This document shows positions 1 to 64,000 of a stretch of DNA of 64,000 bases, one piece after another. The translations under genes and the position numbers were made by a program. Source of the DNA: Squalus acanthias (Eukaryota). Under the pieces are notes generated by a model that saw nothing but the letters and a program-made list of their open reading frames with translations, had not been told where the DNA came from and did not search any database. The stretch is from the NCBI GenBank assembly GCA_030390025.1, contig CM059432.1, forward strand, positions 43,898,001 through 43,962,000, written 5' to 3'. Position 1 is the stretch's first letter. Every line of letters begins with the position of its first letter.

Positions 1-41
1 CTCCTCCATCCTCGCCACACTCGCAGTTACCCTGGATGCAA

Positions 42-1436
42 TGAAAGGATAATTACAAGTCCTAGCCCTTCTCGGGCTACCCAGATCAGGCGTATTCCCC
101 AGACGTTCACCTTCAACTAAAGTTAGCGGTAGCCGAATCCTATAAGATGCTTAATTGGGTCTAAAGGTCCGACTATCTCTCCCTAAAGGAAAGGAACAGC
201 CTGAAGATGTTACCGTCCTCCAGATAGCACTTTTAATAAGTTTAACTAGACTGTAACCTTCCGGATATTATGAGGGTCTGGAAAACCCCCCAGAATTCTG
301 CAACTCCTTACAAAAGAGTGTACAGAAATTGAGTTCACGAGATTGATACAGAAATACTCTGTGAGACAATTTTAAAATATATAGATTTATTAAAGAACCG
401 ACATGTAGTTAACAGCTGTTTATTTCAATCGCAACTTTAACAGTCCTAAATACAAATAGCTTACATTTCTTATCAGAGATCCTTACTCTCAAATCTTAAC
501 TTTGTTACATTTCCACACTTCTACTTATTTCTTAATCCAGAATATCCACCAAAATCAAATACCTTGATTACCCGAGACTCAGAGTTGTAGGCCTACAGAG
601 TGGTTCTGAAGGCGAGAATCGGTTGCCTTTCCAGTGACTTCTGACTTTCTGTCTGAAAAGCTCTATTTTTATAACTTTTTTAGTGGTTTATCCTTTGAAG
701 TTTTCTGCTGATGTAAGCTAATTATCTCTAGCCATACCTCTGTTGACTTCTTTCTTTCTTACTGTTAATTCAGCTGTTAGCTTTCAGAATTCTGTCTCTG
801 TATAGGTGTTTCAAAAACTTATATACAATAGTTATTACAGATTTATCTCTTTGATGCCATTCTTTCGAAGGTCTTCAATTCAATTCTTAATATTGGCTTA
901 ACTGCTTGTATTTCAGACTTCTCGTCTCCTTGTGTTCCAAGTTCAACACATAAACAATGTGATTGCTTTGTCCATCAATTGATGTAATATTTACAAAGTC
1001 TCCTGTTTGTACCTTTTACAATTTGTAAATCAAAAACACTTCATCTAGGATGTTCTTTGCATTTCTTAGCTACTTCAATTGGTTGTATATATAATCTTCT
1101 TTCCTGTTTCATTTAATGTTACTTTTACAAAGGCACATGATTTTTTAATGTTCTGTTTTTCTGTTCGATGTGTTAGTTTTTAACACTTTACTTGGGCATT
1201 GCTATTGTGTTGGTTCCAAACTACAGACTCCTTGGAACCAACTATTTGCTTCTTCAATAGGCCATTGTGTCAGTGTCAATAACCAATCTTTATCTCAAAA
1301 GCCTGTATGGTGTTTATAGCTTTGTGACGTTGAGGCTTTTAGATTTTTAAACCCAGTTTGTCATGTTTTAATAAAATCAGAATTCTGTTCATAGGATGGT
1401 GTATTTTTCCGAATAGGTTTGGCTCATTCCTTTACA
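42..1436 (-). mobile_element. Solo LTR (~1.4 kb) of an endogenous retrovirus or LTR retrotransposon
   Basis: TG...CA ends with a short imperfect inverted repeat (TGAAAGGAT / TGTAAAGGAAT). 4-bp TSD GCAA(38-41)/TCAA(1437-1440). Removing it restores the Harbinger exon. Minus-strand TATAAAA at 673-667 and AATAAA at 391-386. Confidence 0.85.
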
Positions 1437-4139
1437 TCAAAACCTGCCAGAGCCTCCTGCAATTGTTCCTGGAGTTCCAGCACCGCTCTATTTCTGGATG
1501 GCCCCAGAGGCACAGGGTCTACATGAAGCTGAGCAGAGCTAGGAGCGCCCTGTGGCCTCCGACGAGGACTCTCCACTGCTGTCCCTGTCTCCACCATCTG
1601 CTGATGCTCACTTGTGAGCTGTGAAACACCAGGTGACAACACTACTCTATCTCGCGAAGGCCCCACCAAGGTGTGCGTATCTGCACTGGTGCTGGGTGCG
1701 CTTAATTCTGCTGACGCTGCACCCTCAGAGGTTAGAATTAGACATGCCTTTAGAGGAAATTGCACAGGCCCTGACCATCATTTTTCAATCCTCTCTGTCT
1801 TCAGGTGTGGTGCCAGAGGACTGGAGGACTGCTAATGTGGTACCCTTGTTTAAAAAGGGAGAAAAGGATAGACCGAGTAATTACAGGCCAGACAGCCTAA
1901 CCTCGGTGGTGGGAAAATTATTGGAAAGAATTCTGAAGGATAGGATAAATCTTCATTTAGAAAGACACGGATTAATCAAGGATAGTCAGCACGGATTTGT
2001 TAAGGGAAGGTCGTGTCTGACAAACTTGATTGAATTTTTTGAGGAGGTAACAAGAAGGGTAGATGAGGGTAGTGTGTTTGATGTAGTGTATATGGACTTT
2101 AGCAAGGCTTTTGATAAAGTTCCACATGGCAGACTGGTCACGAAGTTAAAAGCCCATGGGAGCCAGGGCAAAGTGTCAAGTTGGATTCAAAACTGGCTCA
2201 GAGGCAGGAAGCAAAGGGTAATGGTTGATGGGTGTTTTTGTGACTGGAAGGCTGTTTCCAGTGGGGTTCCGCAGGGCTCAGTACTAGGTCCCTTGCTTTT
2301 TGTGGTATATATCAACGATCTAGACTTGAATATAGGGGGTATGATTAAGAAGTTTGCAGATGATACTAAAATCGGCTGTGTCATTGATACTGAAGAAGGA
2401 AGCTGTAGACTGCAGGAAGATATCAATAAATTGGTCAGGTGGGCAGAACAGTGGCAAATGGAATTCAATCTGGAGAAGTGTGAGGTAATGCATTTGGGGA
2501 GCGCTAATAAGGAAAGGGAATACACATTAAATGGTAGGACACTGAGTAGTGTAGAGGAACAAAGGGACCTTGGAGTGCATGTCCACAGATCCCTGAAGGT
2601 AGCAGGCCAGGTAGATAAGGTGGTTAAAAAGACATATGGAATGCTTGCCTTTATGAGCCGTGGCATAGAATACAAGAGCAGGGGGGTTATGCTTCAACTG
2701 TATAAAACACTAGTTAGGCCTCAGCTAGAGTACTGCGTGCAGTTCTGGTCACCACATTACAGGAAAGATGTGATTGCACTAGAGAGGGTACAGAGGAGAT
2801 TTACAAGGATGTTGCTGGGAGTAGAGAATCTTAGCTATGAGGAAAGACTGGATAGGCTGGGTCTGTTTTCCAACAGAGGAGGCTGAGGGGAGACCTTATT
2901 GAGGTGTATAAAATTATGAGGGGCATAGATAAAGTGAATAGAAAGGACCTATTTCCCTTAGCAGAGGGGTCAAAAACCAGGGGGCACAGATTTAAAGTAA
3001 TTGGTGGAAGGTTTAGAGGGGATTTGAGGGGAAATTTCTTCACCCAGAGGGTTGTGGGAGTCTGGAACTCACTGCCTGAAAGGGTGGTAGAGGCAGGAAC
3101 CCTAACCACATTTAAAAAGTACTTGGATGTGCACTTGGGATGATCTAACCTGCAGGGCTACAGATGAAGAGCTGGGAAGTGGGATTAGGCTGGATAGCTC
3201 TTTGTTGGCCGGCGTGGACACGATGGGCCGAAATGGCCTCCTTCCGTGCTGTAACTTTCTATGATTCTATGAGACATGTGATATTAATGCATCATGCACA
3301 TCGAATTGTGCAGATGATCATAACTCAATCTGCATGAGCATCAGATGCCATATCAGTCACATGCAATATAACTGAGAGGGATGCAAATCTATTCTGTCAC
3401 CAGCTTGCTCTACTGTGACCGTCTGACCGCCCTCCACTTCCAGCTCCTCAGCACCTCCTATGATCTCCAGAGCAGCCTCCTCAGCAGTGGTCAGCTGGGC
3501 AATGGAAGGTGGCCCTCCTCCTGTCCTGGCCCTCTCCCTCTTATTGTGGGCTCTCTTTTCCTGCAATGAGGGCCACAAGTGGAGTTTGAGTGAGAATGTT
3601 GGAGTGAGTGTAGAGAATCCATAGCATAGATGCTTAGAGGGAGACAAAGATGGAGTGAGATGCCAATACCAAGGGTCCTCCCTGTGCGTTGTTAGTTGTT
3701 GGCATTGCATAACAGTGATAGCGAATGTGAGGGGTGCATAGTAAAATAGTGAAGTGATTCTGTACATAGAGAGGGATGGTTAAGGGTGCAAGGGATGTAA
3801 GGGTAAAGTGGGATGTGCAGGAGTAGGTTGACAATGCAGAGTGCTGGTGATGAGAGGAGATGGGGAGCAGATTGAAGGTAAGTGTGATGTTATATTCATT
3901 TTTGCTGAGTGTACCAGGTCATTAAACCTTTTTCTGCACTGCACCCAGGAGCGAGCACACAAAGATCTGGAGCTCACCTCCTCAGCAATTTGCAGCCAGG
4001 CTGCATTGCTTTGCTGAGGAGGCTTCCTCCGTCCGGATGATGGGAACAGTACCTCCTGGTGCCCTCTCACTCCATCCACAAGAGCATGGAGGGAGTCATC
4101 ATCAAAGCGAGGAGAGGCCTTAGCTCTTGCAGCAGTCAT
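1437..4139 (-). pseudogene. Harbinger Myb/SANT-like (Myb_DNA-bind_5, NAIF1/MSANTD-type) gene, disrupted
   Basis: Exon 1 ~4139-3900 (PRFDDDSL...W..IAEEV...RSWVQCRKRFNDL) with mutated donor. Exon 2 3560-3401 (EKRAHNKRERARTGGG). Exon 3 remnant 1730-1437, continuing at 41-1. Confidence 0.85.
1747..3271 (+). mobile_element. 5'-truncated CR1 LINE (RT domain and 3' UTR)
   Basis: ORF 1621-2886 has CR1 RT motifs ([40 protein letters not shown]). (ATTCTATG)n-type tail. 7-bp TSD AGACATG at 1740-1746 and 3272-3278. Confidence 0.95.
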
Positions 4140-4410
4140 GGATACAATTTCAAAACGAGAAGTAACAGGAAAGGATGAAATTGAAACAACGCTGCATGGG
4201 CCCCTTAAATACAGTTGGCTGACAGACATCAGCAGAGGCGAGCAGCAGACCCGAAACCACTAACTGGGCCGGGTAGCACGCACGGAGACATTCAATAGGC
4301 CACTTAAGGCAAAATCGCAGTTTCTGACTGGCTGAAAGCGGAGGCAGGACCGGAACCTGCCGAACATCAAACCCGCACCCAACCCGCCTCCATTGATAAA
4401 ATCGCAGCCA

Positions 4411-4779
4411 ACGTTTCAGCTTGCTGTCATAACTGGAAAAGGTTAGAGATGTAACAGGTTTTAAGCAAGTACAGAAGCAGGAAAAGAGGGGAGATGGAGG
4501 ATTGAACAAAAGTGAAGGTCTGGGATAGGTTAGAATGCAGGAGTGATTAAATGACAAAAGGGACGATGGTACAAGGCAAAAGGAGGTGGTAATGGGACAA
4601 GTAATGAAACAAAAGATGGGTCGAGAGGAGCTGTAAATGGCAGCAGAATCATTACCAACAGCTGCTGCTGTCTGAAAAAATGGGGACAATGGTTATGATC
4701 TGAAATTGTTGAACTCAGTGTTGAGTCCGGAAAGCTATAAAGTGCCTGATTGAAAGATGAGATGTTGTTCCTCAAGCTT
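4411..4779 (-). mobile_element. Penelope-like element 3' fragment (endonuclease C-terminus and 3' UTR)
   Basis: Minus strand near 4779-4700 translates KLEEQHLIFQSGTL*LSGLNTEFNNFR, typical of a PLE GIY-YIG C-terminus. Ends in a degenerate ...GAAACGTT tail. Confidence 0.7.
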
Positions 4780-4905
4780 CGTGGGATATAAAGGGATGTG
4801 GAACCAGAGCTGGTAAATGGAGTTAAAATACAGATCAGCCATGTTCTAATTGAATGGCAGAACAGGCTGGAGGGACTGAATGGCCTACTCCTGTTCCTAT
4901 GTTAT
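4780..4905 (+). mobile_element. CR1 3' UTR fragment
   Basis: GATCAGCCATG...GAATGGCCTACTCCTGTTCCTATG matches the CR1 tails at ~45350-45450 and 26490-26580. Confidence 0.75.
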
Positions 4906-5767
4906 CATGTATAACTTTGATAATTAGTTGCTAATGGCTGTCAAGAATTTAATTAAAACAAATACTTAAGCTTGAAGGTTAAAAACGAAATGCTTTTCTT
5001 TAACCTCATGATGTCATTTTCCACTCATAGTTATTGCATATGTGAGAAAAAGAGATGAAGATGGAAAGACATAAGTGGATACAGATGTGGGATAAATATT
5101 TTTTACTAGTGTAAAGAGGTTCTTTGACCAGTAAATAATTCAGCCATAATGATAGATATTTTATTGATTATTATAATAGTTTCTTAAATGTTAAAAATAG
5201 AGCAGATAGAATGAACCTATTAGGACTGGGAATGAAGAAAGCGAAGAGAAAACTGAACACAGTTCATCAATATAACATTTTTTCCTAAATTTCATCCATG
5301 TCTCATGACACTTCATCGTGACACCGAGGTTTCACAATGGCCTTAGAAGCAACATTAGCTCAAACCCCAAAGGGCACAAAATCACCATGAATGTAGAAAA
5401 TTATGGATTGTTGACACTAAGCAAGAATATTGCAATTGAATGTACAAATGGCTTCATAAATCATAAGATCGAAGTCTGAATGGTTTATGAATATTACCTG
5501 AACCCTGAAGTTACTTTCGAGCTTCTTACTCACTTTCTAGCAGCTCCAATTAGGTTTCATACAATGTTAATGATGACACTTAAAAGCAGTGCTGAAATTA
5601 CACTGACTGCAAACACTGAGAAGATGTAGGGTAAGAATTCCTTTGGTCACTACGTGTAGCAACATCGTAAATGCGTTTGTGAAGATTTTCTCTGTTTAGA
5701 ATTTCTATCAAAATCTTAAATGTTTGTTTAGATCATATTTACGATCTAGCTAGAAATATATATATAT

Positions 5768-8700
5768 TTTTAATTCGTTTATGGAATCTGGGCGTCGCTG
5801 GCATGGCCAGCATTTATTGCCCATCCCTAGTTGCCCTTGAGAAGGTGGTGATGAGCCGCCTTCTTGAACCGCTGCAGTCCGTGTGGTGAAGGTACTCCCA
5901 CAGTGCTGTTAGGGAGGGAGTTCCAGGATTTTGACCCAGCGACGATGAAGGATCGGCGACATACTTCTAAGTCAGGATGGTGTGTGATTTGGAGGGAAAC
6001 TTGGAGGTGGTGGTGTTCCCATGCGCCTGCTGCCCTTGTCCTTCTAGGTGGAAGAGGTCGCGGGTTTGGGAGGTGCTGCCGAAGAAGCCTTGGCAAGTTG
6101 CTGCAGTGCATCTTGTAGATGGTACACACTGCAGCCACGGTACACCGATGGTGGAAGGAGTGAATGTTTAAGGTGGTGGATGGGGTGCCAATCAAGCAGG
6201 CTGCTTTGTCCTGGATGGTATTGAGCTTCTTGAGTGTTGTTGGAGCTGCACTCATCCAGGCAAGTGGAGAGTATTCCATCACACTCCTTACTTGTGCCTT
6301 GTAGATGGTGGAAAGGCTTTGGGGAGTCAGGAGGTGAGACACTCGCTGCAGAATACCTAGCCTCTGACTTGCTCTTGTTGCCACAGTATTTATGTGGCTG
6401 GTCCAGTTATGTTTCTGGTTAATGGTGACCCTCCAGGATGTTGATAGTGGGGGATTCGGCGATGGTAATGCCATTGAATGTCAAGGGGAGGTGGTTAGAC
6501 TCTCGCTTGTTGGAGATAGTCATTGCCTGACACTTCTGTGGCGCGAATGTTACCTGCCACTTATCAGCCCAAGCCTGGACATCGTCCAGGTCTTGTTGCA
6601 TGAGGGCATGGACTGCTTCATTATCTGAGGAGTGGTGAATGGCGCTGAACACTGTGCAGTCATCAGCGAACATCCCCATTTCTGACGTTATGTTGGAGGG
6701 CAGCTGAAGATGGTTGGGTCTAGGACACTGCCCTGAGGAACTCATGCAGCGATGTCCAAGGGATGTGATGATTGACCTTCAACCACCACAACCATCTTCC
6801 TTTGTGCAAGGTATGAATTCAGCCAGTGGAGCATTTTCCCCCTGATTCCCATTGACTTCAGTTTTACTAGGGCTCCTTGATGCCACACTCAGTCAAATGC
6901 TGCCTTGATGTCAAGGGCAGTCACTCTCACCTCACCTCTGGAATTCAGCTTCTTTGTCCATGTTTGGACCAAGGCTGTAATGAGGTTGGGAGCTGAGTGG
7001 TCTTGGCGGAACCCAAACTGGGCATCAGTGAGCGGGTTATTGGTGAGTAAGTGCCGCTTGATAGCACTGTCGATGACACCTTCCATCACTTTGAGAGTAG
7101 ACTGATGGAGTGGCAATTGGCCAGGTTGGATTTGTCCTGCTTTTTGTGGACAGGACATACCTGGGCAGTTTTCCACATTGTCGGATAGCTGCCAGTGTTG
7201 TAGCTGTACTGGAACAGCTTGGCTAGAGGCGCGGCTAGTTCTGGAGCACAAGTCTTTAGCACGATAGCCGGGATGTTGTCGGGGCCCATAGCCTTTGCTG
7301 TATCCAGTGCGCTCAGCCGTTTCTTGATATCACGTGGAGTGAATCGAATTGGCTGAAGACTGGCTTCTGTGATGGTGGGGACCTCGGGAGTAAGCCGATA
7401 TGGATCATCTACTCGGCACTTCTGGCTGAAGTTGGTTGCAAATGCTTCAGCCTTGTCTTTTGCACTCACGTGCTGGGCTCCACCATCATTGAGGATGGGG
7501 ATATTCTTGGAGCCTCCTCCTCCCGTTAGTTGATAAATGGTCCACCACCATTCACGAATGGACGTGGCAGGACTGCAGAGCTTTGATCAGATCCGTTGAT
7601 TGTGGGATCGCTTAGCCCTGTCTATAGCATGCTGCTTCCGCTTTTTAGCATGCAGTCCTGTGTTGCAGCTTCCCCAGGTTGGCACCTCATTTTTAGATAC
7701 GCCTGGTGCTGCTCCTGGCATGCTCTTCTACACTCCTTGTTGAACCAGGGTTGGTCCCCTGGCTTGGTGGTAATGGTAGAGTGAGGGATATGCCGGGCCA
7801 TGAGGTTACAGATTGTGGTGGAATACAATTCTGCTGCTGCTGATGGCCCACAGCGCCTCATGGATGCCCAGTTTGAGCTGCTAGATCTGTTCTGAATCTA
7901 TCCCATTTAGCACGGTGGTAGTGCCACACAACACGATGGAGGGTCTTCTCAGTGTGAAGACTGGACTTCATCTCCACAATGACTGTGCGGTGGTCACTGC
8001 TGCTGAAGCTGTCATGGGCTAGATGCTTCTGCGACAGGTAGATTGGCGAGGACGAGGTCAAGTAGGTTTTTCCCTCGTGTTGGTTCACTCATCACCTGTC
8101 GCAGGCCCAGACTGGCTGTTATGTCCTTCAGAACTCGGCCAGTAGTGGTGCTACCGAGCCACTCTTGGTGATGGACATTGAAGTCCCCCACCCAGAGTAC
8201 ATTCTGTGCCCTTGCTACTCTCAGTGCGTCTTCCAAGTGGTGTTCAACATGGAGGAGTAATGATTCATCAGCTGAGGGAGGGCGGTAGGTGGTAATCAGC
8301 AGGAGGTTTCCTTGCCCATGCTTGACCTGAAGCCATGAGACTTCATGGGGTCTGGAGTCAATGTTGAGGACTCCCAGGGCCACTCCTTCCCGACTGTGCC
8401 ACCACCCCTGGTGGGTCGGTCCTGCCAGTGGGACAGGACATACCCAGGGATGGTGATGGAGGAGTTTGGGACATTGGTTGAAAGGTATGATTCTGTGAGC
8501 TTGACTAGCCTGTGGGACAGCTCTCCCAATTTTGGCACAAGTCCCCAGATGCTGGTGAGGAGGACTTTGCAGGGTCGACTGGGCTGGGTGTGCCGTTGCC
8601 GTGTCCGTAGCCTGTGCCAAGGTCGATGCCGGGTGGTCCGTCCGGTTTCATTCTTATTATTTTGTTTCATAGCGTTTAGTTTTCACTGAGTGACTTGCTA

Positions 8701-8992
8701 GGCCATTTCAGAGGGCATTGATGTGGGTCTGGAGTCACATACAGGCCAGACCAGGTAAGGACTGGCAGATTTCTTTCCCTAAAAGACATTAGTGAACCAG
8801 ATGGGTTTTTATGACAATCCGGTAGTTTCATGGTTACCATTACTGATATTAGCTTTTTATTCCAGATTTATTTAATTAACTGAATTTAAATTCCCCAGCT
8901 GCCGTGGTGGGATTTGAACTCGTGTCTCTGGATCATTAGTCCAGACCTCTGGATTACTAGCCCAGTGACATTACCACTACGCTACCGTCCCC
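5768..8992 (-). mobile_element. Near full-length, ORF1-less CR1-group (Zenon-like) LINE: APE + RT, decayed, with tRNA-derived 5' head
   Basis: Frameshifted endonuclease (IWGLVPKLGEL..TESYL..IPGY..QDRPTRGGG; WVGDFNVHH; SDH) and RT (QFGFRQDHSA, LDIKAAFD, FADD, YKAQVRSVMEY). A-rich tail at ~5770. Zenon assignment is from recalled motif similarity. Confidence 0.85.
8893..8992 (-). promoter_or_regulatory. tRNA-derived Pol III internal promoter (A and B boxes) at the LINE 5' end
   Basis: Minus strand: GGTAGCGTAGTGG (A box, 8986-8974) and GAGTTCAAATC (B box, 8921-8911). Confidence 0.75.
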
Positions 8993-9046
8993 AGCTTTGC
9001 ACAGAGGAAAGCTTTACAATCCCATTTACAGTGTTGCTACACATAG

Positions 9047-10532
9047 TGTAGGGGGTGGTGGTTTGTGTGTCAGCTTCACCTCTGACTTCTGAGTGGTTCG
9101 AATCGTTCCCACTCCCTTGGTTCTAGACCTTGGACTTATTTGGGGGTTGTGACAAAAGTGCAGCAGACAACTGGTTTGGTGCAAGAACTTTTGATCTTTA
9201 TTCAAGAAAATAAAACACAACACAAACACTCTTAACAGTCTAAAAGTGGGGAACACTTCGGTACAAGCGAGGGAAATAACATTCGAAGAATACTTCACCC
9301 CTCCCAATCCCACTTCACTAGCAAGGTTGGACTCCAGAGGACCAGGGATGATACTCACCAGAATCCTTGACAGTTAGGTTAGTTCGCGGTTTTGGGGTTC
9401 ACTCTATATGTTGGTTGGTGTCTGCCGTACCCCGTACGCGGTAGAGGACTTCAACTGCGTATCTGGTCAGTCTTCGCGAGTCTGCTGATGCGGTAGGGTG
9501 CGTATTGGATCTATCAGGTGAGTACCCACTTTTCCTTGGTTTAGAAGTCGGGTTTAGAGTTTTTTAAGGGAAAATCTTACCCAGGGGTAAGTCAGGAGTA
9601 GATTGTAGAGTGGAAACTTTGCGGATCTTCGGTTTTTCTTCGAGTTGGTTTTCTTTGGTCGCGGTGGCCCAATCTTGGTACTTGATGTTTGGTTGGTTGT
9701 TTTTGTCAGGGCCTTGTTGCCGCGAGGTGTCCGATGGTCACTTAGACGGTCGTTCTGGTTTCTTCACGTGTCGGCCTGCTTCGTTGAATGGTCTGGCCTT
9801 CGAGCTGTCGACCTCCTGGCTGGACACGGAACGCTTAACAGTGGTGTTGTAGAACTGTGTTGCGGAGAATGCCTCCGTGGATGTCTTCTTGTTCTTCCTT
9901 CCTCTTCTTTTTCAGGTTGAGAACGGGCCTTCAATTATACCCATTGAAGCTCCCTTATCTGCGCGCCAAATCAGATCCCGGTCATTGTTAGATTTTGGCG
10001 GGCTCGTTAACGGTAACTTGTTTGTTAAGGTGTGAAGTGGTTTCGGGATGGCCCCATCCTGTCGATGTGCCACTTAATCGTAGTTGACTGTCCTCATGTT
10101 TTGGGTTTCTTGACTGGGCCTAGGATTTCTAAAGAGTAGGCCAAAGTAATCTGTTTTATGCTTGTCTTTAATGGGCTCTGTAAATTGGGGTGGAGACTGT
10201 TTTTTCCTCGGGTTTATTATAAGGATGTTAATGTCTGATAGGGGCTGATTTAACTCCCAGCGAGGTTACGCGGTTCCCCAGACAGTTTCCATTAGCTCCA
10301 ATACCCAAACTGTCTTTGCAGAGGTTGATCCCACCTCCCTTCACAGCCTTTTCTCCCTTACAAGTCCAGACATGTTTAAAAATACCAAATCTTGGTTTTT
10401 GCTTGAAAATGTCCTTCGGTTAGGCCCAATGCACTTCACCATCCTGTAATAGTTAGGAAAAGAGTCCCAAGTCATTTTCCTTAGGGTTTTTCTTAGAGTT
10501 TAGGGGGATCTGTGAATTTTGAGAATCTTACA
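9047..10532 (-). mobile_element. Solo LTR (1486 bp), second family
   Basis: TGTA...TACA termini. Perfect 4-bp TSD ATAG (9043-9046 and 10533-10536). Minus-strand TATAAT 9939-9934 and AATAAA 9202-9197. No coding capacity recognised. Confidence 0.85.
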
Positions 10533-10811
10533 ATAGTGATCAGAGAAATTCTTATTGTGAGGTCAATATGATTCACAGTAGGGTATAATAAAGGAACTAA
10601 TTTTCAGAACTAAATATGAATTATAAGGAAATTAAGAACATATGAATGCATTTTTCTCTGTGTGTAGAATTAAAGATTTTTTCACTAAACTGCCATTGAT
10701 TTGCAATAAAAATTTAGTAAAAGGTTTTTTCTTTAACCTGATATAGACAGGAAACTATATCCCAAGGTGTATATCTTTATGAAGCTAATTATCACGGGTT
10801 ACAAAGTTGAA

Positions 10812-11190
10812 GGGGGGAATTTAAACCTGAAAAAATGGGTGGGGAAGTTAAAGTATTAAAAATTTAAATCCCGACCCCAACCCGCCCACTTCCAGGTTTA
10901 ACGGAGGTGGGACAGGGGATGGGCAGCCAAGCCGCTGCCAGGAGGCAGGTTGGCACTTTAAATATGATAATGAGGCCCTGAAGCCACTGATTTAACCTGC
11001 TGCACAGGTTTAACTGTGGCCAGCCGGGGATCCCGGGCCTCAGGATTCCCGGTGACTGCAACAAGGCGAGAACAGCCTTGGGGAGCAATCCTTGTGGGCC
11101 AGGAGGAGCAGGAATGCTTCCTACCGGCCCCCCCCCCCCCCCCTCAAGCTCACCCACCATCAGCCCGTCCAATACAAACACCACCCCTCC
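10812..11190. mobile_element. Harbinger-type non-autonomous element end
   Basis: Starts GGGGGGAATTT followed by AACCCGCC subterminal motifs like the other Harbinger ends. Confidence 0.5.
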
Positions 11191-11835
11191 TCCCCTGGAT
11201 CGGTGATCGGACGTCCCCGGGGTCAGGGATCAGACACCCCCCCCCCCCCACCACCCGGTCCGGGGTTCAGAACCCCCCCCCCCACCCCTAGGGATCAGAA
11301 TCGCCCTCCTCCCATCCCAGGCTTGTAATCCCCTCCCAGGCTTGGAACACCCGCTCCCGGGCTCGGAACCACCCACCCCCCCGGGCTCGGGACCCCACAC
11401 ACACCGCCCCCCCCCCACCCCCCGGGCTCGGGACCCCACACCCACCGCCCCCCCCCCCACCCAACCCCCGGGCTCGGAACCCCACACCCACCCCCCCCAC
11501 CCTGGAACCCCACAACCACCCCCCGGGCTCGGAACCCTGCATCCCCCCCACCCCCCGGTCCGGGGTTTAGAACTTCCCCCCCATCCCTAGGGATCAGAAT
11601 CGCCCTCCTCCCATCCCAGGCTTGGAATACCCCCTCCCGGGATCGGAACCCCACCCCCCACCTCCCGGGCTCCGAACCCGACGCCTCCCCCCACCCACCC
11701 CCCGGGCTCGGAACCCTGCATCCCTCCCCCCCCCCACCCCCCGGCTCGGAACCCTGCATCGCCCCCCCCCCAACCCCCGGGCTCGGAGCCCCACCCCCCC
11801 AGGGCTCGGAACCCTGCATCCCCCTCCCCACCCCA
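11190..11835. repeat. C-rich minisatellite (core CCCCGGGCTCGGAACCC) with ~300-bp higher-order duplication
   Basis: Core recurs roughly ten times between poly-C runs. Block CGGTCCGGGGTT..AGGGATCAGAATCGCCCTCCTCCCATCCCAGGCTTG occurs at ~11256 and ~11556. Confidence 0.9.
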
Positions 11836-11838
11836 CAG

Positions 11839-11935
11839 GCTGGGGTTACGGGGATAGGGTGGGATATGTGTCGGTGCAGGCTCGATGGGCCGAAATGGCC
11901 TCTATCTGCACTGTGGGGATTCTGTGATTCTGTGA
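11839..11935 (+). mobile_element. 3' half of an HE1-like SINE (CR1-type tail)
   Basis: Near-identical to the reverse complement of 57640-57723; ends (GATTCTGT)n. Confidence 0.8.
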
Positions 11936-11954
11936 CTGCAGAGATGAGTTGAAG

Positions 11955-13300
11955 GGCTGTCCCCCATATTTCTGAAGCCTCCCTGGATGTCCTACTGGAG
12001 CCAGGAGCATGGTACTCTACTCTATCACTAACAGGAGCAACCCCAAAGCCACCGTCAGGCAGGCCTGAACAGAGGTAGCTGACAGGTTGAGTCTCAGCAG
12101 TATCACCCCTAGGACCTGGGTTGAATGTAAAAAGAGGTTTAATGACCTCACAAAAGCAGTAAGGGTGAATACAACTCTTTACCGGTCCTCCTCTCTCAAC
12201 AGCAACTCACAACTCTCCACTATGACCTCCCATCCATCACATCCTTCAACATACAATCACATCGGCACACTAAAACACCTTGCCTTATCATTCCAAACAC
12301 ACTCACCTCCTGTTCTGGACTCTTCACACCACACACGAACACCATTTTCTTCTCTATGGCAACCACTTGCCCAAGCACCAACTACTCCCACCACTCTTTC
12401 CTCATATCACATCACACATGCTTCACTTTACATTCATCGTCATTCCATCTTGCTTCTTCTACACCTCTGACCACTATGTGCGCAAGCTCCTCACATCTCC
12501 ACTCATCTTCTCAACAAACACTCACTAGCTCTCAACTTCTCTTTTTGTAGGATAAGACTGCTCATAATGTCAGGTAGAGGAACTGGATGGCTGGAGGTGT
12601 CCCAAACATTATTGCCCTCACAGGCAGAGCAAGAAGCCCTGGATATCACTGGCCCAGGCACGGTCATGAGCATTGATAAAGGAGAGGCTGGTGGCATACT
12701 CAAGTAGGGTGTCTGCATAGTTGTTGTATCTCTTCATTCAACTGAGCACATATACAGTGAGCTTAGCACCTTCAACTTGCATTCTCAAGACTGTCACTGA
12801 TCATGTCCAGCTTCTCTCTTCCATCCTAGCTCTTCTCTCTTTTCTCTTTCTTCCAAGGCCTTCTCAGCACAAGTGGCTCCTACAAAAGAACAGACCTCGG
12901 AGGAGGACAATCCCTCTGAGGTTGCATCATCAGGTGCTCCTCCTCTCCCAGGCACCAGGTCAGACGTTGGCACTCCGCTTGAGCTAGATAGTGAACAAGA
13001 GGAGTCTGCCCGTGGTGCAACACCCAGCACCAGTGGGTAGCAGCAGCTACTGGTGGCAGGTACAGCCTAGGAGTCACCTCGCCAGGAAAATACTCTCTCT
13101 CAGCTCTGCCAAGGATGACAGAGATGAGGACTTTGCAGGCCCAGCTATGATACAAAAACTGCTGGCCTCACACAAACAGCTTCATGAGCTATTGGAAGGC
13201 GTGCAAAGGAGTTTCACCACAATGGCTGAGATTGTGGAGGAGTCCACATCCAGCCTCTATGGTGTCAACTGGCCTCCGATGCCTCAGAGCCAGACTGCCT
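11955..13300 (+). pseudogene. Older Harbinger Myb/SANT gene remnant
   Basis: PRTWVECKKRFNDLTKAVR followed by a GTGAAT donor (~12165). Exon 2 follows TTTTTGTAG at 12551 (DKTAHN). Exon 3-like region 12860-13270. Contains stops and frameshifts. Confidence 0.75.
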
Positions 13301-13727
13301 CAGCCAGCCTCTCTCTCTTTAGTAAAAACAAGTACTGTACTTATAAATCATTTTCCTGTCAAAACTTAACTCAAAATCGGTTCTATAGATTGTGCGTTAG
13401 CTTGTTTTAAAAACATTTGGAGAAACAAACTTTAATGTCATAGCCCAAGAAAAGGCATGCTTCAGATTGTTGTACAAATGAGCTGTATTGATGCATACTG
13501 GGGAAACTCCACACTGCACATGCTTAGACTGCAGTGTAATGCAGGATATGGGATTTGCAGGCCGATGTGGTTGCTACCTCTCCAGCTGAAAGGGTAATTG
13601 CTCTGGGAAGAATATTAACTTCAAGTGTATACTTTTAACATAAGCTGAGTCCATCTAAATAACAACACTAATTAAGGTACTCAAAGATACAAATGACAAT
13701 TTTTATCATATAATTACGAAATGTGTA

Positions 13728-14054
13728 GGGGGAAAAATTTGTTCACACCTGAAAACAGCCGCACAGGGATCAATCCCTGCACGTGAATGGATAGGCTCAA
13801 GGCGCACCTACTATCTACTATTGATGGTGGCTGTCTCAGGGCAACCCAATATTCCAGAGGGACCCTCAAACAGGTATTGGGTCATTATTTGCATATTTGC
13901 ACAGGCCCTGGACTCCCATTTTTTTTGCCTATACTAATATGGCGGCGGCGTACATGGCTCATAATGAGCGTGCGCTTCCTGTCCACCATATTGGAGACCC
14001 AGGGGCTCGTTTAGTGCCTGACAAATGGGCGCGGTGCCATCTAAATTCTAGGCC
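13728..14054. mobile_element. Harbinger-type MITE, degenerate
   Basis: Ends GGGGGAAAAATT / GGCCTAGAATTT (reverse complement); flanks GTA/ATA. Confidence 0.55.
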
Positions 14055-14175
14055 ATAACGTCTTTATATTTTCATCACAATTTGAGCCCTAGATATTTGA
14101 CTTTGTCGGAAAGAAAATGGGTGGATGAAAGGTTTTGGAAAACGTTTTGAGTAATTTAATTGATTTAATTTCTGT

Positions 14176-14948
14176 GGGGGAAAAATTCAGCTGCTTGCGC
14201 CTCCCGTTAGCGCCTTAAGAGGGCGCTAATGGGGCGTAAAGCAGCTAACGCCCGGGCGCAGCGCCGCCCACGCCTCCCGAAAAATTTAGTGGGAGGTTAG
14301 CGGCGGCGGCAGCCGGTAGCGCCCTGTGGCGCTGCGCCGCCGGCGATGACGTCATCGCCGTGCGCAGCACCCCGCTCGCGCCCCGGCCGTGATCTTCAGT
14401 CGCGCCCCCTGATTTACCGCCAGACGCTATGTCCGACGGGTTCAGGGAGGCGTACGTGCGGCCGGGGCGGCGATATTTAAAGGGGAGGTGGCAGGCGGCC
14501 ATTTTTGTTGCTGGCCGCCTGCCAGCAGCTGCCCTCGTTGCTGTCCCCGGCCCCCGTGAAGCCCCCCCACCGTGAAGTGCCGGCTGCGCTCCAAGAGCCC
14601 GGCACTTCTCTTGAGTGCCGGGCTCTTTTGCCGGCACTCCCGATCCCTGGGGGCCCAGCTGGGCCCCGGTTCGCGCTGCGCAGGGTCCCTCCCCTTTAAG
14701 AAGGGGAGGAAGGCCTGCAATACCGCGGCGCGACGTGCCGCAGCGCGTGGCGCTGCGGCACGTAGCGCCAGGATATTCACTCGCAGCGCCCCAAGAGGGA
14801 TGCGGGGTGCTTCCAGTGGCGCCCCGCTTCCCTCTTGGGGCGCAACCACTGAAGTTCCGGCACGGGGCCGCTAATTTTTTCGGGGCGCTAAAAGTCGCGC
14901 CCCGGCGAGGTTAGCGCCCCAAATGGGGCGCGACTCAATTTTTACCCC
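14176..14948 (+). mobile_element. CpG-rich non-autonomous Harbinger related to the 39538-43790 element
   Basis: TIRs GGGGGAAAAATT / GGGGTAAAAATT and TSD TGT/TGT. First ~90 bp and last ~35 bp closely match the ends of 39538-43790. Confidence 0.9.
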
Positions 14949-16102
14949 TGTATGTTTACTGGTGGATTTCATCACTTCTTACAATTACAGAGTTCTGATA
15001 TGTTGCTGCCAAAAACATTTTGTAATGTACAATGTATTATTCTGTTGCTAAAGTGTGTGTCTCTTTAAGGCTACAAAATCTAACTGATGTTAATGTAATA
15101 CTAGGTTAGTTCATTCAAAGGTTAATTATTATTATTAGAATGTTTATTTCGTGAAAAATTCATGTAAGAGACTGCAGATATTGTGTTATAGTATTTTGTG
15201 TTCTTGGATAGTTTTCATGTTCAATGCAAATTACTTCCTTTGATTATATTTTTTAAATGGGATGCAGAAATTTGCATTAGACAGGGTGTGTTGTCTGAAA
15301 TGCAACAGACAGGAAGTGAGTACATGCATAACGTTTTTATAACATTGTAGAAAGATTACACATTGTAAATAGATTAATGATTTGAATGAGTGTAGGGTAA
15401 GAAAGTTGCAGATGATACTAAATAGCAGTGTAAAATAATTAATATGAGAGCGTAGGATCATGGATTAAATTAGGCCCTCTTAGAATATGCTTTAATTCAT
15501 CCAGAAGAACACCCATTCCTATATAAAGTCAGTTTTGTGGTCTTTTTGTGATTCAGTGCCAAGCTGTAGCTGCAGTTCTGTATCTACTAGGAACTCAATG
15601 GAGACTCACCAAACTCCTTTCACTTCAGAATCTTGCAGAGAGGAGACTTTCATCCTGTGAGTCTGGGATGAAATCAGAGTCGAGTCTCAGAGGTGAAAGG
15701 AAAACATTTAAGTTTGCTGTAACATCCAATCCCTCATCATCAGGATTTTACAGTCTCACATGTTCTCGAGGTTTTTGCACCTGTGCTCTTTAGAATGGAT
15801 GTTCATGCTAATGAGGCTGCACTTGAGAAACACAAAAGAAAGGATGTAATCAAATTGAAGACACTGTGGGCCAAAGGCTCCAAAAAGGCATACTAAGCAA
15901 ATAAAATTATCTGCAAGAGAAAATGTGGACTACAGCACATATTTTAATTACTTTGTTACTCAAAATAAAAATCTTAGTTAATATTAGAATTTCTTATATT
16001 TGCTCAAATATTAGAATTACTTTATTAAATTGCTTAATAACCAAGATAGTTATACCTGGTCAGCATCACTGGAACATATATTTGAATGAAACTATCACCG
16101 GC

Positions 16103-16215
16103 AACAACAACAACTTGCATTGATATAGCACCTTTAACGCAGTAAAACATCCCAGGGCGCTTCACCAAGCCACATAAGGAGATATTAGGAAGGTAGTCAA
16201 AGAGGTAAGTTTTAA
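16103..16215 (-). mobile_element. L2-type LINE 3' tail fragment
   Basis: (CAA)n followed by CTTGCATTGATATAGCACCTTTAA; shares CCACATAAGGA...GTCAAAGAGGTA with 50700-50760. Confidence 0.65.
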
Positions 16216-16599
16216 TATGCAAACCACACATACAATGACCGTTTTGCCCGAGTCGCCAGCAGTGCGCTCCGAGACCCATTGCCCATTCCGGTAAACTTCC
16301 GCCGAAAGTGGGAGGGTTGGGAACCCTATTTATGTAGCTGTATCCTTCATGCCTCTTTCAATTCCTCTTCATCCTGCTCCTGTTCTGCCTCCATTATAAG
16401 GACATCTATGAGAATGACCAGAGGAAACCCCATTGTAAGGGCTCTGTCACAGAAGGGTGGGAGGCAAAAGATTTCTCTGCCTGAAACTGCTGAAAGGCAG
16501 CTTTCAGAATACATTTTTTTAGTTGCACAGCTAAGAAAGCATTTTTTTGAATTGCTTTAGTCAAACTGTGGATGCAGACAAAGCTCGTAGACATTCAAA

Positions 16600-16727
16600 G
16601 GGACAGAAATTCATCTCGGGCGTTGGCGCAGAATTGCAATGGAAGCGAATGTCCGGCGTTGCGTCTAACGGGCGGCCGATCCGATACCGCCCGTTTTGCA
16701 CCACCGCCCGAGACGAATTTCTAGGCC
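16600..16727. mobile_element. 128-bp Harbinger-type MITE
   Basis: ~34-bp imperfect TIRs (GGGACAGAAATTCATCTCGGGCG / GGCCTAGAAATTCGTCTCGGGCG); TSD AAA/AAA. Confidence 0.85.
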
Positions 16728-16931
16728 AAAGTCTGTGAACTCAACCACTTCCTGGTTGGACAGGTAATGCAGGTAACTTACCCCTCTTTACAAGTTTAAG
16801 TCAGCTGCAATTCTAGTGGAAATGGTGGAATTTCTTGAACTGCAGCTTTGGCACTCATTATCCTGTCATTTGCATTTATGCACCACTTTGGGGTGGACAC
16901 ATCGTCCAGCAGACAATAATACTAAAATTTA

Positions 16932-17083
16932 GGGCGTAACTTTGACCTAACCCACCCAGCGGGCAACAGAGCGGATTCAGGTTGGATGCCCGTTTTACAC
17001 CCCATCCCATTTTACTCTCTATTGGGGCATCCGATCCAAAACAGCCCCATTCTCGCCAGGTACAATAAGTTAAAATCAGGGCC
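16932..17083. mobile_element. Degenerate MITE
   Basis: Ends GGGCGTAACTTTGACCT / GGCCCTGATTTTAACTT; flanks TTA/TTG. Confidence 0.45.
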
Positions 17084-17619
17084 TTGGAGTATATTTAAAA
17101 ATGGATGTATCTGACTTACAGCCCAAATTCTGACCTGCTGTGCCAGAACTACACCACTTTTACACCAACTAAAATTGAAATTTCATGCCTCTAGGTCATA
17201 GCTATCATGCTTAATGTGTGTTGAATTGATTTATGTCTGCAAGGGAAAAAAGTGATAACCTGCTTGCAGGTATTTAGCTGTTTTTATTTATTTGATAATC
17301 CAGAATTTTCATATTTTTTTTCTTTATTTGCTTTTAAGAATTATTCATAGGATTGAGTCAGTGTTTTACTTAATTTTCTACATATATTTTCTTTCCTACT
17401 CCCCTCTCGCAGTGTTCTTCCCTCCTCTCCTCAAGATACTGACTCATGTGATATGGTACAGCCATCGGTCACCTTTCAGTACCTTATCCAAATGGCTCTT
17501 CTTGTCCAAGACTAGATCAGCGAATGGCACTGAGTTTTGATGGTGGAGGTGATCCTGATTCTGTCTTCACTACATTCACGTATATGCATTTTCTAGCAGC
17601 AACACTGGATAATGACCAG

Positions 17620-19379
17620 CGGAGGCGGGATCGCGGCGGGAGAGGTGGTTGGTGGGTTCCGGTCCCGCTCCCGGCTGCAGCCGCTCTGTGAAAAGGATGA
17701 TCAGTTAATAGGGCTTGTTAATCCCGCACTGCGGGGTTCCCAGCCAATTAAAAGGAAGCGGGTCTGATGACATCATTTGATGACTCGTCATCAACCAGTT
17801 TCCTTAAAGGGACCATGGCCGCATTCATTTTGACAGTTGTGCTGTCGGTATTCTGCAGCATTGAGGTGCTGTAAACACTGACAATCACTGCACAAAGGTG
17901 AACGGCTGCACCCAGGCTCACGCATGACTCCCTCCATATGCTTATGGAGGGAGTCACAGAACACAGGGAGTTTCTCTTCCCTTCCAAGGGTGGAAGAGAC
18001 CTCCCCAGGACACCAACGCAGCCTGGTTGCACATTGCACAGGAGGACAAAAGCAGGGATGTCATCAGGAGTACCTGGCTGCAGTGGCGCAAACCTTTCAA
18101 TGATCTCAGTAGATCACGAAACATTACTGCAAAGCCGCACTCAACCTCATCCTACTGTGCCACTCATCACATCCCCATAACTTTGTCTTCCCTACCCTAC
18201 GCCTGCACATCCTTACTCACAACAACTTACCTTGCACCTCCACCCATCCCTCTCTATCTACATTATCACTTCTCCATCTCACTAGCCACCCCTCACACTC
18301 ACCCTCATACTAGTGCAATCATACCAACTAACAACAAACAAGGATAGGCAGTTGGGTGTTTTATGCTATGTTCATGTAAATTTTTTGTTAATGTGTTGTC
18401 AAACATTGAAATATTTAATTTTAACACTTTGCCTTATTGTACAGATCTGTGCTCACCTTTGGAAGTGTCTTAGTGAGTTGCAGTGAATGGTGAGACATAA
18501 CAGTATACCCCGCAATGGTGATGAGTGTGAAAGGAATGGCTTGGGCATTGTAGGAATGCTTTATGGTGCTGGTGTGGGGTGATGTTAACCTGGTGCATCA
18601 TGTGGCAGCCAGGGTGTACAGCGTCAAGTGAAGTAATTCTGGCCATGGTGATGCCATCACTGGCCTCCCGGACAGCAATGTTGTTGGGTGCTGATGCCCT
18701 GTGTCCTGTGCAGCATCAGATGATTGCGGAGAAGGTTGGTATTGTTGTTGGTGATGTTGGTGTGCCTGGTGATGTTGGTGTTGGGGCCGATTGTGGAGGG
18801 ATTCAGAGGACCAAGGTGAGATTTTTTCAAGGGCACCGATGTTGCTGGAATAGATGGCAGCTGAAGTTGAGATGACAGAGGTGATCTGTCAATGGTGAGA
18901 GAGGTTGTTCCAATGAGGTGATAGTGGATAGAGAGTTTACTCCAAACACTTCCAAACTGCATACAGCTCAAAAGTGTCTTCCAAGTCATGAAGGCTCAAG
19001 CTTCTGACATTGGAAAGTGACCAGCTGTGAAATGGTAGCTTTCATACCACTTTTGCAGCTGTCACCTATTCACAGCAATGGGGAGACATAGAGAACCCAA
19101 CCTACTTGCCTGACATGATCTCCGAACAACGTGAACCCCATTAAAAATGTGGTAAAATAGAAAAAGGCGGGCAAAATAGTAGTAAACAAGCACTTAACAA
19201 GCATTTAAGTATCTAAAATGTCTCCCCCGCTGCTTGGTGTCGGGTCTGTTCCGAAATCGCAGACCCGACACTTTTGAAACTTACATGGAGGCGGGGTCCC
19301 AACCCGCTGTCAATCATTTCGATTTTGACAGCGGCCCCACCTCCAAACCCGTACTTTGACCGCCGGCACAATTCAGCCC
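17620..19379. mobile_element. Internally deleted non-autonomous Harbinger (~1.8 kb), same family as 54126-59940 in the opposite orientation
   Basis: Colinear reverse-complement match to 54126-55455 plus 59535-59920. Retains Myb exon 1 (+, HDSLHMLMEGV...WLQWRKPFNDL) and transposase fragments (-). Right end GGGCTGAATT; left TIR missing. Confidence 0.85.
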
Positions 19380-20289
19380 CATGAGTGGGAACCCTAGCTG
19401 ATATTCCCCTCCATAATCTAATGATACTGAGGCCAATTGTTTCACAGCCACTTAAAATTGTATATGTTAAATAACTAGATCACAGAAGCATATTCAGGGA
19501 TTCTTTGTTTATTTTAAATTATTCAAGATATTTAATCTTTTTTAATTTCCAGGACATTGTTTTTAAAATTTCCCAAGCTTAATTATTATTTCAGGTATTT
19601 TCCATAATTGCCCAGGATGTTTTACTTCATGCAGCTTCTCAGGATTTATTCTTGAGATTTTTTAGATCATATTCCAGTTGCAATTAAACGAAGTCAATCC
19701 AGCAAAAGATGTAGCTTCACCTTTTCTCCGGGTTAGTGTACTTGTGCACTAAATGAATCAAGAAGGTCCCAGGTTTAATCTTCGGTATCTACTATTTGTT
19801 TGAGCAATGGAAGAGAAAGTAAATTTACATGTTCGGAGTTATTTGCTTATCAGGTAAGTCTGCGAGCAGGTGGGCTATTGATTCCAGCTATCTTATGACA
19901 ATAAAGTGTCTTACACAGCTGGTCTTGGAGCCCTGTCCTGTACCTTGGCGATCAATGCCAGCATGCTTTTTGCACAATCAAATCCTTTGTCCAAGGTTGC
20001 TTGTGTCAGGAAAACTCAAGAGACAAAGAGGATTCCAGCTAAAATCACTTGTCTTTGTTGATGCTAGCGCTCAGTCACACTGAAAGACAGACTTTGATTT
20101 CCTTTTTGTTCTCCCTCCTGAAAATCTATGATGAGTAAAATGTAAAGACCATTTCTGCCCTTTACTCTCCAATGTGGAGAATAACGCATCTTTAATCTCT
20201 TTAGTTCTGTGACTAATTATATACACTCCTCTGTGAGGAAAACACAAGGTCGGAAGCTCCTCTCTTCCAATCCTTTTTGCTGGCAACTG

Positions 20290-20505
20290 GCATATTAACC
20301 ATCACTACCAATAACAGCAGTGGCTGCACCTCAAATAGAAAGAAAGACTTGCATTTATATAGCGCCTTTCACAACCTCAGGACGTCCCAAAGCGCTTTAC
20401 AGCCAATAAAGTACTTTAGAAGTGTAGTCACTATTGTAATGTAGGAAGTGCTTTGTGATATCCTGTGGATGTGATAAGGTGCTAAATAAGTGCAAGCTCT
20501 TTCTT
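20290..20505. mobile_element. Two L2-tailed SINE 3' fragments in opposite orientation, one inside the other
   Basis: AAAGACTTGCATTTATATAGCGCCTTTCAC (20340-20447, minus) faces GTGATAAGGTGCTAAATAAGTGCAAGCTCTTTCTT (plus). Confidence 0.6.
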
Positions 20506-20735
20506 TTAGCCACAAACTAAAATAGATCAGGGAAAGATAGGTAAAAGTACAGCAGGGGGAGTTTGCATTCTGTTAACATACACATATGGCTGAATGACCA
20601 TGGTGGGAAGACTGAAAAGAGAGTCAGTTGCATGTCTAACCTAAGTGCGTGTAAGAGAAATGGAGAAACACATTCCATCATCTAATATTTAAATAGAATG
20701 ATGTACTATTAGAAGCTGAGGGACTTTAAGTTAAT

Positions 20736-21256
20736 GGGATGGAAATTGGTTATGGCCCGTATTGGGAGCACACTGGGAGGCCTGATGCTGGCCCGAAATT
20801 GGTCCTCGGGCTTCATCAAAAGCAAAGCCCAAAGGTGAATTGGAGAGGCAATGGTGGGGGGTGGGGGGGGGAGCATTCATGAGGACTGTGGAGTCGGGAT
20901 GCACTCTTGCCTCCTGGATCCACAACAATGCTTTTTCAAAAAAATTTAAATTGAAACTTACCTGTTGGTGGCGACCGCTGCTGAGGCCACAGCATCTGCT
21001 TAAGGATCCTAAGCAGAGCAGGCCCAGCACCTGCTCCACTCATCGGAAACAAATTTCCCAGAGGGGTCCTTTAACAGGCAATAGGCCCTTCATTAAGATA
21101 TGCAAGCCTAACGCTTCTTTTAGACAGTTATGCAGCACGGCTAAAATATTTAGCAGTGGCCCAAATGCCACCACATTTTGGGCATGGGCCATCCCACTGC
21201 TAAATTTGTCATCATTATGCCCAAAAAACAGGACAAACACATACCAATTTCTACCC
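20736..21256. mobile_element. Harbinger-type MITE
   Basis: Ends GGGATGGAAATTGGT / GGGTAGAAATTGGT; TSD AAT/AAT. Internal similarity to 34078-34711. Confidence 0.7.
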
Positions 21257-21522
21257 AATGAAAACAAAGTGAACAACCCAAACATCCATTTGGTATCTAT
21301 ATTATTCTTGTGCCATGTAAAATTTCCTGATATACTTTTATCCTGATATTGGTCACTTTTTCTACTTTCAGAAGGCCATACTTCCTTATTCAACCATATG
21401 TGTAACAGCACAGTTGATTTCTTATTCAAAGGTCACCCTGTACTTAGCTGTTTTTGTGCAGTGAAATAGGGCAAAGGAAGTTTTCCTACCAGTAAGGCTA
21501 CTCTACCTCCACAAGACACTAT

Positions 21523-22529
21523 GGACTGGATTTTCTTCATTAGCAGATTTATCACTTGACTGTCGTTATACCATCAAGAACCAGTCCCATTTTCCTTAGT
21601 GTACCCTTATTACATGGTAGGTTCCAAACTCATTTATTCTCCCTCAGGGTAGAGCACCCTTCTCAAGCATTTCTGAGGATCGTGGTGAAGTAGCTCTCCT
21701 GGATCAGCAGACGGAGACATCTGGATACTAGTGGGCAGAGGTCAGAAGCCACTTACAGTGCCTGGGATTTCTCTGATGGTCCTCCTGATTCTTCCCTTCT
21801 TCCTGCTCAAAGCAGAGAATCAGGCAGAGGTTTAAAAATAATTAATTTTTTCCCCCAAGGTGCAAGATTAAACTTAATAATCACTGTTAAAAAAAACTTT
21901 AAAATACTTAACAAAATTCTTAAATGTGCCTTTGACATATTTAAAATATTTTTTTTTAAACTTACAAAACTCTCAAAAATGTCTTAAATAGACTTAACTA
22001 TTGTTGTCAAAACTTTACATTACATCACTTCCCTTCAGGCTGCTTTGAATGCCTTCTGGCCTTCAAAGATGGAGGGCTGGATTTTCATAGGGCCGTGGAG
22101 GCGGGTTTGGAGGCGTGTGTGGGGTTAAAATTGCGAAAAGTGGCGGGCGGACCTGATCCCGCCTCCATTCCGCCTCCACGCAATTTTGATAAAATCGTGT
22201 GCGGTGTTCCCGACTCTGTCCCGCCTCCAAGAGGCGGGAGAGGCCATTAAAGCCCTTAACAAGCCCTAAATTGGCTCTGTAATGCCATTTTGAAACGTTT
22301 TAGCTAGTTTAACCCTTTTCCGACATGAAGCACGCCTGATGTGAAACACGCCAGTGAAACCTGGCGGGAGCACAAGTGGATAGCTGACTATCAGCTGCAG
22401 GTCCACTATTACAACGGAGATGTGATGAAGGTAGTAGTAGTAGGTCTGAAAGTCGCCTCTGATGCTGCTGCATTGAATGTCTTCAGAGACTGCCTGGCCT
22501 TTGCTGTGAGAGGACCTGGATGCAAAAGA

Positions 22530-22565
<36 letters not shown>

Positions 22566-23102
22566 TGCTGCTCATTTTGCATCCAGGTCCACTCACAGCA
22601 AAGGCCAGGCAGTCTCTGAAGACCTTCAATGCAGCAGCAATGATGACATCATCAGAGGCGACTTTTAGACTGAAACCACTAATTGGTTCATGGGTTCCCA
22701 CATGCTGGAACTCAATTGCCCGATTAGGTGAAAATTGCATCAATCTCCCACATCCAATTGCAGTCGGGTGGATAACACGAAATGCAGATGACACGACCCC
22801 AACCCGCCCCAGTATCAAAATCCAGCCCGGAGTCTCCCTCCCTAGGGCGTTCTTCCTGCTGCCGGCCACTAGATGGTCCGAGAGGGAAATTTTGCTCCAC
22901 TTGAAACCTCTCATCATTATTTACATGTGGTGGGGCAAGGATGCAGCGGGTGAAGCTGCCTGCATCCAGCGAGGCTGGAGGGAAATCTTGCCGGTAATAT
23001 ATTACACTGGAGATCTGGTGTTGGGCCTTAAAGACCTATTTTCCTGGTTGGCAGTCTGAGTATGTCTGAAAATGGGCAGCTAAATGGAGGCAAATCCAGG
23101 CC
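21523..23102. mobile_element. Older Harbinger-type non-autonomous element hosting 22074-22828
   Basis: Ends GGACTGGATTTT / GGCCTGGATTTG; flanks TAT/TTT. Confidence 0.55.
22074..22828. mobile_element. Non-autonomous Harbinger with an internal fold-back
   Basis: Perfect 12-bp TIR GGGCTGGATTTT; TSD GGA/GGA. Right ~200 bp homologous to 30680-30888. Confidence 0.9.
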
Positions 23103-26100
23103 TTTAGCAGTTATCCTGCATAAAATAAGCACTCCGTTAAGAATTTAGATTCAACTGAGCGCACAGAAAGCTTATCGAATTTGAACACGTAACTGCATTG
23201 AGGCTGATCCCTTTGACTGCATCAGTGGGAATCAGTCACGAAAATTGCTCTATTTGCTCAAATTGTATTTGATATATTATGAAATAGGTTGCTCCAGGGG
23301 TTCTTAAAAGATTATTGTTTGTTGATTGTTATTTCTATTATTGGCACTACAATTCTATAAGTAGATGGCATGTGTGGCCCTTACTAAAGGACACAGATAG
23401 CATAATGTTTTTCTTGAAACAGTAGTAGACCACAAAGGCAAATGGCAGGTATGTGGAGGCCAATTTCCTATTCATTCTATTAGTGAAAGTGAATAATGAG
23501 CTGCTCGTTTCCCTCTTAAAATGATTGGGGGTTGAGCATCCATGCATTTAAATTCTACAGTTGAAATGCTTACAAAATTAAACAGATGAAAAATGATAGC
23601 CGCATTTTCCCACATTTTATAGTCGCTCCATACGTACGGTAAACAGAGGCTATTTTATGGAACGTTGGTGGAATGTAATTTTTATTTCTAGGAGTTATGG
23701 TTAATTTCACAAGCAGAAATAAAAATCATACTTCACTTTCCTTCACATTATATCTTTAATACGTGATTTTCAGAGTGAAATGATACTGTTAATGGGGATC
23801 ATCCTTTTTTAAGAGGTAAATTTCAAAAGTTGATTCACAAACGAGCTTCGCTGTGTAGTTTTCGAGCTATGCACTGCTCTGATGAGGAGAAATCCTGCAT
23901 GGAATCCAGTGTATGCTGGGTAAGTCAACAGTGAGGCTATGCTTGTATACGGTCTATAGTTTTACTGTATAACTTTGAGAATTTTCTGTCAGAAAAAAAA
24001 TTAAGAAGAAATAAGCATTATAATACTCACAATTGTCTTCTAAAATACAGATGTAATACATTTTCACAAATTAGCAGAATTTCTTCTTTTGACCCCTCCT
24101 ATTTGTTCCATTCCCTTTTCATCTCTTTTTAATTCCTGGTTTTGGCATGGATCTGTTTTCCATGTTTTTTTCTCTTATGGGCTGGTTCTTTATTTGAGCA
24201 CGAATAAGGAGGGCCCGTAAAAGACTGGTTAATTATGTGGGAGAAAATTTATCTCTGATTATTATACTTACCAATAAAATACTTCCAGATGAGATATTTT
24301 AAATGTAAAAAAAGTATAGTTACAATTTTGCTGAAATGTCCATTAATTATCGTCATTACAATAATTCAGTTTATTTAAAAAATATATATAACTAACTAAT
24401 ATGCCGTGAAAAGTTGTCCAGTAAAATTGCAGGCAACTTACCTTGCAGTCTTCCCAGTACCTCATTACTAGCTGAATCTCTCCATAACGCAGCAGCATAT
24501 GGTTCAGAACAATGAGACTTCACCCAGCTAATAGGGTTAAATTTAATTTTAAGTTTTTTTTTATTCTAATGCATTCTTAATAAGGGTGATTACAAGTGTA
24601 GAGGGCACTTTAATACTCGCCACATATAACACACAAATGTATTCATTTTCTCTTGTAGATAACAAAGACATCCTGTCTCACTGAAAAACCCAGTAATCAC
24701 CACCTCCCTCCTGATTTCAATTCCCACAGTATTCTGTGTAACCACTGAGATTGTTCAAACTCATTTGTGAAACCAACAGGACCATTGTATAATTAAGGCC
24801 CATAAATGGAACATGGACAAGCCTATTAGATTTTTTTTTAAGTGGTCAAAAGGAATACTGGATAGTCAGTTAATGGAGTTAAACAGTGCCATCTTGTGGG
24901 CAAGCTTTCATTTCTCTGACGCTGAAAGATTTTTTTTGATTATGCGATTTTCAAAGTTCTACAATATTTTTATATATAGCTATTTCCTATCAATTTTTAA
25001 AATATCTTTAGTCATGTTATCACATCAGTTTTTCCTTTTTTATTCATTATTCAATTTAGAAAGTGTATTTTTAATTACCTTTTCACAATTTTCTTCTTTT
25101 AGTTATTCTAATATTTTCTAAATGTCTTATTAAATTCTAAATTGAATACATTCAATCTCTTTGTCCATTTTTATTTTATCTTTTTATATTTTGGCATGTT
25201 TCTGTCAGATTCCTGTACCTTTCAGGTCAGCCAAGTCTAATTCAATTCCACAATTCAGGCGCTGCATGAATATTTTGCTATAAAGTTAAACTGGTGCGCG
25301 CCTCTTACTTATAGCCCTTAGCTAAGGATTTTACATTGTGACCATATTCTTCATCATAACAACATAAAATAACACTTGAGACTTTACAAAATCCTTTGAT
25401 CATGAACCTGCACAGTTCTTTATTGTGTGGATAAACTGACTATACCTTTTAAATCAATTTCCCCTGTTGAGCAGCACGAATAAGAACTACTGCTGTACGA
25501 CAATGCTGTAAGTACTATTATATACTGAACACTGGAACTTCAGCAGTGTGTTTAAATCTTGAGGGTGTCCTTTTGACACCACAACTAATTAATGTCTGGA
25601 ATTGCAGAAAATGGAGAAGTTTCCCCACAATATTCAAGCAAAGATCCTCTGTCTGATGGCTCCAGGGGTCATGAATAAAACAAGTTTGGGAAGTCTAAAT
25701 CAAGTTTCAGCTGGATATAAGCCTGCAGTCCAAAATGTATCATAATTTGACTGTCATTAAATAGGCTGTTGCTTTCAGAGGGAATGTTAGGATGGCTCAC
25801 ATGAATGACATGCAGGAAATAATAAAGCAGCCTGGGTTTAGAATCAGAAGCCTAGTGCTTTATGTTTAACATAATGTGCATCAGGAAATAGATCCTTTTA
25901 ATAGCACCTTAACAAGAGGCCCTGCTGTTGAAGCAACACCAGTCCTTGGTAGGCTGAGATGTAGATATTACACTGTGTGGCTATAGAAATGGTTGATTCT
26001 CAAGATAAGAGTTAGATTGAGAGAGATTGAGGGTGAAGAAGTATATGTGGTAGTCAGACACAGCATGATTTGGCACCAATTTTCATTAAATTGGCAATCC

Positions 26101-27163
26101 CATTTCAAAAGTGTGGCAAGGACAGTGGTTGGGAGAACCCTGGTGGAATAAGAGGAACTTCCTTGAGGCTGGGGTTATGATGTGCTGTTGAGCTGAAGCA
26201 GAGGGAACTTCATTGCACTTCTGGCTCATATCCTATTCCTGAGCTAAGAGTACTTCATGCCAATATTATATCGACCAAGTCTCCTGACCTACCCCGGATC
26301 ACCTGAGGTGACTCCCAATGTTGCACCAAACCTTCCAGATGTCCAAACAGAGCAATGGAACAGTGCAGTTGGGAGCTGGGACAGGTGATCCTGGATCCTC
26401 CCAAATAATACAAACCAAATTATATTAATACATTGTTCCTCTGGAACAGTTAGCTTATTTCACCTCAGTTTGTTTTTTTGCATTGTAAGACATAGGAACA
26501 GGAGTAGGTCATTCAGCCCCTCGAACCACTATTCAATTAGATTATGGCTGATCTGTACCTCAACTCCATTTACCCGCCATATCCTTTGATCAATTTGTGC
26601 CAATAAAAATCTGTCGAACTCAGTCTTGCAAATTTCAATTGGCCCAGCATCCACAGCACTTTTGGAGGAAAGAATTCCAGATTTCCACAATCCTTTGTGC
26701 AAAAAATGCATTTTGATTTCACCCCTGAATGGCCTAGCTATAATTCCAAGATTGTGCCCCCTTGTTCTGGATTCCCCCACCAGAAGAAATAGTTTCTCTG
26801 GGCTGGATTTTGCCAGGCCTGACAACCACTTAAGTGCCTCTATAATGCCATTTTGAGAGGCCTTTCTGAGTTTAATACATTTCCCCCGTGCTGTACATCT
26901 TCCCTGGAACACGCCAGTTAATCCTGGTGGGCTCACAAGTGGATGGCTTACTAACAGCTGCAACTCCACCATAAAAAAGGAGTTTTCAACAATGGTCATT
27001 TGCAGGTGGCAGAACTTTCTTTTCTCAGGTCTGGGAGAACTTTTTGCAGCTCTACTCATCTTGGAAGTTTTGAAGCTGAGATCCATCTCCACTGTGATCT
27101 CCTGGGAAACCCCTCTCCCCACCTTGACTGAGCGCTTCCTCAACTGAGGTATATACCAGCAGC

Positions 27164-28403
27164 ATGGGAACCATTTATTTCCTTTCCTCCTGGACGTCAG
27201 ATTCGGACGAAGACCAGCCGTGGCAGCAGCAGAACCCTGAACAACAGCAGCACCAACAGCAGGAGAAACAACAGGAGCGCCAACCTGCTGCTCACCCACC
27301 TGAAGCTGCACAGGCCAGAAGGCGCCAGTGCATGGAAGCACGTCGCCGCAGGAGATACCCCCAAAACAGGGTTTACATAAAGAGGTTGAGCTACCTCAAC
27401 ATAACTGAGCAGCAGTGCCAAAGGAGGCTCAGACTTTCGCGAGAGGTAGTGGGTGACATCTGCGCAATGCTGCAGCAAGATCTGGAGCCCAGAGGAGCGG
27501 GTGGACGGCCCTTACCAGTGGCCGTCAAAGTCACCACCGCACTCAACTTTTTTGCTTCAGGCTCATTCCAGGGATCAACAGCAGACATCAGAGGCATCTC
27601 CCAGGTGGCCGCACACACTTGCATCACGCAGGTAACTGATGCCCTCTTTGCCAATGCGCACAATTACATCAACTTTTCCAAGGAGCAAGCAAGTGTAACC
27701 GCGCATGCGGTTGGATTTGCTAATCTGGCAGGCTTTCCAAGGGTGCAGGGCATCGTTGACTGCACAAATGTGGCCCTTAAGGCACCCCATCACAATCCAG
27801 GTATTTTTGTCAACCGCAAGGGCTTCCACTCCCTCAACGTGCAGCTGGTGTGTAACCACAATAAGGAAATTTTGCATGTTGGCGCCAAGTACCCTGGCAG
27901 TTGCCATGACTCCTTCATCCTGCGGCAGTCTAGTGTGCCTCCGCTCTTCAGTCCGCCAGACCAACTTTGCGGATGGCTACTTGGAGACAAGGGCTATCCC
28001 CTGAAGATGTGGCTAATTGAGTAAGCCATCCAACGAGGCTGAGGAGTGCTACAACTCCAGCCACATTTCCACCAGATCCATAATCGAGCAAACTATCGGC
28101 TTGCTGAAGATGCGATTCAGATGCCTTGATAGAACAGGTGGAGCCCTGCAGTACTCAGCAGCCAGGCTCTCCAGAATTGTCATGGTCTGCTGTGCACTTC
28201 ACAACATGGCACAGCATCGTGGCTTGCAGCTGCCTGAGGTACAAGTGGCTCATCGCATAGCCTCCTCAGATGAGGACGATGAAGAGGAGGAGGAGAGCGA
28301 CAACGAAGAGCTTGCGGAGGCGCATCAACCAGCGGCAGCAGCACGCGAGCACATTGCTGCCCGCGAGGCAAGGGATGCACTCAGCTTGGCCAGATTTGCT
28401 TAG
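27164..28403 (+). pseudogene. Harbinger DDE transposase (DDE_Tnp_4, HARBI1-like), frameshifted at ~28017
   Basis: Motifs [56 protein letters not shown]. Short deletion in the WLMTP motif. Confidence 0.92.
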
Positions 28404-28669
28404 GCTGCCCAATCAAACACATTTGCCTCGCACCTTCTTACCAGAGCTTGGATAATGGCCAAGAACCTGCGGATTCCTATCACTCTGACCACCATACTGA
28501 CAATTCCAATTTGCCCTGAGCCCTCAATGTGGAAGTCCCATTTGCAAAATGACACAGCCCACAACTTCAATTGTTTGCCATCAAGTTGTTTTATCACATA
28601 AATTCACGATGGCATTTCAGAAATAAACACAACAGAACACCCAAGTAACTACCCTTGTGACTACTCGTG

Positions 28670-30607
28670 CTTTATCTTCCTCTTACGCGTGCTTCTACAT
28701 AGTGCTTCCCCTGTGGCTTCAGCAGATGTGGAGGCCCCTTGCTCACTTTCTTGCTGCTCCTGCCTCGACACCTTTGGCGGGCGTCCTCTGGGGTTGTGAG
28801 CCTGTGAGGGCTTGCCAACAGTCTGCTGCTCCTGCGGCTGTGCAGGGGCTGAGACACCGATCTCAGATGGGTGAAGACTCTGGTGGGGCTATGACCGAGG
28901 GCTCTGCAGTGGCATGGTCGTGTGAGCGCTTGGAGAGGAGCCCCCACTTCCTTGTTCTCTGCCACCAACAACCCTCTCATGGGTCAGCCCCACTTCAGAG
29001 CTAGCAAGTGGCTTGACAGCACCTTGCTGCACTTCAGGGTGGGCCATGAGGACCCGTTTCTGCACTGGAAGTCCTACTCCAGAGGACTTCCATGAAGGTC
29101 TGGTTTCTCTGCTCAATAGCTGACCATTGCTCCTCCAGAGATGTCAGACTATTCTGAACAATGACCATGTTTTCAAGACCCTGGCGACTTAGCTCCTCCA
29201 TGGCCATAGCCATCCTCTCCTCTACGGTAGCCAGCCTTACCACAGAGGTTGCCATCCTTTCTGTGGTGATGCGTTCATGCGCCAATGCCTCCACAAAGGC
29301 TCTGCTCATGTTAGCGATGGACTCCTCCATTCGTTCCACACTCACAGCGACCCTGGAGACAAAACCTGTCAAAGACTCCTGCACTTGTTCCTGGAGTTCC
29401 AGCACCGCTCCTCTTCTGGATGGACCCGGAGGCACAGCGCCCACATGCAGCTGAGCCGAGCTGGGAGAGTCCTGCGCCCTCCGACGAGGACTCTCCACTG
29501 CTGTCCCTGTCTCCACCATCTGCTGATGCTCACTTGTGAGCTGTGATACACCAGGTGACAACACTACTCTATGTCCCGAAGGTCCCACCGAAGTGTGAGT
29601 GTCTGCGCTGGTGCTGGGTGCGTTGAATTCTGCTGACGGAGCGCCCTCAGAGGTTGCAGCTTCTTCTGAGGAGTCTGAGGGCTCAGGCTCTTCCTCCTGG
29701 ACAGTGGGGAGGGGGGCTGTCGATGGACCTGTGGAGGAGTAAAGGAAAGAGTTAGGCATGTGAGATAAACGTTGCATGCACATTGAATTGTGCAGATGAT
29801 CATAAGTCAATCTGTTAGAGCATTAGAATCAAGATCTGTCACTCATGCAATGTCAATGAGAGAGATGAAAAGCTATTCTGTCACCAGCTTGCTCTGATGT
29901 GCCCGTCTGTCCATCCCCCACTTGCGCATCCTCCTTGACTCCCATGATCTCCAGGGCCGCCTCCTTTGCACTGGTGAGCTGGGCTATTGAGGGTGGCCCT
30001 TCTCCTGTCCTCGCCCTTTCCCTCTTATTGTGGGCCCTCTTTTCCTACAATGAGGGACACAAGTGGCGTTTGAGTGAGAATGAAGGAGTGAGTGTAGAGA
30101 ATCCATAGCATTGATGCTTAGAAGGACACAAAGATGGAGTGAGGTCCCAAGACCAAGTAAGTTGTTGTCATAGCATCACAGTGATAGGGAGTGTGAGGGC
30201 TGTATAGTCGAATAGTTAAGTGAATGTGAACATACAGAGAGAGGGAATGGTTAAGGGTGCAGGGATGTAAGGGTCAAGTGGAATGTGGAGGAGGAGGTTG
30301 ACAAAGCAGAGTGCTGGTGATGAGAGGCGATGGGGATCCGATTGAGGGTCATGGTGATGTAATACTCACTTTTCCTGTGCGGAGAAGGTCATGAAACCTC
30401 TTTCTGCACTGCAGCCAGGTTCTGCTGCACATTGAGATGGCACTCACCTCCTGTGCCACTTGCAGCCACACAGCTTTGGTCTGTTGGGGAGTTTTTTCCT
30501 CCCAGAAGAAGGAAAAAGCACTTCCTTATTAGCTCTTGCTCCCTCCACCAGAGCTTGGAGGGAGTCTCATCAAAACGGGGTGCACACTTTGGTCTGGAGC
30601 TTGCCAT
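28670..30607 (-). pseudogene. Harbinger Myb/SANT gene, three exons, frameshifted
   Basis: Exons ~30607-30370, 30044-29885 and 29728-~28670 with GT/AG borders. Frameshifts in exons 1 and 3. Confidence 0.88.
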
Positions 30608-32579
30608 GGTTAGAGCCCTAATCCCTCAGAAGTCTAATCAAAAAGTTGTAAGGCTGAAAAAAAACCAAGGCTGCTTGCAGGCCTTAAATGCAGCTGCATA
30701 GATGACGTCATCAGAGGCGAGTTTCAGGACCAAAAGACTCATTGGGCCAGGGGTTCCCACACGCTGGAAATCAAGTGCCCAATTAGGGTAAAATCCCTCA
30801 ATTGTCCCACCTCAATTCGGAGGTGGGGGCGGGACCTGCCAACCACCTGACCTGCCCCCAACCCGCCCCCAATGACAAAATCCAGCCCTCTGTATCTACT
30901 CGAGCAAATTATTTAATCACTTTAAACATCTTTTAATTAATTAGACCCTCAATCTTCTAAACGCAAGGGAATACAAACCAAGTTTATGCAACTTGTCCTC
31001 ATAATTTAGCCCTTTAAGCCCCGGTTTCATTTTGGTAAATTTGCACTGTGCCAACTCCAAGGCCAGTTTATCTCTCCCAAAGTGTAGTGCCAAAAACTGC
31101 GTTACTCCAGCTGGAGTCTGACCAAGGCTTTGTACAACTGAAGCATAACTTCCTCCCCTTTGTATTTCAGACCCCTTGAGATAAAGGCCATCAGTGTTTT
31201 TGATTACTTTTTGTATATGTGTATTAGCTTTTAGTGATTTCTGTACCTGAGCACACAAATTCCTTTGCTCCTCCACAGTTACTAATCCCTCGCCATTAAG
31301 AAAATATTCCAATTTGTCTTTCTTGGATCCAAAGTGGATGACCTCACACTTTCCCACATTGAATTTCATCTGCCATAGTTTTTTCCACTCACTTCGTCTG
31401 TCTATGTCCCTTTGTAACTTCTTGCTCCCATCTACACAATTTAGTGTGCCTTCTAACTTAGTGTCATCTGCAAATGTGGATATATAACTCTCTGTTCCTT
31501 TATCCAAGTCATTGATATATATGGTTAAAAGCTGAGGCCCCAGTACCAATCACTGGAGAGCACAACTTGTCACATCGCGCCAATCAGAGTATATTCCCTT
31601 TATCCCTATTCTCTGTCTCCTACCTCCCATCAATTACTAACCCATGTCACAAGAAACACAATCATACACACCATTGGAATGAATGTAGTTACTGTCAGTC
31701 TTAGAACGTGGTAAGTTAAATCTATAACGTTCTCAAATGAACAGGGCTATCCTGACAAACTGGGTAAGAAAATTCACTGGAATGTCTGAATGGACATTTA
31801 TTGTTGCAGATCGAAGTGGTATGCGATAAGCAACATTCCACAAACTAGTTCATCTGGCTCTAATAAACATCTGCCAACTCTCCTTAAGAGCAAAATTTCA
31901 CAGAAATCATACCAAGATCTTTCCATGGTGAAATAGAAATCACAAAATGTGACATTAATAATAATATTTTTCATCCCAAATTTAATCCTAGTTATAATAC
32001 ATATTTTGTACTAGCATGGTTACATATTCTGCCAAAATACATTACAAAGGCATAAGAATTACCCTAGTATTTTTCCAAATGATAACGGGGGTGAAATTGG
32101 TCTTTGGCGGGAGAACAAAATGGGCGATAATGAATCGGCAGCCCATAGAAGTCAACAGGAAAGAAAATCAGGCAGGATATAAAACGGGCTGCTGCTGCTG
32201 AAGACCACTTGCACCCCCAACAAGTCAGGTTGGTTTCCGGATTTTGCATGTCTAATACGCCACTTAAAATTTCTGTGAAGCTAGTGCAACCACCACATAT
32301 CTTGGAAATCTATTTATGCAGATTCAGAGACAGGGATCAGAAACTGTCCTACACCAGTAAATGTAATCAGGTTCTCATCTATAATATGTGGAGCTACTCA
32401 AGTTGTCCATACACCTGTTATCATCAATGTCAGCAAGAATACAGCACATCCTCTTTGTAGCAAAGTCTGCAATGGCAACAATACTTTATGTCATAAATCA
32501 GTGTAGCAAGTATTTACATGTATAATTGATTTTCTATTCTTTTCATATAAGTATCCTAAGACTATCCTTTGGCGAAGTT

Positions 32580-34070
32580 CATATAGGATTACATAGGATA
32601 TACGGCACAGAAACAGGCCATTCGACCCAACCAGTCCATGCCAGCGTTTATGCTCCACTCGAGCCTCCTCCCATCTTTCCTCATCTAAATCTATCAGCAT
32701 AACCCTCTATTCCCTTTTCCCTCATATGCTTGTCTAGCCTCCCCTTAAATGCATCCATACTATTCGCTTCAACCACTCCCTGTGGTAGTGAGTTCCACAT
32801 TCTCACCACTCTTTGGGTAAAGAAGTTTCTTCTGAATTCCCTATTGGATTTCTTGGTGACTATCTTATATTGATGGCCTCTAGTTATGCTCTTCCCCACA
32901 AGTGGAAAAGACCTCTGTTAGGTCACCTCTCAGCCTTCTTTTTTCAAGAAAAAAAGAGACCCAGCCTGTTCATCCTTTCCTGATATGTATACCCTCGCAT
33001 TTCTGGTATCATCCTTGTAAATCTTCTCTGCACCCTCTCCAGTGCCTCTATATCCTTTTTATAATATGGCGAACAGAACTGCACGCAGTACTCTAAGTGT
33101 GGTCTAACCAAGGTTCGATACAGGTTTAGCATAACTTCCCTACTTTTCAATTCTATCCCTCTAAAAATAAACCCTACTGCTTGGTTTGCTTTTTTTATGC
33201 CCTTGCTAACCTGCATCGCAACCTTTAGTGATTTGTGTATTTGTACTCCTAGATCCCTTTGTTCCTCCACCTCACCTAGACTCGCACCCTCCAAGTGATA
33301 AGTGACCTCCCTATTCTTCCTACCAAAATGTAATACCTCACATTTATCTGTGTTGAACTTCATTTGCCAATTATATGCCCATTCTGCAAGTTTGTTAATG
33401 TCCTCCTGTAATTTGTTACAGTCCTCCTCAGTATTGACTATCCCCCCAATTTGGTGTTATCCACAAATTTAGAAATTGTATTTTTGATTCCTAAGTCTAA
33501 ATCATTAATGTAAATTGTGAACAGCAGTGGTCCCAGCACTGATCCTTGTGGAACACCACTACACACCTTCTGCCACTGTGAATAGCTACCCTTTACGCCT
33601 ACTCTCTGCTTCTGTCCTGAAGCTAGCCAGCAATGCATTCTGCTACTTGTCCCCTGACTCCGCATTCTCTGACCGTGTTCATCAGTCTATTATGGGGTAC
33701 CTTATCGAAGGCCTTTTGAAAATCCAGATAAATTACATCTACTGCATTACCATTGCCTACTCTCCCTGTTACCTCTTCAAAATTTTCAATAAGGTTGGCC
33801 AAGCAAGACTTTCCCTTTTGAAATCCATGTTGACTATTCATTTTATATTTTTGGTTTCTAGATGTTCTTCTATTTTCTCCTTTAGTAGGGATTCCACTAT
33901 TTTTCCTACCACTGATGTTAAGCTGACTGGTCTATAATTCCCTGGACACATTCTATCCCCCTTCTTAAATATCGGTATTACATTAGCTATCCGCCAGTCC
34001 TCTGGCACTATACCTTTTTCTAACGAATTATTAAAAATGCATAGCCATGCCACTGCTATCTCTTCCCTAG
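32580..34070 (-). mobile_element. 5'-truncated CR1 LINE
   Basis: Fragmented RT ORFs 33838-34053, 33623-33841, 33438-33665, 32944-33363 and 32681-32899; tail at ~32580. Confidence 0.93.
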
Positions 34071-34077
34071 AAATAAA

Positions 34078-34711
34078 GGGGTAGAAATCTCAAAACCTGA
34101 CTCAGCACTGCAGAGGCATCACGTGCCCCAACCAAAAGGCTCAAGCTCAGCCCAAAATTGGGCCTCAGACCTCATTTTATGCACAAACTGCCGGTGCTGG
34201 TTGCGTATTCACAGGCAGTTCACACATTTCAAATACTGAATGTTGGGCTGCTTGACCCGCCGGCAGTGGCCCAAAGGTAAGTCCCGGGGGAGAGGTTGGA
34301 GTAGACAACAAGGGACAGCGATCGTGATGACTGAGGAGCAAGGAGTGCAATCATGCTCCTCCAGGCTTTACAGGAAGGGGTTTTTTAAATATATTTCAGT
34401 TTTAAAAATTTCATTGGCACCCGCAGGGAGTGCTGAAGAATTCTAAGCGGAGCAGGACTGGCACCTGCTTCACTCATCATACACTAATTTTACAGAGGGG
34501 TCCTTCAACAGGTGCTTTGGTCCCTAATTAACATATGTAAGAGACCTAACGACTATTTTAGGTGGCCGCCCAAAATGCTTGCAAAGCCGTCTACACCAAT
34601 ATGGTGGCACTTACAACACAGGCTCTGATTGGGCACGAAACATTGTGGCCCAAAATTGGTTTTTCTTGCCCCAATTTTCCGCTTGGAAAACGAGGACCTA
34701 ATTTCCACCCC
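34078..34711. mobile_element. Harbinger-type MITE
   Basis: GGGGTAGAAAT / GGGGTGGAAAT termini; TSD AAA/AAA. Confidence 0.8.
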
Positions 34712-35564
34712 AAAGTGGCTTTTTGTATATTGTAATACAAAAACTAGGGGTTATATTTACAGAAGTATTACAATTTAGTATAATTCAAAGATGTTTACAA
34801 TGGCTAGACTCTATTAGTTCTTGAATAATGAGGTGTTCCACTGACCCATTTAAATGAACAATTAACAGATCAGCGGCATCTGTAAAGGTGACAACTGCAG
34901 TGATTAATCTTCATCTTAAATCAAAAATAAACATTCCCTGGCAAAAAATTTAAACTATTTATCTGTATGTGTATGCATTGGATCTCATATTCACTTACAT
35001 TATTAATTTCCTGGGAGCTAAAACAAAATCTAGTTCCAGGGTATTTTTCAAACATATGATATTATTATCCACAAACAGCTGCAGTGTAATAAACTAGTGG
35101 TACTCCCGTGGTGTTGCTTATGGTAAGTCAGATGAAACTCTGTTTTGTAAGGACAGGAGCGTTACACAAGTTTATTCTGCTGGTAAGGTGAAGCTATGTA
35201 GTGCGGTCAGCTATAAAGAAATGGGTAAAAGGACTGAGTGTCAAGTGGGAGTGGGGAGACTTTTTCCCCCAAACGTAATGAGAGCATGGCAGAGGGATAG
35301 CCAGGATGGGAGTGCAGTTGGGAGCAGAGCTGGGAGGGCGGCAGTCATGCAGGACATAAAGGGAAACTGCAGGTTGTGGGGCCTGGAAAGGGTGCTTGAA
35401 GTTAGGGAGGCAAATGTTATGTGGGATTGGGAAACATTGGCATGGAGCAACATTTAATCTGGGGCTGTAATATTAAAAATATAAGTGGTAGGGAAAGCTA
35501 GGAGTGGAGGTAAGTGGGGAAAGGGGAGGGCTAGAGATTTTTTGGCTGTATTCTTAAAATGGTG

Positions 35565-36575
35565 TTCCATCCCACCATCAAACTCACCATGGACTACTCC
35601 TCAGAATCGGTTTCATTCTTGGACACACGAATCTCCATCAAAGACGGACGCCTCAGCACTTCACTCTACCGCAAGCCCACGGACAACCTCACGATGCTCC
35701 ACTTCTCCAGCTTCCACCCTAACCACGTTAAAGAAGCCATCCCCTATGGACAAGCCCTGCGAATACACAGGATCTGCTCAGACGAGGAGGAACGCGATGG
35801 ACACCTACGGACACTGAAAGACGCCCTCGTAAGAACGGGATATGACGCTCGACTCGTCGATCGACAGTTCCGACGGGCCACAGCGAAAAACCGCATAGAC
35901 CTCCTCAGAAGACGAACACGGGACACAACCAACAGAGTACCCTACGTCGTCCAGTACTTCCCCGGAGCGGAGAAACTACGCCATGTTCTTCGCAGCCTTC
36001 AACATGTCATCGATGACGACGAACACCTTGCTAAGGCCATCCCCACGCCTCCACTACTCGCCTTCAAGCAGCCGCCTAACCTCAAAAGTACCATCGTTCG
36101 CAGCAGATTACCCATCTTTCAGGCGAACAGCAACCAAGACACCACACAACCCTGCCACGGCAACCTCTGCAAGACATGCCAAATCATGGACACAGATACC
36201 ATCATCACACGTGAGGACACTACCCACCAGGTACATGGTACATACTCATGTGACTCGGCCAACGTTGTCTACCTGATACGTTGCAGTAAAGGATGCTCCA
36301 GAGCATGGTACATCGGCGAGACCATGCAGACACTGAGACAACGTATGAACGGACACCGCGCAACAATCGCCAGGCAGGAGGGTTGCCTCCCAGTCGGGGA
36401 ACACTTCAGCAGCCAGGGGCATTCAGCCTCGGATATGCGGGTAAGCGCTCTCCAAGGCGGCCTTCGAAATACACGACAGCGCAAAATCATAGAGCAGAAA
36501 CTGATAGCCAAGTTCCGCACTCATGAGGAGGGCCTCAATCGCGATATCGGGTTCATGTCACGATACAGAACGTGA
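35565..36575 (+). CDS. Penelope RT C-terminus/thumb + Cys linker + GIY-YIG endonuclease (open but 5'-truncated)
   Basis: Motifs SFLD, TSLYRKPTD, SSFHP, PC..CKTC, NVVYLIRCSKGC...YIGET, LRQRMNGHR, VGEHF, EQKLI...GLN. No internal stops. Confidence 0.9.
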   Translation, partial: FHPTIKLTMDYSSESVSFLDTRISIKDGRLSTSLYRKPTDNLTMLHFSSFHPNHVKEAIPYGQALRIHRICSDEEERDGHLRTLKDALVRTGYDARLVDRQFRRATAKNRIDLLRRRTRDTTNRVPYVVQYFPGAEKLRHVLRSLQHVIDDDEHLAKAIPTPPLLAFKQPPNLKSTIVRSRLPIFQANSNQDTTQPCHGNLCKTCQIMDTDTIITREDTTHQVHGTYSCDSANVVYLIRCSKGCSRAWYIGETMQTLRQRMNGHRATIARQEGCLPVGEHFSSQGHSASDMRVSALQGGLRNTRQRKIIEQKLIAKFRTHEEGLNRDIGFMSRYRT

Positions 36576-36797
36576 CTTGACATCATGGCCGGTCTTCCCA
36601 GGTGTTTTTTTTTAAAAAAGGCTAACACAAGAACCTACACAGATTGACAGGATATGCAGCCAGCAGGTGGTTTGACACGTTGGACCCCCTGGGACACATC
36701 TCATTGTCTTGGCTATGCTCTTTGATGTGGGAAAGATTTGAATATATTTTGTCTGTGTTTAAATTGTGAATTCTGGGAGATTCTCTCACTGCTAAAC

Positions 36798-36836
36798 TTA
36801 CCTGACGAAGGAGCGAACTGCTCCGAAAGCTTGTAA
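36798..36836 (+). ncRNA. Minimal type-I hammerhead ribozyme (PLE-associated)
   Basis: Stem I TTAC/GTAA; core CTGACGA (36802-36808); stem II GGAGC/GCTCC; GAAA (36825-36828); palindromic AAGCTT in place of stem III. Confidence 0.8.
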
Positions 36837-37865
36837 AATTAAATAAATCTGTTGGACTATAACCTGGTGTTGTGCGACTTCTCATTCTTAAAAATAGTGA
36901 TGGCAGCAAAAGTGGGCCAGAGCAGATGGGAGTGGGATGGGCAGCAGTCAGAGTTGGGGAACATTTTTGAAGTGTAATGGGAGTGGTGTGTGGAGGAGGG
37001 GGAAACTGGGAGGTGGCTGGAGGCAGGAGAATGGCAGGCAAAGACAAAAGATTAAGGGGGAAGTAGAGGCGAGGAGAGGGGAAGAAATATTTGAATTTAC
37101 AATTGTTTTCCCCAAAGGGTTTTAATATTTGCAGCTATAAAGCTTGCAGAGCTTTCATAGTCTAAAATGTAAAGCTATATAAAATATGAATTTAATTTAA
37201 ATAATGTTTGTGTTTCTCGAGGGAGGATCTGGACATCTTGTCCTGATAGTTCTGCAGCGCAGTGGGAGGCAGCATTAGGAGGGGCATGTAATTTCTGTGA
37301 TAGATTTTTTTAAAGGATTTGGGCGCTAGAGGCAGTAGGGGAGTCAGCGCAGGAGACTGTGGGCCAGATTAATTCCTGCAGGGCTTAATGGCAATTGCAG
37401 AAAGGGTCAGGCAGAAACAGAGGCGGGAGGCAGGTGATGGGAGGCAAGGCATTGAAGGCAGGCAGAAACAAGGCAGGAGTAAAACGTTTTGGGGGCAGGG
37501 AAGAAGCTAGGATGGGCAGGGAGAGGCCTCCTGCTTTTCTGGTGCTGCAGTGGGTATCCACTACAGTTTTGTTTCATCCAGTCCCAACCCGCCTTGAGCT
37601 GCTAATCCACCCCAGAGGGAAATCAAGCCCTATCTGTGAATGGTCAATAATCTCCCCAAATGCCTTTCCACTTTTATTAATGTTTGTTCATTCATTATGC
37701 TAATATTTTTCATACTTTCCGTACCAAAGGAGATTAACTTACATTTATATCTACATTAAGATCAATGCTGTTCTTCCTTTGTTCCTGCAATTAATTTGTC
37801 TAGACCCCAATGAATGCCATCAATCTCCCCTATACTAGCCATCTGGTCACAACCCCATTATAGAC

Positions 37866-37960
37866 TAGAATCATAGAATAGTTACAGCACAGAAGGAGGC
37901 CAGTTGGCCCTTCAAGCCCGTGCTGGCTCTCTGCAAGAGCACTTCAACTAGTCCCACTCC
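37866..37960 (-). mobile_element. CR1-type 3' tail fragment
   Basis: TAGAATCATAGAAT...AGCACAGAAGGAGGCC is the reverse complement of the CR1 tail. Confidence 0.7.
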
Positions 37961-40050
37961 TACATATGGAGGAAGATCCATTGGATTTTACTAGAGTTGT
38001 TGTACTATTTATTCTTGACACCAAAATAATATTTTAAATAATTTGCTCTTAATTCATAGTTGTTTAATTTAAATTATCTGATAATTCAATTTTATTTAGC
38101 ACTAAATTCCCACTTTGCTGCATTATTTATGTTGTTTAATTCAAATTCCCATTTTGAAGCGGAAAAATAACTTATAATTGCTAGGAGTAGACGGTATCAT
38201 GGTGCATTTCAAGAGTAGCGATATGGGCAATGAAAACCAAAGTGTGACAGGAAGGGACAGAGCGTACAAACATAAGAGTGCACCAGCAAATAAGGTCAGA
38301 ATAGAGAAAAATGATAAAAAGTTAAGATTAAAGGCTCTTTATCTGAATGCACGCAGCATTCGTAACAAGATAGATGAATTGACGGCACAAATAGAAATAA
38401 ATGGGTATGATCTAATAGCCATCACAGAGACGTGGTTGCAATGTGACCAAGGCTGGGAACTGAATATTCAGGGGTATTTGACATTTTGGAAGGATAGACA
38501 GAAAGAAAAGGGAGGTGTGGTAGCTCTGTTAATAAAGGATGAGATCAGTAGAATAGTGAGAAATGATCTTGGCTCGGAAGTTCCAGATGTAGAATCAATT
38601 TGGGTGGACGTAAGAAATAGTAAAGGAAAGAAGGCGCTGGTGGGAGTCGTCTATTGGCCCCCTAACAGTAGCTACACTACAGGACAGAGTATAAATCAAG
38701 AAATAATGGGGGCTTGTAAGAAAGGTACTGCAATAATCATGGGCAATTTTAATCTTCATATAGATTGGACAACTCAAATTGGCAAAAGCAACCTTGAGGA
38801 CTAGTTCATAGAGTGTATTCAGGACAGTTTCTTGGAACAATACATTGTGGAACCGACCAGGGAACAGGCTATTTTAGAACTGATAATGTGTAATGAAACA
38901 GGATTAATTAATGATCTCATAATAAAGGATCCTCTGGGGAAGAGTGATCATAACATGATAGAATTCCACATTCAGTTTGAAGGTGAGAAACTTGGGTCTG
39001 AAACTAAAGTATTAAACTTAAATAAAGGCAATTACAAAGGTATGAGGAGAGAGTTGGCTAAAGTGGACTGGGAAAATAGATTAGAAGGTAAGATGATAGA
39101 AAAGCAGTGGCAGACATTTAAAGAGATATTTCATGATGCTCAACAAAGATATATTTCAGTGAGAAAGAAAGACTCAAAGAGAAGGATGAACCAACCATGG
39201 CTAACCAAGGAAGTTAAGGATGGTATCAAATTGAAAGAAAAGGCGTACAATGTTGCAAAGATTAGTGGTAGGCCAGAAGATTGGGAAAATTTTAGAAACC
39301 AGCAAAGGATGACTAAAAAAAAATAAAGAGGGAGAAAATAGCTCATGAGAGTAAACTAGCAAGAAATATAAAAACTGACAGTAAGAGCTTCTACAAGTAT
39401 ATAAAAAGGAAGAGAGTAGCTAAAGTAAACATTGGTCCCTTAGAGGATGAGACTGGGGAAATAATAATGGGAAACAAAGAAATGGCAGAGGCATTGAACA
39501 AATATTTTGTATCTGTCTTCACAGTAGAGGACACTAAGGGGTAAAAATTCAGTTGGTTGTGCCTCCCGTTAGCGCCTTAAGAGGGCGCTAATGGGGCGCA
39601 AAGCCGCTAACGCCCGGGCGCAGCGATGTTTGCGCCGCTCGAGAACTTAACTAGAGATTGTGCGGCGGCGCTAAAACTTACCGCTGCGACCACCTGCGCG
39701 CGCAGATTATGACGTTATTCCATGGTGCAACGCCCTTGTGGCGCCCCGGAGCGGAAATTGAGTGGTGCCCCCTGCCTTACCGCCTGGCGCTTCCAACGAC
39801 CAGAAGACTGGAACGCTATCAATCGCTGTGGGGCTGGGGGGGGCGCTATTTAAAGGGGGCCTCTTCCTGTCTTTTTCTGTGGTCGACATTTATGCACCAC
39901 TCGTTCTGAGAGAGAGAGAGAGAGATTCGGAGAGAGAGAGAGAGAGACTTCTACATTGACTCAACGCTTTGTGAGGTAGTTTTGCCTATTCATCCTAACT
40001 TTGTTGCTACTTTAGTTGCTGTTCCTCATTACTTTGCTTGCAAAGAGAAT

Positions 40051-41211
40051 ATGGGGGCTGCACTGATTGGGGGCGTCGTCCTGCTCCAGCTGAATCGGAG
40101 GATACAGAGACGCAGAGAGAGAGTGGCAATGATGGCCAGATGGAGGAGGGCCATCAGGCGCATGTACAGGAGAGCTTACCCTCCCAGGGTATATCGTGAA
40201 CAGCTCTCCTACATCCATATGTCCGAGGAACTGTGTTTGCGAAGGCTGCGATTCAGCAAGGAGGTGGTCACTGAGCTCTGCCACCTGCTGTAGCCAGATC
40301 TGCAGCCTCAACTGAGGTCCAGGACGTCTCTGTCGGTGGCAGTGAAGGTCACAGTGGCTTTGAACTTCTACGCCACTGGCTCATTCCAAGCTGCTGTTGG
40401 GGACCTCGCCAATATCTCCCAGTTCGCGGTGCATTGCTGCATCCGGCAGGTCACAAATGCCCTCTTCAGAAGGAGACGAGATTTCATCTCTTTCCCTATG
40501 ACCCCAGACAAGCAGCGTGACCGCGCTCTGGGCTTTGCGAGGGTAGCGGGCTTCCCCATGGTGCAGGGCGCCATTGACTGCACGCATGTGGCTTTGCGTG
40601 CTCCGCGTGAGAATGCAGAGGAATTCAGGAACAGAAAGGGGTTCCATTCCTTGAATGTCCAGTTGGTCTGTGACCACAGACAGCTGATACTCGCTGTCAA
40701 TGCCCACTATCCTGGCAGCTGCCACGATGCTTTTATCCTGCGCCAGACTACTGTGGCAGAACTTTTCGAGGCACCGCATCAGCCAGTTGGTTGGCTTCTC
40801 GGGGACAAGGGGTATGCATTGAGCACCTGGCTGATGACACCGCTCCGTACGCCAAACACCCCTGCTGAGCTGCGGTACAATGAAAGCCATCAAGCAACCA
40901 GGAACATTATTGAGTGCACAATCGGCGTGCTGAAACAACGGTTCCGCTGTCTGGACCATTCCGGAGGCGCCCTGCAGTACTCGCCTGAGCAAGGATCGAA
41001 CTTCGTAGTCGTGTGCTGCATGTTGCACAACATGGCAATCCTCAGGACCCAGCCAATGCCACCAGGCCTTGTAGCACCACCAGAGGAGGAGGAGGAAGAG
41101 GAGGAAGAGGACGAGGACGATGATCATCAGCAGCACCAAGGCGGGAGGGCGGCCCACAATGGTCAAACTGCAAGGGCCGTCCGTCAACGGCTAATAGCAA
41201 GCCGCTTCTAG
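40051..41211 (+). pseudogene. Harbinger transposase (386 codons) with one in-frame TAG at 40291-40293
   Basis: ORFs 39982-40293 and 40336-41211 are in the same frame. GAIDCTH, YPGSCHDA, GDKGY and RNIIE motifs present. Confidence 0.92.
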
Positions 41212-41498
41212 GGCCCCTGCCATTGCTACCAACATTAATCAACCCAGCACGCAACCCCTAAGCCGGCCAAGGCACCAATAATTCCAACCACCAGCCATGT
41301 ATATTTTGAATACAGAAACTTATTTATTTTACAAACTCTGTGTGTGTCAATTCCTCATGACAAACTCATGGAAATAAACACAAAAAAACAGTCAATAACA
41401 TAACTGGTTCTCACAACCTGGAGATAATGTCCAAAACACTAAACAAAAGTTGGACCATGAACCTCGGCCTTTAATAAAAAAATGACCAGCATTTTGTC

Positions 41499-43429
41499 CT
41501 ACTTTTTGCCCTTCGAGGGTGATCTCCTTCCCTTGCGCACTTCCCCCCTTCTAACCCTACTGCTCCTCCGTAATGGGACCTCAGTGGCTGCAGCAAGGCT
41601 GGTGGAAGGCTGCTGCTCGTCAGACCCTGACACTGCAGATGCCACTGAAGGACGGCCTCGACCACTTCTGGGCCTGGAGGGCCCGGCTGCAGACTGCACC
41701 AACTCTGCATGGGCGGCAGCAGTCTGTCCTACAGGCGGTGGCAAGTGCAGTGGAGAAGTGACAGTGTTGGCAGCAGGAATGCTGTCATCGTGAGAGAGGA
41801 CAGCAACTCCCTGCTCGCCCGACACACTGGCACTCCCACGGGGCAGCACTTCAGCATCCGGAGCAATCTGCCGGAGAACAGATTGCTGGCCTGCTGCGGC
41901 GCGGTGACAGCCCCGGGGACATGTGCACGAACCATCGAGGTTGGCAGCAGTCTGTGCTTGCGTGGCCTCAATCTGAGTCTGTATGAGAGCAGTCAGAGAT
42001 GGGATCACGGCAGCCAGTGACTGAATTGCAGCACTAAGCATTAGTGTGGCATCCGCCTGTGCTACAGCGAAGTGCTCCACACTCCTTGCCAGTGACTCAA
42101 TGCATTCGGGCACCCTTCCCACTGCACCCATGAGCTCAGTGTGCATGCCCACCGCCTGGGTGTTCATTTCTGCGATCAGCCGCTCCTCCTCTGCGTCCAT
42201 TGCAGTAGGAGTGTCTGGCATACTCTCCCTCTGGGGAGAAGGCCCCCGTTCTTCCCTACCCCCCCCATGGCGTTGCTGCAGCCCGCTGGGTCCTGGAGCT
42301 TCACCCTCATCAGACCCTTCCCCCCTGCTCCCCTCCGGGGAAGGCGTGTTCCCAGTGTGGGCATGGGCTTCCTCGGGAGAGGGTGGCACTGATGCTCTGG
42401 CTTCCTCTTCCTCCTCAGCTGCAGCATCACTCCCAGTGGCAGCTTCAGGGCCCGTCTCCTCAGCTGGTGAATCACCATCTGAAAGCAGGGAGGTACAAGA
42501 GTGGCTTTAGCGTGAGGACAGGGTGGCAGTAAGGGAGGAATAAGTGCAGCGAGTTAGCAAGTTGGATTGAAAGTGTCAAAGGCTGGTGTTGTGAGGGACA
42601 AGTGGAAGGACAGAGGACAAAAAGGTGATGACCTTACCATTGCTGTCCAGAACGGGGTCGGCGTCTCCAGTGGCGACGGGACCGATCACCCGGCTTGCCA
42701 CAATCCTGTGGACGCGCTCCTCCAGATCGCTGAGGGGTTGCAGCTGAGGCCGCTCTCCACCTGTCCGTTGCTGCTGTCTCCTATTATGAGCCAGCTTAGC
42801 CTGCAAGAAAAAGGACAGCATCTGAGTAAATATACAGCCATGGTCTTGCCTGATGTGCCTCCCATAGGTGAATAGCCCTTACTGTATGCAGCCATGGTCT
42901 TGCCTGATGTGCCTCCCATAGGTGAATAGCCCTTACTGTTTGCAGCCATGGTCTTGCCTGATGTGCCTCCCATAGGTGAATAGCCCTTACTGTATGCAGC
43001 CATGGTCTTGCCTGATGTGCCTCCCATAGGTGAATAGCCCTTCCTGTATGCAAAGTGTGGAATGTGTGTGTGTGTTTGATGAAAGGGCCATAGGTGTTGG
43101 ATGAGTGTTGTGCATTGGGGTTTTAAGACCCTCTGGCCATAGAGTGAGGTTGAGATGGAGGGATGGAGAGGTATTGAGAAAAAGCCACTCACCCTGACGA
43201 CCCGAGTGAGGTCGTTGAACTTTTTGCGGCATTGAGTATGGGTCCTGGGCACCATGCTCCTGGAGGAGACGCTCTGAGCCACCTCCCTCCACACTCTTCT
43301 GAACTCGCGTGGCAAAGGCCTCCTGCCACTCTCAGGGAACAGCATACATCGTCTGTGCTCCACTGCGCCAACCAGAGCATCCAAGGCCCGCTCGGTGAAG
43401 TGATGAGCGCGTTCTCTCACCCTCTCCAT
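41499..43429 (-). CDS. Harbinger Myb/SANT DNA-binding protein, apparently intact three-exon gene (~459 aa)
   Basis: Exons 43429-43193 (237 bp), 42800-42638 (163 bp) and 42478-41499 (980 bp) with GTGAGT/CAG and GTAAGG/CAG borders. Sum 1380 bp, in frame, no internal stop; basic C-terminus. Confidence 0.85.
42835..43050. repeat. Four copies of a 54-bp tandem repeat in Myb intron 1
   Basis: Unit CAGCCATGGTCTTGCCTGATGTGCCTCCCATAGGTGAATAGCCCTTACTGTATG, nearly identical copies. Confidence 0.97.
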
Positions 43430-45506
43430 GCTTGGCAGCAAAATGGATTCACAGGTCTCTCCAGGCTGAGATTCAAGGCTGCAATGAGCAGGGTGTGGCT
43501 GGGGAGCAAGTGGCCCCCCCCCCCGCTTTAAGAAGTGGCCGGCGCCAGTGTGTCTGTGTTCCCTCGCTAACTGGCAGCAGCTGCGCTGCGCTCGCGCGCT
43601 GAGTTAGCGCCTCACTCCTTGGCCTTTGCGCCTTAAGACAGGTGTGCAGCGCCTGCTTTAGCGCTCCACTCACCTCCCGGGGCGGTAAAAGTGAAGTTTC
43701 CAGTCAGTGCCGATAATTAGCGCCAGGCGCTAATATTTGCGTCCAGACGATATTTGCGCCCCAAATGGGGCGCGACCTAATTTCTACCCCTAAAAACATC
43801 CCAGTAATAGTAGAAAATCAAGGGGCAAAGGGGAGGGAGGAACTTAAAACAATCACTATCACTAGAGAAAAAGTGCTGGGCAAACTTATGGGTCTAAAGG
43901 CTGACAAGTCCTCTGGACTTGATGGCCTGCATCCTAGGGTCTTAAAAGAAGTGACTACAGAGATAATGGATGCATTGGTTGTAATCTTCCAAAATTCCCT
44001 TGATTCTGGAAAAGTCCCAGCGGATTGGAAAACTGCAAATGTAATGTCCTTATTCAAAAAAGGAGGGAGACAGAAAGCATGAAACTATAGGCCAGTTAGC
44101 CTAACATCTGTCATTGGCAAAATTCTCAAATCCATTATTAAGGAAGTAGTAGCAGGGCATTTAGAAAATCATAATACAATCAAACAGAGTCAACATGGTT
44201 TTATGAAAGGGAAATTGTGTTTGACAAATCAATTAGCGTTCTTTGAGGAGGTAACGAGTAGGGTGGATAAAGGGGAACAAGTAGATGTAGTGTATTTGGA
44301 TTTCCAAACGGCATTCGACAAGATGCCACAAAAAAGGTTACTGCATAAGATAAGAGCTCATGGTGTTGGGGGTAATATATTAGATTGGATAGAGGAATGG
44401 CTAACTAACAGAAAACAGAGAGTCGGGATGGCAATCTGTAACTAGTGGGGTGCCACAGGGATCAGTGCTGGGGCCTCAACTATTTTCAATCTATATTAAT
44501 GACTTGGATGAAGGAAGTGAGTGTATTGTAGCCAAATTTGCAGACGATACAAAGATAGGTGGGAAAGCAAGTTGTGAGGAGGACATAAAGAGTCTGCAAA
44601 GGGATATAGATAGGTTAAGTGAGTGGGCAAGAATTTGGCAGATGGAGTATAATGTGCGAAAATGTGAAGTTATCCACTTTGATAGGAAGAATAGAAAAGA
44701 AAAATATTATTTAAATGGAGAAAGACTACAGAATGCGATGGTATAGAGGGATTTGGGTGTCCTCGTACATGAAACACAAAAAGTTAACATGCAGGTGCAG
44801 CAAGTAATTAGGAAGGCAAATGAAATGTTGGCCTTTATTTCAAGGGGGATAGAGTATAAAAGTAGGGAAGTCTTGCTACAACTGTACAGGGCGCTGGTGA
44901 GACCACACCTAGAGTACTGCGTACAGTTTTGGTCCCCTTATTTAAGGAGGGATATACTTGCATTGGAGGCACTTCAGAGAAGGTACTCTAGGTTGATGCC
45001 TGGGATGGGAGGGTTGTCTTATGAGGAAAGGTTGAGCAGGTTGGACCTATACTCATTGGAGTTTAGAAGAATGAGAGGTGAGCTTATTGAAACATATTAG
45101 ATTCTGAGGGGGTTGTACAGGGTAGATGCTGAGAGGATGTTTCCCCTCGTGGGGGAATCTAGAATGAGGGGTTGCCCATTTACGACGGAGATGAGGAGGA
45201 ATTTCTTCTCTCAGAGGGTCGTGAATCTTTGGAATTCTTTACCCCAGAGAGCTCTGAAGCTGAATCATTGAATACATTCAAGGCTGAGATAGACAGATTT
45301 ATGAGCAACAGGGAAGTCAAGGGTTATGGGGAGCGGGCAGGAAAGTGGAGTTGAGGCCAAAATCGGATCGGCCATGATCTCATTAAATGGCGCAGCAGGC
45401 TCGAGGGGCCGAATGGCCTGCTCCTGCTCCTATTTTTTATGTTCTTATGTAATGCTGATATTTTTGTATATGGTGCATGACCAGTTGTGTGTCTTTTTAA
45501 AAATCA

Positions 45507-45706
45507 AGAAGTCGCACAACACCAGGTTATAGTCCAACAGCTTTATTTGAAATCACAAGCTTTCGGAGCGCTGCTCCTTCGTCACCTGATGAAGGAGTAG
45601 CGCTCCGAAAGCTTGCGATTTCAAATAAAGCTGTTGGACTATAACCTGGTGTTGTGCGACTTCTCACATTTGTCCACCCCAGTCCAACACCGGCATCTCC
45701 ACATAA
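45507..45706 (+). mobile_element. 200-bp fold-back Penelope pseudo-LTR mini-element with hammerhead motif
   Basis: 78-bp arms 45507-45584 and 45587-45664 with 3 mismatches. 13-bp TSD TTTTTAAAAATCA (45494-45506 and 45707-45719). Homologous to 36800-36883. Confidence 0.92.
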
Positions 45707-46344
45707 TTTTTAAAAATCAGAAGAATCATGGACAAAGCCATGTTTACATTGAGAAGAAAATCATGAAACCTGATTTCAAAATCCCAGTAAAAATCCCTGA
45801 ATCTCATGGAACAAAGTGGAACTTGACTTAATCAGTCATCATAAACCACAGGCCCTAATTATATGGAACAATAGCCCCTTTGTGTATTATATGCAAGGCT
45901 ACTAGTTTTCCACATTCACAGAAAAACAGACCAAATTGTGAAATACAATCCGCAAAACACCAACAAATTTTTGAATCCCATGCAACAAAACTGGAAGTTG
46001 ATTAGTCAGTCACTACAAACCTCGGTCACAAGACTTCTGATGATATTAACTTGCCTTTCACTATTAGGAGTGTGTTTCAGCAGTTCTCTGCTGGGTCACT
46101 AGATGGAGCAACACACTGAACAGAGTTGTAGAAAGCGGCCTTCCTTTTAAAAGTTATTTTGTTATCAAGTTAGAAGATTGCAATTTATGACAATTTGTTT
46201 TGAGATGAAGATAGGTAAGACTGAAGATGATGAGAGATATATTTCATGCACAACTGAGATACTACATTCTATGTATTATCCAGAACAATATATTCCACCT
46301 TGAAAGCAACAAATTCTCAAAAACTGAAGTCTATACAGTAATGA

Positions 46345-46556
46345 AAAGCAAAAAACTGCAGGCACTGGTAATCAGAAACAAAAAATGAAAATGCTGGAAG
46401 CACTCAGCAGGTTAGTCAGCATTTGTGAAGAGAACAGATAAGTTAATGTTTCAGCTGTAGACCCTTTGTCAGAACAGAGGCTCTACATCCAAAAAATGAA
46501 CGTATCTGTTCTCTCTACAAATTCTAACTGACTTGTTGAGTGTTGTTAGCATTTTC
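46345..46556. mobile_element. Older degenerate fold-back Penelope pseudo-LTR (second family)
   Basis: Imperfect arms GAAAATGCTGGAAGCACTCAGCAGG... / ...ACTTGTTGAGTGTTGTTAGCATTTTC. Minus strand has a decayed core CTGACAAAGGGTCTACAGCTGAAAC. Confidence 0.7.
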
Positions 46557-46714
46557 TTCCCTATTTCTCCAAGCATCCTTGGATGCATCCCATTGGGTCC
46601 TGGCGTCTTGTCCTCCTTTAGGTTAATTAACTTCTCTAATACTTTTCTGTTATAATATCTCTCATCTTGTTTTTAACCAATTAGGATTTACCTCCTATCC
46701 AATATCTTCTTTTT

Positions 46715-47153
46715 TTTATTTGTTTATGGGATGTGACGTCGCTGGCAAGGCCAGCATTTATTGCCCATCCGTAATTGCCCTTGAGAAGGTGGAGGTGAGC
46801 CGCCTTCTTGAACCGCTGCAGTCCATGTGGTGAAGGTACTCCCACAGTGCTGTTAGGTAGGGAGTTCCAGGATTTTGACCCAGCGACGATGAAGGATCAG
46901 CGATATACTTCTAAGTCAGGATGGTGTGTGACTTGGAGGGAAACTTGGAGATGGTGGTGTTCCCATGCGCTTGCTGCCCTTGTCCTTCTAGGTGGAAGAG
47001 GTCGCGGGTTTGGAAGGTGCTGCCGAAGAAGCCTTGGCGAGTTGCTGCAGTGCATCTTGTAGATGGTACACACTGCAGCAACGGTACGCGGTGGTGGAGG
47101 GAGTGAATGTTTAAGGCAGTGGATGGGGTGCCAATCAAGCGGGCTGCTTTGTC
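46715..47153 (-). mobile_element. 3' fragment of the Zenon-like LINE
   Basis: Near-identical to 5770-6210. Confidence 0.93.
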
Positions 47154-47444
47154 TCTTTTGTATTGAAGTATTGTTAAGTATACCTACCAATTTCCACATA
47201 TATCCTCTACTAACTCACTAACCTCTCCTCTCTGGAGTTCCATTTCACATCTGACAATTTTCTTTTCACTGATACATTTGTGGAATACTTTACTGTCCCT
47301 TTTAATTTTTTTGAGACTCTCTCCTCATGCTCCTTGCTTTCCTGATTCCTTTCTTAATTCTTTATTTTCTTATTTTTTATATCTATAAGCCCCAATATGC
47401 TCTCTTCAATTTTAGTTAGTTTCCTCAGACTTCAGAAAATAGAA

Positions 47445-47754
47445 GGGGTAGATTTTCTCCCAGTGTAGACTACAGGTGGCCACCTGACGGAATGTGGCCG
47501 CTAGTTGCCTGATAGTCTTGGGGTGGGGCCGGGTCCATTTTTATGGTTAGGCCTCATTAGCATTCGACATTCAGACGGCAAGCTATGGGTGATAAATGAG
47601 TGTCCTGCAATATCGGGTGGCCCAGCTGGCCTCCGAGTCTGAAAAAGGTAGGTCTGTGGGGAAAGGAGTTCAATCTCGGTGGGGAGTCATTCCCCACCAT
47701 TTTCAGGGCACTACAGCCCCATTTCTACTGAGTGGGAGGCCCCAAAATCCCCCC
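47445..47754. mobile_element. Degenerate Harbinger-type MITE
   Basis: GGGGTAGATTTT ... AAAATCCCCCC ends. Confidence 0.45.
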
Positions 47755-49839
47755 CCCCCCCCTTACTGATAGATGGGGGGTGGGGGCAAAATGCCAGATC
47801 CTTTAACAAGTGAGAAACAAAATCATTACTATTCATGATGGGAGTCTTATTTTATACAGCTTTGATTTTTTAATATATATGGAATCATGGTCCCTGTAGA
47901 GACCCCAAATCTACATTGCCCAATAGATAGAAATGAACAGTTGAGAGGCAGAGATTCCTAGCACAAATATGTCATGATCAAGCAAAACATGAAGAAATTT
48001 GGAGGCCCAAAGCTCTACAAAATTTAGAACAACTGGGAGGCACAGGTTTGCCCTTGATTTAAAGAGATAAAATGTTGTCCCTTTAAAACCCTGTCCTGAT
48101 AGTAGAAAACCTGTCACCCAATTCCAAGATAATTCAGAATTCTCAGATTTTATTTTCGTCACTGAATTTTGTTCAATTTGAGAAAATCTTTTTGGAGTGT
48201 TTCATTAATATTCAACAAACACACACAGTTAAAAGGTGTTTGTAATATCTCACCTATTTCTCTATGAACCAATATTGGCCAGAATTGCAAACTTTAAAAA
48301 AAATCTGATGATCAAAGAAATATTCTAATACATTACATTTATCTAGCTGGTGGACTGTTTGAATTATAAAAGCATTATGAAGCCTTCAAAGCTCTTTTTG
48401 ATTTCAAAACCCTCTTCCCAACTCAGTGCCAAAAATAAATCTCCACACCTGTCTATATTCATTTATCTCCATACCACCTGTTCAGAGATATTGGTATCAT
48501 CCAGGTTGCAAGTGGAAGGGCGCTTTTGGCGGACTTCCACCAGTTTTGAGAAACAATTCTGCCCAGTGGACTCTAACAAGTCATCCATCATGACAACACA
48601 AAGATTTCCGTCAGCACAAAAGTTTTTTCTGCAGACAGAGAATTCAGATATCCAGTCGCATAACACACCTATAATTGCAGTTCAGTATCAGAATAAGCCA
48701 GAAATTAGACCTTGATTCTTATTAAGATCATTGCAGTTATTCTTAACTGGTAACCTTGTTAGAAAACTCTGCAGAAAATGCCACAAACAATTCAGAAAAT
48801 AATTGTTTATTTTATTAAAATATATAATTTACCTTTTTAATAACTTGTTAAAAAATATTTTTAAATCACTTCTAGATCCATGCTTTTCTTCCCCAAATGC
48901 CAGAAACGGGTTACTATTATTTAAAAAAGTAAAATATATATGTTGCAGAGTGCCCCTCTGTCCTAAACCTCTGAAGTCATTTTGATTTTGTGCCTCCCCT
49001 TTATTCTCTGTGTCTTCATTTCCAATGTAGATGTGTCTTTTTTACAAAACAAAATCAGGTAGTTCATAAAATAAATTGCATGAATTGATATTTTCATTTA
49101 GACCATATATATTACTGGCCTTTTAAGTCAACTTTATAAAATAATGTGAACACTATAAGCAATTTACAAATATATACCACTTAGAAACACTAAAAATGTC
49201 TCTGAAAGTATACCTAGCTATGAGAATACATCTCATATTATGAGATAAATGAAAGTACCACATAATAGACTTGTTAGCAAAATTAAAGGGGATTAAAGGG
49301 GCAGTGGCAGCATGGATACAAAACTGGCTAAGGGACAGAAAACAGAGAGTAGTGGTGAATTGTATGTTTTACAGACTGGAGGGAAGTATACAGTGGTGTC
49401 CCCCACTGGTCGGTATTAGGACCACTGCTCTTTTTGATATATATTAATGACCTGGACTTGGGTATACAAGGCATAATTTCAAAGTTTGCAGATGACACAA
49501 AACTCTGAAATGTACTAAACAGTGAGGAGGATAGTAGCAGACTTCAGGAGGACAGAGACAGACATAGCGGCTTTGATTTTAATGGAGGAGGCGGGATGGA
49601 ATCGGGTTGCCTGATGGGCAGGTTTCGGACCCGCTGCCGGTTTCAGCCGCTCCCGGTGTCCCATTTTGATTTAATTGGACCAATTAGTCCCGTCGTGTGC
49701 GCTGTCTGTTGCAATGAGGTGCAGCGGGTCTGTTGGTCTGCACTGATGAGGTCTTTGCTGCACTTGTTTTTAAGGGCTCCATGTAGCCTCAGCCTCTCAT
49801 TTCTCATTGCTGCTGCTGGAAAGGGCCAGGATCACCATA

Positions 49840-51850
49840 AGTGCTGCCACAGGCAAGAAGGCTGCTCTTACATTCAATGACGACTCCCTGCAAGTTCTTG
49901 CAGAGGGAGGAAGAGGGCGCAGGGACATTCTGTTCCCTGCCGATGGCCGCAGGCAGCCTCCTCAACAGACGAAAGCAACCTGGTTGGAGATAGCTGAGGA
50001 GGTCAGCGCAAGGTCACTGTGTGGACGCACCTGGGTCCAGTGCCGCAAACGCTTCAATGATCTTGTCCGAACATCAAAAGTGAGTTTCACATCACACTTA
50101 CCTTCACTCTGCTTCCCTTCTCTTCTCACCAGCACTCTGCATTGTCAGCCTGCTCCTCCACATCCCACCTTACCCTTACTTCCCTTGCACCCTTACCTTT
50201 CTATCTCTCTCTCTGTACTGAATCACTTCACCATCCTGCTATGCAGCCCTCACACTCGCTCTCACTGTTATGTAATGACAACAACTAACAACACACAGGG
50301 AAACTCCTTCCTCTTGCCACCTCACTCCATCCTGGCCTCCCTCTAAGATTCTACCTTATGGATTCTTCACACTCACTCCATCACTCTCGCTGAAACTCCA
50401 CTTGTGTCCCTCCATGCAGGAAAAGATAGCGCACAATAAGAGGGAGAGAGCCAAGTCAGGAGGAGGCACACCATCACTCACCACATTAACTCACGCTGAG
50501 GAGGCTGCTCACAACATCATGGGAGGTGGCGAGGAGCTGGAAGTGGGGGACGGAGAGATGGGCGCACTAGAGGACGCTGGTGACAGAATGCATTTTCATC
50601 CCTCGCATTTACAATTCATGATTGACTGCAATGGCATATGTTGCTCATAGAGATTGACTTCTGCTGCACAGAAGTATTTTAAGACAAAAAATTTGACACC
50701 GATCCACATAAGGATAAATTAGGGCAGATGACCAAAAGCTTGGTCAAAGAGGTAGGTTTTAAGGACCGTCTTAAAAGGAGGAAAGAGAGGTAGCGAGGCG
50801 GACAGGTTTAGGCAGGGAATTCCAGAGCTTATGGCCTAGGCAGCAGGAGGCACGAGCATCGAGAGCCCCCCTCCCCACTGTCCAGGAGGAAGAGCCGGAC
50901 GAATTCTCAGAGGAACCTGGAGCCTCTGAGGGAGCAGCGTCATCAGGACTCAGCACACCCAGCGCAGATACGCACACCTCGGGGGGGGGGGGCGGGGGGG
51001 TCCTTCGCGACATAGAATAGTGTTGTCACCTGGTGTATCACAGCTCACAAGTGAGCATCAGCAGATGCTGGAAACAGCGACATCAGTGGAGAGTCCTCAT
51101 CAGAGGTTGCAGGACTCTCCTAGCTCAGCTCAGCTGCATGTAGACGCAGGGCCATCCAGAAAGAGAGTGGTTCTGGAACTCCAGGAACAAGTGCAGGAGT
51201 CTCTGACAGGGTTTGCATCCAGGGTAACTGCGAGTGTGGAGAGAATGGAGGAGTCCATCTCTAACATGAGCACTGCCTTTGTGGAGGCAATGGCGCATGA
51301 CCGTGCCGCCATGGAGAGGGTGGCAACCTCCATGGAGGACATAAGTCGCCACACTCAACAGAGCATGGTGACTCTAGTAAATAGATGGCCTGCTATGGAG
51401 GATAGATGGGCATCTATTGAGGAGAGACACCAGAGGTACATGGACGTCCCCGTTATGAGGACTGTCAGTACTGAGACAGGTCCTCATGGCCCCACTGAGG
51501 TGCAACAGATTGCTCTCCAGCCACTTGCTAACAGTGAAGTGCAGGTGACCCATGAGAGGGATGTTGGTGGCAGACAACAAGGAAGTGTGGGCTCCTCGCC
51601 AAGCGCTCACACAACAGTGCCACTACGGAGCCCTTGGTCAGATCCCCATATTCCTCACCCAACTGAGATGGCCGTCTCAGCCCCTGCAAAGCTGCAGGAA
51701 GAGCAGACTGTGGAGGAGCCCTCACAGGCTCCAAAACCCAGAGGACGCCTGCCAAAGGCGTCTAAGCAGGTGCAGCACTAAAGTGAGCAAGGTGCCTCTA
51801 AATCTGCTGAAGCCACAGGGGAAGCACCATGTAGGAGCACGCATAAGATG
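49840..51850 (+). pseudogene. Harbinger Myb/SANT gene, decayed
   Basis: Exon 1 to ~50079 (RTWVQCRKRFNDLVRTSK, GTGAGT donor). Exon 2 ~50420-50579 (EKIAHNKRERAKSGGG). Exon 3 homologous to 28670-29728. Confidence 0.87.
50668..50874 (-). mobile_element. L2-type LINE 3' fragment inside Myb intron 2
   Basis: No homology to the A/B introns; shares CCACATAAGGA and GGTCAAAGAGGTAGGTTTTAAG with 16170-16215. Confidence 0.7.
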
Positions 51851-52152
51851 AAGTTAAAGCACAAATAGTCACAAGGGTAGTCACTTGGGTGTTTTATAGT
51901 GTCGTTAAATATCGAGTGTCATCCTTTTGTGATGTAATTAAATAAAAGTGATAGCCAGAACCTGAACTCTTTGCCATGTGTTCTGGGAAATGGAAGTTCA
52001 AGAGTGAGGGCTCAGGGCTAATTCCATTTATAATGATGGTGGTGAGAGTGAGTGGAAACCACCGTTTATTGGACAGATGATGCATGAGATTTTGAGAATG
52101 TCGGCCTTATATTCATCTCCATCAGCCAGCCACCTGTGTTTGAAGCGTAAGC

Positions 52153-53371
52153 TTACGTGAATCTGGCATGGATGACTGCATCCCTTGCCAGACGGCCAGC
52201 AATGTGGTTGCATGCGGCTGCATTGGCCACATCTGGCCCCACAACGCATGGCTCCCCGTCCTCCTCCTCATGCTCCTCCTCATCCTTTTTCTCGTCCTCT
52301 TCACTTTCTTCCGAGGACTGTGTGTGCTGAGCCACTTGTTCGTTTGGCAGCACTAAGCTATGCTGCTGTGCCATGCTGTGCATGGCACAGCAGACCACAA
52401 TGATTCTGGACACCCTGGCTGATGCACACTGCAGGGCTCCACCAGATCTGTCCAGGCATCGGAAGCACATTTTGAGCAAGCCGATGGTTTGCTCGATGAT
52501 GCTTCTGGTGGATAAGGGACTCAGAATGTAGCGCTCCTCAGCCTCGTTTGTTGGCCTCCTCATCGGTGTCATAAGCCACTTTTTCAGGGGATAGCCCTGG
52601 TCACCAAGAAGCCATCCTGAAAGTTGGTTTGGCGGATGGAAGAGCTGAGGCACAGTAGACTGGTGCAGGATGAACGAGTCACAGCAACTGCCAGGGTACT
52701 TAGCGCAAACATGTATGATGATCTTCCTGTGGTTACACATCAGCTGGACATTCAGGGAGTGGAATCCCTTGCGGTTGACAAATACAGCTGGGTTGTGATA
52801 AGGGGCCCTAATGGCTACATGTGTGCAATCTATGACACCCAGCACCATTGGCAAGCCTGCCATATTGGCAAAGCCAACTGCATGCGCGGTCACACTTGGG
52901 CCATCCGTGGAGAAGTGGATGTAATTGTGCGCCTTTGCAAAGAGGGCATCGGTGACCTGTGTGATGCAGGTGTGGGCGGCCGACTGGGAGATGCAGCTGA
53001 TCCCTGGAAGGAGCCCGAAGCAAAGAAGTTGAGTGCGGTGGTGACTTTGACAGCCACTGGTAAGGAGTGTCCACACGCTCCTCTGGGCTCCAGGTGTTGG
53101 TGCAGGTGTCAGCGACTACGTCTCTCAAAAGTCTCAGCCTCCTTTGGCACTGCTGCTCAGTCATGCTGAGGAAGCTGATCCTCTGCCTGTAAACCCTGTG
53201 TTGGGGGTGAGGTGTAGCCTTGCACTGCCGCCCTCCGGCCTGTGCAGCATCAGGTGGGTGAGGAGGAGGTTGGCGCTGCTGGTGCTGCTGTTGTGGCTGG
53301 TTGTGGTGCTGCCACAGCTGCTCTTCCTCCGAATCTGACCACCAGGATGAGAGGATATAAATTGTTCCCAT
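52153..53371 (-). pseudogene. Harbinger transposase, frameshifted and deleted
   Basis: MGTIYILSSW start; [27 protein letters not shown] and RSIIEQTIG motifs. Confidence 0.92.
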
Positions 53372-56300
53372 CCTGTTGCTATAGATTTCAGTTGAGGCAA
53401 GAAGCTTGCAAGCGCACAGTCAAAGTGGCCTGAGATTATTCCAATCCGGTCACACTACAGATGGCTGTCAGCTTGAACAGTCACAAGGTCAGTAGATTTG
53501 CAAATCTTATCCCAAACCTCCAACAACAAAGTTGTGGCATTTGAATGTCAGCCATGTTGCAGGAGCGCTTTTAAGCGGCTGCTGCAACCGACAGCAAATC
53601 ATGTCCTCAAGAAACCCGACTCATTGCAGCTGACATGCTTTTCAGAAGATGGGAAACAGGAGCCAAAAGCACCAAAATTGGAATCGCATATTAAAATAGG
53701 ATTAGCAAGGCAGTTAACAGGCTGTTAACTGCTTTAACTGCCTGTCCCGCCATTTGGTGTCGGGTCAGTTCGGGAGCGGCTGACCCGACACTTATGAAAT
53801 TAGCATGGGGGCGGGTTGGAGGCAGGTTCGCAGCCAACCGGCAATTTGTCCGATTTTAGCTGCCGACCCACCTCCAAACCTGCCCTCTGAGGTGCATTAA
53901 AATCGAGCCCAGCAGTTGAAATTTAACACAGATAAATGTGAAGTAATGCATTTTGGTAAAAAGAATAAGGAGAGGCAATATAAACTAAATGGCACAATTT
54001 TAAAGGGGCTCCAGGAACAGAGAGACCTGGGTGTGGATGTACAGAAATCTTTGAATGTGGCAGGACAAGTTGAGAAGGCTGTTAAAAAAGCATATGGGTT
54101 CCTTGGCTTTATAAACAAATGCATAGGGCTGAAATTTGTCGGCGCTCAGAGTGCGGGTTTGGAGGCGGGTCCGCTGTCAAAATAGCAAAGATTGACAGCG
54201 GGTAGGAAACCTGCTGTCAACCCCCTCCACGCAAGTCTCCCAAGTGTTGGTCTGTCTGCGCAGAACTGACCCGACACCAAGCGGCGGGGAGGCAAATTAT
54301 ATCATTAAATGGCTTGTTAACAGCTATTTTGAGCCTACCTTGTAATTTTACGTGCTCCCCCACGGGTTACCCGCTGTTCGGGGAACATGCCAGCTCACCC
54401 TGTCGTGAGTTGAGTCTGCTTTGATTTATCTGCTAACCTGACAGCTGCAGAAGTGGTATAAAGGATGCCATGTTGCTGATGTTCAGTTTCAGAGCTCAGA
54501 ATCTGTTGGTTACTGCATTTGTAAGACATGTAGAGCTTTCTGTAGCTTGTAAGTGTTTAGAGCCAACTGTATATCCAGTGGCACCTCATTGGAACAACCT
54601 CTCTCAACATTGACAGATCGCTTCTGTCATCTCAACTGCAGCTGCCATCTATTGCAGCAACATCGGTGCCCTTGAAAAAATCTCACCTTGGTCCTCTGAA
54701 TCCTTCCATGATCAGCCCCAACACCAACATCACCAGGCACGCCAAAATTACCACCAACCTTCGCCATCACCTGATGCTGCACAGGACATAGGGCATCAGC
54801 ACCTGACAACATTGCTGCCCAGGAGGCCAGCGATGGCATCACCATGGCCAGATTTACTTCACTTGACGCCGTACACCCTGGCTGCCACATGATGCGCCAG
54901 GTTGACACCATCCCACACCAGCACCATAAAGCATCCCTATAATGGCCAAGCCATTCCTTTCACACTCATCGCAATAGCTAGGTGGGGGTTATGTCTCAAC
55001 ATTCACTGGAACTCACTAAGACACTTCTCAAGGTGCGCACATATCTGTCCAATAGGGTGAAGTGTTGAAAATATAGATTTCAATGTTTGACAACACATTA
55101 ATAGAAACTTTACATGAACATTGGCTAAACCACTCAAGTGCCTACCTTTGTGTGTTGTTAGTTGGTATGCTTGCAGTAGGGTGAGGGTGAGTGTGAGGGG
55201 TGGCTAGTGAGATGGGGAAGTGATAATGTAAATAGAGAGGGATGGGTGGAGGTGCAAGGTAAGTTGGTGTGAGTAAGGATGTGCAGGAGTAGGGTAGGGA
55301 AGGCAGTGTGATGGGTATGTGATGAGTGGCACAGCAGGGTGAGTTTGAGTGTGGCTTTGCGTAACGTTTCGTGATCTACTAAGATCATTGAAAGGTTTGC
55401 GCCACTGCAGCCAGGGACTCCTGACGACATCCCTGCTTGTGTCCTCCTGTGTAATCATAGAGTCATAACGGCACAGAAGGAGGACATTCGGACTATCGAG
55501 TCCGTGCCGGCTCTCTGCAGAGCAATCCAGTCAGTCCCATTCCCCCACTTTATCCCCGTAGCCCTGCAAGTTTATTTCCCTCAACTGCCTATCCAGTCTC
55601 CCTTTGAAAACATTGAGTGTCTCCGCTTCCGTCGGCAGTGAGTTCCAGGTCCTCTCCACTCGCTGTGTAAAAAAGTTTTTCCTCACATCCCCCTGCATCT
55701 CTTGCCCAAAACCTTAAATCTGTGTCCCCTAGTCCTTGTACCGTCAATTAGTGGGAACAGCCTTTCCCCGTCTAGCCTATCCAAAACCGTCATAATCTTG
55801 TACACCTCTATCAAATCACCCCTCAACCTACTTTGCTCGAATGAAAACAAATCCAGCTTCTCCAACCTGTCCTGGTAGCTAAGATCCCCCATCCCCGGAA
55901 CCATTCTGGTAAATCTCCTCTGCACCCTCTCAAGGGCCTTCACATCCTTCCTAAAGTGTGGTGACCAGAACTGGACGCAATACTCCAGTTGTGGCCTAAC
56001 CAGCGCTTTATAAAGGTTCACCATAACTTCTCTACTTTTGTACTCAATACCTCTATTTATGAAGCCCAAGATCCCATATGCTTTGTTAACCACTCTCTCA
56101 ATATGTCCTGCCACCTTCAGGGACCTATGCACGTTAAGTCCCAGGTCCCTCTGTCCCTGCACACACTTTAAAAATATGCCATTAAGTGTATATTGCCTCT
56201 CCCTGTTCCTTCTGCCAAAATGCATCACCTCAGACTTCTCTGTATTAAATTCCATCTGCCACTTGTCTGCCCATTCTGCTAGCCTTTATATGTCCTGTTG

Positions 56301-57639
56301 CAGTCGATTGGTATCCTCCTCACTGTTTGCCACACCCCCAAGTTTGGTGTCATCGGCAAATTTAGAAATTCTACTCTGTATTCCAATATCTAGGTCATTT
56401 ATATATATCAAAAAAAGTAGTGGCTCCAGCGCTGACCCTTGGGAACACCACTGTCTACCATCCTCCAGTCTGAAAATCAGCCATTTACCACAACTCGCTG
56501 TTTTCTGTCCTTAAGCCAATTCCTTATCTAAGCTGCCACTGACCCATCTATTCCATGAGCCTCAATTTTGTTAAGCAGCCTTCTATGTGGTACTTTGTCA
56601 AACGCTTTCCAAAAATCCATGTAGACAACATCCATTGCATTCCCTTCATCAATCCTCCCTGTTAATTCATCAAAAAATTCAATTAAATTAGTCAAACACG
56701 ATCTGCCTTTTACAAATCCGTGTTGGCTCTCCTTAATTAGTTTAAACCTCTCCAAGTGCCTGTTAATTTTTTCCTTGATTATTGTTTCCAAAACTTTACC
56801 CACCACTGATGTTAAATTGACCGGCCTGTAGTTACTAGGATTGTCCTTACACCCTTTCTTGAACAATGGTGTCATATTTGCCACTTTCCAATCCTCAGGC
56901 ACCTCCCCCGCATCTAGGGAAGATTGGAAAATTATGCCAAGCCGTTCTGCTATCTCCTCCCCCAATTCTCTTAGCAACCTAGGATGCAAGCCATCTGGAC
57001 CAGGCGACTTATCCTTACCCTTCCCTCTTGTTGGAATGTACCTAGCCTATACTTGGAACATCTCCTCCTTAAAGATCACCCATTGTTCCGTTACAGTTTT
57101 TCCTATCAGTCTTTGGTTCCATTTTACCCTGGCTAGATCCTTTCGCATCCCATTGAAGTTAGCCCTATTCCAGTTTAGAAGTTCCATTCTAGATTGTTCC
57201 TTGCTCCTCTCCATTGCTAATCTAATTCTTATGATGCGATGATCACTCGTACCCAAGTGTTTTCCCACAGACACTTGGTCGACCTGGCCCACCTCATTCC
57301 CCAGCACCACATCCTATTTGGGCCAAGAACTTACTGGTCAAGGAAATTCTCCTGAACACATTTCAGAAATTGCTCCCCATCCTTTCCCTTTACCTTAGCA
57401 TTATCCCAATCGATATTTGGGTAATTAAAGTTGCCCAATATCACCACTCTATAGCTCTTGCATATCTCTGCGATTTCCCTGCAGATTTGCTCCTCTACCT
57501 CCCTCTCACTATTTGGAGGCCTATAGAATACCCCCTATAGCGTGATCATACCCTTTTTGCTCCTCAACTCTAACCAAATGGATTCTGTCCTTGTCCACTC
57601 AAGAACATCGTCTCTTTCCAACACTACAATGTCTTCCTT

Positions 57640-57830
57640 CACAGAATCACCACAGTGCAGATAGAGGCCATTTCGGCCCATCGAGCCTGCACCGACATAT
57701 CCCACCCTATCCCCGTAACCCCACGTATTTAATTCCCCCCTAACACTCACAGTCACCCGAGGCCGGATTCGAACCCGGGTCCCTGGCGCTGTGAGGCAAC
57801 AGTGCTAACCACTATGCCACCGTGTTGCCC
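57640..57830 (-). mobile_element. Short tRNA-derived SINE with CR1 tail (HE1-like)
   Basis: A box GGTGGCATAGTGG, B box GGTTCGAATCC, CR1-like tail. TSD TTCCTT (57634-57639 and 57833-57838). Confidence 0.88.
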
Positions 57831-58199
57831 AGTTCCTTAATCAGCACTGCCACCCCACCTCCCTTTTTTCCTTCCCTATCTTTTCTGAACACCTTGTACC
57901 CATGAATATTAAATGCATAGTCCTCAGCGTTTTTAAGCCATGTTTCCATTATTGCCACATCATATTGCCACATGGCTAATTGTGCTTGTAGCTCACCAAC
58001 CTTATTCACCACACTTTGTGCATTTACGTACATGCATTCTAAACCCATTTTTGAATTTTTCGTAGTCTTTCTTAGTCTGCTCCTATCTAATATGGTACTA
58101 CTTCAGCCTCTAGTACTACTTTCTTCTCTAGTGCTATCCAAACACACTCACTCTTTTATGCACCTTATTCCTCTTTTCTACTCCCATCCCCCTGCCAAG

Positions 58200-59151
58200 C
58201 TAGTTTAAACCCTCCCCAACAGCACTAGCAAACCTCCCCGCGAGAATATTGGTCCCGGCTCTGTTGAGGTGTAACCCGTCCGGCTTGTACAGGTCCCACC
58301 TTCCCCAGAAATGGTCCCAATGCCTCAGGAATCTAAAGCCCTCCCTCCTGCACCATCTCTCCAGCCACTCATTCATCTGTTCTATCCTCCTATTCCTGTA
58401 CTCACTAGCACGTAGCACCAGGAGTAATCCGGAGATTACTACCTTTGTGGTCCTGCTTTTTAGTCTCTTTCCTAGCTCCCTATAGTCTGCCTGCAGGACC
58501 TCATCCCTCTTTTTGCCTATGTCGTTGGTACCGATATGGACAACAACCTCTGGCTGTTCACCCTCCCCCCTCAGAGTGTCCTGCAGCCGCTCAGTGACAT
58601 CCTTGACCGTGGTACCAGGGAGGCAACACACCATTCTGGAGTCACGCCTGCATCCACAGAAATGCCTATCTGTTCCCCTAACTAATGAATCCCCTATCAC
58701 TATTGCTCTTCCACTCTTCTTCCTCCCCCCCGTGCAGCAGAGCCACCCGTGGTGCCGTGGCCTTAGCTCTGGCTGCTCTCCCCAGAGGAACCATCCCCCC
58801 CTACCAGTTTCCAGAACTGTGAACAAGTTAGCGAGTGAGATACACTCTGGGGATTCCTGCCCTACCTGCTTGGTCCTCCTTCTCTGTCTGGTGGTCACCC
58901 ATTCACTCTCTGCCTGCACATTCTGAGGCTGTGGGGTGACCACTTCTAGAAACGTGCTTTCCAAGTATTTCTCAGCCATGCGGATGCACTGTCGTGACTC
59001 CAACTGCTGCTCAAGCTCCGAAACCCGGAGCTCGATTTGCTGCAAGTTGGCGACACTTCCTGCACACGTGGTCGTCCAGGCCGCAAGAAGCATCCAGGAC
59101 TTCCCACATGGCACAGGATGCGCAAATCACGAGACTGAGCTGCCCTGCCAT
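58200..59151 (-). pseudogene. CR1 ORF1: N-terminal Cys zinc finger/coiled coil + SGNH/GDSL esterase, frameshifted
   Basis: MAGQLSLVICASC...VCRKC; AIVIGDSLVRG, HIGTNDIG and DGLHLN esterase blocks. Confidence 0.9.
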
Positions 59152-60940
59152 GCCTCTATTTACCAGACTATGGAGGTAGTTTAGCAGAAATAAACTTAAA
59201 ACTTAACAAGAAACACTCAACAGCTATCCACCAATCTGCACTTCCCTCTATTAGATAGGCTATGAACTACTTAGCAGAAATATACTCAAAACAGAAAAAA
59301 AACTTACTACAAATACTCACCCTATACTCACCAATCAGTTCCTTCCCTTGTGCTGATGTCACTTTTTAATTCTGATGTCACTCTTTCCAAGTCTGCCTTT
59401 GTTGAGTTGCTCCCGCTCAGGTCTGCTGCCTCCGCTCCTGGGCCTTCCTCTGCCGCGCTGTTTATTTGCACCGCCTCCGCTCTCGCTCCCGCTCAGTTAC
59501 CTGCTGCTCTGTAATGTTACTCCTTGAATTTTATGTTTGTGCAACCAGACTGCGTTGATCTCCTGGGGAGGTCTCTTCCGCCTATGGGAAGGGAAAAGAA
59601 TCTCCCTGCGTGCTGTTACTCCCTCCATAAGCATATGGAGGGAGTCATGCATGAGCCTGGGTGCAGACCTTTGTGCATTGAGGTGCTGCAAACACTGACA
59701 GCACAACTGTCAATATCAATGTGGCCGTGATCCCTTTAAGGAAACCGGCTGATGACGCTTCACCAAATGACGTCATCAGACCCGCTTCCTATTAATTGGC
59801 CAGGAACCCCGCAGGGCGGGCTTAACAAGGCCAATCTATGGAAAATCATTTTCAGAGAGCGGCTGCAGATGGGAGTGGGACCGGAATCCACCAACCAGCT
59901 CTCCCACCGCCACCCTGCCTCCTTCGGGAAAATCCTGTCCATAGAATGCAAAAGCAAGGAAGTTATGCTAAATCTTTAGAAATCACTGGTTAGGCCCCAT
60001 CTGGAGTATTGTGTTCAATTCTGGGCACCACACTTTAGGAAGGATGTCAAGACCTTAGAGAGGGTGCAGAGGAGATCTACTAGAATGGTACAGTACTAAG
60101 GTGCGGGACTTGCGTTATGTGGAGAGACGAGAGAAGCTGTGGCTGTTCTCCTTACAGCTGAAAGGGTTAATAGAGGTGTTCAAAATCATGAAGGGTTTTG
60201 ATAAAGTAAATAAGGAGAAACTGTTTCCAGTGGCAGCAGGACCAGAGGACACAGATTTAAGGTAATTGGCAAAAGAACCAGAGGTAAGATGAGGAGAATT
60301 TTTTTTTAAGCACTGTGAGTTGTTAAGATCTGGAATGCACTGCCTGAAAGGGTGGTGGAAGCAGATTCAATGAAACCTTTCAAAAAGCAATTGGTTAAAT
60401 ACTTGAAGGGGAAAAATTTGCAGGGCTATGGAGAAAAGGCAGGGGAGTGGGACTAATTGGATAGCTCTTTCAAAGCGCTAGCACAAGCATGATGGGCCGA
60501 ACGGCCTCCTTCTGTGCTGTACCATTCTATGATCTGGCAGATTGTGACTACAAATTTGTCTAATAAAATATGAACATATGAAAAGAAGTACAGAAAAAGT
60601 AAATTTAATGCATCAAACCCACCCCATCCAGACATGGTGCAGCCACATACACCATTTAGTCATGCAATCTCCTGGCAAGATAAATCTGAGATTTTTACTG
60701 ATTCCTCCTTTGTTTAGATTCACATAAAATTGAACTCTTACAAAGAGGGTATGCCGCAGCTAGCCTGTTCTTAGGTATCTATAATATCATTCCATAATCT
60801 CTCTCTTGTCAATGCTGCTCTGAGCAAGCTGAGAAATTTGGGAGACAGCACAGTCTGATTCTCCCACTTGACGTTCCCCTTCCTGAGGAAAAGCATCTAG
60901 CTTTCACTTAGTACCCTTAGACCAGCATGCCTGAGATCAA

Positions 60941-61890
60941 GGGCTGAATTTTCCGTGGTGGTAGCGGGCGTGATCAGTGGCGGGTCAGGTGGCAAAGTTG
61001 CTTTTTTTGACAGTGGGTCAGGAACCAGCTGTCAACTCGCTCCCACGCGCCTTTTCCACATCTGTCAGCTTGGAGCTGACCCGACCTGCAGCGGCAGGGG
61101 ATCCAATTGAAATCATTATGAGGTACTTTACAGGCACTTAAATCAAAAGCCCTTTTCCCCCTACTTTTTAAATTTCCCTGCATGGCCATCGGATTCACAC
61201 AGCTCAGGACCACGTCTGTCAACCTGAGGCGTGAGTTCCGTGGCCATTGTTCCAGCTGATTACTTGACAGCATGGAAAACAAATCAAAATAAAAACATGT
61301 TGATTACAGCAGCTAACAGATTGATGGAGATTCTGTTCTACTTGAAAAGCTACTGGTAAATGTTAATTTCTCACTGGCTATTCTTGGCTGTTGCCTTCCA
61401 ACTGAACAGTAATTGCAGTGAATTGATCTGCACTTTAAAAAATGACATATACCATTTCAATAAATTTTTGTGTTGTTTCTGGTCAGGTTTTTCTCACAGT
61501 ATACTGTGATTGTCCAGTTACACATTAAATCAAGTCATCAACTGTAACAATTTCATTCTCATCACTCATTCCATTGGTTCAATTTGCTTTCACTCATATA
61601 TAACTTTTATTATATGATTGTACAGTAAAGATTCAACACCCACTATGTTAGATTGAACTTAAAATTTAATGTGGCCATGGTCCCTTTAAGGATCCCGGCT
61701 TAAAATGTGTCATTAGTGACGTCACCAGACCCGCTCCATCTAATTCGGCCGGGTAACGTGCTGGGCGGGCTTAATAGGCCCCATTAAGGTAAGTTCATTC
61801 TGTACAGCGGGATGGAGCCAGCAGCAGGGTCGGGACCCACCACGGACATCGGCTACACCGGATCCACCAAAGTAAGGAAAATTCCGGCCC
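60941..61890. mobile_element. Non-autonomous Harbinger
   Basis: Ends GGGCTGAATTTTCC / GGGCCGGAATTTTCC; flanks CAA/AAA. Right end homologous to 59715-59940. Confidence 0.78.
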
Positions 61891-64000
61891 AAAGGAGGGA
61901 TGGAAGAATGGATAGTTGGATGAATGCTTTCACTGAATGAGGAAGATGTTACTTTCTTTCTCACTCAACATCTTCCACATACCATAGGAGTCCAATCCTG
62001 TAGTACACAGGAGGCTGGCCCTCTTTGTATAGATAAAGCAACTAAGGTGAGAACAGATATCTTAAACTTTAGATAAGCTTTAGCGGATAAGTCCAGACAG
62101 CAATGTTTGGTAAAAATTTGAGGATAGCTGCAAGTAACAGCCCCTTTAGACATCTGTAGGCGTAATGTACTTTGGTGTTACCTGTGAGGTTATAACACCA
62201 CAAAAAGCACTGATGTAACCATTTTGTCAATCTTTGGAAAGATGTCCAACATGACATAAATCATTGATTTATAAGCTGTCCGAGTGGAATAAGTGTAACA
62301 TGGCTGTCCTAACATGTGCATCTTGAACACTGTGCTCCACTTCCAATTCATAAGGAGGCAGGCAAAAGACAGAAAAGCAAATTTCTGTTGTAGGTATATC
62401 ACAGAAGTTACTTTAAGCAGGAACTTAAGCATCAGTATGAAAAGACAATATGAGGTCACAAAGTACATTTTCACTCTCCCAAAAGGCAGTTCACCAATTA
62501 ATTAACATTAAAACTGAACAAAAAAAATCAAGACATTTTTGAAACAGGCATGATATAAATAGCATATTGTATTCTAGTGCTTGGGGATATGGAAAATATG
62601 TAATCTGTGAACAGCCTATACTTTATCATTGTAAACTATGAGATCTTCTCTTGTTATTTCTTAAATCGCAACCTAAAATGTACATTATTTGCAGTTCACT
62701 GCGACAAAGCTGATCTTCAATGTTCATTATCCAATATTGTCAGGTTACTCATAGTACTGCTATCCCATAGTATTGATGGCCTGATTTATTGAAACATTTG
62801 TATGAACAAAGCAAGACTCGGACAGGGACAATGCGAACAGGACTGGTCATGCTAATTTCCTGAAAGATGAAAAAGAAAAAATAATATAAATCACGAAACA
62901 ATGTTATATACTTGATTTTTTACATAAAAAATGTTTTAGATTAAATCTATAAAGTAAATTGCAGCTGGGACTGAAAATGTGCACTTGAATTACTTTATTT
63001 ATGAAACAACGTTTGTCAGATGATTTGCCACTCAGACCATAAAGAGACAGACTCATGCTATGATGGCATTAATCAATAGAATAGTTTAAAAAGGCTACAT
63101 TTTGCTAAATTATTATTCTGTTTCAATTTCTGACCCACAGGCATATTCCCATATATATTTTTAGTATTATTAATAAACCTAAAATAAAAAAATAAAAAAT
63201 GAGCAATGACTGAGAGATCCATTGGCCCTGAATATCTGCAGGCCATCCATTCTGGCCTAAGTTCCAGGATGCGGCCACTGGTGACCTTCAGTGCTGACCC
63301 CACCAAAGTATGCAGGATCAGGGGGAGGTCACCATTATAATACCAACAGCAGGCACCCACAGCAATAGGGGCACATCACAGGTGCTCACATTATTATTCT
63401 GTTTCAATTTCACTGGGAAGCTGGGGATCCCGGCTGAGGGTCCCCACTCCATCGAAAACATTGTTTAAACAGCCTATCAACCCCTGTCATAAGAGGGCTG
63501 AAATGCTGTTAATGTTTTTCTTAAATCTGCATGGACCCAGTCCACAACCCAGGCCTGTACTCCAGAGTGGACTCTACTTCCACTGGCCACCACACTTGTC
63601 TTCACTTTGCATACTAGCCAGGAATCAGGAGGCTCCTGGCCTGGAAATTCCTTTCATAGGCCTGAAACAGGCACTGGGTCCCCTATTTCCATGTGCAAAG
63701 AGTCTAATGCCTATTTCAGGCATGGGTCCTGGACACCTATGTAGGAGGAGCCTTTACCACGATGGCAGGCAATGTACTTTCAGCGCAGAATGTGCGCACA
63801 CATGCCGCCTGCCATAGTGAACGCTTAATTTATTTCTCTTGGAATCTTCATAAGCTTCTATTCTATCTTATTTTAAAAATCCAATTATTTCATCCAAATA
63901 TCTGCCCCATGTTTATTTATATATGTATGTAATATTTGAAACAAAATATTTTACCTTTGTTACATCAACAAAGTTCACACATTCAAGCCAAGTGTTCAGA

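Follow-up and report, generated by a model that had tools for sequence, protein, structure and literature searches.

Uneven divergence along coexisting shark Harbinger transposons and a possible exchange of their interiors

In three close Harbinger copies (A, B and D) of Squalus acanthias, exon 1 of the Myb-like gene and the Myb-side end are older than intron 1, exon 3 and the transposase core, and dS is therefore not uniform along the elements. We infer that the interior is younger, rather than more constrained. With chances that we put slightly above even, coexisting Harbinger families have exchanged interiors while keeping their own ends, probably through ectopic gap repair or gene conversion. 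A mosaic history had been proposed in a sequence-only reading of this DNA, and it is still the best reading given the age of exon 1 and the Myb end; what finds no support is a one-sided cassette of terminus and exon 1, since each of the two ends carries a divergent zone of about 0.5 kb and old islands lie inside.

Harbinger copies in the window

The window, i.e., the whole stretch of 64,000 nucleotides that was analysed, holds these three copies and several relatives (Table 1). A, B and D are PIF/Harbinger transposons that have decayed. Short TIRs and 3-bp TSDs are found in B, E and F, the transposase is of the HARBI1 type (DDE domain PF13359, E=8e-17), and its 96 homologues are mostly shark and ray proteins annotated as "putative nuclease HARBI1". 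Exon 1 encodes a trihelix domain (PF13873, E=8e-10 in A and 6e-8 in D) that in copy A is predicted to form a three-helix fold (mean pLDDT 83), and the folds that best match this model are the Zeste DNA-binding domain (5cqq, TM 0.71) and the GT-1 trihelix (2ebi, TM 0.68), both with probability 1.00, E about 0.1 and 17-20% identity; a PDB sequence search gave no relevant match. A full HMMER scan returned 38 homologues of the Myb-like protein, and a word-index search among longer proteins returned none (0/4471 candidates for exon 3, 0/52 for exon 1). Among metagenome contigs no further DNA copies were found with the exon-3 pattern (0) or the exon-1 protein (0/600 candidates confirmed), and the intron pattern had 0 matches in viral contigs.

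PIF/Harbinger transposition needs both proteins, and both genes of B carry frameshifts. The predicted exon/intron model is based on GT/AG signals, on joins that keep the frame and on homologues from sharks, whose match to exon 2 begins at residue 78-81; none of the 15 joints listed from run contigs is a splice joint (there were 182 further joints). After 26821, B lacks about 185 nt of the outer subterminal DNA with its motif array, which is still present in MITE E, and loose contig ends fall at 26822 in two DNA sequencing runs (31 and 53 contigs, aligned at 88% likeness, from 4/24 runs, with no RNA run listed). Summed over these contigs, depth on intron 1 and exon 3 exceeded that on exon 1, exon 2 and the Myb end; it carries no weight here, since contig depth does not rank the parts of a gene. 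Truncation of copy A at 1438 was ruled out, as the copy resumes at 1-41 and then leaves the window edge; the insertion at about 1734-3271 is CR1-like. Copy C was used as outgroup and decay control, and Harbinger F as a control for long-term constraint.

Table 1. Harbinger copies, their predicted parts and their relatives in the window
Feature	Position	Strand	Remarks
Copy B, two-gene PIF/Harbinger element	26800..30888	.	13-bp TIRs GGGCTGGATTTTG / CAAAATCCAGCCC; 3-bp TSD TCT/TCT
B transposase-side end and 5' UTR	26800..27163	+	zone divergent from D
B transposase, PF13359 DDE_Tnp_4	27164..28404	+	small frameshifting deletion near 28020
B intergenic region with convergent 3' ends	28405..28661	.	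high-divergence interior island, 89/257 vs D
B Myb-like gene, exon 3	28661..29728	-	frameshift near 29040, premature stop at 28891
B Myb intron 2	29729..29884	-	GT..AG, 156 nt
B Myb exon 2	29885..30044	-	synonymous divergence 0.35-0.48, above both adjoining introns
B Myb intron 1	30045..30369	-	325 nt; sense strand G-poor (G 0.11), C-rich
B Myb exon 1, trihelix DNA-binding domain	30370..30607	-	1-nt deletions near 30567 and 30492
B Myb-side end	30608..30888	-	GCRGGT at 30834, 30850, 30861 (offsets 49/33/22 from end)
Copy A, Myb-side part	3272..4409	-	Myb end, exon 1, intron 1, exon 2, partial intron 2
A exon 1, open reading frame	3900-4139	-	
A intron 1	3561-3899	-	donor AT
A exon 2	3401-3560	-	
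A exon-3 piece	1438..1733	-	split off by CR1-like insertion ~1734-3271
A exon 3, continuation	1..41	-	past 1.4-kb TG...CA insertion
Copy D	49569..53910	+	strand of D Myb gene
D exon 1	up to 50079		
D intron 1	50080-50419		
D exon 2	from 50420		
D insertion	50664-50856		
D transposase	from 53371	-	
Copy C, deleted non-autonomous relative	17612..19379	+	has exon 1 and 5' half of intron 1
Copy C'	54126..59940	-	pieces 54126-55455 and 59538-59940, interrupted; family as C
MITE E	22074..22828	+	B-type TIRs on both ends; TSD GGA/GGA
Harbinger F, distant, two-gene	39538..43790	.	GGCGC/TTAGCG subterminal motifs; TSD TAA/TAA
Gene G, distant decayed Myb-like gene	11982..13300	+	

Divergence along the elements

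The contrast between A and B that had first been noticed, 26/86 differences in exon 1, 6/70 in intron 1 and 1/92 in exon 3, was reproduced exactly in ungapped blocks that align at zero offset only. It holds region-wide and in all three pairs, although the intron and exon-3 blocks were the best stretches of their regions. Counted over whole regions, the A-B differences are 72/238 (exon 1), 50/321 (intron 1), 30/160 (exon 2), 24/129 (intron 2), 33/296 (exon 3) and 105/270 (Myb-side end), so that the contrast amounts to about 30% vs 16% vs 11% instead of 30% vs 9% vs 1%. Synonymous sites of exon 1 (38/54) against intron 1 (50/321) give a Fisher p of 1e-15.

Copy D has a third exon-1 variant, as claimed (74/240 from A, 88/238 from B). 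Exon-1 pS is 38.0/53.8, 34.5/57.3 and 39.8/54.8 in the three pairs (0.60-0.73), near saturation in every pair, and pN is only 0.19-0.27, a mark of long purifying selection. Intron 1 differs at 50/321, 54/336 and 72/322 positions (0.16-0.22), spread evenly in B (16-22%), and exon-3 pS is 0.14-0.22. Between B and D, 40/55 synonymous sites differ in exon 1 vs 56/152 in the transposase core (p=7e-6). Protein identity among the copies is 46/78-49/78 aa in exon 1 and 71/92-81/98 aa in exon 3. CpG decay was rejected as the source of exon-1 divergence, given 2-4 CpG, more transversions than transitions and dN far below dS.

Over longer distances the rank is inverted, and the regions least diverged among A, B and D are those that distant relatives lose first. 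Between A and F, conservation is highest in exon 1 (33/74, z=26); exon 3 (z=1.4) and the transposase N-tail (z=0.5) give no alignment to F, and intron 1 aligns to F and G no better than shuffled sequence does. With two Heptranchias homologues the match is 46-57% in exon 1 and 32-36% in exon 3, and the N-tail aligns in 0/96 transposase homologues.

The divergent zone of about 0.5 kb is symmetric, with change-points 470-530 nt from the Myb end (change-point LLR 40-60 in all three pairs) and 483 nt from the transposase end of D; at the transposase side, B and D diverge by 40% outside the change-point at 27119 and by 19% inside. D had been said to have different ends around a similar core, which is borne out by 40-48% divergence at the Myb end and 135/364 differences from B at the transposase end, although part of what sets the transposase-side end of B apart is its deletion of subterminal DNA. 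Change-points at the exon-1/intron boundary vary by pair (A-B -52..-40, A-D -10..+14); that of A-B lies 49 nt inside exon 1 (p=0.07), so the helix-3 codons may, on this weak sign, go with the core.

Inside the elements, old islands comprise exon 2, part of exon 3, the intergenic region and the DDE core. Exon 2 lies above both introns (p=0.001-0.016), the intergenic region differs at 89/257 positions vs 72/322 in intron 1 (p=0.0015), and the DDE core is more diverged than the N-tail (p=0.005), B vs D pS being 0.31-0.46 in core and C-terminus and 0.17-0.21 in the N-tail. Most of exon 3 of B is little diverged; the exception is the island at 29186-29054 (pS 0.38, pN 0.32 vs D). In the C/C' pair, ends are 17-23% different vs 9.5% inside, and exon 1 (21/236, 8.9%) equals intron 1 (20/220, 9.1%); an intrinsically slow mutation of the intron is thereby ruled out.

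The introns have three-state columns at only 2/111 variable positions, vs 9/57 at exon-1 third positions (p=0.001); the variable columns are evenly scattered (p=0.39), and the longest invariant run is 17 (p=0.35). Simulations of an old but constrained intron (600 runs for each of 6 settings) gave 11-19 three-state columns (rounded P(<=2)=0.000), and those of a young intron gave 5-8, a marginal fit (P=0.02-0.10); young settings that overshoot the number of variable columns also misfit (P<=0.001). With so few multiple hits, the introns look younger, not constrained, and the parts differ in age. Branch lengths of exon 1 and intron 1 are non-proportional (LRT p=0.005), a test confounded by post-insertion decay and by the lack of coding constraint in C. 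Intron sites variable between B and D differ from the outgroup more often than others (20/39 vs 46/165, p=0.007), so that rates are to some extent heterogeneous among sites. Little G (0.06-0.11) and much C mark intron 1 of A, B, D, C and G, as well as its first 150 nt in F, that of gene G (12165-12551) being unalignable yet G-poor (G 0.07); only 26/1158 background windows of 330 nt, the G-poor introns included, have G<=0.12. A hidden ORF in intron 1 was rejected, with stops in the six-frame translation and 28/29/27 variable columns by frame. Rfam gave 0 matches over 26700-31000, and the consensus fold of intron 1 is weak, with 2/33 pairs compensatory.

Tests for recombination cover the three close copies with low power, and among A, B and D they gave homogeneous branch proportions across 7 regions (chi2=11.3, df 12, p=0.50), no significant MaxChi breakpoint (p=0.16-0.72), no significantly long identical runs (p=0.36-0.90) and 6/6 non-significant window scans including 1-41 (p=0.14-0.50). 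With five sequences, the (A,B) topology is accepted for exon 1 (AU 0.77) and intron 1 (AU 0.52), and (B,D) is rejected for exon 1 only (AU 0.023); for intron 1 it ties for the best topology. At 1-41, copy A has 39/41 identity to D and 32/41 to B and sides with D at 7/7 informative sites, against 15:18 elsewhere in exon 3 (post hoc p=0.011), which is a local hint of A/D affinity. Congruent trees combined with uniform dS had been named as evidence against a mosaic; the trees of A, B and D are congruent in part, with no significant conflict at this low power, and dS varies by region.

Explanations of the uneven divergence

After excision, gap repair would begin at the ends of the element itself, with the sister chromatid as template, take a related copy as template further inside and then come back; dispersed gene conversion would have the same effect. 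Because such repair begins at the own ends, exchange tracts should be rare within a few hundred bases of them, and exon 1 would be old mainly because it lies inside this end zone. Mismatch, or selection against chimeric domains, would hinder exchange in parts that have already diverged or are co-adapted (the Myb domain, exon 2, part of exon 3 and the DDE core), and introns and low-complexity tails would be exchanged freely. No co-adapted partner suggests itself for the intergenic island, which is 35% diverged; this counts against interior exchange. More tentatively, and with some doubt, shark Harbinger families might be likened to incipient species with gene flow, in which introns and unstructured coding DNA are swapped while ends and folded modules act as barriers. 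Ectopic repair would be the route, exchange would be routine and the backbone continually homogenised; the barrier loci would be the ends, the Myb domain with its helical region and the DDE core, so that family identity would sit in a few old islands, and the G-poor intron 1 may be a preferred exchange tract.

Other accounts do without exchange. If all regions share one history under nucleotide-level constraint, a cis function, for example regulated splicing via C/U/A-rich protein-binding sites, would slow the evolution of intron 1, of the N-tail and of parts of exon 3 in active lineages. The G-poverty of intron 1 even in the unalignable F and G suggests function, site rates correlate with the outgroup (p=0.004-0.007) and there is no significant tree conflict; we nevertheless find this account unlikely, because over 325 nt the intron must equal Myb replacement sites (distance ~0.17-0.27 vs dN 0.22-0.33) with no conserved blocks and hardly any multiple hits, neither F nor G aligns to it, it has no Rfam match or covarying structure (2/33 pairs), and the same low distance in unrelated regions would be coincidence. 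It is also quite unlikely that the outer ~0.5 kb of active elements simply mutates faster, e.g., by end processing or repair synthesis at transposition, with selection filtering exon-1 replacements and dS saturated. Such hypermutation would fit the symmetric end zones, the equal branch proportions in all regions and the ends of the non-autonomous C/C', which are likewise 2-fold more diverged, but leaves the interior islands (exon 2, intergenic region, DDE core) unexplained and is at odds with exon 1 of C/C', which is not raised; we know of no such mechanism acting on end zones.

The sequence-only reading had a cassette of terminus and Myb exon 1 that is exchanged as a whole on a common core and brings new end specificity, which now appears very improbable. 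Exon 1 is indeed older than the transposase core (p=7e-6), and divergence drops near the exon-1 donor. Residue 73 in helix 3, which we take to be the recognition helix, is His in B and Asn in A, D and 26/37 homologues, although His73 may be a private decay mutation. Against a cassette, W65, Q67-F72, D74 and L75 of helix 3 are identical among A, B and D, both ends are divergent, and a GCRGGT array (<=1 mismatch) stands at offsets 22/33/49 in the Myb ends of A, B and D, with the candidate motif at 27/39 in the transposase ends of D, E and C'; the truly different motif, GGCGC/TTAGCG of the F/H family, comes with a difference over the whole length. As the candidate motifs keep the same register, no new end-recognition specificity is evident, and the A, B and D families probably all still recognise the same GCRGGT-type sites. 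Virtually no weight is left for noise about one divergence level from chosen blocks and small samples: the earlier intron and exon-3 blocks were the best of their regions, but the whole-region p=1e-15 (A-B) and the change-point LLR of 40-60 in all pairs refute it.

Known systems and meaning

If interiors are exchanged, Harbinger ages and trees drawn from a whole consensus or from the transposase alone mix histories, and a "family" is defined by its ends and a few domains. Interior exchange, if true, would also provide a high-copy natural system for mapping the transposon modules that must co-evolve, and would qualify the published view that recombination between Harbinger sublineages is rare (PMC9179366). 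Modular switching of end specificity finds no support in A, B and D.

In Harbinger3_DR and vertebrate PIF-Harbinger elements, a subterminal motif is bound by the Myb-like protein, which also takes the transposase into the nucleus (PMC9710019, PMC2836001, PMC9179366). The shark copies resemble these elements in their two genes (a DDE_Tnp_4 transposase and a Myb/SANT trihelix protein), short TIRs and 3-bp TSD; they differ in that shark families coexist with a young interior shared under old ends, and in a candidate motif, GCRGGT, read from sequence, where the zebrafish motif has 9 bp. Among teleost Harbingers, the transposase tree and the Myb tree disagree for four elements, and recombination was suggested to be held back by the co-evolution of both proteins (PMC9179366). 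That study concerns protein domains only, whereas the shark signal lies in silent and intronic sites, between close families and within the Myb gene. A literature search covering few subscription journals found no paper that compares the divergence of introns and exons, or describes an exchange of interiors, in shark Harbingers.

For Tc1, Fischer et al. reportedly described in 2003 a sequence exchange by template switching in gap repair. Mosaic copies of a DNA transposon that arose through inter-element recombination are described for Pokey of Daphnia (PMC3575242). In the shark copies, exon-1 silent sites are near saturation and the scans located no explicit breakpoint; and where Pokey and Tc1 involve near-identical alleles or copies, the shark partners are 10-25% apart inside.

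Harbinger elements in the window

The elements are ordinary PIF/Harbinger members in repeat-dense DNA, and all DNA comparisons are between copies inside the window. In a homologue search, the transposase came closest to "putative nuclease HARBI1" proteins from sharks and rays, which points to a cartilaginous fish as the likely host. A domain search matched exon 1 of copies A and D to PF13873, and exon 1 of A is predicted to fold as a trihelix, with Zeste and GT-1 as the closest structures. On the transposase side, ~185 nt of the subterminal array found in D, E and C' are missing from copy B. Contigs of 4/4 sequencing runs joined the flanks across B, as expected if B lies inside a repeat with many copies, of which the others carry no insertion.

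Coordinates of elements and related features
Feature	Position	Strand	Description
Copy A	3272-4409, 1438-1733, 1-41		copy related to B and D
Insertion in exon 3 of A	42-1436		1.4-kb, TG...CA ends, short inverted termini; looks like a solo LTR
Copy B	26800-30888		TIRs 13-bp, target duplication TCT
Copy B transposase		+	DDE_Tnp_4 match
Copy B Myb-like gene		-	three exons
Missing subterminal array in B	26821-26822
Flanks joined across B	26799-30950
Intron 2	29729-29884		compared among A, B, D
Copy D	49569-53910		two-gene copy related to A and B
C/C'	17612-19379 / 54126-55455, 59538-59940		more distant family, deleted
E	22074-22828		MITE carrying B-type TIRs
F	39538-43790		distant family; two genes, long open Myb exons; second Harbinger lineage with H
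Repeats in F intron 1	42831-43052		54-bp tandem repeats, n=4
H	14175-14949		MITE of F
G	11982-13300		distant family
Repeats in Myb-side end region of G	11311-11814		tandem, C-rich, units 19-75 nt
Further Harbinger-type MITE	60941-61890		GGGCTGAATTTT end, partial similarity to C
G-poor intron 1 stretches	30045-30369, 3561-3899, 50080-50419, 18125-18344, 12165-12551, 43043-43192

Divergence profile and age of the low-divergence regions

The divergence pattern among A, B and D is real and unusual. The A-B counts of the sequence-only reading (26/86 in exon 1, 6/70 in intron 1, 1/92 in exon 3) were reproduced exactly, for blocks that represent the best case.

Differences between copies
Region	A-B	A-D	B-D	Coverage
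Myb end	105/270	108/267	131/271	whole region
Exon 1	72/238	74/240	88/238	whole region
Intron 1	50/321	54/336	72/322	whole region
Exon 2	30/160	38/160	49/160	whole region
Exon 3	33/296	34/281	37/281	only part covered by A

Synonymous changes predominate in exon 1, where the proportion of synonymous differences (pS) is 0.71, 0.60 and 0.73 (A-B, A-D, B-D) against a nonsynonymous proportion of 0.19-0.27, the mark of prolonged divergence under purifying selection and of neither decay nor positive selection. pS is 0.35-0.48 in exon 2 and 0.14-0.22 in exon 3. Between B and D, it is 0.17-0.21 in the N-terminal part of the transposase (N-tail) and 0.31-0.46 in the core and C-terminus, with the two copies differing at 89/257 intergenic positions. 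Intron 2 carries 5 transitions and 22 transversions among A, B and D, a transversion excess that contrasts with the 18 transitions and 8 transversions of a young repeat pair elsewhere in the window.

Four tests favour low-divergence regions that are young rather than constrained. Over large evolutionary distances, exon 1 is retained best (A vs F, 33/74 identical); exon 3 (z=1.4) and the N-tail (z=0.5) could not be aligned, and exon 3 of G aligned weakly (z=7.8) in one of three frames. The introns of F and G gave no alignment to those of the other copies. Among 38 Myb homologues, nine matched exon 2 and four exon 3; two from Heptranchias drop from 46-57% identity in exon 1 to 32-36% in exon 3, and none of 96 transposase homologues aligned to the N-tail. 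Among A, B and D this order is inverted, with amino-acid identities of 59-63% in exon 1 and 77-83% in exon 3.

Three-state columns number 2 among 111 variable intron columns versus 9/57 at exon-1 third positions, and no clustering of variable intron columns was detected among A, B and D. Simulated old-but-constrained introns never matched the observed three-state count; simulated young introns matched it marginally (P 0.02-0.10). The C/C' decay control gave 21/236 in exon 1 and 20/220 in the intron. Branch lengths of exon 1 and intron 1 were non-proportional (p=0.005), a comparison confounded by decay and by C's loss of function.

Proposed interior exchange and rival explanations

The reading we favour, as somewhat more probable than not, is that coexisting families exchange interior DNA. 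The likely route would be repair of excision gaps with ectopic template switching, or alternatively dispersed conversion. Under both routes the ends would remain untouched, and old islands would be left by mismatch or by selection against chimeric domains. MaxChi, run tests and six window scans among A, B and D were negative, with low power for three close sequences, which also leave little power in the homogeneous branch proportions across regions (p=0.50). One topology was accepted for exon 1 as well as for intron 1. A sweep of the interior common to all three copies would produce no tree conflict; the negative outcome stands nonetheless. The only hint of recombination from direct tests, at sequence level, comes from the 41 nt of A that lie at the edge of the window, where A agrees with D at 7/7 informative sites (post hoc p=0.011).

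Nucleotide-level constraint is an unlikely explanation of the profile. There are signs of intron function, in that site rates correlate with the outgroup (p=0.004-0.007) and G-poor composition is retained even in unalignable families; Rfam and fold tests on the intron found nothing. On the sense strand, Myb intron 1 holds 6-11% G and is C-rich in copies A, B, C, D and G, as are the initial 150 nt of the F intron. Hypermutation of the ends appears more doubtful still: interior islands of divergence occur in exon 2, in the intergenic region and in a helical stretch of exon 3. Between C and C' (17612-19379 vs 54126-59940), the ends differ by 17-23% versus 9.5% for the interior, exon 1 not being raised; the old-ends pattern is thus also present in a non-autonomous family without intact genes.

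It had also been proposed that a "terminus + exon 1" cassette was swapped onto a shared core, creating new end-recognition specificity, which we regard as improbable. Judged by synonymous differences between B and D, exon 1 (40/55) is indeed older than the transposase core (56/152), but divergent zones of similar length occur at both ends. Relative to the exon-1 donor, the Myb-side change-points fall at -49, +9 and -16 nt, placing them 470-530 nt inside that end; on the transposase side, the change-point falls 483 nt inside the end of D. A new specificity finds no support, as A, B and D share the GCRGGT register and helix 3 is nearly unchanged. GCRGGT, a candidate Myb site, occurs with <=1 mismatch at offsets 22, 33 and 49 of the Myb end (A, B and D) and at offsets 27 and 39 of the transposase end (D, E and C'); end divergence sits between the motifs, which are themselves spared. 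Helix 3 (65-79 in the predicted structure), which we take to be the reading helix of the exon-1 domain, keeps W65, Q67-F72, D74 and L75; its one candidate change, Asn73 to His, is seen in B alone and may be private to this copy. The F/H lineage carries different subterminal motifs (GGCGC/TTAGCG) and diverges along its whole length. Noise is a negligible prospect.

Comparison with known systems

Our literature search, in a library with few subscription journals, found no report of this intron/exon/terminus divergence pattern. Recombination among DNA transposon copies was reportedly described in a Tc1 study. For Harbinger3_DR, published work shows that the Myb-like protein binds both the transposase and a subterminal motif of 9 bp (PMC9710019, PMC2836001). 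Recombination was judged rare among teleost Harbingers, with four possible cases, in one study (PMC9179366), and among DNA transposons it is already known in Pokey (PMC3575242).
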